Assembly (NCBI GenBank): GCA_965195285.1
Contig: CBDAFS010000042.1
Coordinates: forward strand, 1-42,188
Direction: 5' to 3'
From: an uncultured Aminicenantes bacterium
GTDB lineage: Bacteria > Acidobacteriota > Aminicenantia > UBA2199
DNA: 42,188 nt
A program made the translations under genes and the position numbers. This document shows positions 1 through 42,188 of the stretch, piece after piece. How positions within the stretch are numbered: position 1 is the first letter of the stretch; each line of letters starts with the position of its first letter. The notes beneath the pieces were generated by a model. The model was not told where the DNA came from. It saw nothing but the letters and a program-made list of their open reading frames with translations, and did no database searches.

Positions 1-420
1 GCTCTTGATTAAAATATCCAGGTCACAAAATGCTCTTAACCCGATATCACCGTAGGCCTGGACCGCAATGACCGGTCCTTTAAAGGGAACCGCTTCAAAT
101 CCATTGGTTGATAATATTTTCAGGATATTGAGTAATTTCTGGGTCACCAGGATGTTGCGCCCGACATTATTTAAATAGAGGTTTTTTTGCTTAACCAGCT
201 CTGTTTGAGGTACTACCCCTTCTTGCTGACGCTTAAGATATTTATAAAGCAGAGGCAGCACCCCGTGCTGGATTGCCAGATTGGTTACCAGAGGCCAATT
301 AATTCTCCTTTCAAAGCTTTTCCAATCAACCTTTTGATTATTCTTATCCACATGTATCGCACTCAGAACCAGTTTCATTTCCAGAGTAAAATTTCCCGTC
401 AATTTATTATCCATTATCAT
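1..420 (-). CDS. Nucleotidyltransferase family protein (NTP_transf_5-like), 3' end beyond window edge
   Basis: Not in the ORF track; translated by hand: MIMDNKLTG...INWPLVTNLAIQHGVLPLLYK...AVPFKGPVIAVQAYGDIGLRAFCDLDILIKS. The W..A..H.V.PLLY, FKG and R..D.D motifs are typical of this family. Frame is open to position 1. Confidence 0.85.
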   Translation of the reverse strand, partial: MIMDNKLTGNFTLEMKLVLSAIHVDKNNQKVDWKSFERRINWPLVTNLAIQHGVLPLLYKYLKRQQEGVVPQTELVKQKNLYLNNVGRNILVTQKLLNILKILSTNGFEAVPFKGPVIAVQAYGDIGLRAFCDLDILIKS

Positions 421-445
421 TTAGTGTTGGTCTGGCAAGTCATAT

Positions 446-816
446 TTTTTCGTAAAAAGTAAAGTGTAAAATGTGAAACTTAAAAAGCTTTTTCACTCTT
501 CACGCCTTACGTCTTCACGCCTTACGTCCTCACGCATTACTCTTTACGTCTCACTCTTTTTACTTTACCTTAACCTTAACCTTAACCTGAGGAATCAGAA
601 GACAGAAGACAGAAGTCAGAATAAATAAAATCCGAAATCCGAAATCCGAAACAAAGAAATTCTTAAAAAACATTGAATGATGAATATTGAACAAAGAATA
701 TCGAATGTCGAAGTGAAAGATTCATTTTTTAAATACTTCATCATTCCTTGTTCGTCATTCGTTATTCGATATTCAAAACTAAATACTTTTTTCCTCAACC
801 TTAACCTTTACCTCAG
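446..816. repeat. Mosaic of short-period tandem and inverted repeats
   Basis: (TTCACGC/CTTACGT)n, (AACCTT)n, (CAGAAGA)n, (AAATCCG)3, and a GAATNNN...NNNATTC 7-mer hairpin at ~676-774. Confidence 0.9.
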
Positions 817-831
817 CTCTAGTATCGTTTC

Positions 832-2643
832 TCATCTATTAACTGTCTGCCCTTCTATCATCGACCTGTATAACTCACTGGTCTCCATCAACTCTTCATG
901 ACTGCCCATGGCCACTAATTTTTTATCATTCAATAATAAAATACGCTTAACATTTTTTACTGTGCTCATCCGGTGGGCCACGACAAACTGGGTTTTGTCT
1001 TTGATCAATTTTGGTAATTCTGAAAAAATCAGATTTTCGGTCACACTGTCCAGAGCAGAGGCCGGCTCATCTAAAATCAGGATATCCGGATCTTTGATCA
1101 ATGCCCGGCCAATGGCCAATCGCTGTTTCTGTCCCACAGATAAATTCACACCTCGCTCTCCAACCCTTGACTCATATCCATTCTCCAGGCTCATGATAAA
1201 GTCATGTATCCCCGCTACTCTGGCAATTTCAATCACCTGATCCTTACTTGCTTGCGGATTGCCATAACAGAGATTTTCCATGATGGTGCCGGATAATAAT
1301 TCCGGGTCCTGTGATACATAACCGATTCGCCGTCGTAATGACCTCAGGTCATATTCAGATACCGGAATCCCATCAAAACGGATCTCACCTTTTGATGGTT
1401 TGTAAAAACTGAGAATTAAACTCAAAAGAGTTGTCTTTCCAATGCCACTGGGCCCCACAATGGCAATCTTTTCTCCCGGTTTTACAGCTAAACTTACATC
1501 CTCTAATATCATGTCCTGACCGCTGTAGGCAAATGATACCTTATCAAATTCAATGCTCCCTTTTAATTTTGTTACTTGTTTTCCTTTACCTAAATTTTCT
1601 TCCGGTACAATATCAAACAGGGCCGATACCCGTTCCAGGGCAGCTAAGGCATTTTGAAAACTCAGGTTGGCATTGGCTAAAAACTGGGCCGGACCATACA
1701 CAAACCCCACATAGGACCGGAAAGCCAACAGAGACCCTAAGGTCCATTCCCCCATAATTATCCAGTAGGCTCCGGCTAATAAAACCAGTACCCGGGCTAT
1801 TTCCGGTACTATTCCAATTGACATGCCCGCTGCTGAGCTTACCGTGGACTGTTCAATACCCAGGTTCATGGCTGAACGCAACTCATCGGTTACCTTGTTC
1901 ACGGTTCGGTCCTCGTTGGAGAATGATTTAACCAGAGTGGTAGATGACAGAGATTCCTGCAATGAACGGGAAACCTGAGCCTGCTGCTCCATGCGGTGAT
2001 GGCTGAGAACATGCATTTTGCGGGCAAAAAACCTGACCATAACCATCAAAACCGGCAATCCTACCAACACCACCAGGGCCAGCTGCCATTTCAGATAAAA
2101 TAACAGCACAATACCACCCATCAGTTGAAGGGTTGAGGTAAATATATACACAAGAATATTGGAAAAGAAATAGCGCAATCCACTCACATCGCCCAGTATT
2201 CGGGACATCAAATAACCGGTTTCCTGACGGTCAAAAAATGATTTGGGAAATTTCAGGGTACGGTCCAATACATCATGCTGGATATCCAGCAGAATTTCCT
2301 GTTCAAACCGGGCAAAGTAAAACCGTTGCATAGCATTGGCCAGTATTTCCAGCAACTTAACTACAGCCAGAACCACCACCGTTGTTATCAACAATTCCAA
2401 TTTTTTGGCCAAAATGACATTGTCCACTAAGAAACGAATGATCAGGGGAACCGGAAAGACCAGGGCAGAAGAAAGCAACACCAGTACTGCACCCAGCACC
2501 CCCTTTTTCCAGTGACGGGAGATAAAGGGCTTTAGGTTTCTCAGTCTTTGGCAAAAACCCTCTGTTGGCTTTCCCGTTCTCATCCGGTCTTCCGGAGGCA
2601 AGTGGGATAGGCCCTGTTTAAAAAATTTAAACCATGATTTCAT
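832..2643 (-). CDS. ABC exporter, fused permease + ATPase (MsbA/peptide-exporter type, no C39 peptidase domain)
   Basis: Multi-TM N-half, Walker A GPSGIGKTT, signature LSVGQKQR, Walker B ILILDEP, H-loop VAHR. Confidence 0.95.
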   Translation of the reverse strand: MKSWFKFFKQGLSHLPPEDRMRTGKPTEGFCQRLRNLKPFISRHWKKGVLGAVLVLLSSALVFPVPLIIRFLVDNVILAKKLELLITTVVVLAVVKLLEILANAMQRFYFARFEQEILLDIQHDVLDRTLKFPKSFFDRQETGYLMSRILGDVSGLRYFFSNILVYIFTSTLQLMGGIVLLFYLKWQLALVVLVGLPVLMVMVRFFARKMHVLSHHRMEQQAQVSRSLQESLSSTTLVKSFSNEDRTVNKVTDELRSAMNLGIEQSTVSSAAGMSIGIVPEIARVLVLLAGAYWIIMGEWTLGSLLAFRSYVGFVYGPAQFLANANLSFQNALAALERVSALFDIVPEENLGKGKQVTKLKGSIEFDKVSFAYSGQDMILEDVSLAVKPGEKIAIVGPSGIGKTTLLSLILSFYKPSKGEIRFDGIPVSEYDLRSLRRRIGYVSQDPELLSGTIMENLCYGNPQASKDQVIEIARVAGIHDFIMSLENGYESRVGERGVNLSVGQKQRLAIGRALIKDPDILILDEPASALDSVTENLIFSELPKLIKDKTQFVVAHRMSTVKNVKRILLLNDKKLVAMGSHEELMETSELYRSMIEGQTVNR

Positions 2644-2685
2644 TGTTCAGATCAAATTTTCTTAATTTTGCATCTAAATTATACC

Positions 2686-2905
2686 TTAGGTTAAGGTAAA
2701 GACGTAAAAAGTGAAGCGTAAAAATCTTAAAATCTTTCGTGAAACGTAATACATGAAGAGTGAAAATTAAAGTGGAACTTGTAATTCGATTGCAACTCGT
2801 AAAACATCAAGTGAAACATGAGATTTATTAATGACAAGCTATGTGAGCCCTTAATGACGCAACCTCTGGTTGTAAATGACACGAGTGAAGCAAATAAATG
2901 ACCAG
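2686..2905 (+). repeat. Composite dispersed repeat, copy A
   Basis: 2686-2792 is an inverted repeat of 8005-8111; 2783-2905 is a direct repeat of 10292-10416; AATGAC at 2830, 2853, 2875, 2897. Confidence 0.9.
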
Positions 2906-2917
2906 ATTTTCTCAACT

Positions 2918-3640
2918 TCAGAACTTCCCAACTTCTGACTCCTGACTTCTGTCTCCTATATTTTTAGCTGCATTTTTAATCTTCATAACTTCTTCTCTCT
3001 TTATAATCAAATCAAACGGTTTTTGACAATACATCTCTTTCTTCCCTTTGAACCAACGGGCCACAGTTTTCCCCTTGTAAGTGGTCTTGATGATGGTACC
3101 AGTAGGAGTATTCAGCCGAATGGTAAAAAGGTGTTTGTCCAGGTATTTATTCAAAATCCGGTATACTATTTTTGACTGCCTGATGTTGTGGTAAATTGTT
3201 TTCATAAAACCGGGAATCCATTTTTTTAAAACCCTCAATCCCCATCTCAACCGGACCTTCCAGAGCACCGGGAACCCCGATTTAACCGGCCATATCCGTT
3301 GATTTGATTCCACCATCTCCACCCGTCCGATAATCTGATCCAGGGTTACGGGCAGGACATCCCGACGGGAATTGTTATCCCCCCGGGTTAGCCAACCGGA
3401 ACCCAATTGTTTGACAACCCGGTGAACGGTAAAATCGCTTTCAAGTGATTTTCTGAAGATAATGACATCTCCGGGTTGAATATTTTCAATGGTCTCCTGT
3501 ACATAGAGCAGTTGACCCGGCCGAAAAGTGGGTAACATGCTGTTTCCCCGGTAAATAAAACATTTTTGGAATCCGGTTTTTTTGGCCCATCCGGGGATAA
3601 TAGAGGTTTCAAACGGATTGTGGGTTTCCAAATTCATCAT
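2918..3640 (-). CDS. S24/S26 family (signal peptidase I-like) peptidase, candidate RiPP leader peptidase
   Basis: GNSMLPT (catalytic Ser), GDVIIF, VHRVV (His), TRGDN motifs; C-terminal tail is encoded by a 7-mer repeat. Confidence 0.85.
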   Translation of the reverse strand: MMNLETHNPFETSIIPGWAKKTGFQKCFIYRGNSMLPTFRPGQLLYVQETIENIQPGDVIIFRKSLESDFTVHRVVKQLGSGWLTRGDNNSRRDVLPVTLDQIIGRVEMVESNQRIWPVKSGFPVLWKVRLRWGLRVLKKWIPGFMKTIYHNIRQSKIVYRILNKYLDKHLFTIRLNTPTGTIIKTTYKGKTVARWFKGKKEMYCQKPFDLIIKREEVMKIKNAAKNIGDRSQESEVGKF

Positions 3641-4490
3641 GGATCAAACCCCAGAAATCAGGGGATTTTCTGAAATGAAGCTCATAACCCGGAATTTTCC
3701 TAGCAATATCTGCAGAAATCCGAAATGCATTTTCAATTATATCGCCATGCAAAACCAGACGGGCAACACTATCCAGGCACCCTTCAAACAATCCCCGGGC
3801 AGTTTTCATTGGCGATAATCTATCCAGTTTGTCCGCTGTGTCCTGGTTGAGAAAAAAAACCGCTCTAAGGGGAATACCGTCAAGCGAAAGAGTTCGGTCG
3901 GTTACCCGGTAGTCTCCCTTTTTATTCTGATACACCACCACATGGTCATCATGAATGATCCGGTATCCCTTTTTCTCACTGAAATTGGATGTTGTGGTTT
4001 TTCCGGCTCCGGAAACTCCCACAAATAAATAGGCCGAATCCTGATCGTATACTCCCGATGCATGATAAAAACCCTTTTTTCGTTTTAAATGCTGCCATGC
4101 ACTCAATATACAGAAAAGGTTATTGAGCTTATCCGAAGCCTGGTAAAAATCATCCTCTTCAAGTAGATAAAAATATACCGGCTTTTCACTACTCCGTAGT
4201 CGAAATACCCGGAAACCGGGTACAATTTCCTCGCCGTACTGCCAGATAACCCTCCATCCTTTAATCTCTGAACCTTGATCTGAAGAATTAATAACTTCCC
4301 AGGCTTGATAAATATTTTTCCATAAATCGGGAACAGACTTTTTTTCGTAAAAAACAATATCAGAAGTAACCAAAACCAGTTCATCATCAACACCATTATC
4401 CCGATTATATTCGGGGAAAATCGATGAAGTCATGGAAGATAATGATGAAAGTAACTTCTCACCGGCTCGAGTATAGGAATTTAATATCAT
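3609..4490 (-). CDS. scmC: HprK-related P-loop kinase-like protein (ScmC-like)
   Basis: HASGV, GVSGAGKTT, IHDD motifs and C-terminal YELHFRKSPDFW; position within an Scm-like cassette. Confidence 0.7.
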   Translation of the reverse strand: MILNSYTRAGEKLLSSLSSMTSSIFPEYNRDNGVDDELVLVTSDIVFYEKKSVPDLWKNIYQAWEVINSSDQGSEIKGWRVIWQYGEEIVPGFRVFRLRSSEKPVYFYLLEEDDFYQASDKLNNLFCILSAWQHLKRKKGFYHASGVYDQDSAYLFVGVSGAGKTTTSNFSEKKGYRIIHDDHVVVYQNKKGDYRVTDRTLSLDGIPLRAVFFLNQDTADKLDRLSPMKTARGLFEGCLDSVARLVLHGDIIENAFRISADIARKIPGYELHFRKSPDFWGLIHDEFGNPQSV

Positions 4491-4551
4491 AAATTATAAA
4501 GAATAAATAATTGAATTAAAATTTCCAGAAAATTAAATTTTTAAAATATTT

Positions 4552-4785
4552 TTATCCAGCTTCGTAACCACTAATACAACTGTAACCTGCTGAATTACCG
4601 GTTGGCAGACACATTTGAGCTGGAAATACAACACCACCTGGCACACAGGTACTAAGAGCGATATCTCCGGTAACCGAACAGTCTACCATGGTATATTCAG
4701 GCTTACCGGTCACACAGGAACCCTGGGCAATTTGCAGAGAACTCAAATCTTTAGCAATTGGTTTTTCGTATTTTGGTTTATCCAT
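4552..4785 (-). CDS. RiPP precursor peptide, 77 aa, YxxP leader and 5 periodic Cys
   Basis: AAGGAG RBS; YEKP-x4-L leader motif; CxxG/CxxTG repeats; directly downstream of two rSAM/SPASM genes. Confidence 0.85.
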   Translation of the reverse strand: MDKPKYEKPIAKDLSSLQIAQGSCVTGKPEYTMVDCSVTGDIALSTCVPGGVVFPAQMCLPTGNSAGYSCISGYEAG

Positions 4786-4848
4786 TTACATCTCCTTTTG
4801 GATTATAGAAAATAAAAGATTAAAATGCAAGCCTTAAATTTATTTAAT

Positions 4849-5949
4849 CTATTTTTTTCTTGACGCAGGAAAAAGTCCGATCTCATCTGCCTGCTGGCAG
4901 AACCAGAAGGGAGCTGTCAGCCTTCCGGTGGCATGATAATTCTGAGCCACACAGGTGCCAAGACATCGGCTCTTGAAAATACACTTACTGCAGATTCCTT
5001 CCAATTGAGAAGGAATGACTTTACGAAGTTTTTTTAGACCTGCTGCACTACTCCATACATCAATTACCTTGTCTTTCTCAAGGAAACCATAAACTAAGTC
5101 TTTTTCCTGAGTGCCAATCCCACACATAGCCAATTCTCCTGAGGATAGGATTCCCAGAATATAGTATAAGTTACAATTTCCACCCAGGTCATTATTAAGA
5201 CGCCTGATCCCGTGAAAGACCATGGGCCAGCTATAAAACAGCGGAATGGAATAACGGGACCGCAATTCTTTTTCCACCCAGTTACCCAGTTCAAGCAGTT
5301 CCTCAATGGAAAGCAGGCTATTGTTTTTTTTCATCTGTTCTCCCCGTCCAGATGGCTGGATAATATTAAATTTAACCGAACCACATCCAGTTTCTACTGC
5401 CCAATTAATCATAGGCTCGATCTCCTCTACATTATCAGGATAGAGGCTCATAATTACTTGCGGTTTATAGCCTGATTCCACAAGGTAATGGACACCCTTT
5501 CTTGCCTTTTCGAAACTGCCTGTAACATTACGCATATAATCGTGTGTTTCTGCTGTGACTCCATCAATACTCACTGCGACACTATACATAGACGTTTTTT
5601 CTTTCAAGTAACGGGATAATTCTCGGGATAACAGTGTTCCGTTGGTTTCCAGATTTGTCTTGAGTTCCTTTTCAGTGGCATAATCCACCATTCGCCTAAA
5701 ATCGGGGTGCAACAGAGGTTCTCCACCGGTAAATTTGATGCGATTTAAACCGAGGGGAATAGCTTCATTAACAGCTGTTTTAAAAAATTCAAAATCCAAA
5801 CATTCCCCACATCCTCCGTCTGGTTCAAAACTGGGTGCAATCCAGCAGTGACGGCAAGCCAGGTTACATCCACTGGTGATATACATATAATAAGTGGTGA
5901 GCGGCGGAACACCTTCTGGAAGATCCAATTTTCTTTTTTCTTTTAACAT
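4849..5949 (-). CDS. scmF: Radical SAM/SPASM maturase (ScmF-like)
   Basis: CNLACRHC, FTGGEP, ETNG; SPASM Cys set (NC...AMC...CSKCIFKSRCLGTC...FC); YMYITSGCNL..RHCWI.P resembles the ScmF N-terminus as recalled. Confidence 0.85.
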   Translation of the reverse strand: MLKEKRKLDLPEGVPPLTTYYMYITSGCNLACRHCWIAPSFEPDGGCGECLDFEFFKTAVNEAIPLGLNRIKFTGGEPLLHPDFRRMVDYATEKELKTNLETNGTLLSRELSRYLKEKTSMYSVAVSIDGVTAETHDYMRNVTGSFEKARKGVHYLVESGYKPQVIMSLYPDNVEEIEPMINWAVETGCGSVKFNIIQPSGRGEQMKKNNSLLSIEELLELGNWVEKELRSRYSIPLFYSWPMVFHGIRRLNNDLGGNCNLYYILGILSSGELAMCGIGTQEKDLVYGFLEKDKVIDVWSSAAGLKKLRKVIPSQLEGICSKCIFKSRCLGTCVAQNYHATGRLTAPFWFCQQADEIGLFPASRKK

Positions 5950-5974
5950 CTATCCTTTTAATTTATTTTAAATT

Positions 5975-6066
5975 CGAAAAGTGTAAAAGGTGATTTAGTA
6001 TCTTCACTTTTTACTCTTTACGCCTCACGTTTTTCATCTTTGCCTTTACCTCAACCTTAACCTAAG
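5975..6066. repeat. 7-mer periodic hairpin followed by an (AACCTT)-type run between the rSAM genes
   Basis: CGAAAAGTGTAAAAGGTGA followed by TTCACTTTTTACTCTTTACGCCTCACG, then CTTTACCTCAACCTTAACCT. Confidence 0.7.
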
Positions 6067-6092
6067 TTTTAGAAGCTTCGTTATTTCGAGTT

Positions 6093-7199
6093 TCAATAAC
6101 TGTATTCCGGATCTTCTCCGATATAAGCCCGGTAACAATCGCTGGGGTTGATGGTATTGACCTCCCCGGTGATGGCATAGGCCACCCCCGGACATCCCCC
6201 TGTGCAATATTTTTGGTATTCACAACCCTTACAATGGGGGATAGATTCCAGAGAAATATTTTCCCGCTCCCTGAGCTCATTCAGTTCGGAATTGTGTAAC
6301 CAAATATCCTTGAGCGAGTCTTTACCAATTTTTCCGAGAGAGATGTGGGGCAATTGATGACAGGGAACATAGGTACCATCATGGAGAACCGAAAGCTTTT
6401 GCCACATGATATTACAGCCGGTTAGGTGTCCGGTTTTATAGGGAAAATCAAATTTACCGGTTTTGCGAGCCTTATTGACCTTATCAATATAATTGGAAAT
6501 GATTAAAGGGCCGGCCTGGCCTCCGCTGGCTACCCCCGGATGCGTTCGGTCAAATTCCTGCATAACTCTGAATGACAACCTCCGTTCCTCCGGAGTCATT
6601 TCCAGGATGGAATGGTTGCAGTGGCCTGCTCCTCTCGGAAAAGCCTCACTCACATCAAACCGTTTCAGGCCCAGATCTTTATATAGCATTTTCAGTGTAT
6701 TTTCCAAATCATAGACATTGAGTTTGTTCACTGTAACCCGGACCACCCAGGGAAATTTGTATTCTTTGAGGATATTGACACCTTGCAACATGTTTTCTAA
6801 TGATCCCTTTCCCCGTATTTGATCATGGGTCTCTGCACAGGAACCATCCACCGACACTTGGATGTAATCCAGACGGCGGCTGTACTTTTTCAGTTTTTTA
6901 CCCACTTTGTCAGTAATTAAAGTCCCATTGGTTAAAATACCGAATCTCATTTTATTTTCAACAATACCATCAATTAACTCCCATAAATCTTTTCGGGTAA
7001 ATATTTCGCCTCCACTCAAAGTCATCCTCATGATCCCGGCATCCCGGCACTCTTCAAAAAATTTCAACCAGGTTTCGGTGGGTAAATCCTTTAGAGCTAC
7101 CATCTCGTCCGCATAAAAGCAATATTTACATGCCAGGTTACATCGTCCGGTTAGAGCCACTACAACGGATTCCGGAGACTTAAATAATTTTCTATGCAT
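6093..7199 (-). CDS. scmE: Radical SAM/SPASM maturase (ScmE-like)
   Basis: SPESVVVALTGRCNLACKYC, SGGE, QVSVDGS; SPASM GC...DGTYVPC...CKGCEYQKYCTGGC...DC. Confidence 0.85.
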   Translation of the reverse strand: MHRKLFKSPESVVVALTGRCNLACKYCFYADEMVALKDLPTETWLKFFEECRDAGIMRMTLSGGEIFTRKDLWELIDGIVENKMRFGILTNGTLITDKVGKKLKKYSRRLDYIQVSVDGSCAETHDQIRGKGSLENMLQGVNILKEYKFPWVVRVTVNKLNVYDLENTLKMLYKDLGLKRFDVSEAFPRGAGHCNHSILEMTPEERRLSFRVMQEFDRTHPGVASGGQAGPLIISNYIDKVNKARKTGKFDFPYKTGHLTGCNIMWQKLSVLHDGTYVPCHQLPHISLGKIGKDSLKDIWLHNSELNELRERENISLESIPHCKGCEYQKYCTGGCPGVAYAITGEVNTINPSDCYRAYIGEDPEYSY

Positions 7200-7210
7200 C
7201 TGAAAAATCC

Positions 7211-7849
7211 TTATTTTTTTGACTCGTCCATAACTCCAATAAAACCGCTATCTACCATTTGTTTTAAAAATTCTTCCACATCCGTTTTAACCTGAGCTTC
7301 GGGCACATCATCAAAATCTTTATTAAAAGCATTGATGATCTCTTCCACACTACGCTCCCGTTCACAGAGTTTCCAGATATAATGACCGGTCTGGCTCAAC
7401 AACTTAACCTGGTCGGTATCGGGATTAAAGAGAAGAGCTCCATCTTCATCTTCTTCCCGTAGATTCACATCAGGATTTTGTATATGTTTTGTTTGACTCA
7501 TGATGTCTCCTTTCTTATTTTTTTTTAAATCCAGTAAAGAATGATTCTTCCATAATTGCTGACACATATTCCACAACTTTGAGAGTGCCTCTATCCGGGA
7601 TATCCCAAATTTTTTCGAATATGAATCCGCAATCTCTTCAAGATTTTTTTCTCCATCCAGCTGATCCCAGAACCAGTATTCAATTGGATTGAGCTCTGTA
7701 AGTTCTTTATTATGTAAATTAAGCACTAAAGCTCCCTCATCAAACACTTCAACACAAATCTCTTTTTTGGGAACAAAAACCATTTCTTTATCAATTTCCT
7801 TCTCAGTCTGTGAATTTTTCCCCTTTGATAAATAAGAATGGTTCTTCAT
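7211..7849 (-). CDS. scmD: Tandem PqqD/RRE-domain protein (C-terminal domain ScmD-like)
   Basis: Two PqqD-like units (EVFDEGALVLN...LNPIEYWFWDQLDG; LREEDEDGALLFNPDT...TGHYIWKLC...DVEEFLKQM); internal AAGGAG + ATG at 7501. Confidence 0.85.
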   Translation of the reverse strand: MKNHSYLSKGKNSQTEKEIDKEMVFVPKKEICVEVFDEGALVLNLHNKELTELNPIEYWFWDQLDGEKNLEEIADSYSKKFGISRIEALSKLWNMCQQLWKNHSLLDLKKNKKGDIMSQTKHIQNPDVNLREEDEDGALLFNPDTDQVKLLSQTGHYIWKLCERERSVEEIINAFNKDFDDVPEAQVKTDVEEFLKQMVDSGFIGVMDESKK

Positions 7850-7854
7850 TTTTT

Positions 7855-7883
7855 ATTTTATAGCTTCTCTACACACTAGTCAA
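7855..7883 (-). promoter_or_regulatory. Sigma70-like promoter for the RiPP cluster (probably leaderless)
   Basis: TTGACT-17 nt-TAAAAT ending 5 nt before the ATG at 7849. Confidence 0.6.
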
Positions 7884-7971
7884 CCATCTTTTTTATTTTT
7901 CCAATTTTCTTAACTTCTTATCTTTAATTTTTTTATTACTAATTACATTTTACTATTTACGAATTACGGTT

Positions 7972-8111
7972 TTTCACCCTTCACGTATTACGCATTACGT
8001 TCAACAACCGAATTACAAGTTTCACTTCAATTTTCACTCTTCATGTATTACGCTTCACGAAATATTTTATGATTTTCACCCTTCACGCCTTACATCTTTA
8101 CCTTTACCTAA
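7972..8111 (-). repeat. Composite dispersed repeat, copy B (inverted relative to A)
   Basis: 8005-8111 matches the reverse complement of 2686-2792 at 94/107 positions by manual alignment. Confidence 0.9.
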
Positions 8112-8116
8112 ATCTC

Positions 8117-8980
8117 TTAAAGAACACTCTCCTTCACATACACCACATCATTGGGTTTGAGATTAAAATCCGGTTGTTTGCCACTGAGTATTTTTTTTAC
8201 ATTCACCTTGATTTTAATTTCCTTACCGCTTTCCCGCCGGGTAATCAACACCGATGATTTCCTGGCCCGATCGCCAAACCCACCGGCCTGGGCAATGGCC
8301 CGGAGCAGCGTGAGTTGATCACTCTTTTTCATCTGAATCTGTCCCGGATTTTTAACCTGGCCAAACACAAAGATATCAACTAACATGTCCATGGCCACAT
8401 TAACAATGTCATTGGACTGAAGGGGGATATTCAAGCTGGCATTACCTTTTAGCATGAGCTCTTCGATATCGATGGCTAACGAGGCACTTTTTCCATCCGG
8501 GTACTGGCGGATGATAATAATTTTACTACCGGCCTTTTCGGTCAGGCCTCCGGCCCGGGAAAGCAATTGCAAGAGGGTTTGTTTACCGATCAATTCATAA
8601 TCACCGGTTTTTTGAACCGCGCCGATGATGGAGACTTTTTGACTCTGATATTCCTTGATAAATACCGTAACCTGGGCATTTTTCAAATAACTTTTTTCTA
8701 AAAGCGTGGCCAGCCTGGCCTCTAACTGTAATGGATTGAGTCCCTGCACCCGAACAACACCCAATAATGGCAGGGCAATGGTGCCGTCCTCAGCCACCCT
8801 CACCGTTATGTTGAGTTCCGGCACCTCAAACACACTGATAGTCAACAAATCCTTGGGTCCTATGGTATAGGCATAATCTTTGGTTCTATTTTCAGGAATA
8901 TTTGATTTTTCCTGCTGGCCCAAGAGACTTAATACCAGACATACCATAAAAAAAATCAGACAAATTTTTTTAAAAATCAT
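8117..8980 (-). CDS. wza: Polysaccharide export protein (Wza/Poly_export + SLBB domains)
   Basis: YTIGPKDLLTISVF, DGTIALPLLG, two SLBB repeats (GAVQKTG...LSRAGG; GQVKNPG...AQAGG). Confidence 0.9.
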   Translation of the reverse strand: MIFKKICLIFFMVCLVLSLLGQQEKSNIPENRTKDYAYTIGPKDLLTISVFEVPELNITVRVAEDGTIALPLLGVVRVQGLNPLQLEARLATLLEKSYLKNAQVTVFIKEYQSQKVSIIGAVQKTGDYELIGKQTLLQLLSRAGGLTEKAGSKIIIIRQYPDGKSASLAIDIEELMLKGNASLNIPLQSNDIVNVAMDMLVDIFVFGQVKNPGQIQMKKSDQLTLLRAIAQAGGFGDRARKSSVLITRRESGKEIKIKVNVKKILSGKQPDFNLKPNDVVYVKESVL

Positions 8981-10184
8981 AGGTAATATAACCTCCTAAA
9001 AAGTCATAACCACGGGAATAATTCTGAACATCTGACTCTACCCGGTAGGTTGAATATTCCAGTCCGATTCCCATTTTTTTAAATATCTTGATACCCACAA
9101 AAAAACGGGATTGTTGAATCCGGTCTTTTCTCATTATTTCGCTGTATTCCAGGTCCTTATAAGACATCAGGCCGGATCGAAATCTATACCCCAATTTTAA
9201 TTGACGGCTCAGGTAAAATTCAATGCCTCCGGTAACAGACTGTTGATTGTAATAAGAATCCGGTTGATAAAAGGAAAAGTAATTACCCATCAGGTATTCA
9301 ATACTAATTCTAAATCGCTTAAATACTATCGTTTTAACTTCACCTGACCCGTAGAAAGAGGAATAATCGCCATACAATGGGTTTTCAGGGTGATTCCATT
9401 GATACCCCAGTTCAAAAACTCCGGTAATATTTCCAATGATTGGAAATCTTAATCCCATAGACACTGACTCACCATCTCCGTCTCTATCCGGATAGTGTTG
9501 AAATCGATAGTTAAAATATCCCACATTTAAGAATAAAACAGTCCGGGAAAAGATGATTTTATTAAGATTCAGTCCCAGCCGGTACTGGGTCTGGTCCATG
9601 AGCTGAGAGAGATCATGATCACCTAAATAACTGTCATCCTCATATTGCATCCGATTCTGTTCTGCATACACAGTGATATAAAAACTCTGATGATTACCAT
9701 AATCTAAAGAAATCCTCTCATTGTCCATCAGATACCGTACGCGTACACCAAATTCAGCAGAGGGCCGGCGGCGAAGATTATTCCGATCCAGGGTGAATTT
9801 AAAGTTAAAGGGTCCCAAAAATGAATAAACGGAAAATCGAAATTCATTATTCCAGGCCTGTTCCTGTTTGTTATAGGCATAATAAGAATAATAGGGATGA
9901 TCGGTTACAACGAAAATGAAGCGTTTTCCCAACAGGGTTGACAGCCGGATGTTTACACCGAGATCAGCGGTCCAATCCGGCTCCGGATCACCATCATATT
10001 GATAAATATTGGTGTTATAACCCAGGTTTTCCAGGGTGAGCTGAGGCATGACATAAAAAAATCCGAGCCTGAATAGTGATTCCTTTAGAATTCGCTCTTT
10101 GACTCTGAAAAAATCATCCGCCAGATTATTCTGGAAAAAAAACAATACAGAAATAATAAATACGATTATTCGACAAAATAACAT
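8970..10184 (-). CDS. Outer-membrane beta-barrel protein, EPS-export associated
   Basis: Signal peptide, aromatic-rich alternating strands, C-terminal YDF, overlaps wza start. Confidence 0.75.
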   Translation of the reverse strand: MLFCRIIVFIISVLFFFQNNLADDFFRVKERILKESLFRLGFFYVMPQLTLENLGYNTNIYQYDGDPEPDWTADLGVNIRLSTLLGKRFIFVVTDHPYYSYYAYNKQEQAWNNEFRFSVYSFLGPFNFKFTLDRNNLRRRPSAEFGVRVRYLMDNERISLDYGNHQSFYITVYAEQNRMQYEDDSYLGDHDLSQLMDQTQYRLGLNLNKIIFSRTVLFLNVGYFNYRFQHYPDRDGDGESVSMGLRFPIIGNITGVFELGYQWNHPENPLYGDYSSFYGSGEVKTIVFKRFRISIEYLMGNYFSFYQPDSYYNQQSVTGGIEFYLSRQLKLGYRFRSGLMSYKDLEYSEIMRKDRIQQSRFFVGIKIFKKMGIGLEYSTYRVESDVQNYSRGYDFLGGYITYDF

Positions 10185-10189
10185 GGTGT

Positions 10190-10218
10190 ATTATACAGGA
10201 AAAGTTAAGATTTATGAA
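10190..10218 (-). promoter_or_regulatory. Sigma70-like promoter (probably leaderless) for barrel-wza
   Basis: TTCATA-17 nt-TATAAT ending 5 nt before the ATG at 10184. Confidence 0.5.
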
Positions 10219-10291
10219 TTTACTAAATAATTATTTGACTATAACTGGTTATTCGTAGTAATTCACTCACTTTGTTCGTGTAATTCATGGA

Positions 10292-10437
10292 AATTCGATT
10301 GTAACTCGTAAAACGTAAAGAGTGAAATATGAGATTTATTAATGACAAACTCTTTGAGTTCTTAATGACGCATGCTCTGCATGCAAATGACGCGAGCGAA
10401 GCGAGTAAATGACCAGTATATTTTGTTCTTAACTTCT
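10292..10437 (+). repeat. Composite dispersed repeat, copy C
   Basis: Direct repeat of 2783-2905; AATGAC at 10341, 10364, 10386, 10408; 10361-10437 is inverted relative to 12704-12788. Confidence 0.9.
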
Positions 10438-10438
10438 C

Positions 10439-10927
10439 TCACAACTCAGTCGGGCTCTGCTCGTCTTCGATGATCTTAATGATCAGGGCCGTACCGGCAA
10501 TGGTCATGGCAATACCGCAGGGCTCGATGAAAAACAGAAAGAAGGGCCGCTTTGGGGCCAGGTGAAAACTTCTGATCACGGTTTTGCCGCCGATGACATT
10601 GACCACCGATAGGGTTTGATACATCTTGCCGTTTTTGACCTCAATGGCTGCCTTGTACTTGCCTCCGGGAATCTCACCCATCTTATAATCACCGGTTTCA
10701 CCGGTGGGTTCGGATTTATAGGTCTTATCACCTTTTTTGGCCTTCACTTTTTTCAATATCACCCGGGCCTCCTCCAGCGGGGTTTTGCCATCCTTGTCAT
10801 AAACAAATCCCATCAGGTTGCCGTTCTGGCTCTGGCCGAAAACCGAGACCGGAAATACGAATCCGATCACAGCTATCATAAAAATAAAAAACATGTATTT
10901 TCTCAACATCCCAATTTTATGCATCAT
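10439..10927 (-). CDS. Exported carboxypeptidase-regulatory-like domain protein with C-terminal hydrophobic anchor
   Basis: Signal peptide, GNLMGFVYDKDGKTPLEEARV...G.Y...G.Y pattern, hydrophobic tail followed by EDEQSPTEL. Confidence 0.7.
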   Translation of the reverse strand: MMHKIGMLRKYMFFIFMIAVIGFVFPVSVFGQSQNGNLMGFVYDKDGKTPLEEARVILKKVKAKKGDKTYKSEPTGETGDYKMGEIPGGKYKAAIEVKNGKMYQTLSVVNVIGGKTVIRSFHLAPKRPFFLFFIEPCGIAMTIAGTALIIKIIEDEQSPTEL

Positions 10928-10956
10928 ACCCTCCTGTATTTCTCAATCAACATCCA

Positions 10957-11406
10957 TTAAATAATGATTAAAATCCCGAAAAATATCACCGCTAACACAC
11001 AATTGATATACCCTAACAGGGGCTTGCGGGGTTTGTAAAAAAATGACCGTTCTAAAACTTTTCCCTTGACAATCTTCACAATGGTCAGGGTCTTGGTAGG
11101 CTTCTTGCCGGATTTGGTGATCAGGCCGGCCTTATAAATCCCCTCGGGAACATTCTTGATTTCATAGTTGCCATTATCATCGGCGGGTTCGGACTTGTAC
11201 TGCTTTTCCTTTTTTTTATCCTTCTCAAGGGTGGTTAAAACAACCTGACACTTTTGGAACGGGGTCTTGACATCCTTTTTGTAAACCACCCCCATCATAC
11301 TACCAGTCTCTTCCTGAGCCAGCGTATTCAAGGGAAGAATTAATATTGAGAACACTAATACGGTCAGCCAGGTACCTGCTTTTCTGAAAAATGCTTTTTG
11401 ATTCAA
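10957..11406 (-). CDS. Paralogous carboxypeptidase-regulatory-like domain protein
   Basis: GSMMGVVYKKDVKTP...YKSEP...GNY...GIYKA shared with 10439-10927; C-terminal TM segment. Confidence 0.7.
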   Translation of the reverse strand: MNQKAFFRKAGTWLTVLVFSILILPLNTLAQEETGSMMGVVYKKDVKTPFQKCQVVLTTLEKDKKKEKQYKSEPADDNGNYEIKNVPEGIYKAGLITKSGKKPTKTLTIVKIVKGKVLERSFFYKPRKPLLGYINCVLAVIFFGILIII

Positions 11407-11407
11407 A

Positions 11408-12643
11408 TCACCCTCCTTGAGTTAACTTTTTTGTGGTTTCAATATAATAATCACAGTCTTTGTACCCCTGCCGGATACGGTTGACCTTTACCATCTCAAC
11501 CAAAGACTTCTGCCAGTTTTTCATCTTGAAATAAAGCACTCCCAAATTGTAAAAAACATCAATATGTTCCTGTTTTCTGCTGCTATAATAACGGGATTTC
11601 TTTAAAATTGCAATAGCCAAGTTGATTTTTTTTATTTTTTCATAATAACCGGCAGCCTGGAGATAAAAGTTAATCTCACAGGTTTGCGGATTTTTATGAC
11701 AACCCTTTATGATTTCACCAATTACTGGATTCTTGAGCTGATACCGGTTCCGGGCTTCCCCTAACAGATCCCGGCCGATAAAGGAATCGCCTTCAAATTG
11801 TTTAACCAGCTCGCTGAATCCTTTTTTACCGAATCTGGAGGCCAGCTCACCGATCAATCGCTGGCGTTCCGAGCGAACTTTTCGGATAATGGTTTCCAAC
11901 TTTTTTTTATCGGAAGGGTTTTCAATTTTTTGATAAAAGGCCATGGTTTGACCGTAGTTTTTGACAAAATAATAGGAAATAACCAGATAATACAAAACCT
12001 CATCCTGAAGCTCCGGGGATTTGGCCCTATACACCTTTCTCAGTTTTTCAATGCAATGCGTGTATTTCTTTTGTTCGAAACAGAGCCGGGCCTTAAGATA
12101 GTCAATCCGGATATCCTTTTTGTTCATTCGCTTGAGTTTTTTAATCTCGATTTCAGCTTTGGCATACTGATTGGCCTCAATATAATCCCGGACATTTTGA
12201 AAGATGGCTTCAAAACCCCTCATCAGGCTGATATTCTTTTTGACTGCGGGTATCCGGCCATCTGATTGGATTTTGGTAGCCGGTTTAAATACCGACAATA
12301 ACCGTTCCATATCCGATCGAAGCTGTTCCTGAACTTCCAGTTCCGAAAGCGCCGTTGACCCGAATTCAGTCCTGATTTCATTCAGTACCTGCTGAACCTC
12401 TTTGGCCTGATTCAGTTTAAAATGGGAAAGCGCTTCAAAAATATAAATCTCTTTCAATAACTCTCTGTCAGGCAATAAACCAAATTTGGCGATACGGAAA
12501 TTTTCCAGCGCCTGTTCAAATTGATTCTGAAAATACAGAGCCTTGCCTTTTTCCATCATCTGAACATAAAAAGGATCCGCCTCAGCTATTAAAAATAGTG
12601 CCATTAACAAACCGAGGAGCAATATTCCAAGCTTCATCTTCAT
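11408..12643 (-). CDS. Exported TPR-like protein
   Basis: Signal peptide from MKMKLG (ATG at 12643; the track's 12673 start overlaps the -10 box); helical TPR-like repeats such as FYNLGVLYFKMKNWQKS. Confidence 0.7.
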   Translation of the reverse strand: MKMKLGILLLGLLMALFLIAEADPFYVQMMEKGKALYFQNQFEQALENFRIAKFGLLPDRELLKEIYIFEALSHFKLNQAKEVQQVLNEIRTEFGSTALSELEVQEQLRSDMERLLSVFKPATKIQSDGRIPAVKKNISLMRGFEAIFQNVRDYIEANQYAKAEIEIKKLKRMNKKDIRIDYLKARLCFEQKKYTHCIEKLRKVYRAKSPELQDEVLYYLVISYYFVKNYGQTMAFYQKIENPSDKKKLETIIRKVRSERQRLIGELASRFGKKGFSELVKQFEGDSFIGRDLLGEARNRYQLKNPVIGEIIKGCHKNPQTCEINFYLQAAGYYEKIKKINLAIAILKKSRYYSSRKQEHIDVFYNLGVLYFKMKNWQKSLVEMVKVNRIRQGYKDCDYYIETTKKLTQGG

Positions 12644-12664
12644 ATTAGATTCTCTTTGATCCCC

Positions 12665-12692
12665 ATTATACAATGAATTGAAATTTTTTCAA
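12665..12692 (-). promoter_or_regulatory. Sigma70-like promoter
   Basis: TTGAAA-16 nt-TATAAT upstream of the ATG at 12643. Confidence 0.55.
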
Positions 12693-12703
12693 GAACAGAA
12701 GCC

Positions 12704-12950
12704 AGAAGTTAAGAATAATACAACTGGTTATTCATGGTCATTTGTGACCATTGGTCACGTCATTTGCATACAGAGCATGCGTCATAAGTTCACTACGTTC
12801 ACGTCATTAAGAGCTTCAGAGAACTGTAATGACAAGTTATGATAGTTCTTAATGACCAGAATCATAGGGTTTCAATGACAAGAATTTGATAGATATAATG
12901 ACAAGCTCTTTAGAGTTTAAATGACAAGCTCCAGAGAGTTCTAATGACCA
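12704..12950. repeat. Composite repeat copy D with head-to-head 22/23-nt periodic arrays
   Basis: GTCAT at 12737/12759/12781/12803 (period 22); AATGAC at 12828/12851/12874/12897/12920/12943 (period 23). Confidence 0.9.
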
Positions 12951-13038
12951 GTGATTTTTCACACTTTACTAATCATAAAAACATACCCATTTTAAATGGT
13001 AAATGATACATTTGACATGTAACATCTCACATTTTCTA

Positions 13039-14652
13039 TTAAAGAAACTTCACCTCAACCTTCACCTTCACCATTTCTTCCCTTTCTTTTAAATCAATGA
13101 CAATGGGAGAGGGTAAAGAGGAAATATATTCTTCATACCTGATGCGGCCATCGATAAACACCTGGATAATTTTCTTATCCCTTAATTGATTGATCAGGCC
13201 CGGATCTACGGAAATTCCAATTTCTTTTTTATCTATTAAAAACACTGAAAATGTTTCCTGTGGTTTATCTACAGTTAAAAACCGGCTCTGTTTTAGCCTG
13301 TCGACTTGTTCCCGGAACATCCCCTGTTTTTCCAGGTCATCATCACCCAAGACCTGCTGGATGCGAACCAGTCTCAGCCAGGCATCCGGGTTGTCCGGTG
13401 AAATCTTCAGAATATCTCTCAGGGTTGTATCGGCAACCGTGAGTAATTTTGAGGATTCATAGGCATCCGAAAGCAATAACAGGATGTTTACATAATCGGA
13501 CCTGTGGTCATCCTTTACAAAAGAGATGGATTTTCTCAGGGTTTCTATTTCGTCGATCATATCACTGAAGCCGCTCTGGCTGAATTTTATCCGGAATTTT
13601 AAATAGAGTGAGCCAAAATCATTGGCTTTAAAAAATCCTTTCCGGTTTAAAAAATTCTCGAGGTCCAGCAGGTCTTTTAGTTCAGGCCCGATTTCAATAT
13701 ACTCCGGAATCAACCGGTTGATCTCATTTTTGATGGCAGAGTTCATGTTTTCAGGATATTGATTGATCAGGGTCTGAATGCGCTTGTCAATCAACAGAAT
13801 TTTATGTTTTTGAAATCTTTCCCGATTGAATTTCTTATTGTTAGTGAGATTATCGTAGCATTTGATCTCCCGCAATTCATCTAATAATAAAAGCTCGAAC
13901 TCACTCCGGGATTCATTTACCGAAGGGCCCTGGCGATATTGTCGAATCACCCGGTTTAACACATGGGTTTCATAACCGGCTAAAAATGTCCAGCGCAGGT
14001 TCAACGGGCCTTCTAATTGGATTAACATCCGGGCTACCGGGGATAAAAATCCCGGGTTTTTATCCAGAAGCGTTTTCATAAACGGAATTTCCCTGGAATA
14101 GAGCCACCATAACTCAACCAGGGGTTTGAATTCCTCCCAGGAAAACCGGGACATGTATTTCAATAACATTCCCCGGGATAATTTTTTATCCGCTTCGGTT
14201 AACAGGGGCCACATGGAGAGCAATACTTCAGCGGTGTCTCTTACCATAAGTTTATTATTCTGATAAATTTCCACTGCCCGTTTGAGTTCCTTCACCCCTT
14301 TATCGAAAAACTCACTATGGGGATAATCATGGAATAGATAGGCTTTACCTAAATGGTGGTGGGAGAGGTGAAAAAAGGGATTCTGTCTGATGGATTTTTT
14401 AAACCAGCGGATGCTCTTTTCTAACAGTTTATTGTCTTTTTTATTAAATCCCTGTTCCAGCCAACCAAAGGCATATTTATAAGCAGAAAAATAATCCAGG
14501 GGGAAAAACCAATAACTGGCTTTTAAACATCTGGTTTTAATCGCCCTGTCCTGATTCTCAGCAATGAATAAAGAAACATGGGATACCAGCCGGCCGGTAA
14601 AGAAAATCACCCCTACAATCACCAAAACCTTCAGGAAAATCTTAGGTCTCAT
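13039..14652 (-). CDS. Membrane-anchored TPR-like protein (paralog of 20009-21826)
   Basis: N-terminal TM; FKKSIRQNP...HHHLGKAY; LLSMWPLL; FLAGYE; QVFIDG shared with the paralog. Confidence 0.75.
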   Translation of the reverse strand: MRPKIFLKVLVIVGVIFFTGRLVSHVSLFIAENQDRAIKTRCLKASYWFFPLDYFSAYKYAFGWLEQGFNKKDNKLLEKSIRWFKKSIRQNPFFHLSHHHLGKAYLFHDYPHSEFFDKGVKELKRAVEIYQNNKLMVRDTAEVLLSMWPLLTEADKKLSRGMLLKYMSRFSWEEFKPLVELWWLYSREIPFMKTLLDKNPGFLSPVARMLIQLEGPLNLRWTFLAGYETHVLNRVIRQYRQGPSVNESRSEFELLLLDELREIKCYDNLTNNKKFNRERFQKHKILLIDKRIQTLINQYPENMNSAIKNEINRLIPEYIEIGPELKDLLDLENFLNRKGFFKANDFGSLYLKFRIKFSQSGFSDMIDEIETLRKSISFVKDDHRSDYVNILLLLSDAYESSKLLTVADTTLRDILKISPDNPDAWLRLVRIQQVLGDDDLEKQGMFREQVDRLKQSRFLTVDKPQETFSVFLIDKKEIGISVDPGLINQLRDKKIIQVFIDGRIRYEEYISSLPSPIVIDLKEREEMVKVKVEVKFL

Positions 14653-16021
14653 GTCGAAATTTCCTCTTGTACAATACCATTTTAAATCCCAAGGCTAAAA
14701 TCAACACAAAGATAAAACCATTGGCCGGAGTCCTGAGCGCAAAATCAAACAACTCATGAAACCCGGCTGCCAGAATACTGACTAAAATAGCCAGTCCCAT
14801 CACCCTGACCTCAGGATGCTGCCTCTGCCGCCACATCCTGAAAAGCGAAACCAATAACAACCCTAAAAAGGCCATAAACAATCCGAAACCTAAAATGCCT
14901 CCGTCAACCAGGTGTTCCAGGTACTCATTATATGGATGAATCAATTTGGATTCATCTCTTTGGGTCCGGCACTGAAAGGAGATGTTTTTAAAATTTCCAT
15001 TTCCAATGCCAAAAATGGGAAACCGGGAATAAACCTTCCAGCTGTCCTGCCAGAAATCAGAACGGACATTTCCCTCCCGGTCCGCACGATTGACATCGGA
15101 CATGGTACTCTGAAGCGCAAACAGAATAGCTAACAGGGTAATCACCAATACCACCCAGCGCAGGGTTTGATGTGACATTGAAATCAGTTTCACCCGGAAA
15201 TATATAAATCCCACAGCCATTAAACAGACAGAAAGAAACAGAATCATGCGGCCGCTCACGGATTTACTCAATACAATCCCACCGACTGTACCTAAAGAAA
15301 CCAGAGCATAGAATATCAACACCCGGTTTTTAAGAAAAACCCGCCATAATTCAATACCCATTGAATCCCAGGGTCGTTCAATATAGAGTTTAACCAACAT
15401 CAATCCGATCACCAGGGGAAAAATCATCTGAAGATAAAAGGCTAAATGGTCCGGACTTAAAAAGGTACCGTTCATGAACCGGGAAGTGTTCCCCGTTTTA
15501 TAAAAGAACAGAAAAAAGTGATCGCTCCGTAATAACCATTTTATTAAACCGAGTCCCACCTGAAAAAAAGCTGAGATAGTCAGCACATGAATCAGGGAAT
15601 ACATTTCCTGTTTTTTTAAATCCTGATGCATTAATACCCAGAAAAACAAACCCATTACCATCAGCCGCATGACAAACATCAGGGTATCAGCCGGTACCAG
15701 AGAGAGGGAATGAAACAAAACGGGTTCGGCACTCATACTATCCAGAATATCTACAGTAGAGGGCGAGAAAATGTTCAGCAAAAAACGGGGTAAAGGAACC
15801 ATCTGAAAAAGTGTGTAAGCAAAAAACAAACCGCCCAATAACCGGATCTTTCTTTCATATAAAATTTCAATTCGTTCCTGAATACCCCCCAGGGCCATAC
15901 CGGATATCACCAACACAACCAGATAAAACAAAGGCGACCAGATTCGGGTGGCACATCCGAAAGTGAGGGGAGACAGCAGAATCAGGGCTTTGATACAGAT
16001 AAGGAATTTGTCTTTACTCAA
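14642..16021 (-). CDS. O-antigen ligase/Wzy_C family membrane protein
   Basis: Many TMs; R..W.DS...FPIFGIGNGNF; HPYNEYLE..DGG; HELFDFALR. Confidence 0.85.
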   Translation of the reverse strand: MSKDKFLICIKALILLSPLTFGCATRIWSPLFYLVVLVISGMALGGIQERIEILYERKIRLLGGLFFAYTLFQMVPLPRFLLNIFSPSTVDILDSMSAEPVLFHSLSLVPADTLMFVMRLMVMGLFFWVLMHQDLKKQEMYSLIHVLTISAFFQVGLGLIKWLLRSDHFFLFFYKTGNTSRFMNGTFLSPDHLAFYLQMIFPLVIGLMLVKLYIERPWDSMGIELWRVFLKNRVLIFYALVSLGTVGGIVLSKSVSGRMILFLSVCLMAVGFIYFRVKLISMSHQTLRWVVLVITLLAILFALQSTMSDVNRADREGNVRSDFWQDSWKVYSRFPIFGIGNGNFKNISFQCRTQRDESKLIHPYNEYLEHLVDGGILGFGLFMAFLGLLLVSLFRMWRQRQHPEVRVMGLAILVSILAAGFHELFDFALRTPANGFIFVLILALGFKMVLYKRKFRHET

Positions 16022-16033
16022 TTTTTATTCCTT

Positions 16034-16068
16034 GAAGTTAAGAAGATAAGAAGTTTCGAAGTTGAGAA
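16034..16068 (+). repeat. 8-mer tandem repeat (GAAGWTNN), left arm of 4HB-1
   Basis: GAAGTTAA GAAGATAA GAAGTTTC GAAGTTGA. Confidence 0.85.
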
Positions 16069-16106
16069 TATTTTTCCTAAAAACATTTTATTAAAATTAC
16101 AAAACT

Positions 16107-16487
16107 TTAGAAACAAAATTTTTCTGCCTTTTTTTCCATTGAATTCAACTTAGAAATTATTTTTTCATATTCTTCATCTAATTCTGAAAATAGTTCTTTA
16201 TTAATAAATTTACATGCCAGACAGAAATCAAACCAAGACTGGGTTTCTGATGCCTCCTGCATTGAATCTGTCAACTTGTTTTTAAAAACAGCAATATATT
16301 TTCTTTTTTTCCAAGCTTCTGCTAAATTTGAACAAACAGACCGTGATGAGCGCCTTATTTGACTCACAAGTGAATATTTTTCTTCATCAGGAAAAGATTT
16401 TGTCATTTCATAGATTTTCATTGCAGCAGTAAATGCTCTTTGATATACATCCAAATCCCTGAAATGTTCAATGTCTTTCTTTTTCAT
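16107..16487 (-). CDS. Four-helix-bundle protein (23S rRNA IVS/Avd-like family), 4HB-1
   Basis: FRDLDVYQ...FPDEEKYSLVSQIRRSSRSVCSNLAEAW..EASETQSW. Confidence 0.92.
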   Translation of the reverse strand: MKKKDIEHFRDLDVYQRAFTAAMKIYEMTKSFPDEEKYSLVSQIRRSSRSVCSNLAEAWKKRKYIAVFKNKLTDSMQEASETQSWFDFCLACKFINKELFSELDEEYEKIISKLNSMEKKAEKFCF

Positions 16488-16530
16488 CTTCTAATCTTCA
16501 GAACTTCTGATCTTCTCATCTTCCCATCTT
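16486..16530 (-). repeat. 8-mer tandem repeat (AWCTTCNN), right arm of 4HB-1
   Basis: ATCTTCTA ATCTTCAG AACTTCTG ATCTTCTC ATCTTCCC; overlaps the 4HB start codon and the PHP stop codon. Confidence 0.85.
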
Positions 16531-17340
16531 ATTTCTAATCATATCAAAGAACTTCACTTTCTTCTGTGGATCCCTGGCTTCACCGATATCGGGAACGGCT
16601 TTATCTTTTAAAATGGCCTCCGGTATCTTCTTAAACAATAGATCTGCCTTATCAGGATCGATCTCTTTAAAATGGGAATAAACCGAAGAAAGTTTAGGGG
16701 GGCGGTGTTTAATCGAATGGGCATCCGATGCCACCACATGAACCAGGTTATGCCGGATCAATTGAAGGGCAGAGGTCCGGGCCTCGGGACCGAACTGTCC
16801 CTCCAGGCTTCCGGCATTAACCTGGGACAGGGCTCCCTGTTCGACCATTTCAAATAGAATACGGGGGGTTCTCTGGATCACCTGGTTGCGTTCCGGATGG
16901 GCAATGATGGGAATCCAGCCCTCCATCAATATATTAAAAATAAACGCTTTGACTCCGGGAAATATAAAATCAAAGGGAAACTCTAAGATAAAAAAGCAAC
17001 TCTGATTCAGGGTCAGTTGTTTGTCATATGTTTTTAACAACAAACTCAGGTTGGATGTAAAAAACACCTCGGCGCCGGACAACACCCGAAGCTTAAAATC
17101 AAACAACCTGACTTTATCTAGGAATTCCTGCCTCTTCTCTAATATGGTTTCCACCTGTTTTTCAATATTGAGTTTGCTGAACACATGGGGCGTGGCCACG
17201 ATAGTGTCAATTCCATCGGCTTCGGCCATCTGCAGCATGTCCATGGATTCTTTTTCAGACTTACTCCCGTCATCCACCCCCGGAACAATGTGAGCATGGA
17301 GGTCAATCAGGCCAGTTGGTTTTTTGTTTATCTGTTCCAT
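16516..17340 (-). CDS. CpsB/CapC PHP-family tyrosine phosphatase
   Basis: IDLHAHIVPGVDDG, VATPH, IAHPERN, ASDAH. Confidence 0.93.
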   Translation of the reverse strand: MEQINKKPTGLIDLHAHIVPGVDDGSKSEKESMDMLQMAEADGIDTIVATPHVFSKLNIEKQVETILEKRQEFLDKVRLFDFKLRVLSGAEVFFTSNLSLLLKTYDKQLTLNQSCFFILEFPFDFIFPGVKAFIFNILMEGWIPIIAHPERNQVIQRTPRILFEMVEQGALSQVNAGSLEGQFGPEARTSALQLIRHNLVHVVASDAHSIKHRPPKLSSVYSHFKEIDPDKADLLFKKIPEAILKDKAVPDIGEARDPQKKVKFFDMIRNKMGR

Positions 17341-17351
17341 TTTTAAACAAT

Positions 17352-17480
17352 GAAGTTATGAAGATGTGAAGTTAAGAAGATCATAACAGATTCTATAAAA
17401 AACAAATTTTCGTAAAAAGTAAAATGTAAAAAGTGAAACTTGAATAATGTTTTCACGCATTACGTCTTCACGTATTACGT
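17352..17480. repeat. 8-mer GAAGWT array plus 7-mer hairpin (copy of 446-510)
   Basis: GAAGTTAT GAAGATGT GAAGTTAA GAAGATCA; CGTAAAAAGTAAAATGTAAAAAGTGAAACTT...TTTCACGCATTACGTCTTCACG resembles 451-510. Confidence 0.8.
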
Positions 17481-17511
17481 TTTCGAGCCTCTACTTAATT
17501 ACCAGAACTTC

Positions 17512-19788
17512 TTACTTCCTAAAACTCGTACTACCTATTTCTTTCTTATGATTCCCTTTGGCTGTGATAAACTCATGATTCTTTTCTGATTCTTTTTCCT
17601 GATACCGGTATCTGTAATTATAATTGTAATGATAATATCCATAGCCGCCCGCTTTTTTCATATTGAGGTTGTTCAACACCACTCCTAAAATCTTGATGTT
17701 GTACTTATCCAGCTCGGCCTTGGCTTTTCCCACTGCTTTTTTCGGGGTTTTCCCTCCCCATACCACCAACAGGGTACCTTCTGAGTGTCTGCTGATAATC
17801 ACCGGATCCACAATACCGATTAAGGGCGGTGTGTCAATAAACACAAAGTCAAAGAATTCTTTCATCTTTTCGATTAACATCTCCATCTTTTTGGAGTCCA
17901 GGAGCTCAGCCGGGTTAGGAGGAATGGGGCCGGATGGAATCACATAGAGGTTTTTAATATCGGTCTTAAAAAAGATATCATCTATTTTGGTTTTCCCCAC
18001 TAAAAAGGATGAAAGTCCGCCCACATTTTTTAGATGAAAAATATTGCGAATCTTGGGTTTGCGCATATCACCGTCAATGATCAATACTTTTTTGTCCAGA
18101 TTTGAAAAGGAGACGGCCAGGTTTACAATGGTGGAAGTTTTTCCCTCCTGGGGCAGGGCACTGCACACATTCATCACTTTTGGCGGTCCTTCAGCCGTTG
18201 AAAGTAAAATCGAGGTGCGAATATTACGGTAACTTTCGGCAATACTGGATTCCGGGTCCACCACATTGGCTAATTCGATATGTTTTATTTTTTTTTCTGT
18301 TGCTTTTGGATTTTTCTCCCCGTAAGAATAGGCATAATAATCATGTTTATCATTGCTTCCTAAGGCTGGAATAATTCCGATTGAAGGTATTCGCAATGAT
18401 TGTTCCACCTCCTCCGGGGTTTTCAGGGTTTTATCCAGCCAGTCCAGCCCAAAAATCAACCCGCCACCTAAAAACAATCCGATCATTAACGACATTAAAA
18501 ATACACGCTGTTTACTGGAACTGATGGGGTATAAAGGCACCTCTGCCGGTTCAATCACCTTGATGTTACTGGTCTGGAGCCCTTCCATGCGGGAGGTGAG
18601 TAATGATTCTTTCTGCATTTTCACTAAGTGATTGAGCAAAGCCCCTACATTATTGACCTCGATTTTCAGGCTGTTGTAGTAGATGGCATCGGTCTTGGTG
18701 CTCACCACCTCGGATTTCTGCCGATCTAACATGTCTTTCAGGAAATTTTCCTGCTTCAGGGCGGTTTGATAATTGGTTTCCGCTTCTTTCAGGGCTTTTC
18801 CACCACTATCAATGGTTTCCTGTCTCATGCTCTGCGCTATTGTATCCATCTGGGTTTTCAAACGTCTCATTTCCGGGTAGGATTCTTTAAAAATTTGAGA
18901 CTTTTTTTTATATTCGTTTTCCAGATCAGAATACTGTTGCTTCATATTCTGAATTAATGAATTTCTTCTGACTTCCGGATAATCTTCAAACCTTTTTCCC
19001 TTGAGCTCCCGGTAGATGGCTTCCATACTCACCCGGTCGATCTGGGCATTGGTATAGGCCTTGTTCAAATCTCCGAATTTTTCCACCACCGTGGTATCCC
19101 GGTTGGAAAGATAAAACAGCTCTTTTCGTTTTCCGTATTCCTGGAGCTCCCGTTCTTTCTGGGATAAACTTTTTCTCAAATCACCGATCTGTTTGAATAA
19201 AAAATCAGAGGCCTGTTTGGTAGACTCACTTTTCAAACGCAGGTTAAAGTCGATAAAATTCTCAAACAGGGTATTAATGGCCAGGGCAGCATACTCCGGA
19301 TCGGGTGACCGGTAACTCACTTCCACCAGTCGGGTATCTTCAATATGCATGATGGATAAACCACCCAAGAAGCCGCTTATGGCGCCTGATAGTGGGGTTG
19401 ATGTATTTCCCGAAGATTCGCCTTTCCCGGCTGTATTAGTAGTCTCCAACAGCCGGAGATCCTCAATCACTTTATTAGCCAGGCTGCGGCTTCGTAAAAT
19501 TCTTAACTGTGTGTTTAAATACTCATTTCTCCAATCACTGGCGGAAGGCATATAGCGAAGACTCAGAATGTTTTGATTTTCCTTTTCAATCATCAGGGTG
19601 CCTTTGGCCATATAGAAGGTAGTCTGCCGATACACCTGAAACATGCGAAACCCTACCACCATAAGCGTGATCAATACCACAATGGGCCAGCGCCGCTTGA
19701 AAACATACCAGTATTGTTCAAGGGTTTCACTCAGAGGTTTTTCATCCATTACATCCATATTCAATCGATCTATATTGTTGTTATCCAT
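17512..19788 (-). CDS. wzc: Wzc/GumC polysaccharide co-polymerase with tyrosine kinase
   Basis: Two TMs with coiled coil; AESYRNIRT; Walker A PQEGKTS; IDGDMR; DTPP; Tyr-rich tail YGYYHYNYNYRYRY. Confidence 0.95.
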   Translation of the reverse strand: MDNNNIDRLNMDVMDEKPLSETLEQYWYVFKRRWPIVVLITLMVVGFRMFQVYRQTTFYMAKGTLMIEKENQNILSLRYMPSASDWRNEYLNTQLRILRSRSLANKVIEDLRLLETTNTAGKGESSGNTSTPLSGAISGFLGGLSIMHIEDTRLVEVSYRSPDPEYAALAINTLFENFIDFNLRLKSESTKQASDFLFKQIGDLRKSLSQKERELQEYGKRKELFYLSNRDTTVVEKFGDLNKAYTNAQIDRVSMEAIYRELKGKRFEDYPEVRRNSLIQNMKQQYSDLENEYKKKSQIFKESYPEMRRLKTQMDTIAQSMRQETIDSGGKALKEAETNYQTALKQENFLKDMLDRQKSEVVSTKTDAIYYNSLKIEVNNVGALLNHLVKMQKESLLTSRMEGLQTSNIKVIEPAEVPLYPISSSKQRVFLMSLMIGLFLGGGLIFGLDWLDKTLKTPEEVEQSLRIPSIGIIPALGSNDKHDYYAYSYGEKNPKATEKKIKHIELANVVDPESSIAESYRNIRTSILLSTAEGPPKVMNVCSALPQEGKTSTIVNLAVSFSNLDKKVLIIDGDMRKPKIRNIFHLKNVGGLSSFLVGKTKIDDIFFKTDIKNLYVIPSGPIPPNPAELLDSKKMEMLIEKMKEFFDFVFIDTPPLIGIVDPVIISRHSEGTLLVVWGGKTPKKAVGKAKAELDKYNIKILGVVLNNLNMKKAGGYGYYHYNYNYRYRYQEKESEKNHEFITAKGNHKKEIGSTSFRK

Positions 19789-19830
19789 TTCAAAATCTCC
19801 GGAAATAAGTTAAACGTTCTCATCTTGTAC

Positions 19831-19839
19831 ATTATATCA
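19831..19839 (-). promoter_or_regulatory. Extended -10 promoter upstream of wzc
   Basis: TGATATAAT about 42 nt upstream of the ATG; GGAG RBS present. Confidence 0.5.
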
Positions 19840-19890
19840 TACCTTTGGTTTCCGTAAAATGTAAATGGTATATCAATATCCGGATTGAAT

Positions 19891-19986
19891 CTGAGGTTAA
19901 GGCAAAGGTTAAGGTTAAGAAAAAAAACCAGAATTTCTCTTTTTTCTTCGACTTCATCTTTACCTTTACCTTAATCTTTACCTCAG
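19891..19986. repeat. Hexamer-periodic hairpin bounded by CTGAGG...CCTCAG
   Basis: (GGTTAA)n arm at 19891-19919 and (TTTACC)n arm at 19946-19986; may act as a terminator or processing site. Confidence 0.8.
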
Positions 19987-20008
19987 TTCCAGTAATATTA
20001 TTACTCTC

Positions 20009-21826
20009 TCACCTTATCCTTACTTCAACCTCAACCTTCTTCCACTCCCCATCCCCCACCTTCACCTCTACCTCTTCCTTCACCTTCCCCAGATACTGCT
20101 CATAATATATCCATCCATCCACAAAAACCTGCAGCAGGTGTTTATCTTTTATTTTTTCTTTAAAAGCTTCACTTAAATTTAATACCAACACACTATCATC
20201 CATAAAATAAACCGTTTTTTTAAATCGCGTGGATTTCAAATCAATTATTCGACTATTTTTTATTTTTTCCTCTTTTCCTTCTGACTCCTGACTTCTGTCT
20301 TCTATCTCCTGATTTATTGTTTTTGTTTCGGATTTCGGATTTCGGATTTCGGATTTTCCTTCTTCTCCCTCCTGCCTCCTATCTCCTGGATCCTGGCTTA
20401 TGTTTATGTCATTTGTATTTTGGTCATTCGTGCTTGTTTCGAATTTCGAATTTCGTGCTTCGGATTTTCTTCCTTCTATCTCCTGCCTCCTATCTCCTGG
20501 ATCCTCAGCCCCTTTTTTCACATCCGAAATGTGACTTCTAACATGCAACATTTTACATTTAAGCCAACCTACTTCATCACTCTCAGGTGATATTTTCTCT
20601 ACTTCCAGTAAAACCACTTCCGCCTGCTCAATTTGATTGGTTTTCAAATACCCCTCAACCAGTAACATAAGAATTTTTGCATAATCTTCCTTCTGGTCTT
20701 CCCTGACAAAGGACATGGATTGTCGAATATCTTCACCCCGCTGGATCACCCGATTCCAACCACCCATTTTTGAGTAAATGAGTATTTCTAAAAACCGTTT
20801 TTTTAAATCCGGTTCATCAAAGAAATTTTTTTTCTTTAAAAATTGATAAATTTGATTTATATTCTCACCGGAGTCACATTCATTGATGTAAGATAAAATG
20901 GTGTCTCCCAGTTTATTTTTATTTTCCTTAAATAAAAAATCAATGCTTTTTTTTATTAGAGTTTGTTTTAATTCTCTATAAAGAGATAAATTGAAATTTG
21001 AATTTTTAATTAATTTAAAATATCCGGGAATACTATTTTTCAATCTACGTTTCCATGACCTCAATGTTTTAAGTTTATCTGTTGATTTTTTCAGATAGTC
21101 TGGAAATCGTTTCTGAAAATAGTCCAGGTAATAGTCTTCATAACCGGCAAGAAATTCCTGCCGGGCTTCCATATCAAGTTCCAGTTGTTCCAATTTTTTT
21201 GATATTTCACGATAAAACTGTGGTTTCTTTACCAAAGCTTTCTTTAGCATTTCAATGTCTTTTGAATAAATCCCCCAGACATTCAAAATGGCTGTAAAAT
21301 CCGCATTACTCATGCCTGGAATCGATTTAACCATCAAATGCTGACAAAATTCTTTATCTTCATGGTTTAAAAAAGGCCAGAGCGAGAGCAATTGTTTAAT
21401 GACTTCAACACTGATATGAGCCCGGTTCCCCCGGATAAAAGCCGCCCGTTTTAAAAATTTAAAGGCATCATCATAAAGGGTGGATTCATTATCTTGAGCC
21501 AGTTGATAGGCTTTGCCAAGGTTGAAATGGGCATTATAGAGCAGGGGATTCAACCCTATGGCTCTTTTAAAACCATTAACACTGTTATTTAATTTGGGGC
21601 GGTCAGCCCCTTTTAAATAGGCATGTTCCTCTAACAATGCAAAGGCATGTTCATAGATAAGCTCCGCATCCAGGGGAAAAACCGCAGCACTCACTTTCAA
21701 CAATCCCGACCGGGGCGGAGTTTCCTTGTTCAGCCCCAGTTTCAGGAAGATATGAGAAGTTAGTTGAAGAGAGAAGAAGAGCATAAGAACTATAAGTAAA
21801 AGTTTGAAAATTTTCGGTTGTTTCAT
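20009..21826 (-). CDS. Membrane-anchored TPR-like protein with repeat-derived insertion
   Basis: Paralog of 13039-14652; extra ~80-aa hydrophilic segment encoded by 7-mer repeats at ~20270-20510. Confidence 0.75.
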   Translation of the reverse strand: MKQPKIFKLLLIVLMLFFSLQLTSHIFLKLGLNKETPPRSGLLKVSAAVFPLDAELIYEHAFALLEEHAYLKGADRPKLNNSVNGFKRAIGLNPLLYNAHFNLGKAYQLAQDNESTLYDDAFKFLKRAAFIRGNRAHISVEVIKQLLSLWPFLNHEDKEFCQHLMVKSIPGMSNADFTAILNVWGIYSKDIEMLKKALVKKPQFYREISKKLEQLELDMEARQEFLAGYEDYYLDYFQKRFPDYLKKSTDKLKTLRSWKRRLKNSIPGYFKLIKNSNFNLSLYRELKQTLIKKSIDFLFKENKNKLGDTILSYINECDSGENINQIYQFLKKKNFFDEPDLKKRFLEILIYSKMGGWNRVIQRGEDIRQSMSFVREDQKEDYAKILMLLVEGYLKTNQIEQAEVVLLEVEKISPESDEVGWLKCKMLHVRSHISDVKKGAEDPGDRRQEIEGRKSEARNSKFETSTNDQNTNDINISQDPGDRRQEGEEGKSEIRNPKSETKTINQEIEDRSQESEGKEEKIKNSRIIDLKSTRFKKTVYFMDDSVLVLNLSEAFKEKIKDKHLLQVFVDGWIYYEQYLGKVKEEVEVKVGDGEWKKVEVEVRIR

Positions 21827-21833
21827 GAAATTT

Positions 21834-21865
21834 AGTTCTAGGTTCTACATTCTATGTTCTACGTT
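21834..21865 (+). repeat. 7-mer (NGTTCTA) left arm of 4HB-2
   Basis: AGTTCTA GGTTCTA CATTCTA TGTTCTA CGTT. Confidence 0.85.
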
Positions 21866-21887
21866 AAAAAACTTCATTTTCACAAAT

Positions 21888-22250
21888 TTACTTTCTACCT
21901 GATTTTCTTAAATAACGAATAAATCCATTTAACAATTTGATTATTTTTGTGCATCTTTCCACAATATTTTGAGACCTCTCTTCTTTAATATATTTAAGAT
22001 CAAGGGCCGCATAAGTCAGACTCTTTAATTCAGAAACCGATCCTTTTGAAATTATTAAAAATCGAATAAATTCTTTATTACTCTCTCGATCAAAGCCTTC
22101 AGCAATATTTGACATAATAGAAATAGCTGCTCTTTGAATTTGATCTCTAAATCCATAATCTTTATTATTTTTAAAATACGAATAGATTTCTGTTACAAGA
22201 ATCCTGGATTCCTTCCAAGCTTCAATATCTTCAAAATTCTCTATTTTCAT
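21888..22250 (-). CDS. Four-helix-bundle protein, 4HB-2
   Basis: FEDIEAWKESR...DYGFRDQIQRAAISIMSNIAEGFDR..KEFIRFL.ISKGS..E. Confidence 0.93.
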   Translation of the reverse strand: MKIENFEDIEAWKESRILVTEIYSYFKNNKDYGFRDQIQRAAISIMSNIAEGFDRESNKEFIRFLIISKGSVSELKSLTYAALDLKYIKEERSQNIVERCTKIIKLLNGFIRYLRKSGRK

Positions 22251-22252
22251 TT

Positions 22253-22284
22253 AACCTAGAACTTAGAACATAGAACTTAGAACT
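22253..22284 (-). repeat. 7-mer (TAGAACN) right arm of 4HB-2
   Basis: AACC TAGAACT TAGAACA TAGAACT TAGAACT; reverse complement matches the left arm at 27/32. Confidence 0.85.
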
Positions 22285-23909
22285 TAAATGTTTGAATCTT
22301 TGCTCCGGTAATTAACAACCTTAATCCCTAACACCAACACCAACACAAAAACAAACATATTGGAAGGAATTCTCAAAGAAAAATCAAAGATGGAGTGGAA
22401 TATGACCGCAAAAATAGAGACAATAATTCCCAATCCTAAGATTCTCACATCCGGGTGGTGTCGTTGTAACCATTTTTTAATAATAGAAACTATTAATAGA
22501 CCGACTAAAGAGTAAAATAATAATCCCCCGATCACCCCACCTTCTGATAAGATTTCCAGAAGATCATTATGGGCATGGGTGGACCATTTTCCTGCTCCGG
22601 TATCATACAAAAAATAAGAATAGCGATAAGTACCAAAACCTGTTCCGGCAACCGGAAAATCCTTGACCATCTCAAAGGTATTGGGCCAGCGCACAAAGCG
22701 TCCGCTTTCAACTATCTCTAACTGAGCAAATTTAGTGACCGTATTTTGAACTCCTATATATATTGCCAGGCAGGTAATAGCAACCAAAAACCATTTTATT
22801 CTCTTTCGAATATCTTTTGATTGTTTTAGATAAACCGACAGCATGGCAAATACAATAAATGAAAGGATAAGGGTCACAATACCGGAACGAGAACCGGTTA
22901 AGAGTATTCCGATTCCCACAAGGGAAATACTGATAAAATAGATTAAAACGATTTTATATTCATCGGTCAGCGACAACAAACGCTGTTTAAAAGAAATCCC
23001 GGTCTCAAAAAACCGCAGCCGGTAGAAAAAAAGGGCCAGAGCCACCGGTATGATCATTTCTAAAAAAAAAGCAAAATGGTTGGCATTGCCTAAGGTACCG
23101 GTAAGAAATTTTCTTATAGCAGATTTTTCCATCGGAATAAAAAACAGGAAAAACATTTTATTTCCCTGAGCTAATTTAAACAATCCGAAAATCACCTGAA
23201 TCGATGCACTCAATATCAGGGTATTGAATATTGAGACCATTTCCTTTTTTCTCAAATGAATTCGATTCATCACCCAAAAAAACAAACCATACAATAATAC
23301 AATCAGTCCATAGATCAGAGTTTCAAAGGGAACCATAGATATAGAAGTAAAAGTAGGTAACTCATCCACTAATTGACTCAATACTTCAATCTTTTTAGGA
23401 GATATCAGCTTAACTAAAAAAACCGGCAACGGAACAATTTGCAACCCGACAAACACCAGAAATGCGCCAAAAACTCTTTTTATCCATTTTCCGTATAAGA
23501 TATTCCCCAAATTCAAGTTTTGAGTTTTAAGTTTTGAGTTTTGAGTGAAAGATTCTGATTTTATTATTCTATCTTCTATCTTCTTCCTTCTATCTTCTAT
23601 CTCCTGGCTTCTTTTTTGGTCATTTGGATTTTGGTTATTCGTGCTTGTTTCGAATTTCGAATTTCGTGCTTCGAATTTTCTTTCTCCTGCCTCCTCAACA
23701 TTGAACCCTGAACCTTGAACCTTGAACCCAACATAGATCAAAATGGTCAACAAAAGATAGAAAAGCGGAGCCCACATCTTCCCCACACAACCAAAGGGAA
23801 GGGGAGAGAGAAGTATCAGAGTTTTTAAGTACATTAGAAATAGTTTTCTCGTTGACTGGTTGGCTGGTTGACTGGAAAATTTCGAAGAATATTTTTTAGT
23901 TTTTATCAT
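22284..23909 (-). CDS. O-antigen ligase/Wzy_C family protein with repeat-derived insertion
   Basis: GTLGNANHFA, TGSRSG, FPVAGTGFGTY, HAHNDLLE, HSIFDFSLR; paralog of 14642-16021; start codon uncertain. Confidence 0.88.
   Translation of the reverse strand: MIKTKKYSSKFSSQPANQSTRKLFLMYLKTLILLSPLPFGCVGKMWAPLFYLLLTILIYVGFKVQGSGFNVEEAGERKFEARNSKFETSTNNQNPNDQKRSQEIEDRRKKIEDRIIKSESFTQNSKLKTQNLNLGNILYGKWIKRVFGAFLVFVGLQIVPLPVFLVKLISPKKIEVLSQLVDELPTFTSISMVPFETLIYGLIVLLYGLFFWVMNRIHLRKKEMVSIFNTLILSASIQVIFGLFKLAQGNKMFFLFFIPMEKSAIRKFLTGTLGNANHFAFFLEMIIPVALALFFYRLRFFETGISFKQRLLSLTDEYKIVLIYFISISLVGIGILLTGSRSGIVTLILSFIVFAMLSVYLKQSKDIRKRIKWFLVAITCLAIYIGVQNTVTKFAQLEIVESGRFVRWPNTFEMVKDFPVAGTGFGTYRYSYFLYDTGAGKWSTHAHNDLLEILSEGGVIGGLLFYSLVGLLIVSIIKKWLQRHHPDVRILGLGIIVSIFAVIFHSIFDFSLRIPSNMFVFVLVLVLGIKVVNYRSKDSNI
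23851..23875 (+). repeat. 8-mer (GTTGRCTG) left arm of 4HB-3
   Basis: GTTGACTG GTTGGCTG GTTGACTG. Confidence 0.8.
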
Positions 23910-23924
23910 GATGGAAAATTTTTT

Positions 23925-24281
23925 CTAATTTTTTCTCAGATATGAAATGAATGAATTTATTTTTTTATGTAACTTATTTATTCTTTCTAAGATTAATTTA
24001 ACATCAAGATTAAATATTTCTGAAATTAAATAGATTGTGCTTTTTGTTTCTGCTAATGAACCTCTGGCAATAACCAAAAATTGTATGAACTCTTTGTTTG
24101 AAAATCTTTCAAACCCTTCGGCAATATTTGACATAACTGAATGCGAAGACTTCGTAATTTGCCTAATTATATTGGTATCTCTCTTCAATCTCCCAGGCTT
24201 ACAACATAATTCATAAATATCAACAGTCAGCTCTTTGGCTAATTTCCAAATCTCAAGTTCTTCAAAATTTTTAATCTTCAT
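23925..24281 (-). CDS. Four-helix-bundle protein, 4HB-3
   Basis: FEELEIWK...QITKSSHSVMSNIAEGFERFSNKEFIQFL.IARGS.AE. Confidence 0.93.
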   Translation of the reverse strand: MKIKNFEELEIWKLAKELTVDIYELCCKPGRLKRDTNIIRQITKSSHSVMSNIAEGFERFSNKEFIQFLVIARGSLAETKSTIYLISEIFNLDVKLILERINKLHKKINSFISYLRKN

Positions 24282-24303
24282 TTATTTTATTCTGTAATAT
24301 TTT

Positions 24304-24334
24304 AGTCAACCAGTAAACAAGTAAACCAGGCGAC
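24304..24334 (-). repeat. 8-mer (AGTMAACM) right arm of 4HB-3
   Basis: AGTCAACC AGTAAACA AGTAAACC AGGCGAC. Confidence 0.8.
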
Positions 24335-24339
24335 AATTC

Positions 24340-26316
24340 TTATGAGCTCTTCGCATGATGAAAAAATATATTATTCAATGCTTTAAAAAAATAGACCACA
24401 TCGGTTCGCCGCGGATGCATTTTATATCGTTTTAAATATTCTTTTTCTGACTTCCAGACCTCTTTTATATCACCCGGCATATCCGCATAATAGGGAGGAA
24501 TCAATCCTGGCTTATATTTGATCCGCTCTTTTTGAAGCTCCTTTGGATAGGTGTTAAAAAATGATTCGCTCAATGGCCGCACTCCCACCAGTTTGACATC
24601 CCATTTCAACCAGTTGAAGAGCATGGGCAGTTCATCCAGATATAATTTTCTCAGGAACTTGCCCCATCCGGTCATCCGGAAATCGTCTTTGACTTTTCCG
24701 GAATCATCCAGGGGATAATATTGTAATACATAAGAATGAATGTATTCTGAATAGGGATGCATAGTACGGAGTTTGTACATAAATATGAATTTGCCATTTA
24801 TCCCCATGCGCTTTTGTTTAAATAAGGGACCATAAGAGGGATTTTTATCACCATTGGGTTGTTTTGCTTTTTTCACAACAAACCAGGTCTGGTGATCAAT
24901 TTCTTCCAGGGCTAATATCTCAAAACCGCAGAATACAAGCCTGCCTAAAACCTCCGCCTTTGAAACAGCACGCCCCCGGCCCTTGGTGATAAAGAAGTAT
25001 AATTTATTAACCAGTGGCAGCCTGGGCATCACCCGTCGAAACAAAAAATTTAAAAATAAAAGGATCCGGGACAATACCAGGGGATAGGTAGATTTATAGC
25101 GTTCCTTCATCTGCTGTTTGCCTTCAAAACAGCCAACATAGACACCGCCTGATTTCAACTTCTGATTGATTCTGATGAGATTGTAATTGATACGGCGATA
25201 GTCATTGACCTTGCGCAGGTTGATAAAAAATTGGAGGGATTCGTCTGCCAGGATCTCAAAGTTATAGGGATTGCGGGTGTAAAAAAACGCAGATTTGGAA
25301 ATCCCGGGCTTCCCCAGGTCGATGATATCCTCGATGAATTGAAACACATCAGTATATTTTTGCAAATAAACACTGCGCAATTGTTTTTTCAATAAACCAG
25401 ACCGGGAGTGACGGCCGGGCACCACATACCTATCTTTTTTTTGAATCCCGGGTGTTTTAATTGTTATTTCTTGCTCATACTGCACACCAGGGGCGCTGAA
25501 AAAAGAGCTGCCGGGCGGTTCGATTGATCTGGGTCGCCTCTTGAAAAAATAGAGGATGACAATAATATTTTCACAGATAGCAAACACTAAAAGTGAGCCT
25601 AAAATAATAAAGCGGGAGAACACGGTCAGATTAAGAAAAACAACAAAATAAGCCACCAGACCGATCATGATCAGCTCTGATTTCCAGAAGGGAAAAATCA
25701 CATTCAGATATTTTTCATTCATCACAATTTCAAATTTATGGATCAAGAGCGAAGCCACAAAGCAAACAAAAAACAAGCCCATCAGCAATACCATATAATC
25801 TTCTCTCAATTGAACAGTGCCTTTTCGGTAGATGTAGATGGAAACAAAAGTGATACTCATAATAAGAAGTTCAATCATAAAAAACACCACGGAAAAAGGA
25901 ATGAACCTGATGATCCCGATTTTCCACAACCGGTAATTGCGAACTGAAAGATACACATTTTCCATAACAAAAAAAAGAGCAATGGGTCCATACACAATGA
26001 ACCGGGACAGGTGGTACCAGCCCAAAACATAAATGGATAAAGACACCAGACCAATAAGGGCTGTAATTGAAATAATAAAGGGTTTGATCTGCAAAAAATA
26101 ATCCTCTTCATTTGTCCTGAGAAATTTTTTGGAGAATAGCGTGGCAATCATCCAGGCCATCATCAATAACACAAAATATTTTAGAAACTTTTCTTCAATA
26201 TGAAGATGCTGCCTTTTAACATAATAGATGGCCACAAATGAACCGGCCAACAAAATTCCATCAGTAATGATTTTCAGCCAGTAAAACTTTTCTTTTTCAA
26301 GATAGTTTTTGGTCAT
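24340..26316 (-). CDS. Bacterial sugar transferase (priming phosphoglycosyl transferase) with extended N-terminal membrane region
   Basis: C-terminal YKLRTM...DFRMT.WG.FLRK..LDELP...LVGVRP...KPGL. Confidence 0.88.
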   Translation of the reverse strand: MTKNYLEKEKFYWLKIITDGILLAGSFVAIYYVKRQHLHIEEKFLKYFVLLMMAWMIATLFSKKFLRTNEEDYFLQIKPFIISITALIGLVSLSIYVLGWYHLSRFIVYGPIALFFVMENVYLSVRNYRLWKIGIIRFIPFSVVFFMIELLIMSITFVSIYIYRKGTVQLREDYMVLLMGLFFVCFVASLLIHKFEIVMNEKYLNVIFPFWKSELIMIGLVAYFVVFLNLTVFSRFIILGSLLVFAICENIIVILYFFKRRPRSIEPPGSSFFSAPGVQYEQEITIKTPGIQKKDRYVVPGRHSRSGLLKKQLRSVYLQKYTDVFQFIEDIIDLGKPGISKSAFFYTRNPYNFEILADESLQFFINLRKVNDYRRINYNLIRINQKLKSGGVYVGCFEGKQQMKERYKSTYPLVLSRILLFLNFLFRRVMPRLPLVNKLYFFITKGRGRAVSKAEVLGRLVFCGFEILALEEIDHQTWFVVKKAKQPNGDKNPSYGPLFKQKRMGINGKFIFMYKLRTMHPYSEYIHSYVLQYYPLDDSGKVKDDFRMTGWGKFLRKLYLDELPMLFNWLKWDVKLVGVRPLSESFFNTYPKELQKERIKYKPGLIPPYYADMPGDIKEVWKSEKEYLKRYKMHPRRTDVVYFFKALNNIFFHHAKSS

Positions 26317-26331
26317 TTTAGTTCTTTTCCC

Positions 26332-26359
26332 AGAAGACAGAAGTTAGAAGGTAGAAGAA
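26332..26359 (+). repeat. 7-mer (AGAAGNN) left arm of 4HB-4
   Basis: AGAAGAC AGAAGTT AGAAGGT AGAAGAA. Confidence 0.8.
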
Positions 26360-26436
26360 AAGTCAATTAATAAAAATCTTATATTTATTATTCTAACTTC
26401 TACCTTCTTAATTCTTTATTATAATTTTTAAATTCA

Positions 26437-26802
26437 TTAAGAATCTTTTTTTATTGCTTGTGAATAACCATTTATTAATTTACCAACTTCATTCATAAGA
26501 TCATTGATTTCTTTAATGTATCCATATTTTAAATCTTTTGACAAAAGTAAATAATAACGACATTCTTCCAGAGATCCTTCAGCAATATTTAAAAATCTGA
26601 GTTTATCTTGTTTTCCTCTTTTTTTATAACCTTCGGCTATGTTAGCGGCAATCGAAATTCCAGCTCTTCTAAACTGTGAGGTTAATCCATATATTTCTTC
26701 TTTCGGATATCCAGAAGTCAGATCATATATTTTCAATACTAGTTCATGCGATTTCTGCCATACAACCAATTCCTTAAAACTTTTTGTCTTATTTTTTATC
26801 AT
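26437..26802 (-). CDS. Four-helix-bundle protein, 4HB-4
   Basis: FKELVVWQKSH...YPKEEIYGLTSQFRRAGISIAANIAEGY..RFLNIAEGSLEECRYYL. Confidence 0.94.
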   Translation of the reverse strand: MIKNKTKSFKELVVWQKSHELVLKIYDLTSGYPKEEIYGLTSQFRRAGISIAANIAEGYKKRGKQDKLRFLNIAEGSLEECRYYLLLSKDLKYGYIKEINDLMNEVGKLINGYSQAIKKDS

Positions 26803-26884
26803 CTTCTATCTTCTACCTTCTTTCTTCTATCTCCTTTCTCCTCCCTTCGACCTTCTATCTCCTATCTTCTTTCTTCTATCTTCT
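26801..26884 (-). repeat. 12 x 7-mer (ATCTTCT-like) right arm of 4HB-4
   Basis: 84 nt filling the whole spacer between the upstream stop codon and the 4HB start codon. Confidence 0.9.
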
Positions 26885-27861
26885 CAGCTATTTTTCTTTA
26901 CAAAAAACCACTTCTTAACCACATTCTTCACATTCTGACTCACCAACTCCCACATCCAGGGGATAAACCTATCATTCCACCTCTGGGGATGAATATTCAG
27001 CATGATTTTCTCCGGCAACCGACCTTCTCTAACTGCTCTTATAATATCATTCGTCGAATGAAAAGAATTTTTAAATTTTGTTATGTTGTTTGTTTGTATT
27101 TTTTTTTCTTCTTTATTCTGTATTCTTTCTTCTATCTTCTCTTTCCTTTCCTCTTGCCCCTCGCCTCTCGCCTCTGCATTAGTAATCGTGTTTGTGTTAT
27201 AAAGAATCTTTCTATCTTCTATATTCTTTCTTCTATCTTCTATCTTCTTACTTCTATCTCCTATCCCCTCTCCCCTCGCCCCTTGCCTCTCGCCTCTCAC
27301 CCGATCTCGTACATTATAGCTTTCCCCATCCCATCTCCTTCCTGTATCAGTTAAATACAATACCTCATTAAAATCAATATCAAAATAAGGTTCGCCAATA
27401 ATTCCAAAATCTCTATAATTGTATTTCTCCCACAATTTTCTACTATCCCATTTAGATAGAGGAGAACCATGCATACTTATGGTTTTAATATCAACAATTT
27501 TCCGAAATTCATTTAATTCATTTTTAAACAATTCAATTCCCTTGCTCAAGTTTCCTTTGGTTTTTGATAAAACTTCATAATGATAACCAATTTCGTGACC
27601 CATTTCAGCAATTTTTTTAATAATCTCTTTATCAAAAACATCTGAAACAATCCTGAAATAATAGCTTGCCCTAATTCCAAGTTCATTCTCAATTTTTGCC
27701 ATTTCAAGAGCATTTTGGGGTATAAGATCCACATCATGCCTGATGATAACAATCTTTTCAAGAGGAGATTGGATATAAGCCTCAAGAGTTTTGAAGGAAT
27801 GTTCCAGTTCAATTAAAGAATGCAATAACTGCTTGTATAATGTCATAGTAAAATCTTTCAT
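26884..27861 (-). CDS. Polysaccharide deacetylase-like (CE4) protein with repeat-derived insertion
   Basis: RHDVD, GHEIGYHYE, MHGSP, YLTDTGRRW, NIHPQRW; low-complexity insert at ~27100-27300. Confidence 0.75.
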   Translation of the reverse strand: MKDFTMTLYKQLLHSLIELEHSFKTLEAYIQSPLEKIVIIRHDVDLIPQNALEMAKIENELGIRASYYFRIVSDVFDKEIIKKIAEMGHEIGYHYEVLSKTKGNLSKGIELFKNELNEFRKIVDIKTISMHGSPLSKWDSRKLWEKYNYRDFGIIGEPYFDIDFNEVLYLTDTGRRWDGESYNVRDRVRGERQGARGEGIGDRSKKIEDRRKNIEDRKILYNTNTITNAEARGEGQEERKEKIEERIQNKEEKKIQTNNITKFKNSFHSTNDIIRAVREGRLPEKIMLNIHPQRWNDRFIPWMWELVSQNVKNVVKKWFFVKKNS

Positions 27862-27943
27862 TGTTTATTAATTTGATATTCTAGAAAATAGATTAAAGCT
27901 GTCACATGAATTTTATCCCCAAACTTCCAAATTATTCTTTTTA

Positions 27944-29008
27944 TTACTTTAATATAACTTTTTCAATTAATTGAATCATTTTTTCTGCAACATTATTCCC
28001 AAATATATCAGATTGACCATGTGAAGGCTCAAAACTACTAATAGTTTCTACAAAATTATCGGAATCAGGCTGTACTAAAACATTCCATCCATCATTTATA
28101 GTTTCAACCCATTCAGTTTCTGAGCGAATGGTTATACAAGGTTTCTTTAATATATAGGCTTCTTTCTGTATACCACCGGAATCAGTAATGATTTTGTTTG
28201 AATAATTTTCCAGACAAATAAAATCCAAATATCCTAAAGGATCAGTCAATATAATATTTTCAGGAACTATAATATTGAAATTATCAATCATTTTTTTAGT
28301 TCTGGGATGTATTGGAAAAACTACTTTCTTATTCACTCTGCCTAACAAATCAATTATTTTTCCTAATTTTTCGGGAATATCAACATTATATGGGCGATGT
28401 AGAGTTAATAAAAAATAATCATTTTTTTTTATTTTTATTATTTCTAATATTTTAGATAGTTTTTTAGCTTTCTCTAGATTTCCTTTTAATGCATCTACCA
28501 TTATATCACCCGTTAGAAAAGATCCTTTAACAAGACCCTCAATCTCAAGATTTTTCATAGCAGTCTCGGTTGGAGTAAACAAATAATCAGAAATATGATC
28601 AGTAACAACTCGGTTAATTTCTTCAGGCATTTCCCTGTTATAACTCCTCAAACCTGCCTCTATATGTAAGAGAGGTATGCCCATTTTCGTGGCAGATAAA
28701 GCTCCAGCTAACGTAGAATTTGTGTCTCCAAAAACAGTTACTAAATCAGGCTTCTCTTTGAGAAGAACTTTTTCCAAAGAAATAAGCATATTACCTGTTT
28801 GTATCCCATTATTCCCCGAACCTATTCCCAGGTCATATTTTGGTAAGTTAAGTTGAAGATCTTTGAAAAACATTTCAGACATGTTTCGATCATAATGCTG
28901 ACCTGTATGAACAATAACATTCTTTAATTTTTCTTGAAATCTCACTGATAACGGAGCAAGTTTTATAAATTGTGGCCGCGCGCCGACGATCGAAACGACT
29001 TTTTTCAT
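27944..29008 (-). CDS. wecB: UDP-N-acetylglucosamine 2-epimerase (non-hydrolysing)
   Basis: VGARPQFIK, HTGQHYD, GDTNST, HIEAGLRS, MPEEINR, TDSGGIQKEA. Confidence 0.95.
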   Translation of the reverse strand: MKKVVSIVGARPQFIKLAPLSVRFQEKLKNVIVHTGQHYDRNMSEMFFKDLQLNLPKYDLGIGSGNNGIQTGNMLISLEKVLLKEKPDLVTVFGDTNSTLAGALSATKMGIPLLHIEAGLRSYNREMPEEINRVVTDHISDYLFTPTETAMKNLEIEGLVKGSFLTGDIMVDALKGNLEKAKKLSKILEIIKIKKNDYFLLTLHRPYNVDIPEKLGKIIDLLGRVNKKVVFPIHPRTKKMIDNFNIIVPENIILTDPLGYLDFICLENYSNKIITDSGGIQKEAYILKKPCITIRSETEWVETINDGWNVLVQPDSDNFVETISSFEPSHGQSDIFGNNVAEKMIQLIEKVILK

Positions 29009-30102
29009 TTGAATCTCAGGTGATACTCCGGATTCTTTTTAATGGTCCTGGCGCTTTCAGGCAAATTTTCAACGAACCAGACCATGAAGGACGTGACATC
29101 GATTCTGTCTCCAAGCATTCGTTTTTGTCTTTGTCGCCATATTTCCTTGAGGTTATGTAGTTTTAACAATTCAGTTATTTTTTCCTGCAAAGAATTGAAT
29201 TCCTTGGGCAAAAAGGAATAACATAACCCATACTTCTGCTCGAGTTCATTGGGAACCGACAATTTCCCAGCAAAAGAGTTGCATTTTAGAGCCGGAGTTC
29301 CCAATACCGCAGCTTCCGAGGTCATGGTCTGGCTGTCACCGATAAACATGTTTGCATAATACAACAGGGAATGGATCTTATCCGGTGATAAACTCAATTG
29401 ATAGGTCTTGAACTCTGGGTCGATTTCATTTTCAGTGGTGATAAACACTTTTCCATTTGGACTCAGCAGATCGATGAGATGGCGCTTGTTTTCGAGTGTA
29501 AGGCCCTTGGCACCAACATCATGATGCGCCTTAAAGGCATTAAAACGAAGGATAAAATAAGGATCCCCCACATTCAATCCCAATACAGTTAAAACCGCTG
29601 GATCGGGAGAAAATCTTTTTGGATGCAGATAGGCCAATTCATGATATCCTGGATAGCCAATATTTTTTTTTTTATATTTTTTAAAGACAAGACAATCAGG
29701 AGAAAGGATAATTCCTGAAAACGGATAAGAATATTTTGTGATGAACGGGACAACATCTTCATCATCATCGCTTAAATGTATCGATTTCATTGATGTTAAA
29801 AAAGAAACATGATCATTTGTTATGGAACTACCCAATCCAATTTCAAATTTATATTTTTTTACTAACTTATAAGCTTTAAAATCAAATTGCAATTGCTTCA
29901 ATATTTTTCCTTTTATTCCTTCTCCTTTTGATCCTAAAAGAATATAAGGTATTTTATAAATATCTAATAATTTATTGATCATGTGATCTTTTTTTGTAAT
30001 CACAATTACAAAATGTTCTTTACGTATAAGCTCAAAATAGATATGACGTAATAGATGAACCTGCCCTGGATGATTTAATTCAATAAGAATTTTCATTTTC
30101 AC
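29005..30102 (-). CDS. DUF354-like GT-B fold protein
   Basis: HPGQVH, YPGYHELAYLHP, AHHDVG, GDSQTMTSEAAVLGTP. Confidence 0.8.
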   Translation of the reverse strand: MKMKILIELNHPGQVHLLRHIYFELIRKEHFVIVITKKDHMINKLLDIYKIPYILLGSKGEGIKGKILKQLQFDFKAYKLVKKYKFEIGLGSSITNDHVSFLTSMKSIHLSDDDEDVVPFITKYSYPFSGIILSPDCLVFKKYKKKNIGYPGYHELAYLHPKRFSPDPAVLTVLGLNVGDPYFILRFNAFKAHHDVGAKGLTLENKRHLIDLLSPNGKVFITTENEIDPEFKTYQLSLSPDKIHSLLYYANMFIGDSQTMTSEAAVLGTPALKCNSFAGKLSVPNELEQKYGLCYSFLPKEFNSLQEKITELLKLHNLKEIWRQRQKRMLGDRIDVTSFMVWFVENLPESARTIKKNPEYHLRFK

Positions 30103-31238
30103 CTGTTTATTAAATAAAAGGGAAGATATAGCTTTTCAAAAAACCAAGGTTTAATGTCATCAACCGCCCACACTGCACGTTCAATGGGACAAATTTTTCG
30201 ATTCCAATATGCATAGCCATTAAGTAATAGCTTAATTTGGGTTGGAAAATCCGTTAAAAAGTGAGCAAAGCCTGCTTTATTGAAACCATCAATTTTTTGT
30301 ATTTCATTTCCCGTCAGGAGACCATAGAATTGCTTGAGAAACGGAGTTTTCGCTTTGTTCGCGATGCTGTGCCATTTCCAGGTGCGGGCATTGACCTCCA
30401 GAAATTTATATTGATTGTCTCTTTCATCCAATTTAAACTCCACTTCGCATATGCCGTTATAGTTTGCCGCTTTAAGTATCCTTTCTCCATATTCTTTTAA
30501 AATCGGTACAATAGCTGTTTCGGCATAAGTGGTTGCATTCCCGAAATCAAGCGGGTGTTGGCGCATGCGGCAAGCCGTCAGATGAACATAAGTTTTGACG
30601 TTCAGGAACAAAAAACAGGCTGAAAATTGGTTCTTACTTGGTCCCTTTATGATTTCCTGAACGATAATTTCATCTGCGGGGATTAATCTTAAAGCTTTTC
30701 GATAATTTGATTTGAGTTGATCACTATCCCTACACACAAACACCTTCTTTTTAACCTGCCTGTAAAAATCACACATTATCGCGGGTTTTATAATGCAGGG
30801 GTATTCAATTTGAATATTATTAAGGTCACTCTCATCTGTGGGAAAGAAAGTGGATGCGATCGGAATATTTAGTTTGGCAGCAAATTTATAAGATTCTCTT
30901 TTATTGTAGAACAACCTTATGGATTCCCAATTATCCGTGCTGATAATAAAGTATTTTTCAAGTTGTTTTTTGTTCTGGCTTAACAATTTCACATGAAAGT
31001 CATTGGTGGGAAAGATGATCCACCCATTGTATTGCCCATTCTTTCCCAATTGATATAGCTTTTCTAACAAATCATTTTCAGTAGCCTTAATGAATTTCAG
31101 ACAGTATTTTGAGTGCCGGCCCAGGTTTAACGCGGTATGATCAATGAGAATCCCAGGAATGCCTTCCCTTCCAAAAATTCGCAGAATCCCGAGACCCTGG
31201 ATATGCCCCCCCAGAACAATTATCCCTGGTTTTTTCAT
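30099..31238 (-). CDS. ATP-grasp carboxylate-amine ligase (D-aspartate-ligase-like)
   Basis: IFPTND, YPCIIKP, IVQEII.G, RQHPLDFG, EVEFKLD, LEVNARTW. Confidence 0.85.
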   Translation of the reverse strand: MKKPGIIVLGGHIQGLGILRIFGREGIPGILIDHTALNLGRHSKYCLKFIKATENDLLEKLYQLGKNGQYNGWIIFPTNDFHVKLLSQNKKQLEKYFIISTDNWESIRLFYNKRESYKFAAKLNIPIASTFFPTDESDLNNIQIEYPCIIKPAIMCDFYRQVKKKVFVCRDSDQLKSNYRKALRLIPADEIIVQEIIKGPSKNQFSACFLFLNVKTYVHLTACRMRQHPLDFGNATTYAETAIVPILKEYGERILKAANYNGICEVEFKLDERDNQYKFLEVNARTWKWHSIANKAKTPFLKQFYGLLTGNEIQKIDGFNKAGFAHFLTDFPTQIKLLLNGYAYWNRKICPIERAVWAVDDIKPWFFEKLYLPFYLINR

Positions 31239-31248
31239 TGGATACTAA

Positions 31249-32169
31249 TCACTTTGCAATATCCCGGTATATTGAAATGATTTTTTTGGCAATTGTTTGA
31301 TCATCCAATCCCATAGCAATGATTTTTTCTCGGCCCAAGGTCGAACAATTAAATTTCAGAGCCAATAATATTTTATTTTCCAGATCTTTAGGATCGAAAT
31401 CACACAAAAAACACCCAGCTACTCCGCCAATGATTTCTGCAACATCGCCCACAGCGGTGGCCACGATAGGCCGATTGCAGGACATGGCTTCCTTGATGAC
31501 GTTCGGTGATCCTTCGCGTAGGGAGGTTAAAACCACTACTTCCGCTGCATTGTAATAAAATGGCATTAATTCGGTTGGAACTTTATCCAAGCAATGCAGT
31601 TGGATTTTGTTTAATTTAATCCGGTCAAAAGCATTTTGTGTCAATTGAAAATTCTTTTCAGGCCTTTTAGGATTTGCTGCAAAAAGGATATGCTGGCAAC
31701 TCGAATTCCATTCTGCATTTTTTAAGGCTTCTTCTTTCGCAAGTGGAATAAATTTATCAATATTCACGCCATTGGGAATGACTTTAACCAGGCATTTCCC
31801 CAATGATTCCTTCATTTTATTCGATTTGACTATTGTTTTATTCCAATATTTTTTTATAAAAAACTTTTGAAGCATATTTTTTTTATTTAAACTCAAATCA
31901 CTACCCATAAGAGAAACGATCAATGGCTTGGCACCAGCCAAAGCCGCGACATACCCTGACAAGGCATAATGCGCATGAATCAGGTCATATTGCGAAATTT
32001 TCAAATGTTTCTTCAGTAAAAAAATATTGCTTAAGTAACCCCGCAATCCCTTGCCAATAATCGGAAAAATTGCTGTATCAATACCATTTTCTTGAATTGA
32101 TTTTATCTGATTTTTTACTAAAAGAGAAACAGCGCCTGAATTCCCACTGGCAACGAACAATACTTTCAT
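31249..32169 (-). CDS. GT4 glycosyltransferase
   Basis: IHAHY, IPNGV, EKN, EGSPNVIKEAM, TAVGDV. Confidence 0.9.
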   Translation of the reverse strand: MKVLFVASGNSGAVSLLVKNQIKSIQENGIDTAIFPIIGKGLRGYLSNIFLLKKHLKISQYDLIHAHYALSGYVAALAGAKPLIVSLMGSDLSLNKKNMLQKFFIKKYWNKTIVKSNKMKESLGKCLVKVIPNGVNIDKFIPLAKEEALKNAEWNSSCQHILFAANPKRPEKNFQLTQNAFDRIKLNKIQLHCLDKVPTELMPFYYNAAEVVVLTSLREGSPNVIKEAMSCNRPIVATAVGDVAEIIGGVAGCFLCDFDPKDLENKILLALKFNCSTLGREKIIAMGLDDQTIAKKIISIYRDIAK

Positions 32170-33224
32170 TTCAATTTATCTTTAATAAGGGAAAGGGCAT
32201 GCTCGAGCCGGAGATCATAAGAAAGATTGCCATTGAACATCCCCTCTTCAAATACCCATTTGTTTTCAATAAACCTGTACCTTCCAGGTTTTCCATCCAC
32301 CAGCATCTGGTAAGGATCTGATTGCCCGAAAAAACATTGTATTTCATTGACCAGGAAAGTATTGTCTTTTGTGAATACATCAATTGCCACAGATGCTATG
32401 CCGGTTTTATCAGTTATGGTTTTAATAAATTCCAATAAGGAATGCGGGACAGAATCGTACGCTTTAAGCAAAGTGCCGCTTGATTTGTTATTTTTCGCGA
32501 TTTTTTTATGGGCAAAGAATGAATCGCCGATTCTGACACAACGCCATTCATAAGTGTGAAGTATAAACTCCTGCAGGATGATGAATCCCTTTTGCTTTTG
32601 GCTGGCCGTGGATGAATAATCTTTCAGGCGTTGTTTAATAAATCCTTTTTTTGTGACCGCTTTTTTGATCTTGGTTATCAGAGATCCCTTGGAAAACTTT
32701 GGCCCGGTTTTGGTTCCAACCCCTGTAACAAAAGCTTCTTTGCTATAGCGCAATAAATCTTGGCGGGTGTTTATCAGAACCACTCCACTCCCGGAGGCGC
32801 CGATATTCGTTTTCCCGACAACGGGGAATATGTTTCTTGAATTTGCAAAATCCGAAGCTTTTTTCTCGGAGTAAAATACAAACGTGCCCGGATGCGGGAT
32901 ATTATTGGCACTCAGCCAATCATTTAACAGGCGTTTGTTCTCATAAATAAAAACCTCGGCAGGTGAAGGATAAACCATTTTTTTGAGAACCTCGGAAATT
33001 ATAAAAACCCTTTCATCGTACAATCGTTTAAAATGCTCCAAACGCCCGGGCGGCCTCAGCAGGTAAAAGTCGTAGTTTTTGGCTGTAACCCGGGATAACC
33101 AATTGGTCTCCGTAATATCAATCACATCATACAGTATAATATCCTGCTTCTTTTCGCACGAGCTTATCCATGGCTCATGATCAAACTGGGTTTCATTTTT
33201 TAGAATAGCTAAAAGATATTTCAT
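32166..33224 (-). CDS. RimK-like ATP-grasp protein
   Basis: YENK, FPVVGKTNIGASGSGV, LQEFI, EWRCVRIG, LVNEI. Confidence 0.85.
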   Translation of the reverse strand: MKYLLAILKNETQFDHEPWISSCEKKQDIILYDVIDITETNWLSRVTAKNYDFYLLRPPGRLEHFKRLYDERVFIISEVLKKMVYPSPAEVFIYENKRLLNDWLSANNIPHPGTFVFYSEKKASDFANSRNIFPVVGKTNIGASGSGVVLINTRQDLLRYSKEAFVTGVGTKTGPKFSKGSLITKIKKAVTKKGFIKQRLKDYSSTASQKQKGFIILQEFILHTYEWRCVRIGDSFFAHKKIAKNNKSSGTLLKAYDSVPHSLLEFIKTITDKTGIASVAIDVFTKDNTFLVNEIQCFFGQSDPYQMLVDGKPGRYRFIENKWVFEEGMFNGNLSYDLRLEHALSLIKDKLK

Positions 33225-34996
33225 TTTTTTGTATAATGCTTGTACTGAAGATAATGCATCACGATGTTCGAATAACGATGCAATGGACTCTCCATGGTCA
33301 AGCCTGGTTGGCGTTCAAGCACGATCAGAGCATTCACGACATCATAGATGCCATTAATTGGACTATTTTTATCGGCAATTATTTCGTTCAGCCATTTTTT
33401 AAGAAAAGACCGGTACGCTTTATTATAGGAGAAAGTTGCAGGATATTTTTTTCGCTCAATTAAATATCTGACAGTTTTTAAAACCGCCCAAAAAAGAGAA
33501 CCCCTCAAGAATTCCTTGGTATTGTACGAACCTCTTTTTGCAAAGGGGACGCAATCCAATCCGGGATAAAGGATGTGTTGAACATTTAGATTAAATTTAA
33601 AAAGGGCATAGCGCTTCAACAGGTTCCTGGATTTGTTGTCATGGAAAAGAAAACTGAAATATGAAGAGAAGAGTGCCTCGAGAAAATCAATATCCAAAAA
33701 AAGGGGAATGGGATAATCCAATATATGTATGGCGATTTGCAGATCCTGGCTATGATGCAACATCCCTATTTCAAACAACCCGTGAAATTGCCTTACCCTT
33801 TTGCTAGCTGAATCATCAAACGTTTTAAGCTTTAACAGTTTATCTTTAATGTCAGGAATATCCACAACCTCTGGTTTGATGAAGTTTTTTTCCAAAATAT
33901 TGGGAACATTCCCAAAATGATGGCTATCGTTTTCCCAGGTGTTCGTCAGAAAATCTGTAAAAATCAGGTTGTCGTAATAAACACCCATCAATAATTCGCC
34001 CCCCATATACCCAGTATAATACGCGGCATTTTCACCCTGCAATTCAGCCAATCTTTTCATGGCAAAAAACCGATGGCTTCGATGAATATTGATCAAAGGA
34101 TTGTCCAGCGCAATAATTTCGTCAGCAGTGGCATCAAACCACTCGACTGTTTTCGGAGGGTTGATTATTTCGTGGCGGATACCAGCATGAGCGGCCAATG
34201 TCTTTGCATAAACAGCATCCCTTGACAAAGGATCGCCATAGGTCATCCCGAGCGGCTTTATCCCTTCTGAAAGCAATGCGGCCAGGGTGGTGCGGCTATC
34301 CTTGCCACCGGTTAAGGTAATAGCATTTTCGGGTGGATGGAGAAAATGGTTGTATACCTGTATATTCTGCCGGAAGAGGCTGGCGAAAATACTGAAATCT
34401 GTTTCTCCTTTGTCTTTTTTTAGAAGCGTATCATGTTTCCAATAGGTTTCGATTTGGGGATTGTTTTGAGGGAATGTAAGAATGGTTGCCGGTTGCGAAT
34501 AGTATGTCTTCGAAAAAAGGGTTTCTCCATTTATCTCACGATTAAGCAGAGTTTTAATTGCCAAAGTATTGCAATTCAGATCATGATTTCCGGAAATATC
34601 TGTTATTCGTTTGAAGGAATTCGAAACACAAAACAGGTTTTGATTGATCGAGTAAAAAAACTTACTGATTCCCAAATGGTCATTGAATACTTTAATGGTT
34701 TCATGATCAACGATAACAATACAAAATATCCCTTTAATGAATTCGGTCAAATTATTGCCATATTTCCGGTATAATATCGAAATCATTTCATACTGACTCA
34801 GATTTTTATATTCAGTATTTAATTCATTGCGAGGAAGCACATAACCATCAATTAAAACTTTAATTTCTCCGAAGGTTTTAACTACTTCAATTTTAGCAAA
34901 AAATTGGATATTATTAGAAACTGAGATTTGATTCAAATCAACAGGTTGCCCTTCTTTTAACTGATTTTTAGATGTAATTAAAAAATCACTTTTCAT
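33221..34996 (-). CDS. Asparagine-synthetase-related amidoligase (no N-terminal catalytic Cys)
   Basis: IKG.F, DHLG...FFY, PP-loop LTGGKDSR, TYG...D, TGYMGGE, FLD.DF. Confidence 0.8.
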   Translation of the reverse strand: MKSDFLITSKNQLKEGQPVDLNQISVSNNIQFFAKIEVVKTFGEIKVLIDGYVLPRNELNTEYKNLSQYEMISILYRKYGNNLTEFIKGIFCIVIVDHETIKVFNDHLGISKFFYSINQNLFCVSNSFKRITDISGNHDLNCNTLAIKTLLNREINGETLFSKTYYSQPATILTFPQNNPQIETYWKHDTLLKKDKGETDFSIFASLFRQNIQVYNHFLHPPENAITLTGGKDSRTTLAALLSEGIKPLGMTYGDPLSRDAVYAKTLAAHAGIRHEIINPPKTVEWFDATADEIIALDNPLINIHRSHRFFAMKRLAELQGENAAYYTGYMGGELLMGVYYDNLIFTDFLTNTWENDSHHFGNVPNILEKNFIKPEVVDIPDIKDKLLKLKTFDDSASKRVRQFHGLFEIGMLHHSQDLQIAIHILDYPIPLFLDIDFLEALFSSYFSFLFHDNKSRNLLKRYALFKFNLNVQHILYPGLDCVPFAKRGSYNTKEFLRGSLFWAVLKTVRYLIERKKYPATFSYNKAYRSFLKKWLNEIIADKNSPINGIYDVVNALIVLERQPGLTMESPLHRYSNIVMHYLQYKHYTKK

Positions 34997-35079
34997 TTTT
35001 CAAGTAAATCCTGAATTAGAGAAGTTTCAAAATATAGTTTGAATAATTGTGCATGAAAAAAATCACATCCCGAATTGGC

Positions 35080-35316
35080 TTATACAATAATAGGTCCGTT
35101 ATACAAGCGCATGACCATTTCTTCCTTTTGCAGATGCTTATAGTTATCGAAGCAGAACTCTCTGGGGATGATATACCCTTAAATGCCGATATGTAAATTC
35201 TCGTCCGCATAGGAAACGACGAAATCGTGGGTATCATAGAGAAAAAAGACATTGCCGTCGATCCGGCGTAAGAATTCATTCGCCAACGGTTTCCTAGCTA
35301 ACAGCCAATCAGGCAT
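35080..35316 (-). pseudogene. N-terminal remnant of an Asn-synthetase-like gene
   Basis: GGAGG RBS; MPDWLL...HIGI*GYIIPRE..NYKHLQKEEMVMRLY resembles VLIDGYVLPRN..EYKNLSQYEMISILY of 33221-34996; TAA at 35179-35181; truncated. Confidence 0.65.
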
Positions 35317-35432
35317 AGGCAAATTGCCTCCATTGTCTTCGGATTATGGACGGCTCTTTTCCAGAGCACGCGGGAATTTGATCCGAAAGTTCCTGTGAGA
35401 GAAAAGAGAAAAAGAGATGCGATCATTTCTGT

Positions 35433-35870
35433 CTACAATCCGCTCAATGCGGTCTTAATGATATCCAGGTTCGCTTGTTTGGAAAATCTGGCCTTAGCGA
35501 TTTCGCTGTTTCTATTTCTGTTTGGCAAATGAAACTCAAACCGGCTGATCACTTCAATCATGTCATCGATGTGATTGTTAACCACCATCCCGAGATCATT
35601 GGTTCGGATAAAGTTCGAGTAATCGCCGATATGATCAGAGGCCAGAACCGGCAACCCGGCCAGCAAATACTCTGCAAGCTTGGTGGGTGAAGCCACTTGA
35701 TTTGTCGCAACGTCGTCCCTTAAAATGATCCCGATATCCGCAACATTCAAGAACTGATTGATTTCAGCATGATCGTTTATAGATTTAATTAATATTTTAT
35801 CTTCTGACATGTGATGGCTGTTTTTAAGTTTAATGGCGATATTTGTATCCGGGGTCAGGCAGATAAAATA
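35433..35870 (-). pseudogene. C-terminal fragment of a GT4 glycosyltransferase
   Basis: YFICLTPD...ADIGII.R...ASPTKLAEYLLAGLPV; N-terminal domain missing. Confidence 0.75.
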
Positions 35871-36574
35871 GTTCTACTGTCCAGACCACCTGTCAACGAA
35901 AGTGCTACATGTTTTGGCTTGAGACAGATATAGTATGATTTAACTATTTCTGAAAAAATCTCAATGAATTCTATTGAAGATTTAACTGTTTTTTCACAAT
36001 GTAACAATTCTTCACAATCCCAATAATTCTCCATATGGAAATTTTGACCAAGAGATATGCACGCTGCTGGAGGACTATAAAAAATATCTTTTATAAAGGT
36101 CAATCCATCAATATATTGATGCATTAACATATAGATTGCTATACTCTCGCGATCTGGATAAAAATAATTTGTCTCTGTTAAATGTTTCAATTGGTTAGAT
36201 ATTGAAAATTTGCTCCCCTTATTGGTGTAAAAAAATTTTTTAATGCCAATTCTATCAGAAAAAATATTGATTTTATCTCTAGAGGCCAATAAAATCGTAA
36301 AACTTCCTTTTACACGATGAATCCAGTTCGACCTATGATCCCGAAAAAGACGGAAAACCATTTCTTCAGGATTAAAAAAGGAAATGTCTGATATATACTT
36401 CATCCGGGGCAATACTTAACCATCAATCAAAACAAAATATTGTTGATTATTGGATTCAAATTGCATAACATTCTGTTTTTGGGCATAAAAGACAAAATTC
36501 TCACCCTTTACAATAGTATCCAGGTTACTAATTTTTGGAATGTCCTTTTGGCTCACTACCCAAGTTCTATACAT
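35855..36574 (-). pseudogene. Disrupted Asn-synthetase-like gene
   Basis: ATG at 36574, in-frame TAA at 36416-36418 (IDG*VLPR versus IDGYVLPR), ends just after LTGGLDSR. Confidence 0.8.
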
Positions 36575-36587
36575 TTCAATTTTCCAA

Positions 36588-37673
36588 TTAAGATTTCATT
36601 AAATTCAGGTAATATTCTTCAAACTGTTTTATAATCTTTTGAACTCCGCATAAATCATAAATTCGCTTTTTTCCATTTTTGCCCATTTCATAACCTTTCT
36701 CGGGATTTTTGAGAATATAGATGATCTTATTTGACAATGCTTCCGCATCCTTCTCCGAGATAAGAAATCCTGTTTCCCCTTCAACGACCAATTCGCTATT
36801 TCCCCCCATATCAGTTACAATCACTGGTTTTCCACATGCCATATATTCCATAATGCTATTGGATAAACCTTCGCCACTTACATCATTACAGAGCACACAT
36901 ATATCCATGTTTTTTACATAATCAAATACATTTTCCACAAATCCGGTAAAATGGAAAGCTTCTTGATGCACATTGTTTAATAAAAATCCCTCATATATTT
37001 CCCGGTCAGGGCCATCACCAATTAGATAAAATTTAAGTTCTGGAATACTTCTTAAAGCAATAAGGCCTCCTTTAATAAATGTCAAAAAATCTTTTTTCCA
37101 GCGCATGTTGGCAACCATTCCAATTTTTATATTACCTGATAGATTTGGTTTTCTTTCTGTTTTTCTATATTTTTTATCAAACAAATTGTATATAACTTTT
37201 GCTTTCCGATAGTGTTGAATTCCATATGAATTGAGACCTGAAAAAGAATTGGATAGGATAGGGATACCAAGTAAAGAAAATAATCTTACTTTTTTCTTCT
37301 GTAACCATAGGGGTTTACTCTTTCGAAATATAACATGTGAAGGTGCAGATCTAATAGAACCGTCAATAAATTTTACACGGCTAAAGCGGGTTGACAAGTA
37401 ACCAATCACACTGGAAGTAAAATCCCATGTATGACAGATATCAATATCATAAATCTTTATAATTCGTCTTATTTCAAATAACAAGCCAATCTTTTTTTTT
37501 TTTATAATATAAAAATTAACCTCCTTTGAAAAATTTTTAACCAAGTCTTGGTCACAGTTTGTAGCAACAACCAAAACCTTAATATCATGCTGAACCATAT
37601 TGTTGGCGAGAAGTAAAATTTGTTTTTCAGCCCCGCCGGTTTGTAATGAATTCTTAAACAATAAAATGTTCAA
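36588..37673 (-). CDS. GT4 glycosyltransferase
   Basis: GGAEKQ, GDGP, EGLSNSIMEYMACGKPV, GGNSE. Confidence 0.92.
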   Translation of the reverse strand: MNILLFKNSLQTGGAEKQILLLANNMVQHDIKVLVVATNCDQDLVKNFSKEVNFYIIKKKKIGLLFEIRRIIKIYDIDICHTWDFTSSVIGYLSTRFSRVKFIDGSIRSAPSHVIFRKSKPLWLQKKKVRLFSLLGIPILSNSFSGLNSYGIQHYRKAKVIYNLFDKKYRKTERKPNLSGNIKIGMVANMRWKKDFLTFIKGGLIALRSIPELKFYLIGDGPDREIYEGFLLNNVHQEAFHFTGFVENVFDYVKNMDICVLCNDVSGEGLSNSIMEYMACGKPVIVTDMGGNSELVVEGETGFLISEKDAEALSNKIIYILKNPEKGYEMGKNGKKRIYDLCGVQKIIKQFEEYYLNLMKS

Positions 37674-37710
37674 TTTTTAAAACGTTTATAATTCAATACT
37701 TAAAAAATAA

Positions 37711-38790
37711 CTATTTTATTCCCATCACCGTTGCATAATGTCCAATAGGCTTTATATCAGGTTGTTTAAAATCTGGAATCTCAAGGGCATCAATTAATTC
37801 GAGATACTGGCTCCAATACTTTCCTTCATGCCACTTAAGATCTGAATCCCAGTATCCAGTAGAAAATTCCGGATAATCACCATAAGTATAACTGATCTCA
37901 ACAATATTCAGTTTGCCTTTTTCATCATAGATAAAGTCATATGCCATGACCTGGAAATTCATTTTTTGAGAAATTTCAAAACCGATTTTAACCATTTCCA
38001 TATCAATATGTGATCTATCCAGGTTCCAGTTATCACTTCCAGAAGCACGAAAATCATTTTTTCTAACAAATCGTCTAAAGGCAAAAATACGGTTTCCAAT
38101 GGTTGTAACCCTGGTATCATATTTGTTCCCAGGTAAAAATTGTTGGAAATAAATATAATTTTTATGAAGCTGCCAGTAAGGAAAAATATCAACTCCTTCT
38201 AACTTGTTTTTTATCCGTCGAGCAAAATGTCTTAATTCTTTATACAAATTAAAATCCTTAAATCGAGTGGATCTAGAACCAGGGATATTTCCGGTCACCA
38301 TTCCCTTTCCAAACATGATATCAATCAGATGCCGGGCTTGATCTTGTTCTTTCACCAATAACACACTGGATGATCCGGAACCGCTCTTCAATTTAAAGAC
38401 CAATGGATATTTAGCTGATTTAATCCACAACAAAGCCTCTTTTTTCTCCCAGAACACCCAGGAAGGAACGACCGGAAATCCATATGTTTTTAGAAGTAAG
38501 TATTGCTTGATTTTGTCATCATAATGCCAGCAGGTATTCTGATTCGGGAGGCATTTAATCCCGTAATGATTTTCAATTATGGGCAGTATGGTGGTGGCCG
38601 GATGATAATAGGTGTCATAGTGAATCCAGCTGTATATAAACAAATCCAGTTTGGGGACAACTTCCCAAAAATCATGTTGACTTGCCTCCAGTCTCACACT
38701 TTTTATATCATTAAATTCCAGAATCTTTTCAAATTTTAGATTCAAATCTCGGAATTTTCCAAATGGATCTTTATGAATCCCAACTAGCAT
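37711..38790 (-). CDS. RimK-like ATP-grasp protein
   Basis: YDDK, YPLVFKLKSGSGSSSV, YFQQFLPGNKYDTRV, DFRASGS, AYDF, VEISY. Confidence 0.88.
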   Translation of the reverse strand: MLVGIHKDPFGKFRDLNLKFEKILEFNDIKSVRLEASQHDFWEVVPKLDLFIYSWIHYDTYYHPATTILPIIENHYGIKCLPNQNTCWHYDDKIKQYLLLKTYGFPVVPSWVFWEKKEALLWIKSAKYPLVFKLKSGSGSSSVLLVKEQDQARHLIDIMFGKGMVTGNIPGSRSTRFKDFNLYKELRHFARRIKNKLEGVDIFPYWQLHKNYIYFQQFLPGNKYDTRVTTIGNRIFAFRRFVRKNDFRASGSDNWNLDRSHIDMEMVKIGFEISQKMNFQVMAYDFIYDEKGKLNIVEISYTYGDYPEFSTGYWDSDLKWHEGKYWSQYLELIDALEIPDFKQPDIKPIGHYATVMGIK

Positions 38791-38792
38791 TA

Positions 38793-40013
38793 TTATTCCC
38801 TTTCACATATTTCATTTTCAATTATTTTTATTGCCAATTCCCGATGTGACTGACAGCGTAATATATTTAAAATCCTTAGAAGTTTTTTTTTCTTCAATAT
38901 TTTAGCATTGAACCAGCCCTGCTTTAACAAATATTTTTCTACACGATTTAAATTTAAAACCGTTGACAAATAGTGTTTTCGTGTCAGCTTTAGTTCTCTC
39001 CATTCTTTTTGGAGCTCCTCAGGATCAGCAATAACTTTCGAAAATCGTGCGATCTTCCTCAAAAATTCTTTTTTTTCAAAACCTTCGAGCAAGAATACAC
39101 TCGGTTTTGAACGGTATTGTTCATACGGATGAAAATCAAGTCTGGATACTCCTGATTCTGAAAAATGCAAACGAACTATAAAACCTTCAAACCAGGGAGC
39201 AAAACTTTCATCAGGCCAGTCAAACACAAAATTACCCAGACTGTAAATCAACGGAGTGTTGTTATACAGTTCCACTCCACCTGGGCAATGGGGATGATGA
39301 CCGATAACAGCATTGGCTCCAATATCGGCAAAAAATCGGAAAATATCAACCAGACCAGGTCCGGGAAAATGAATATGTTCATTACCTCCATGCACAATCA
39401 CAACCAAATAATCAGCTTTCTTACGGGCTTCAAGAACATGATAAAAATTCTGAATAGGGTTCAGCAAATTGGCCCCACCTGAATCAGGTCTGGCAATGGA
39501 AAATTCATGCTCGGTTACATTAATCAAGGCAATCAATTTATTTTTTATTTTTATATACAATGGTTTTGCTGCTTCATTCTGATTGATCCCGGCCCCGACG
39601 GTGTGAATATTGTTTTTCTGACAAATTTTCAGAGTATCTAACAATCCGGCTTCGCCATAATCAAGGATATGATTATTGGCCAAATTAACCACATTAAAAT
39701 TTCCGTTCTTCAAGGCTTCCACACAATTTGGGTGGGCCTTTAGCAAGGGGCCGGTTTTTTTTATACCCCTATCAGATAGGGTCAGAGGACATTCCAAATT
39801 GGTAATGGCAATTTCATTTTGTTTTAATAAGGGCATAATTTCTGAAAATATTTCATCCACCCGGCCAGATAAGCATTGCTCTTCCGCTCTCCCTATTGGG
39901 CAGAAATCTCCGGATACCAATAATACAAACTCACTCGATTCTTTATGATCGAATTCAATAGAACCGGTTTGAATTTGATCAAAAAATTCATTAAAATGAT
40001 TCATTTTTCTCAA
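38793..40013 (-). CDS. CapA/PGA_cap metallophosphoesterase family protein
   Basis: GD, NLECP, LANNHILDYG, HGGNE, GHHPH, YSLGNF. Confidence 0.92.
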   Translation of the reverse strand: MRKMNHFNEFFDQIQTGSIEFDHKESSEFVLLVSGDFCPIGRAEEQCLSGRVDEIFSEIMPLLKQNEIAITNLECPLTLSDRGIKKTGPLLKAHPNCVEALKNGNFNVVNLANNHILDYGEAGLLDTLKICQKNNIHTVGAGINQNEAAKPLYIKIKNKLIALINVTEHEFSIARPDSGGANLLNPIQNFYHVLEARKKADYLVVIVHGGNEHIHFPGPGLVDIFRFFADIGANAVIGHHPHCPGGVELYNNTPLIYSLGNFVFDWPDESFAPWFEGFIVRLHFSESGVSRLDFHPYEQYRSKPSVFLLEGFEKKEFLRKIARFSKVIADPEELQKEWRELKLTRKHYLSTVLNLNRVEKYLLKQGWFNAKILKKKKLLRILNILRCQSHRELAIKIIENEICERE

Positions 40014-40019
40014 TAATTT

Positions 40020-41240
40020 TTACTTGATTGAAGAGAAAAAGACAGACAATCTGCTAAAAGTGGCATCAAATGAATATTTTTCAGATACCAACTTTTTACA
40101 TTCACAGCTCATATAGGCACGCAATTTTGAGTCGGTCAATAATCGAACAACACTCTGAGCAATCTCTGTATCGCTTTCATGAATAAAACCATGAGTACCA
40201 TCCTCCATTTCAATGCTGTTCAATGCATTCGGTGTGCCCACGACCGGAACACCCATGGCCATCACCTCTATCACCCGGCCTCGAAATCCGGAACCGATTT
40301 CCATTGGGATAACCATGACCATGGCTTTACCTAAATATTCACGGATATCCTCAATAAAACCGGTGACAATTACATTTTTATTATCATGTAATTGACAAAT
40401 CTCTTGGGGTGGATTCGCACCCACCACCAACAATTTGATATCGGAAATCTCTCTTTTAATCAAGGGTAAAATATTTTTCCACAACCTGAAAAAAGAAGAC
40501 ACATTTTGTTTAGATCCCATACTGCCATAAAACAATAGGGTGTTTTTTTTAGGACTGGTTTTATAACTTTTAAAATAATCTACATCCTGCCCGTTGGGGA
40601 TCAATAGGGATTTATAAGAAGGAAACTTTTCATCCAGAATTTCTTTTCCTCTCCTGGAATTTGGGATGATTAAATCAATAGCTTTGAAGAATCGCTGCTC
40701 AAGTATTTTACTTTTCTTGAGTTCTCTGTACTTAAAAAATGAAAATGTACCGGAATATTTTTTTTGTTTGTGTAATTGGATATTTTCATCTACTAAATAA
40801 TGGGTATCTATGGACTTAAATATCGCTCCATCCATTTTCAAAAAGAGTTTACCCTGATACCAGTAATCAATCTGAACGATATCATATTGATTACGGGCAA
40901 TAATATCCATTATCTTATTCAAAGAATGTCTATTACCATAATAAGAATATTCTCGGGGAATTCCTGCTAAATAATAGAACATATTATATTTAAAACCATA
41001 ATATTTTCTTTTAAAGAGGCTATCTTTCTGATTTATTGACTTTAGAGGATAAAAATTTCGGCAAATATTACGAAATTTCTTGATGGATAGTTCTACTTGT
41101 TCATTAGTCTGACAGAAAGTAACCACATCAACTGTATGATCTTTAGCCAGGCACCTAATTTTATTTAGAGTTCTTCTCTGACTCATCATCACAGTAGGAA
41201 ACAAAGACACCGGATTAACAATCAGGATTTTTTTCTTCAT
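40020..41240 (-). CDS. GT4 glycosyltransferase
   Basis: IPNG.D, FYGSM, VGANP, VTGF, GSGFRGRVIEVMAMGVPVV. Confidence 0.9.
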   Translation of the reverse strand: MKKKILIVNPVSLFPTVMMSQRRTLNKIRCLAKDHTVDVVTFCQTNEQVELSIKKFRNICRNFYPLKSINQKDSLFKRKYYGFKYNMFYYLAGIPREYSYYGNRHSLNKIMDIIARNQYDIVQIDYWYQGKLFLKMDGAIFKSIDTHYLVDENIQLHKQKKYSGTFSFFKYRELKKSKILEQRFFKAIDLIIPNSRRGKEILDEKFPSYKSLLIPNGQDVDYFKSYKTSPKKNTLLFYGSMGSKQNVSSFFRLWKNILPLIKREISDIKLLVVGANPPQEICQLHDNKNVIVTGFIEDIREYLGKAMVMVIPMEIGSGFRGRVIEVMAMGVPVVGTPNALNSIEMEDGTHGFIHESDTEIAQSVVRLLTDSKLRAYMSCECKKLVSEKYSFDATFSRLSVFFSSIK

Positions 41241-41252
41241 TAACTCTTCCTT

Positions 41253-42188
41253 TCACCAGCAAATACCTTCATAGTGAGCGCTCTTTTCCAGTTCCTTTAT
41301 TCGAACCAAGTCAATGATAACCTGGTTGGATTTTAACTTAATCTTCCGAAATTCTTCTTCTTTATTGACCAAAACCACAATTTCAGCCCACGCAACCACC
41401 TCATTTAATGACCCTTTCAAAATTTTCTCAATATGTGGTAATTTACTCTGAATATAAGCCTTGTTTACTCCAGTTAAATTCGACAAGTGAACATTTTTAT
41501 CATAGACCTTTACCTGAAAACCCTTGCCCATTAGTTGTTCAATGACTTCCAGAATGGGACTGAAGCGCAGGTCATCGGTCCCGGGTTTAAAACTAAGACC
41601 CAAAAATCCAATTTTCTTCTTGTTATCCTTTTTGATCATCTCCTGGGTCATTTCAATCTGGGTTCGATTGCTCTCCTCAATCGAATTTAAAACCGAAGAT
41701 TTCAGATAAAAATCATGCGCGATCATGGTCAATGCTTTCAAATCTTTGGGAAGACATGATCCACCAAAAGCGAAACCGGGTTTTAAATAATAAGAAGAAA
41801 TATTCAGCTTGGTATCCTGACAAAATACATCCATTACCTGGTGAGAATCAATACCCATTTTTTTGCAGATATTCCCCACTTCATTGGCAAAACAGATTTT
41901 CAATGCATGAAAAGAATTAGACACATATTTCAGAATTTCCGACTCCAGGACCGTCATTTCTACAACAGGAGCATTGACATGTCTATATAACTCGCGGGTA
42001 ATTTCGATTCCTCTCTCGCTTTCAGATGCAATAATTGTATAAGGAGGATGAAAATAATCATATACAGAAGTTCCTTCCCGCAAGAACTCAGGATTGGATA
42101 CAATGGCAAAATCTTGATTTTTTTTTTTTTCGTTGTGTTTCTCAACAATTTCACCAAACCTTTTATTGGTACCTGGAGGAACTGTGCT
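41253..42188 (-). CDS. UDP-glucose/GDP-mannose dehydrogenase (AlgD-like), 5' end beyond window
   Basis: Frame open to the edge: STVPPGT...SNPEFLREG; PGFAFGGSCLPKD; GLSFKPGTDDLR.SP. Confidence 0.95.
   Translation of the reverse strand, partial: STVPPGTNKRFGEIVEKHNEKKKNQDFAIVSNPEFLREGTSVYDYFHPPYTIIASESERGIEITRELYRHVNAPVVEMTVLESEILKYVSNSFHALKICFANEVGNICKKMGIDSHQVMDVFCQDTKLNISSYYLKPGFAFGGSCLPKDLKALTMIAHDFYLKSSVLNSIEESNRTQIEMTQEMIKKDNKKKIGFLGLSFKPGTDDLRFSPILEVIEQLMGKGFQVKVYDKNVHLSNLTGVNKAYIQSKLPHIEKILKGSLNEVVAWAEIVVLVNKEEEFRKIKLKSNQVIIDLVRIKELEKSAHYEGICW

What the first reader, a model, noticed from the sequence alone, without database searches (positions are those of the whole stretch)
1..7883. 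Complete dual radical-SAM (SynChlorMet-like) RiPP system with a visible precursor
Seen: promoter, tandem RRE, two SPASM rSAMs, 77-aa precursor, HprK-like kinase, S24/S26 peptidase, ABC exporter and nucleotidyltransferase, all co-oriented. Known: the ScmC/D/E/F cassette is defined bioinformatically (TIGRFAMs), and I am not aware of a characterised product. Inference: an exported, multiply cross-linked peptide of undescribed chemistry, with the substrate identifiable here.
Basis: partly seen in the sequence, partly recalled or inferred. Interest (0 to 1): 0.85.

Follow-up and report, generated by a model that had tools for sequence, protein, structure and literature searches.

The report
Divergent two-radical-SAM peptide gene cluster
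This is a real gene cluster for a small, exported, cysteine-rich modified peptide: a divergent relative of the computer-defined "SynChlorMet" cassette, whose substrate peptide can be read but whose chemistry no paper found here has described.

Summary
Window 1-7883 carries eight co-oriented minus-strand genes:
- a tandem PqqD/RRE protein
- two radical SAM/SPASM enzymes
- a 77-aa precursor with five Cys spaced 12/11/12/11
- an HprK/PEPCK-fold P-loop protein
- a soluble Sec11/SipW-type S26 peptidase
- an ABC exporter
- a PF14907 nucleotidyltransferase, cut off by the contig end

Each enzyme's best NCBIfam match is the matching Scm model, but all fall below the curated cut-offs, and the precursor misses the ScmA model (TIGR04252). 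It is therefore a divergent sister clade, not a canonical member. A canonical cassette lies elsewhere in the same genome.

A precursor-like ORF occurs in 52 of 80 homologous loci from many phyla and in 8 of 9 metagenome loci. These ORFs share a K-Y-E-K-P leader and Cys every 10-12 residues, with Gly at Cys+3 in 85% of cases. Synonymous sites are saturated while protein sequence is conserved.

The most likely mechanism is inferred, not shown: RRE-guided Cys thioether cross-linking by two non-redundant maturases, possible phosphorylation and decoration, leader removal, and export.

"Complete" and "promoter" are not established. The literature searches found no characterisation of this cassette.

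The parts
7855..7883 (-). Sigma-70-like -35/-10 pair (TTGACT, 17 nt, TAAAAT) just upstream of the RRE gene
   Evidence: 10 of 12 matches, the best minus-strand site. The number of such sites in the region is not above shuffles (23 against 20.7), so this is a candidate only.
7211..7849 (-). Tandem PqqD-type RRE protein, ScmD-like, 212 aa. The real start may be Met23 at 7783.
   Evidence: PF05402 at 81.7 bits, two stretches. TIGR04248 at 79 bits, below the cut-off of 100; the halves are 27% identical, E 3e-6; two beta3-alpha3 domains; fold matches to the lasso B1 proteins TbiB1 and 6jx3, to PqqD, and to the double RRE of ThcOx.
6093..7199 (-). Radical SAM/SPASM enzyme, ScmE-like, 368 aa
   Evidence: TIGR04250 at 347.9 bits (cut-off 400). 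Radical_SAM plus SPASM. CX3CX2C at residue 20; SPASM Cys at 262, 280, 323, 326, 332, 336 and 355; nearest solved relatives are PqqE (E 3.6e-20) and SkfB.
4849..5949 (-). Radical SAM/SPASM enzyme, ScmF-like, 366 aa
   Evidence: TIGR04251 at 398.5 bits (cut-off 400). CX3CX2C at residue 28; SPASM Cys at 259, 276, 320, 323, 329, 333 and 351; only 24% identical to the ScmE-like enzyme; sits in an 11-row clade that is sister to the canonical ScmF clade.
4552..4785 (-). Precursor peptide, 77 aa: leader with K-Y-E-K-P and D-L-S-S, Gly22, then a core with Cys at 24, 36, 47, 59 and 70
   Evidence: AGGAG ribosome-binding site; seven homologues at 66-74% identity, all five Cys invariant; pS 0.74-0.82 against pN 0.17-0.38; the same position between ScmF and ScmC in metagenome loci; no hit to ScmA TIGR04252.
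3609..4490 (-). HprK/PEPCK-fold P-loop protein, ScmC-like, 293 aa; putative peptide kinase
   Evidence: TIGR04249 at 37.2 bits (cut-off 125). H143, G161, G163, K164, T166 and D182 invariant in 12 sequences. HprK 1jb1 at E 4.3e-5; model pLDDT 88.2; Foldseek gives PEPCK at 1.7e-7 and HprK/P 1ko7 at 3.4e-4.
2918..3640 (-). Soluble Sec11/SipW-type (S26B) Ser-His peptidase, 240 aa; putative leader peptidase. Overlaps the ScmC-like gene by 32 nt.
   Evidence: TIGR02228 at 59.5 bits, above 51.85. SEC11A 7p2p at E 6.6e-4, aligned across the SM-P, HR and GDN motifs. Ser34, His73 and the GD/Asp positions are at least 90% conserved in 54 homologues; no hydrophobic segment (maximum KD19 0.62).
832..2643 (-). 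ABC half-transporter (TMD-NBD), 603 aa, without a C39 peptidase domain; putative exporter
   Evidence: ABC_membrane plus ABC_tran. MsbA/HlyB-type and bacteriocin ABC models, all below cut-offs; an ABC homologue is present in 43 of 80 related loci.
1..420 (-). N-terminal 140 aa of a PF14907 nucleotidyltransferase, cut by the contig end just after a D-x-D motif (D133, D135)
   Evidence: PF14907 at 85.3 bits (cut-off 31.2); the window is the whole contig; both Asp residues are at least 90% conserved in 25 homologues; present in 24 of 80 related loci.

Best explanation
This is a RiPP biosynthetic cluster of the SynChlorMet type, in a divergent form. The steps below are marked as shown or inferred.

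1. The 77-aa peptide is the substrate (supported). Its leader, residues 1-22 with K-Y-E-K-P and D-L, is bound by the discrete tandem RRE (inferred).
2. The RRE presents the core, about residues 23-77, to two non-redundant radical SAM/SPASM maturases (inferred).
3. These maturases most likely join each of the five periodic Cys sulfurs to a carbon of a nearby residue. That would give a chain of small thioether rings of sactionine or ranthionine type. The acceptor is probably C-terminal to each Cys, within the conserved C-x-x-G-x-x-A segment (inferred).
4. The HprK-like P-loop protein may phosphorylate a hydroxyl of the peptide. The PF14907 enzyme may then decorate it, by analogy with PsmK and PsmN of the lasso peptide pseudomycoidin (inferred).
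5. The soluble Sec11-type Ser-His peptidase removes the leader, probably after Gly22, where Ala20 at -3 and Gly22 at -1 fit the small-residue rule. The ABC half-transporter then exports the product (inferred).

Confidence differs by layer. That this is a RiPP cluster with this ORF as substrate is about 0.9. Thioether chemistry is about 0.55. A kinase/decoration step is about 0.35. The overall figure given is for the statement as a whole.
For: FAMILY ASSIGNMENT
- The best NCBIfam hit of each enzyme is the matching Scm model.
- The gene order RRE-ScmE-ScmF-precursor-ScmC-S26-ABC-NTP recurs across phyla.
- Components found in the 80 related loci: ScmE 71, RRE 68, ScmC 63, precursor 52, S26 51, ABC 43, NTP 24.

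THE PRECURSOR IS A REAL, SELECTED GENE
- It has a ribosome-binding site.
- Seven homologues at 66-74% identity keep all five Cys.
- pS is 0.74-0.82 against pN 0.17-0.38 in the four window comparisons.
- It occupies the same slot in 8 of 9 metagenome loci.

FAMILY-WIDE PATTERN (67 distinct precursors, 343 Cys)
- Gly at Cys+3 in 85%; Ala at Cys-4 and at Cys+6 in 40% each; spacings of 10, 11 or 12 residues in 230 of 276 intervals.
- Leader consensus K-Y-E-K-P...D-L...G-x-C, with the first Cys 18 or 19 residues after the Tyr in 44 of 67.
- 6-8 residues follow the last Cys in 53 of 67.

ENZYMES
- Both rSAMs have CX3CX2C plus a seven-Cys SPASM and no fused RRE. They are only 24% identical to each other.
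- The RRE fold matches leader-bound lasso B1 proteins.
- The RRE-precursor co-fold scored ipSAE 0.55 (three runs: 0.54, 0.71, 0.55) against a best control of 0.00. The tool's verdict was weak support. That mark was reached by 58 of 80 solved complexes and 2 of 110 mismatched pairs, but a score of 0.60 or under by only 7 of those 80 and by both mismatches. Contact agreement was at least 92% and partner pLDDT at least 42. Similar RRE-leader complexes are solved, so the pass may come from memory.
- The ScmC-like protein has the HprK/PEPCK fold and an invariant Walker A.
- PsmK/PsmN precedent: passages of PMC6993621 and PMC9266682.
- The S26 catalytic Ser, His and Asp are conserved in 54 homologues, and the protein has no membrane anchor.
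Against: - No chemistry is shown.
- The nearest solved relatives of the two rSAMs are distant and functionally mixed: PqqE (C-C bond), SkfB and CteB (thioether), BlsE (decarboxylase). Homology therefore does not fix the reaction.
- All Scm scores are below the curated cut-offs.
- 28 of the 80 related loci showed no precursor. Many of those loci are truncated, and the precursor profile was seeded from a regex that required periodic Cys.
- Only 6 of 67 precursors end in Ser, so the lasso-type C-terminal Ser phosphorylation does not transfer directly.
- In the window peptide, Gly sits at +3 for only 3 of the 5 Cys and at +4 for the other two.
- The nucleotidyltransferase gene is truncated by the contig end.
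- Expression could not be examined: the sequencing-run tool did not complete.
Confidence: 0.6

Rival explanations
1. Same cluster and substrate, but the two radical SAM enzymes do something other than form Cys thioethers. Possibilities are C-C or C-O cross-links, epimerisation, or oxidation of Cys. The periodic Cys would then stay free for metal binding, or form disulfides after export.
For: The nearest solved relative of the ScmE-like enzyme is PqqE, a C-C bond former, with a full-length match at E 3.6e-20. The best solved hit of the ScmF-like enzyme is the decarboxylase BlsE. The most conserved core residue after Cys is Gly, which has no side chain.
Against: Cys is the only invariant core residue across the family, and its period is the repeat unit. 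Characterised sactipeptide and ranthipeptide maturase models (StsB, PapB, AlbA, SkfB) are among the NCBIfam hits of one or both enzymes. A Cys-rich substrate next to a SPASM enzyme gave ranthionine links in CrpC/CrpA (abstract of PMC13692751).
Confidence: 0.2
2. It is simply a canonical SynChlorMet cassette scoring slightly low, so nothing distinguishes it from what TIGRFAMs already defines.
For: ScmF scores 398.5 against a cut-off of 400. All best hits are Scm models, and the core gene order is the same.
Against: ScmC scores 37.2 of 125 and ScmD 79 of 100, and ScmA gives no hit. The same genome holds a true canonical cassette scoring 132.8, 618.9, 589 and 270.3. On the ScmF tree the window copy sits in a separate 11-row clade (support 96) outside the 54-row canonical clade. 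The RRE is duplicated here, whereas the ScmD profile is 84 positions long and the genome's own canonical ScmD is 96 aa.
Confidence: 0.1
3. The product is not an exported bioactive peptide. It would instead be an intracellular or periplasmic cofactor-like or redox or metal-handling peptide, like PQQ or mycofactocin, and the ABC transporter would be unrelated or a housekeeping gene.
For: The canonical cassette in the same genome has no peptidase or exporter beside it and is followed by EtfB/EtfA genes. A 274-nt gap with repeats separates the ABC gene from the peptidase gene.
Against: ABC and S26 homologues recur next to the cassette in 43 and 51 of 80 loci across many phyla. The core is 55 residues long and varies in sequence between relatives, unlike cofactor precursors, whose reactive residues are fixed.
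Confidence: 0.1

Closest known systems
SynChlorMet (SCM) cassette of TIGRFAMs/NCBIfam: ScmA TIGR04252, ScmC TIGR04249, ScmD TIGR04248, ScmE TIGR04250, ScmF TIGR04251
   Same: Each enzyme's best family hit is its Scm counterpart. The core order is D-E-F-A-C. The precursor has the same leader type and periodic Cys.
   Different: All five models score below their cut-offs or give no hit. The RRE is tandem. The precursor subfamily is more hydrophobic, with 11-12-residue units. It forms a separate ScmF clade. The searches found no published chemistry for either form.
Sactipeptide and ranthipeptide systems (AlbA, SkfB, CteB, PapB; also CrpC/CrpA)
   Same: Radical SAM/SPASM maturases with a seven-Cys auxiliary domain, a Cys-rich precursor and RRE-mediated leader recognition (abstract of PMC13692751).
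   Different: Here the RRE is a separate tandem protein and two maturases only 24% identical to each other are always paired. The Cys sit in a regular 10-12-residue C-x-x-G repeat. That known sactipeptides have nested hairpin bridges, and that PapB works on C-x3-D motifs, is recalled and comes from no call.
Lasso-peptide tailoring pair PsmK (HprK family) and PsmN (uncharacterised nucleotidyltransferase), with a PqqD-like B1 protein
   Same: An HprK-fold P-loop protein, an 'uncharacterised nucleotidyltransferase' with a D-x-D motif near residue 134, a PqqD-type RRE and an ABC exporter lie together. The Y-x-x-P leader motif resembles the one bound by lasso B1 proteins; that motif is recalled and comes from no call.
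   Different: There is no lasso cyclase and no B2 protease. Only 6 of 67 precursors end in Ser, the residue PsmK phosphorylates. Homology of the window's PF14907 fragment to PsmN itself was not tested.
Sec11/SipW-type (S26B) signal peptidases
   Same: The catalytic Ser (SM-P), His (HR) and GDN motifs align with human SEC11A. TIGR02228 scores above its cut-off.
   Different: There is no membrane anchor, there is a C-terminal extension of about 130 aa, and the gene is embedded in a RiPP cluster. The likely substrate is a leader peptide, not a Sec signal peptide.

Membership tests
SynChlorMet cassette (NCBIfam equivalogs) | ScmF TIGR04251 at or above 400 bits | tested here: not met
   398.5 bits and 398.2 bits. 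The genome's other copy scores 589.
SynChlorMet cassette (NCBIfam equivalogs) | ScmE TIGR04250 at or above 400 bits | tested here: not met
   347.9 bits. The canonical copy in the same genome scores 618.9.
SynChlorMet cassette (NCBIfam equivalogs) | ScmD TIGR04248 at or above 100 bits | tested here: not met
   79 bits, with the best stretch in the C-terminal RRE domain, residues 123-205. The canonical copy scores 132.8.
SynChlorMet cassette (NCBIfam equivalogs) | ScmC TIGR04249 at or above 125 bits | tested here: not met
   37.2 bits. The canonical copy scores 270.3.
SynChlorMet cassette (NCBIfam equivalogs) | ScmA TIGR04252 at or above 35 bits | tested here: not met
   No hit at E up to 10. 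The model is narrow: the precursor beside the genome's canonical cassette scores only 15.2, and L065 scores 20.8.
SynChlorMet cassette (architecture) | A PqqD-like protein, two PqqE-like rSAM/SPASM enzymes, a small precursor and ScmC, adjacent and co-oriented | tested here: met
   The same architecture appears in related loci.
Radical SAM/SPASM peptide maturases | CX3CX2C SAM-cluster motif and a seven-Cys SPASM motif, including CX2CX5CX3C | tested here: met
   Both enzymes. Pfam SPASM scores above its cut-off only for the ScmE-like enzyme. The ScmF Cys positions are invariant in 13 homologues.
RiPP recognition element (PqqD fold) | Winged-helix beta3-alpha3 domain similar to leader-binding RREs | tested here: met
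   PF05402 at 81.7 against 23.4. Two such domains in the model. TM-scores of 0.85 to TbiB1 and 0.87 to 6jx3, normalised to the target.
RiPP recognition element (PqqD fold) | Binds the leader of the cognate precursor | tested here: inconclusive
   Co-fold ipSAE 0.55 against a best control of 0.00. The tool's verdict was weak support, and the pass could come from memory of solved RRE-leader complexes.
Sactipeptides / ranthipeptides | Cys sulfur linked to an alpha carbon (sacti) or a beta/gamma carbon (ranthi) of an acceptor residue | not testable with these tools
   This needs mass spectrometry or NMR of the modified peptide.
HprK/P-type P-loop kinases | HprK/PEPCK fold with Walker A G-x-S-G-x-G-K-[ST] and a following acidic motif | tested here: met
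   Invariant H143, G161, G163, K164, T166 and D182. HprK 1jb1 at E 4.3e-5. Foldseek gives PEPCK and HprK/P. Kinase activity and its target were not tested.
S26B (Sec11/SipW) signal peptidases | Ser-His(-Asp) catalytic residues in the SM-P, HR and GDN boxes | tested here: met
   TIGR02228 at 59.5, above 51.85. Alignment to SEC11A. Residues conserved in 54 homologues.
S26B (Sec11/SipW) signal peptidases | N-terminal membrane anchor placing the active site outside the cytoplasm | tested here: not met
   The maximum 19-residue Kyte-Doolittle mean is 0.62, and there is no hydrophobic segment.
PF14907 nucleotidyltransferases | Pfam score above the gathering cut-off, and the D-x-D metal site | tested here: met
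   85.3 against 31.2. D133 and D135 are conserved. Only 140 aa of the gene lie on the contig.

The most novel reading that the evidence does not exclude
The cluster could make an undescribed RiPP class. A string of small rings would be closed on a regular A-x3-C-x-x-G repeat by two obligately paired, non-redundant radical SAM/SPASM enzymes that share a duplicated RRE. The peptide would then be phosphorylated and decorated by a PsmK/PsmN-like pair. Its leader would be removed by a soluble Sec11-type Ser-His peptidase, an enzyme type not known to me as a cytoplasmic RiPP leader peptidase. Judging from 2,740 profile hits and more than 570 related maturase loci, this would be a large, chemically unexplored family across anaerobic bacteria and methanogens.
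Probability: 0.3. Interest if true: 0.8.

Novelty: new variant of a known kind. Interest (0 to 1): 0.55.

Why it matters
The SynChlorMet cassette has existed only as a set of database models, and the paper searches run here found no publication on it. This analysis adds three things.

1. It gives the family a usable definition. That definition covers a leader motif, a repeat unit with the most conserved non-Cys positions, a likely cleavage site, and a conserved accessory set of peptidase, exporter, kinase-like protein and nucleotidyltransferase.

2. It shows the family is large and spread over many phyla: more than 570 maturase loci in one genome per species, and 2,740 profile hits.

3. It shows that a single Acidobacteriota genome carries two diverged versions side by side. 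This makes a natural experiment on enzyme-substrate specificity.

A short co-expression experiment could therefore reveal new radical SAM cross-linking chemistry and the roles of two paired maturases.

Tried and rejected
LITERATURE
- Five looked for a characterised product and found nothing on Scm: "SynChlorMet" gave 0 papers; the four TIGR accessions gave 0; the species names plus radical SAM terms gave 0; "YEKP" plus radical SAM gave 1 unrelated paper; and the Scm names as whole words gave 8 unrelated papers.
- One search was a badly chosen query that returned single-cell software papers.
- The broader RiPP searches also turned up nothing on Scm. One search was the lasso-tailing search that supplied the PsmK/PsmN papers.
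- PMC4289311 and PMC10288494 were searched for passages and do not mention this system.
- PMC7533575 does not give the Pfam accession of the lasso nucleotidyltransferase.
- Supplementary files were not consulted. They may list this family in radical SAM networks.

TOOLS THAT GAVE NO RESULT
- The look-up of sequencing runs was unreachable four times. No expression evidence was obtained and read laying was not used.

OTHER CHECKS
- The promoter and terminator scan gave counts no higher than in shuffles, and no terminator after the precursor gene.
- The 62-aa ORF at 2727-2915 and other small ORFs in the cluster did not match the precursor profile.
- P0009, the top hit of the precursor profile, is a repeat-driven false positive. 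The figure of 2,740 is therefore an upper bound.
- I checked whether a conserved gene follows the nucleotidyltransferase gene in eight related loci. None was apparent. This was judged by eye from the ORF lists, with no family search.

Full report
WHAT IS THERE

Window 1-7883 holds eight genes, all on the minus strand. In transcription order they are as follows.

1. A 212-aa protein with two PqqD domains (7211-7849). Pfam PF05402 scores 81.7 bits against a cut-off of 23.4, in two stretches.
2. A 368-aa radical SAM/SPASM enzyme (6093-7199).
3. A 366-aa radical SAM/SPASM enzyme (4849-5949).
4. A 77-aa ORF (4552-4785) with an AGGAG 7 nt before its ATG. It has Cys at positions 24, 36, 47, 59 and 70.
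5. A 293-aa P-loop protein (3609-4490).
6. A 240-aa S24/S26 peptidase (2918-3640). It overlaps the previous gene by 32 nt.
7. A 603-aa ABC half-transporter (832-2643).
8. The first 140 aa of a PF14907 nucleotidyltransferase (1-420).

The window is an entire contig of a 3.28-Mb, 62-contig assembly. The last gene, and with it the cluster, therefore runs off the assembly, and "complete" cannot be claimed.

Such matches are no more frequent in this region than in shuffles: 23 against 20.7 +/- 4.2. Its -10 element ends 5 nt before the first ATG. Homologues begin near residue 23, and residues 1-16 model as disordered. Met23 at 7783 may therefore be the real start.

The gaps before the ABC gene (274 nt) and before the nucleotidyltransferase gene (411 nt) carry repeats. 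A single operon is therefore not established.

FAMILY ASSIGNMENT

Against NCBIfam, each enzyme's best hit is the corresponding SynChlorMet model, but every score is below the curated cut-off:
- ScmD: 79 of 100
- ScmE: 347.9 of 400
- ScmF: 398.5 of 400
- ScmC: 37.2 of 125

The window peptide does not hit it even at E up to 10.

The same genome carries a second, canonical cassette on contig 39. It scores ScmD 132.8, ScmE 618.9, ScmF 589 and ScmC 270.3. Between its ScmF and ScmC lies a 78-aa ORF with Cys every 10 residues and a K-Y-E-K-P leader. EtfB and EtfA genes follow, and no peptidase, exporter or nucleotidyltransferase lies beside it.

On a FastTree of 104 ScmF-like rows, rooted on the window's ScmE-like protein, the window copy sits in a 5-row clade with four metagenome contigs (support 99). 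That clade lies inside an 11-row clade (support 96) with Chloroflexota MAGs. The 11-row clade is sister, with weak support (81), to the 54-row canonical clade that holds the contig-39 copy, Chlorobium, Syntrophaceae and methanogens. Two long branches, L015 and the outgroup, were flagged by the tool.

The phylum is Acidobacteriota, because two same-phylum handles are identical to named Acidobacteriota records. Family-level kin group with Aminicenantes MAGs.

IS THE 77-AA ORF A GENE AND THE SUBSTRATE?

A search of 5.8 billion clustered proteins found eight proteins at E up to 0.1. One is the window's own. The other seven are 76-77 aa long and 66-74% identical, and all five Cys are invariant among 32 invariant columns.

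Nine metagenome loci were fetched with this alignment. Eight carry the ORF whole; in L107 the contig ends inside it. Where neighbouring genes lie on the contig, the ORF sits directly after ScmF and before ScmC.

In the four comparisons of the window gene with same-length homologues, the proportion of synonymous differences is 0.74-0.82, which is saturated. The non-synonymous proportion is 0.17-0.38. The frame is therefore under purifying selection.

An ScmF alignment was scanned against one genome per species. The best 80 loci come from Chloroflexota, Thermodesulfobacteriota, Aminicenantes, Verrucomicrobiota, Lentisphaerota, Nitrospirota, Planctomycetota, Chlorobiota, Bacillota and two methanogen families.

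- A regex found a small Cys-periodic ORF downstream of ScmF in 40 of the 80 loci. A few of these are GC-rich junk frames.
- A profile built from 67 distinct curated sequences hit 52 of the 80 loci. It also found forms the regex had missed, including five tandem short precursors in L067.
- The 28 loci with no hit include many that are cut by contig ends.
- The profile seeds were chosen by a rule that required periodic Cys, so the spacing statistics are partly circular. The Gly and Ala positions and the leader positions other than Y and P were not imposed.

THE FAMILY PATTERN

Over 67 precursors and 343 core Cys:
- Gly occupies Cys+3 in 85%.
- Ala occupies Cys-4 in 40% and Cys+6 in 40%. With a 10-residue period these are the same position.
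- The spacings are 10 (115 intervals), 11 (71) and 12 (44), out of 276 intervals.

The leader consensus is K-K-x-K-Y-E-K-P-x-[LA]-x-D-L:
- Glu follows the Tyr in 70%.
- Lys is at +2 in 68%.
- Leu is at +8 in 67%.
- Gly is at +16 in 62%.
- The first core Cys lies 18 or 19 residues after the Tyr in 44 of 67.
- Gly or Ala sits two residues before the first Cys in 70%. Ala, Val or Leu sits four before it in 49%.
- 6-8 residues follow the last Cys in 53 of 67.
- Only 6 of 67 precursors end in Ser.

The window peptide fits this pattern with a more hydrophobic core and 11-12-residue units. Gly is at +3 for Cys24, Cys47 and Cys70, and at +4 for Cys36 and Cys59. Ala43, Pro55 and Ala66 are invariant at Cys-4.

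The 65-sequence profile was searched against 1.84 billion cluster representatives. It gave 2,740 hits at E up to 1e-3 and 48 at 1e-10. Most of the top 150 are 68-140 aa long and are matched from the leader onward. The top hit is a repeat artefact. Three hits are multi-repeat forms of 214-265 aa; P0012 and P0041 begin with a leader-like N-terminus and P0014 does not.

THE ENZYMES

Radical SAM enzymes. Both have CX3CX2C near the N-terminus, at residues 20 and 28, so neither has a fused RRE. Both have a full seven-Cys SPASM pattern that includes CX2CX5CX3C. They are only 24% identical to each other. They co-occur in 71 of 80 loci, which argues for distinct roles. Their nearest solved relatives are distant and functionally mixed: PqqE and SkfB for the ScmE-like enzyme, and BlsE, SkfB and CteB for the ScmF-like enzyme. 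Homology does not fix the reaction.

RRE. Its two halves align to each other at 27% identity over 44 residues, E 3e-6. The AF2 model has mean pLDDT 83.5 and shows two beta3-alpha3 domains. Foldseek matches the double RRE of ThcOx over about 210 columns. It also matches single RREs bound to leaders: TbiB1 at TM 0.85 and lasso B1 6jx3 at TM 0.87, both normalised to the target, as well as PqqD.

A co-fold of the RRE with the precursor scored ipSAE 0.55 against 0.00 for the best of three controls. The tool called this weak support. That mark was reached by 58 of 80 solved complexes and 2 of 110 mismatched pairs, but a score of 0.60 or under by only 7 of those 80 and by both mismatches. Contact agreement was at least 92%, and partner pLDDT was at least 42. 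My own alignments were used, and RRE-leader complexes are solved, so the pass may reflect memory.

ScmC-like protein. It keeps H143, G161, G163, K164, T166 and D182 in 12 aligned sequences. A profile of those 12 hits HprK (1jb1, E 4.3e-5; 1ko7, E 3.8e-4) and PEPCK. Its model has pLDDT 88.2 and matches PEPCK at 1.7e-7 and HprK/P at 3.4e-4.

Peptidase. It aligns with human SEC11A across the SM-P, HR and GDN boxes (E 6.6e-4). It exceeds the archaeal-type signal peptidase cut-off. Its Ser34, His73 and Asp positions are conserved in 54 homologues. It has no hydrophobic anchor.

ABC protein. It has no peptidase domain.

PF14907 fragment. It ends just after a conserved D-x-D at D133 and D135. [quoted passage not shown] PsmN was needed to add hexoses to the peptide phosphorylated by the HprK-family kinase PsmK. 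I read passages of PMC6993621 and PMC9266682. I did not test whether PsmN belongs to PF14907.

MECHANISM

Shown:
- the parts are present
- they are conserved and co-occur
- the precursor gene is under selection
- the catalytic motifs are intact

Inferred:
- The leader's Y-x-x-P...D-L segment docks on the tandem RRE.
- The two maturases cross-link the periodic Cys.
- Because every precursor keeps 6-8 residues after its last Cys but only about 2 before its first, the acceptor for each Cys probably lies on its C-terminal side, within C-x-x-G-x-x-A.
- The Sec11-type enzyme cuts after the conserved Gly (Gly22 here). Small residues at -1 and -3 fit the signal-peptidase rule, which is established knowledge of S26 enzymes.
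- The ABC protein exports the product.
- The kinase-like protein and the nucleotidyltransferase may add a phosphate-linked decoration. Their target is unknown, and the lasso-type C-terminal Ser is mostly absent.

WHAT REMAINS OPEN

- Expression could not be examined: the sequencing-run tool was unreachable.
- Supplementary files of papers were not seen.

VERDICT

The cluster is a divergent variant of a kind that has been defined only bioinformatically and that already includes a precursor model. Nothing about its chemistry is known from the literature searched here. It is a good, well-delimited experimental target rather than a surprise.

Noticed in passing
window 497-541, 2703-2757, 7940-8101, 10307-10326, 17452-17479: A short motif, TTCACGYNTTACG, often in tandem copies, occurs 11 times with up to one mismatch, against 0.16 expected. 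All copies lie in intergenic gaps, including both flanks and one internal gap of the RiPP cluster. It may be a genome-wide intergenic repeat or a regulator site.
   Followed up: partly
L109 (own genome, contig 39) 5879-11553: A second, canonical SynChlorMet cassette, ScmD-ScmE-ScmF-(78-aa precursor with Cys every 10 residues)-ScmC. All four enzyme scores are above their cut-offs. EtfB/EtfA genes follow directly, and no peptidase, exporter or nucleotidyltransferase lies beside it. The window's accessory genes might serve both systems.
   Followed up: partly
window 8117-26316: Directly upstream on the same strand lies an exopolysaccharide locus: a Wza-like Poly_export/SLBB protein, two Wzy_C proteins, CpsB/CapC, a Wzc-like AAA_31 protein and a Bac_transf sugar transferase. 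ORFs from 26316 to 42188 were not annotated.
   Followed up: partly
L067 6305-7505: A Bacteroidetes MAG locus carries five tandem short precursor-like ORFs with two Cys each, lying between the ScmE-like and ScmF-like genes.
   Followed up: no
P0012, P0014, P0041: Multi-repeat proteins of 214-265 aa with about 20 C-x-x-G units. Two of them, P0012 and P0041, start with a leader-like N-terminus. They may be giant precursors of the same family.
   Followed up: no
P0009: A 1062-aa protein whose C-terminal half consists of dozens of copies of a 10-residue Cys-containing unit. It was the top hit of the precursor profile but has no leader. It is probably a repeat or assembly artefact, or an unrelated repeat protein.
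   Followed up: no
L007/L017 and L008/L018 (family-level kin G333, G058); L044 11210-16416: Some Aminicenantes-type loci hold extra ScmF-like genes. In the kin genomes a convergent pair, ScmF-like plus an S26 peptidase, faces the E-D-F-C-precursor unit. In L044 the script labelled three further ORFs ScmF-like downstream.
   Followed up: no
L034, L055, L066: Several related loci encode two or three different precursors near one enzyme set.
   Followed up: no

Follow-up and report, generated by a model that had tools for sequence, protein, structure and literature searches.

Four-helix-bundle proteins of the PF05635 type were first discovered within rRNA intervening sequences (IVSs). ORF-bearing IVSs of 23S rRNA are described for Coxiella burnetii, where the insertion lies in helix 45, and are also cited for Leptospira, Xanthomonas and Brucella in the Coxiella report (PMC4990558). 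There, the Coxiella IVS combines an S23p ORF with a 28-bp terminal stem, carries tandem heptamers ahead of the ATG whose number varies by strain, and is cleaved by RNase III at mid-stem; the authors express doubt about translation of this ORF, and they cite a homopentameric toroid (PMC4990558). Avd, the accessory protein of diversity-generating retroelements (DGRs), has a pentameric, nucleic-acid-associated role, which is mentioned in PMC10053308.

We found no published description of hairpin packaging around PF05635 genes outside rRNA. Here we analysed a stretch of 42,188 nt from an uncultured Aminicenantes bacterium (the window), in which a preliminary description had noticed four such genes, each between a tandem array and the reverse complement of that array, and had suggested that each unit loops out of the mRNA of an EPS operon.

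Four PF05635 genes between inverted tandem arrays

The four ORFs lie on the minus strand, i.e. 4HB-1 (16107..16487, 126 aa), 4HB-2 (21888..22250, 120 aa), 4HB-3 (23925..24281, 118 aa) and 4HB-4 (26437..26802, 121 aa), and match PF05635 with E-values of 2e-31, 1e-33, 5e-26 and 6e-36, respectively. All four matches are full-length and exceed the curated cut-offs, both for PF05635 (91–123 bits; cut-off 33.8) and for TIGR02436 (92–119 bits; cut-off 24). The nearest solved structures, PDB 2GSC (E = 1.3e-17 for 4HB-4) and 2RLD, have five chains each as deposited. The four-helix-bundle fold is homologous to that of Avd, and 4HB-4 and 4HB-1 give weak matches to the bAvd/Avd models (PF22296; NF033474), that of 4HB-4 to bAvd being sub-threshold. 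Identity with the DGR accessory protein Avd was rejected, as the NF033474 scores reach 21–34 bits vs a cut-off of 80; none of the window neighbours matches a reverse-transcriptase family, PF00078 has no match in the genome (94.9% complete) and, unlike in DGRs, there is no template/variable repeat (TR/VR) pair.

Each gene is enclosed by its own pair of arrays, as noticed before. For 4HB-1, the downstream (3') arm at 16034..16068 is an 8-mer array (GAAGWTNN on the plus strand; Tandem Repeats Finder (TRF) row 16034–16053, period 8), and the upstream (5') arm at 16484..16530 (TRF: period 8, 5.9 copies) overlaps the ATG. The 7-mer arms of 4HB-2 are found at 21834..21867 (downstream; TRF 21835–21865, 4.4 copies) and at 22251..22286 (upstream; sense AGTTCTA, TRF 22253–22286, 4.9 copies), the latter abutting the ATG. 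4HB-3 has an 8-mer array plus unique pairing sequence downstream (23848..23891; TRF 23851–23875, ~3 copies) and an 8-mer array upstream (24288..24334; sense GGTTKACT, TRF 24304–24326, ~3 copies). For 4HB-4, the downstream arm (26329..26366) holds ~4 copies of AGAAGNN (plus strand), an array that stays under the TRF score at 26332–26359 and is visible in the sequence and paired in the predicted fold; the 7-mer upstream arm (26801..26887; TRF 26801–26884, period 7, 12.0 copies) extends up to the ATG. The position of the upstream arms at the start codons of 4HB-1, -2 and -4 thus stands as first described, and the upstream arms of 4HB-1, -2 and -3 and of two further copies on contig C30 overlap the start codon or lie within 5 nt of the AUG. 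These two copies are the only other PF05635 genes in the genome and share the array-ORF-inverted-array layout (6/6). Arrays range from 3 to 12 units among the cassettes.

In minimum-free-energy (MFE) folds of the sense-strand cassette RNA, a terminal stem bridges the ORF in all four cases, with 29, 31, 34 and 34 bp for 4HB-1 to -4 (in 4HB-1, 16034..16068 pairs with 16489–16523 over 29 bp); the C30 cassettes have terminal stems of 29 and 58 bp. Repeat, ORF and inverted repeat form a discrete cassette with the design of the ORF-bearing 23S IVS (PMC4990558). In both systems the S23p (PF05635) protein is encoded in the loop, terminal inverted repeats form the stem (28 bp in Coxiella), strain-variable tandem heptamers directly precede the ATG, as seen here in the 4HB-4 arrays, the ORF is sense to the host transcript, and the total size is 430–570 nt. 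The systems differ in the host transcript, which is 23S rRNA for the rRNA elements and a protein-coding operon here. None of the six copies is inserted in 23S helix 9, 25 or 45; all lie between protein-coding genes, and the genome's 23S gene (contig C14) is of normal length (2996 nt vs a 2925-position model) with none of the PF05635 matches inside. No Rfam match was found in the window. In the rRNA IVS literature consulted, we met no parallel to four differently armed copies within a single operon. Also, all six ORFs are intact and well above the Pfam cut-off, in contrast to the Coxiella ORF, the translation of which is doubted (PMC4990558).

Arm complementarity compared with other genes

Flank complementarity was scored for 2751 crude ORFs of the genome by local alignment, in which the upstream flank was compared with the reverse-complemented downstream flank (median 16, 99th percentile 28). 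With scores of 70, 47, 41, 39, 36 and 30, the six PF05635 genes are all among the 25 highest of the 2751. In a 6x6 matrix of all arms the cognate pair gives the top alignment score in each row and column, with an off-diagonal maximum of 28. The earlier statement that the unit differs per gene needs one reservation: the purine-rich units found in 4HB-1, in 4HB-4 and in 4HB-6, one of the C30 copies, are related to each other, and sizeable energies are predicted for duplexes between them.

Arm mismatches at 53 loci (42 sense-G-U-type, 52 antisense-G-U-type, 141 transversions) have no wobble bias. They thus carry no positive signature of selection for a sense-strand RNA helix, and upkeep of the arm symmetry at the DNA level fits this spectrum equally well.

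Distribution across bacteria and insertion settings

Among 41 related genomes, 13 of 20 inspected PF05635 loci reach a score of at least 28. We then used the same threshold for a wide sample of 80 PF05635 loci from more than 15 phyla, of which 76 were testable: 52 of these score at least 28, vs 10 of 124 ORFs that neighbour the homologues at these loci (Mann–Whitney p = 5e-16 for homologue vs neighbour scores), and in 16 of the 76 the arm signal is not above shuffles (z <2). Inverted-array packaging of PF05635 genes is therefore family-wide and found in many bacterial phyla. In the 53 strongest loci both arms have a period of 7 in 28 cases, of 8 in seven and of 9 in three, and the median arm is 30 nt long (~4 units). 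The layout also occurs at two cyanobacterial loci (L084 and L104). Heterocystous cyanobacteria contain short tandemly repeated repetitive (STRR) heptamers, which lie in tandem in intergenic regions and come in several unit types; to our knowledge, these have not been described as inverted pairs around a PF05635 gene.

Most homologous cassettes are intercistronic and belong to ordinary operons (suf, trp, nuo, atp, rml, metH), with insertion points at, among others, sufB|sufC, trpG|trpD, kdtA|lpxK, atpA|atpG, gap|pgk, nuoF|nuoG, nuoK|nuoL and rmlB|rmlA (119 of 151 neighbour ORFs scanned), and homologous cassettes also occur inside a CRISPR array. The layout is thus not specific to polysaccharide loci, and a special tie to the EPS operon is not supported. 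Of 72 loci, 57 are co-directional with both neighbours and six antisense to both.

The unit sequence co-varies with the protein clade, in support of the preliminary description. Among 50 loci, units differ by at most one base in 8 of 29 pairs with at least 60% protein identity and in 4 of 279 pairs below 40%, an association reached in none of 2000 permutations. Cross-phylum pairs are among them, e.g. a Thermoflexus/Planctomycetota pair with 69% identical proteins, in which a GAGTGCT-type unit is common to both. By our count, a GTT core is present in 30 of the 50 consensus units.

Gain, loss and duplication

Cassettes are gained and lost as whole units between strains and congeners. At the place of the 502-nt 4HB-2 cassette of the window, a contig of run X6 has ~175 nt; contigs of X4 and X2 have ~77 nt instead of the 4HB-1 ORF and its 3' arm, which other contigs of X2 and X3 keep. 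Conversely, the congener G001 has a 4HB cassette in the Wzc|CpsB spacer, and the orthologous spacer of the window (17350..17484, minus strand) is without a 4HB gene and contains one GAAGTT-type array and a short hairpin. The arrays themselves vary by whole units: the 4HB-4 downstream arm has one unit more in runs X2 and X3 (at 26344), and its upstream array (26801–26884) is ~57 nt (~8 units) shorter in the related strain X2.

Genome G038, another relative, has two 511-nt cassette copies, 97% identical, which occupy different spacers of a single operon at a distance of 2 kb and have unrelated flanks. The proteins are identical over the conserved 118 residues, the upstream arm region differs at 9 of 83 positions, and no target-site duplication is seen at the boundaries of the two copies, which fall within arrays. 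The arms of our six copies differ from each other, and between filled and empty sites the divergence is too high to place junctions at base level.

Possible nature and functions of the cassettes

The explanation we favour, if with as much doubt as confidence, is that each of the four units is an IVS-type cassette riding in the operon transcript, with its ~30-bp stem as a putative RNase III substrate. We consider it highly probable that these cassettes and the ORF-bearing rRNA IVSs are one type of element. The window cassettes lie in intercistronic spacers of a sugar-polymer (polysaccharide) operon in the same orientation as its genes, and should thus be transcribed within the operon mRNA. There the arms would pair as in the 23S rRNA IVS, and the long duplex of the perfect type would be a target for RNase III, the gene of which is present in the genome. 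A cut would set the loop with its ORF free, and the cistrons on either side would end up on different pieces that can still be translated. As long as it stays closed, the stem would also keep the small gene's ribosome-binding site and AUG buried. On the DNA level, arms and ORF are gained, lost and duplicated together between spacers, while the arm length would shift by whole units via slippage. Looping-out and excision from the EPS mRNA are predicted from the folds and by analogy with the rRNA IVS; among the listed runs that contain this DNA, none is recorded as RNA. RNase III cleavage is demonstrated for the rRNA IVS (PMC4990558), and for its actual occurrence in the operon mRNA we lean slightly towards the negative. 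The cassettes may be neutral or beneficial for the host; it is not obvious that a cut between two cistrons would be neutral. Moreover, RNase III does not explain the tandem-unit build of the stems, and the six antisense cassettes among the 72 speak against this reading, as do the 16 loci in which the arm signal is not above shuffles and the missing wobble bias.

Alternatively, the inverted arrays might be terminal hairpins or recombination signals of a transposase-less DNA cassette, moved in trans by a host enzyme (e.g. a Y1/HUH-type transposase acting on ssDNA hairpins) or by recombination within arrays, with RNA pairing being incidental. The presence/absence patterns among strains and congeners, the two G038 copies with their unrelated flanks, the similar arms and ORFs in different phyla and the mismatches without wobble signature would all agree with this. 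Likewise, the genome has genes for IS200-like Y1 transposases, one of them 1.5 kb from a C30 cassette, and ORF-less hexamer hairpins are scattered genome-wide (107 pattern matches, 72 of them in spacers of the crude ORF map). One of these, at 19894..19983 (minus strand; arrays AGGTTA and CTTTAC, 38-nt loop), has the arm type that encloses 4HB genes in G001. In this the cassettes resemble REP/BIME hairpins and MITEs, which are also short inverted repeats, dispersed and strain-variable in intercistronic spacers; the cassette arms, however, are not a conserved palindrome but tandem arrays whose unit is copy-specific, and the full cassette carries a conserved non-transposase gene and has no visible target duplication. 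We regard a purely DNA-level element as rather unlikely: none of the cassettes contains a transposase, the G038 boundaries lack a duplication, the strain variants look as if spacer content had been replaced and not cleanly excised, and the copies in one genome have different arms, whereas conserved ends are usually required by an enzyme that acts in trans. Nor would such an element require the sense orientation observed between co-directional genes (57 vs 6, 90%).

It is also conceivable, if unlikely, that the arrays are protein sites first and a stem second, i.e. that the 4HB protein, a five-subunit ring in solved relatives, binds the 4–5 units of the arms that enclose its gene, in the form of RNA or ssDNA, and thereby controls its own translation, stem processing or how the cassette is copied and moved. 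The tracking of protein clade by unit sequence, cross-phylum pairs included, the common GTT core and the median arm of about four units would suit such a reader, as would the five chains of 2GSC and 2RLD and the homopentameric toroid cited in PMC4990558. Yet co-variation is expected even without binding, since each ORF is inherited with its arms; the 9 of 83 upstream-arm differences at identical protein in G038 argue against strict base-by-base recognition, and the number of units, 3 to 12, is not constant between strains.

The three options raised initially, i.e. a mobile unit, a segment excised by RNase III and a regulator that binds the repeats, are not mutually exclusive. Combined, they would make the PF05635 gene with its heptamer-array hairpin an autonomous transposase-less mobile element of long processed transcripts (rRNA, operon mRNA, CRISPR arrays), in which the pentamer reads its own repeats (RNA or ssDNA) and promotes copying or insertion into new intercistronic spacers while host RNase III removes the cassette from the transcript. 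We consider this quite improbable; if true, the removal would make insertion nearly harmless.

Other arrays in the genome

That small genes merely lie by chance in spacers full of microsatellite-like arrays and REP-like hairpins is hardly credible in view of the flank ranking of the six genes, the cognate pairing throughout the 6x6 matrix and the enrichment around homologues in more than 15 phyla, even though short-period arrays are not exclusive to PF05635 genes. The genome has 292 arrays of period 6–8, mostly on contigs C16, C42, C30 and C41; some form short-loop hairpins or flank other genes, and inverted pairs are also found around nitroreductase-like, DUF354-type, ABC transporter and other genes, or are empty.

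Array-wrapped four-helix-bundle genes in a polysaccharide operon

The genome amounts to 3.28 Mb in 62 contigs at 42% G+C, and the window is one entire contig of it, C42. Between 14.6 and 29 kb of the window every long ORF lies on the minus strand; the operon products there are Wzy-type polymerases, CpsB/CapC, a Wzc-like tyrosine kinase, a sugar transferase and a UDP-GlcNAc 2-epimerase. Interspersed with these polysaccharide ORFs are four small ones of 118–126 codons (4HB-1 to 4HB-4), all of which match PF05635 (E 5e-26 to 6e-36) and TIGR02436 'four helix bundle protein'. Among solved structures, 2GSC (Xanthomonas XCC0516, E 1.3e-17) and 2RLD come closest; both were deposited with five chains. 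PF05635/TIGR02436 is a very large bacterial protein family with solved structures, including those of pentameric relatives; we know of no function for it. The genome contains six PF05635 matches in total, the four in the window and two on contig C30.

The preliminary description held that each of the four genes is enclosed by its own tandem array and the reverse complement of that array, and this is borne out. Tandem Repeats Finder recovers all of the proposed arrays except a weak one at 26332–26359, which was seen by eye. In minimum-energy folds of the sense-strand RNA, both arrays of each cassette build a terminal stem that closes the ORF (29, 31, 34 and 34 bp for 4HB-1 to 4HB-4). One operon holds four copies with different arms. 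Both C30 copies are wrapped likewise (e.g. about 10 copies of TAGTAAG versus about 9 of TACTTCT) and are also placed between co-directional protein genes. In five of the genome's six cassettes the stem contains, or comes within 5 nt of, both the start codon and the purine-rich sequence that precedes it; in 4HB-4 an array of 12 copies extends to the ATG. When complementarity between the upstream flank and the reverse-complemented downstream flank was scored for 2751 crude ORFs of the genome (median 16, 99th percentile 28), the six PF05635 genes reached 70, 47, 41, 39, 36 and 30, all within the top 25. The remaining high scorers are mostly IS200/RAYT-like genes of about 300 codons with REP-type inverted repeats. 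Several such IS200/Y1-transposase-like genes (about 220–300 codons, with flanking REP-type inverted repeats) occur in this genome, at C26:202–1110, C49:48810–49718, C27:24306–25211, C15:51416–52318, C8:11353–12024 and C30:32107–33075, and one RAYT-like gene is found 1.5 kb away from a C30 cassette.

In a 6 × 6 matrix of arms the cognate arm is the best alignment partner in all rows and columns. Even so, 4HB-1, 4HB-4 and one of the C30 copies have related purine-rich units, and sizeable cross-duplexes are predicted: RNAduplex gives −51.3 for the 4HB-4 upstream arm with the downstream arm of 4HB-6, a C30 copy, versus −42.0 for the cognate pair, with only small margins separating 4HB-1 from 4HB-4. 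Orthogonality of the arms within the operon is therefore not claimed. The 5' arm of 4HB-1 (16484–16530) is also partly complementary (16/19 matches) to an array at 17350–17381 beyond cpsB, so that cpsB is bracketed by a weaker alternative pairing.

The layout is shared across the gene family

PF05635 matches are present in 28 of 41 related genomes, and 13 of 20 inspected loci there score at least 28, each with a unit of its own. A pattern scan with one genome per species yielded 80 loci, from Clostridia, Ignavibacteria, Omnitrophota, Desulfobacterota, Bacteroidota, Chlorobi, Chloroflexota, Cyanobacteria, Planctomycetota, Verrucomicrobiota, Gammaproteobacteria, Deinococcota, Gemmatimonadota, Nitrospirota and others; 76 of them had sufficient flank for testing. 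Carriers of operon-embedded cassettes include Flavobacterium, Pedobacter, Winogradskyella and Pseudoalteromonas strains (L057, L108, L048 and L076), and Bacteroides thetaiotaomicron, part of a control set, also matched PF05635. Comparison with shuffled flanks and with other genes had been proposed beforehand, and the arrays stand out in both: z is at least 5 in 53 loci and at least 3 in 58, and scores of at least 28 occur in 52/76 four-helix-bundle loci versus 10/124 neighbouring ORFs of the same loci. Of the 53 strongest loci, 28 have period 7 in both arms, seven have period 8 and three have period 9; the median arm length is 30 nt. As 16 of the 76 testable loci show nothing above shuffled flanks, the layout is common, not universal. 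The array-wrapped layout belongs to the gene family, not to this operon, and the finding is more general than the preliminary description held. Next to one of the cassettes (locus L085) lies a 128-codon PDDEXK_3 (PF13366) gene at 1828–2214 whose own flanks are strongly complementary (score 58), a hint that hairpins of this kind can also house other small genes.

Cassettes sit within many different operons

Two neighbours could be called at 72 loci: in 57 both are co-directional with the four-helix-bundle gene, and in 6 both are opposite. Judged from a Pfam scan of 119 of the 151 neighbour ORFs, cassettes occupy gaps within textbook operons, e.g. sufB|sufC, trpG|trpD, kdtA|lpxK, wzm|wzt, atpA|atpG, gap|pgk, nuoF|nuoG, nuoK|nuoL, rmlB|rmlA, rmlA|rmlC, HlyD|AcrB and a thiolase beside a hydratase/dehydrogenase. 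One site is common to five Flavobacteriia genera (L048, L052, L061, L086 and L090): here the cassette separates the two halves of a split metH, the homocysteine-methyltransferase gene and the pterin/B12 part. The arm units are related, not identical, among the genera and complementary within each. Another cassette, in one relative (L005, G037:C237, 1402–1907), lies between the last two of about 20 repeats of a CRISPR array with a 30-nt repeat, where the spacing is 456 nt versus the usual 66–67 nt. At locus L017 a similar repeat stands beside the cassette, and at L035 the upstream neighbour is cas6. Since cassettes occupy many other operons, housekeeping ones included, and a CRISPR array, the special tie to exopolysaccharide mRNA that had been suggested earlier does not hold and the association in the window is incidental.

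Gain, loss and change of cassettes

Among the listed sequencing runs that contain window 17000–26950, none is an RNA run. Contigs of four metagenome runs (X2, X3, X4 and X6) from related strains were compared over window positions 13000–30000. At 4HB-1, positions 16009 and 16490 are linked in X4 contigs and in one X2 contig by 31 nt, a copy of the AGGTTA array and 13 nt; these contigs therefore represent strains without the 4HB-1 ORF and 3' arm; the cassette is present in another X2 contig (14691–17169) and an X3 contig (15691–16694). At 4HB-2, an X6 contig matches 20970–21789 and 22292–23462, and between the two segments stand about 175 nt particular to that contig, versus a 502-nt cassette in the window. 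4HB-3 is present in X6 (23872–25005). The downstream arm of 4HB-4 carries one additional TAGAAGA unit after 26344 in X2 and X3, and about 57 nt of the 12-copy upstream array of this gene are missing in X2. Orthologous sites without the full cassette, which had been proposed to be looked for, are seen at 4HB-1 and 4HB-2; the strain variants look like spacer-content replacement and slippage, not clean excision. A further difference is seen in a congener (G001), the flanking genes of which are 71–74% identical to those of the window: its Wzc|CpsB spacer, about 800 nt long, includes a PF05635 gene flanked by GGTAAA/GGTTAA-type arms, where the window spacer (17341–17511) has arrays and a short hairpin only.

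In another relative (L122, G038:C129) a 511-nt cassette occurs twice, at 2268–2777 and 4330–4839, the two spacers being about 2 kb apart in one pilin-like operon, with unrelated flanks. The copies are 97% identical, and no target-site duplication is recognisable at their boundaries. They differ at 1 position in the 354-nt conserved ORF core versus 9 in the 83-nt upstream arm region, and at 4 in the full 411-nt ORF versus 11 in the 99 homologous nt outside it (Fisher p 6e-6); the arms thus change faster than the gene. Each copy has three arrays, the first of which has two possible partners, a nearby one ahead of the ORF and a distant one behind it. A greater variability of the upstream than of the downstream array, as in this pair and at L103, is not general (the upstream array is the less variable in 25 loci and the more variable in 22, and the two are equal in 6; Wilcoxon p 0.39).

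Relation to rRNA intervening sequences and possible mechanism

The Coxiella 23S rRNA intervening sequence (IVS) is 428 nt long with an S23p ORF inside; in the 5' part of this IVS an AGAAGA motif and three tandem heptamers with a degenerate fourth precede the ATG, the heptamers numbering two or three copies by strain (PMC4990558). The window cassettes agree in every structural point described there; the host transcript differs, not being rRNA. The authors are doubtful of protein production from the Coxiella IVS and cite older ideas of IVSs as transposition remnants or mobile elements (PMC4990558); the origin and mobility of rRNA IVSs, reviewed there, have been under discussion since about 1990. 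The window has no Rfam matches, and none of the six PF05635 matches lies inside the 23S gene of the genome (contig C14), which spans 2996 nt against 2925 model positions. In the openly accessible literature we found no description of an armed cassette outside rRNA. We consider it very probable that the cassettes are the same type of element as the ORF-bearing IVS, here in operon mRNAs. If so, rRNA IVSs would be just the conspicuous members of a broadly distributed class of hitchhikers in long transcripts, the PF05635/TIGR02436 family would gain a concrete, testable nucleic-acid partner, and the cassettes would provide natural cases in which an insertion divides an operon mRNA without destroying it.

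As to mechanism, the best-supported model, which we regard as about evenly balanced, is that the arms would pair within the operon transcript and RNase III would then cleave the paired stem; RNase III is encoded in the genome. Selection on an RNA helix would be expected to leave a sense-strand excess of G-U-compatible mismatches. No such excess was found in the arm mismatches on either strand (42 sense-type versus 52 antisense-type transitions, 141 transversions), and there is hence no positive support for an RNA helix, rather than DNA symmetry, being maintained. Of 53 loci, 42 have an upstream arm richer in G than in C, 6 have one poorer in G, and in 5 the two bases are equal. We dropped this polarity as a strand-specific sign because inverted repeats are symmetric, their 5' arm reading alike on both strands; the Shine-Dalgarno-like content of the arm beside the ATG may contribute to its G-richness.

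Compatible with pairing and RNase III cleavage, and likewise live, is the idea that the four-helix-bundle protein would read its own units. Repeat type co-varies with protein clade, as had been proposed to be looked for: units at most one base apart are found in 8/29 pairs with at least 60% protein identity, 6/99 at 50–60%, 8/269 at 40–50% and 4/279 below 40%, and 0 of 2000 permutations reach the observed association. This pattern would allow recognition of the unit by the protein; however, co-inheritance alone would yield the same, and in the G038 pair the arms drift while the protein is unchanged. Mobility of the cassette at the DNA level is also a live reading, again compatible with cleavage by RNase III. 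The unit–clade association fits whole-cassette movement between lineages, and some pairs with similar units and similar proteins cross phyla. A role in diversity-generating retroelements is unsupported: at 94.9% completeness the genome gave no match to the PF00078 reverse transcriptase, and scores against the Avd equivalog model fall far short of its cut-off.

Other arrays and hairpins

The genome contains 292 arrays of period 6–8, densest on C16, C42, C30 and C41. One dispersed hexamer family, AGGTWA, has 107 pattern matches; by a crude ORF map, 72 fall in spacers. Window members of this family include arrays at 571–588, 796–813, 6046–6063 and 8098–8115. Many AGGTWA arrays stand as hairpins with loops of 38–48 nt, e.g. 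at window 19894–19983, and the same arm type wraps PF05635 genes in the congener G001. On inspection, the loop of the ORF-less hairpin at 19894–19983 retains the A-run and the T-run found at the ORF borders of the G001 copy; hairpins of this sort may be remnants or miniaturised forms of cassettes.

Runs of heptamer arrays (sense GATAGAA, AAATCCG, TTCGAAA, GGGTTCA and others) at window 20270–20505, 23516–23729 and 27105–27298 fall within the long ORFs 20009–21826, 22284–23909 and 26884–27861, calls that may be over-extended across array-filled spacers. Contigs of related strains diverge or rearrange precisely at these runs. For annotation this matters in that array-filled spacers are taken for spurious ORF extensions and arrays break up metagenome assemblies. 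A two-part hairpin, in which a GTAAAAA-type array precedes one of TTCACGCNTTACG type, is seen at window 452–548 and 17412–17484 and 3' of the cassette on G001:C262. Finally, window 12828–12948 is a 46/23 nt tandem repeat whose unit contains AATGACAAG, and a similar GTCATT-containing repeat lies beside C30:47400.
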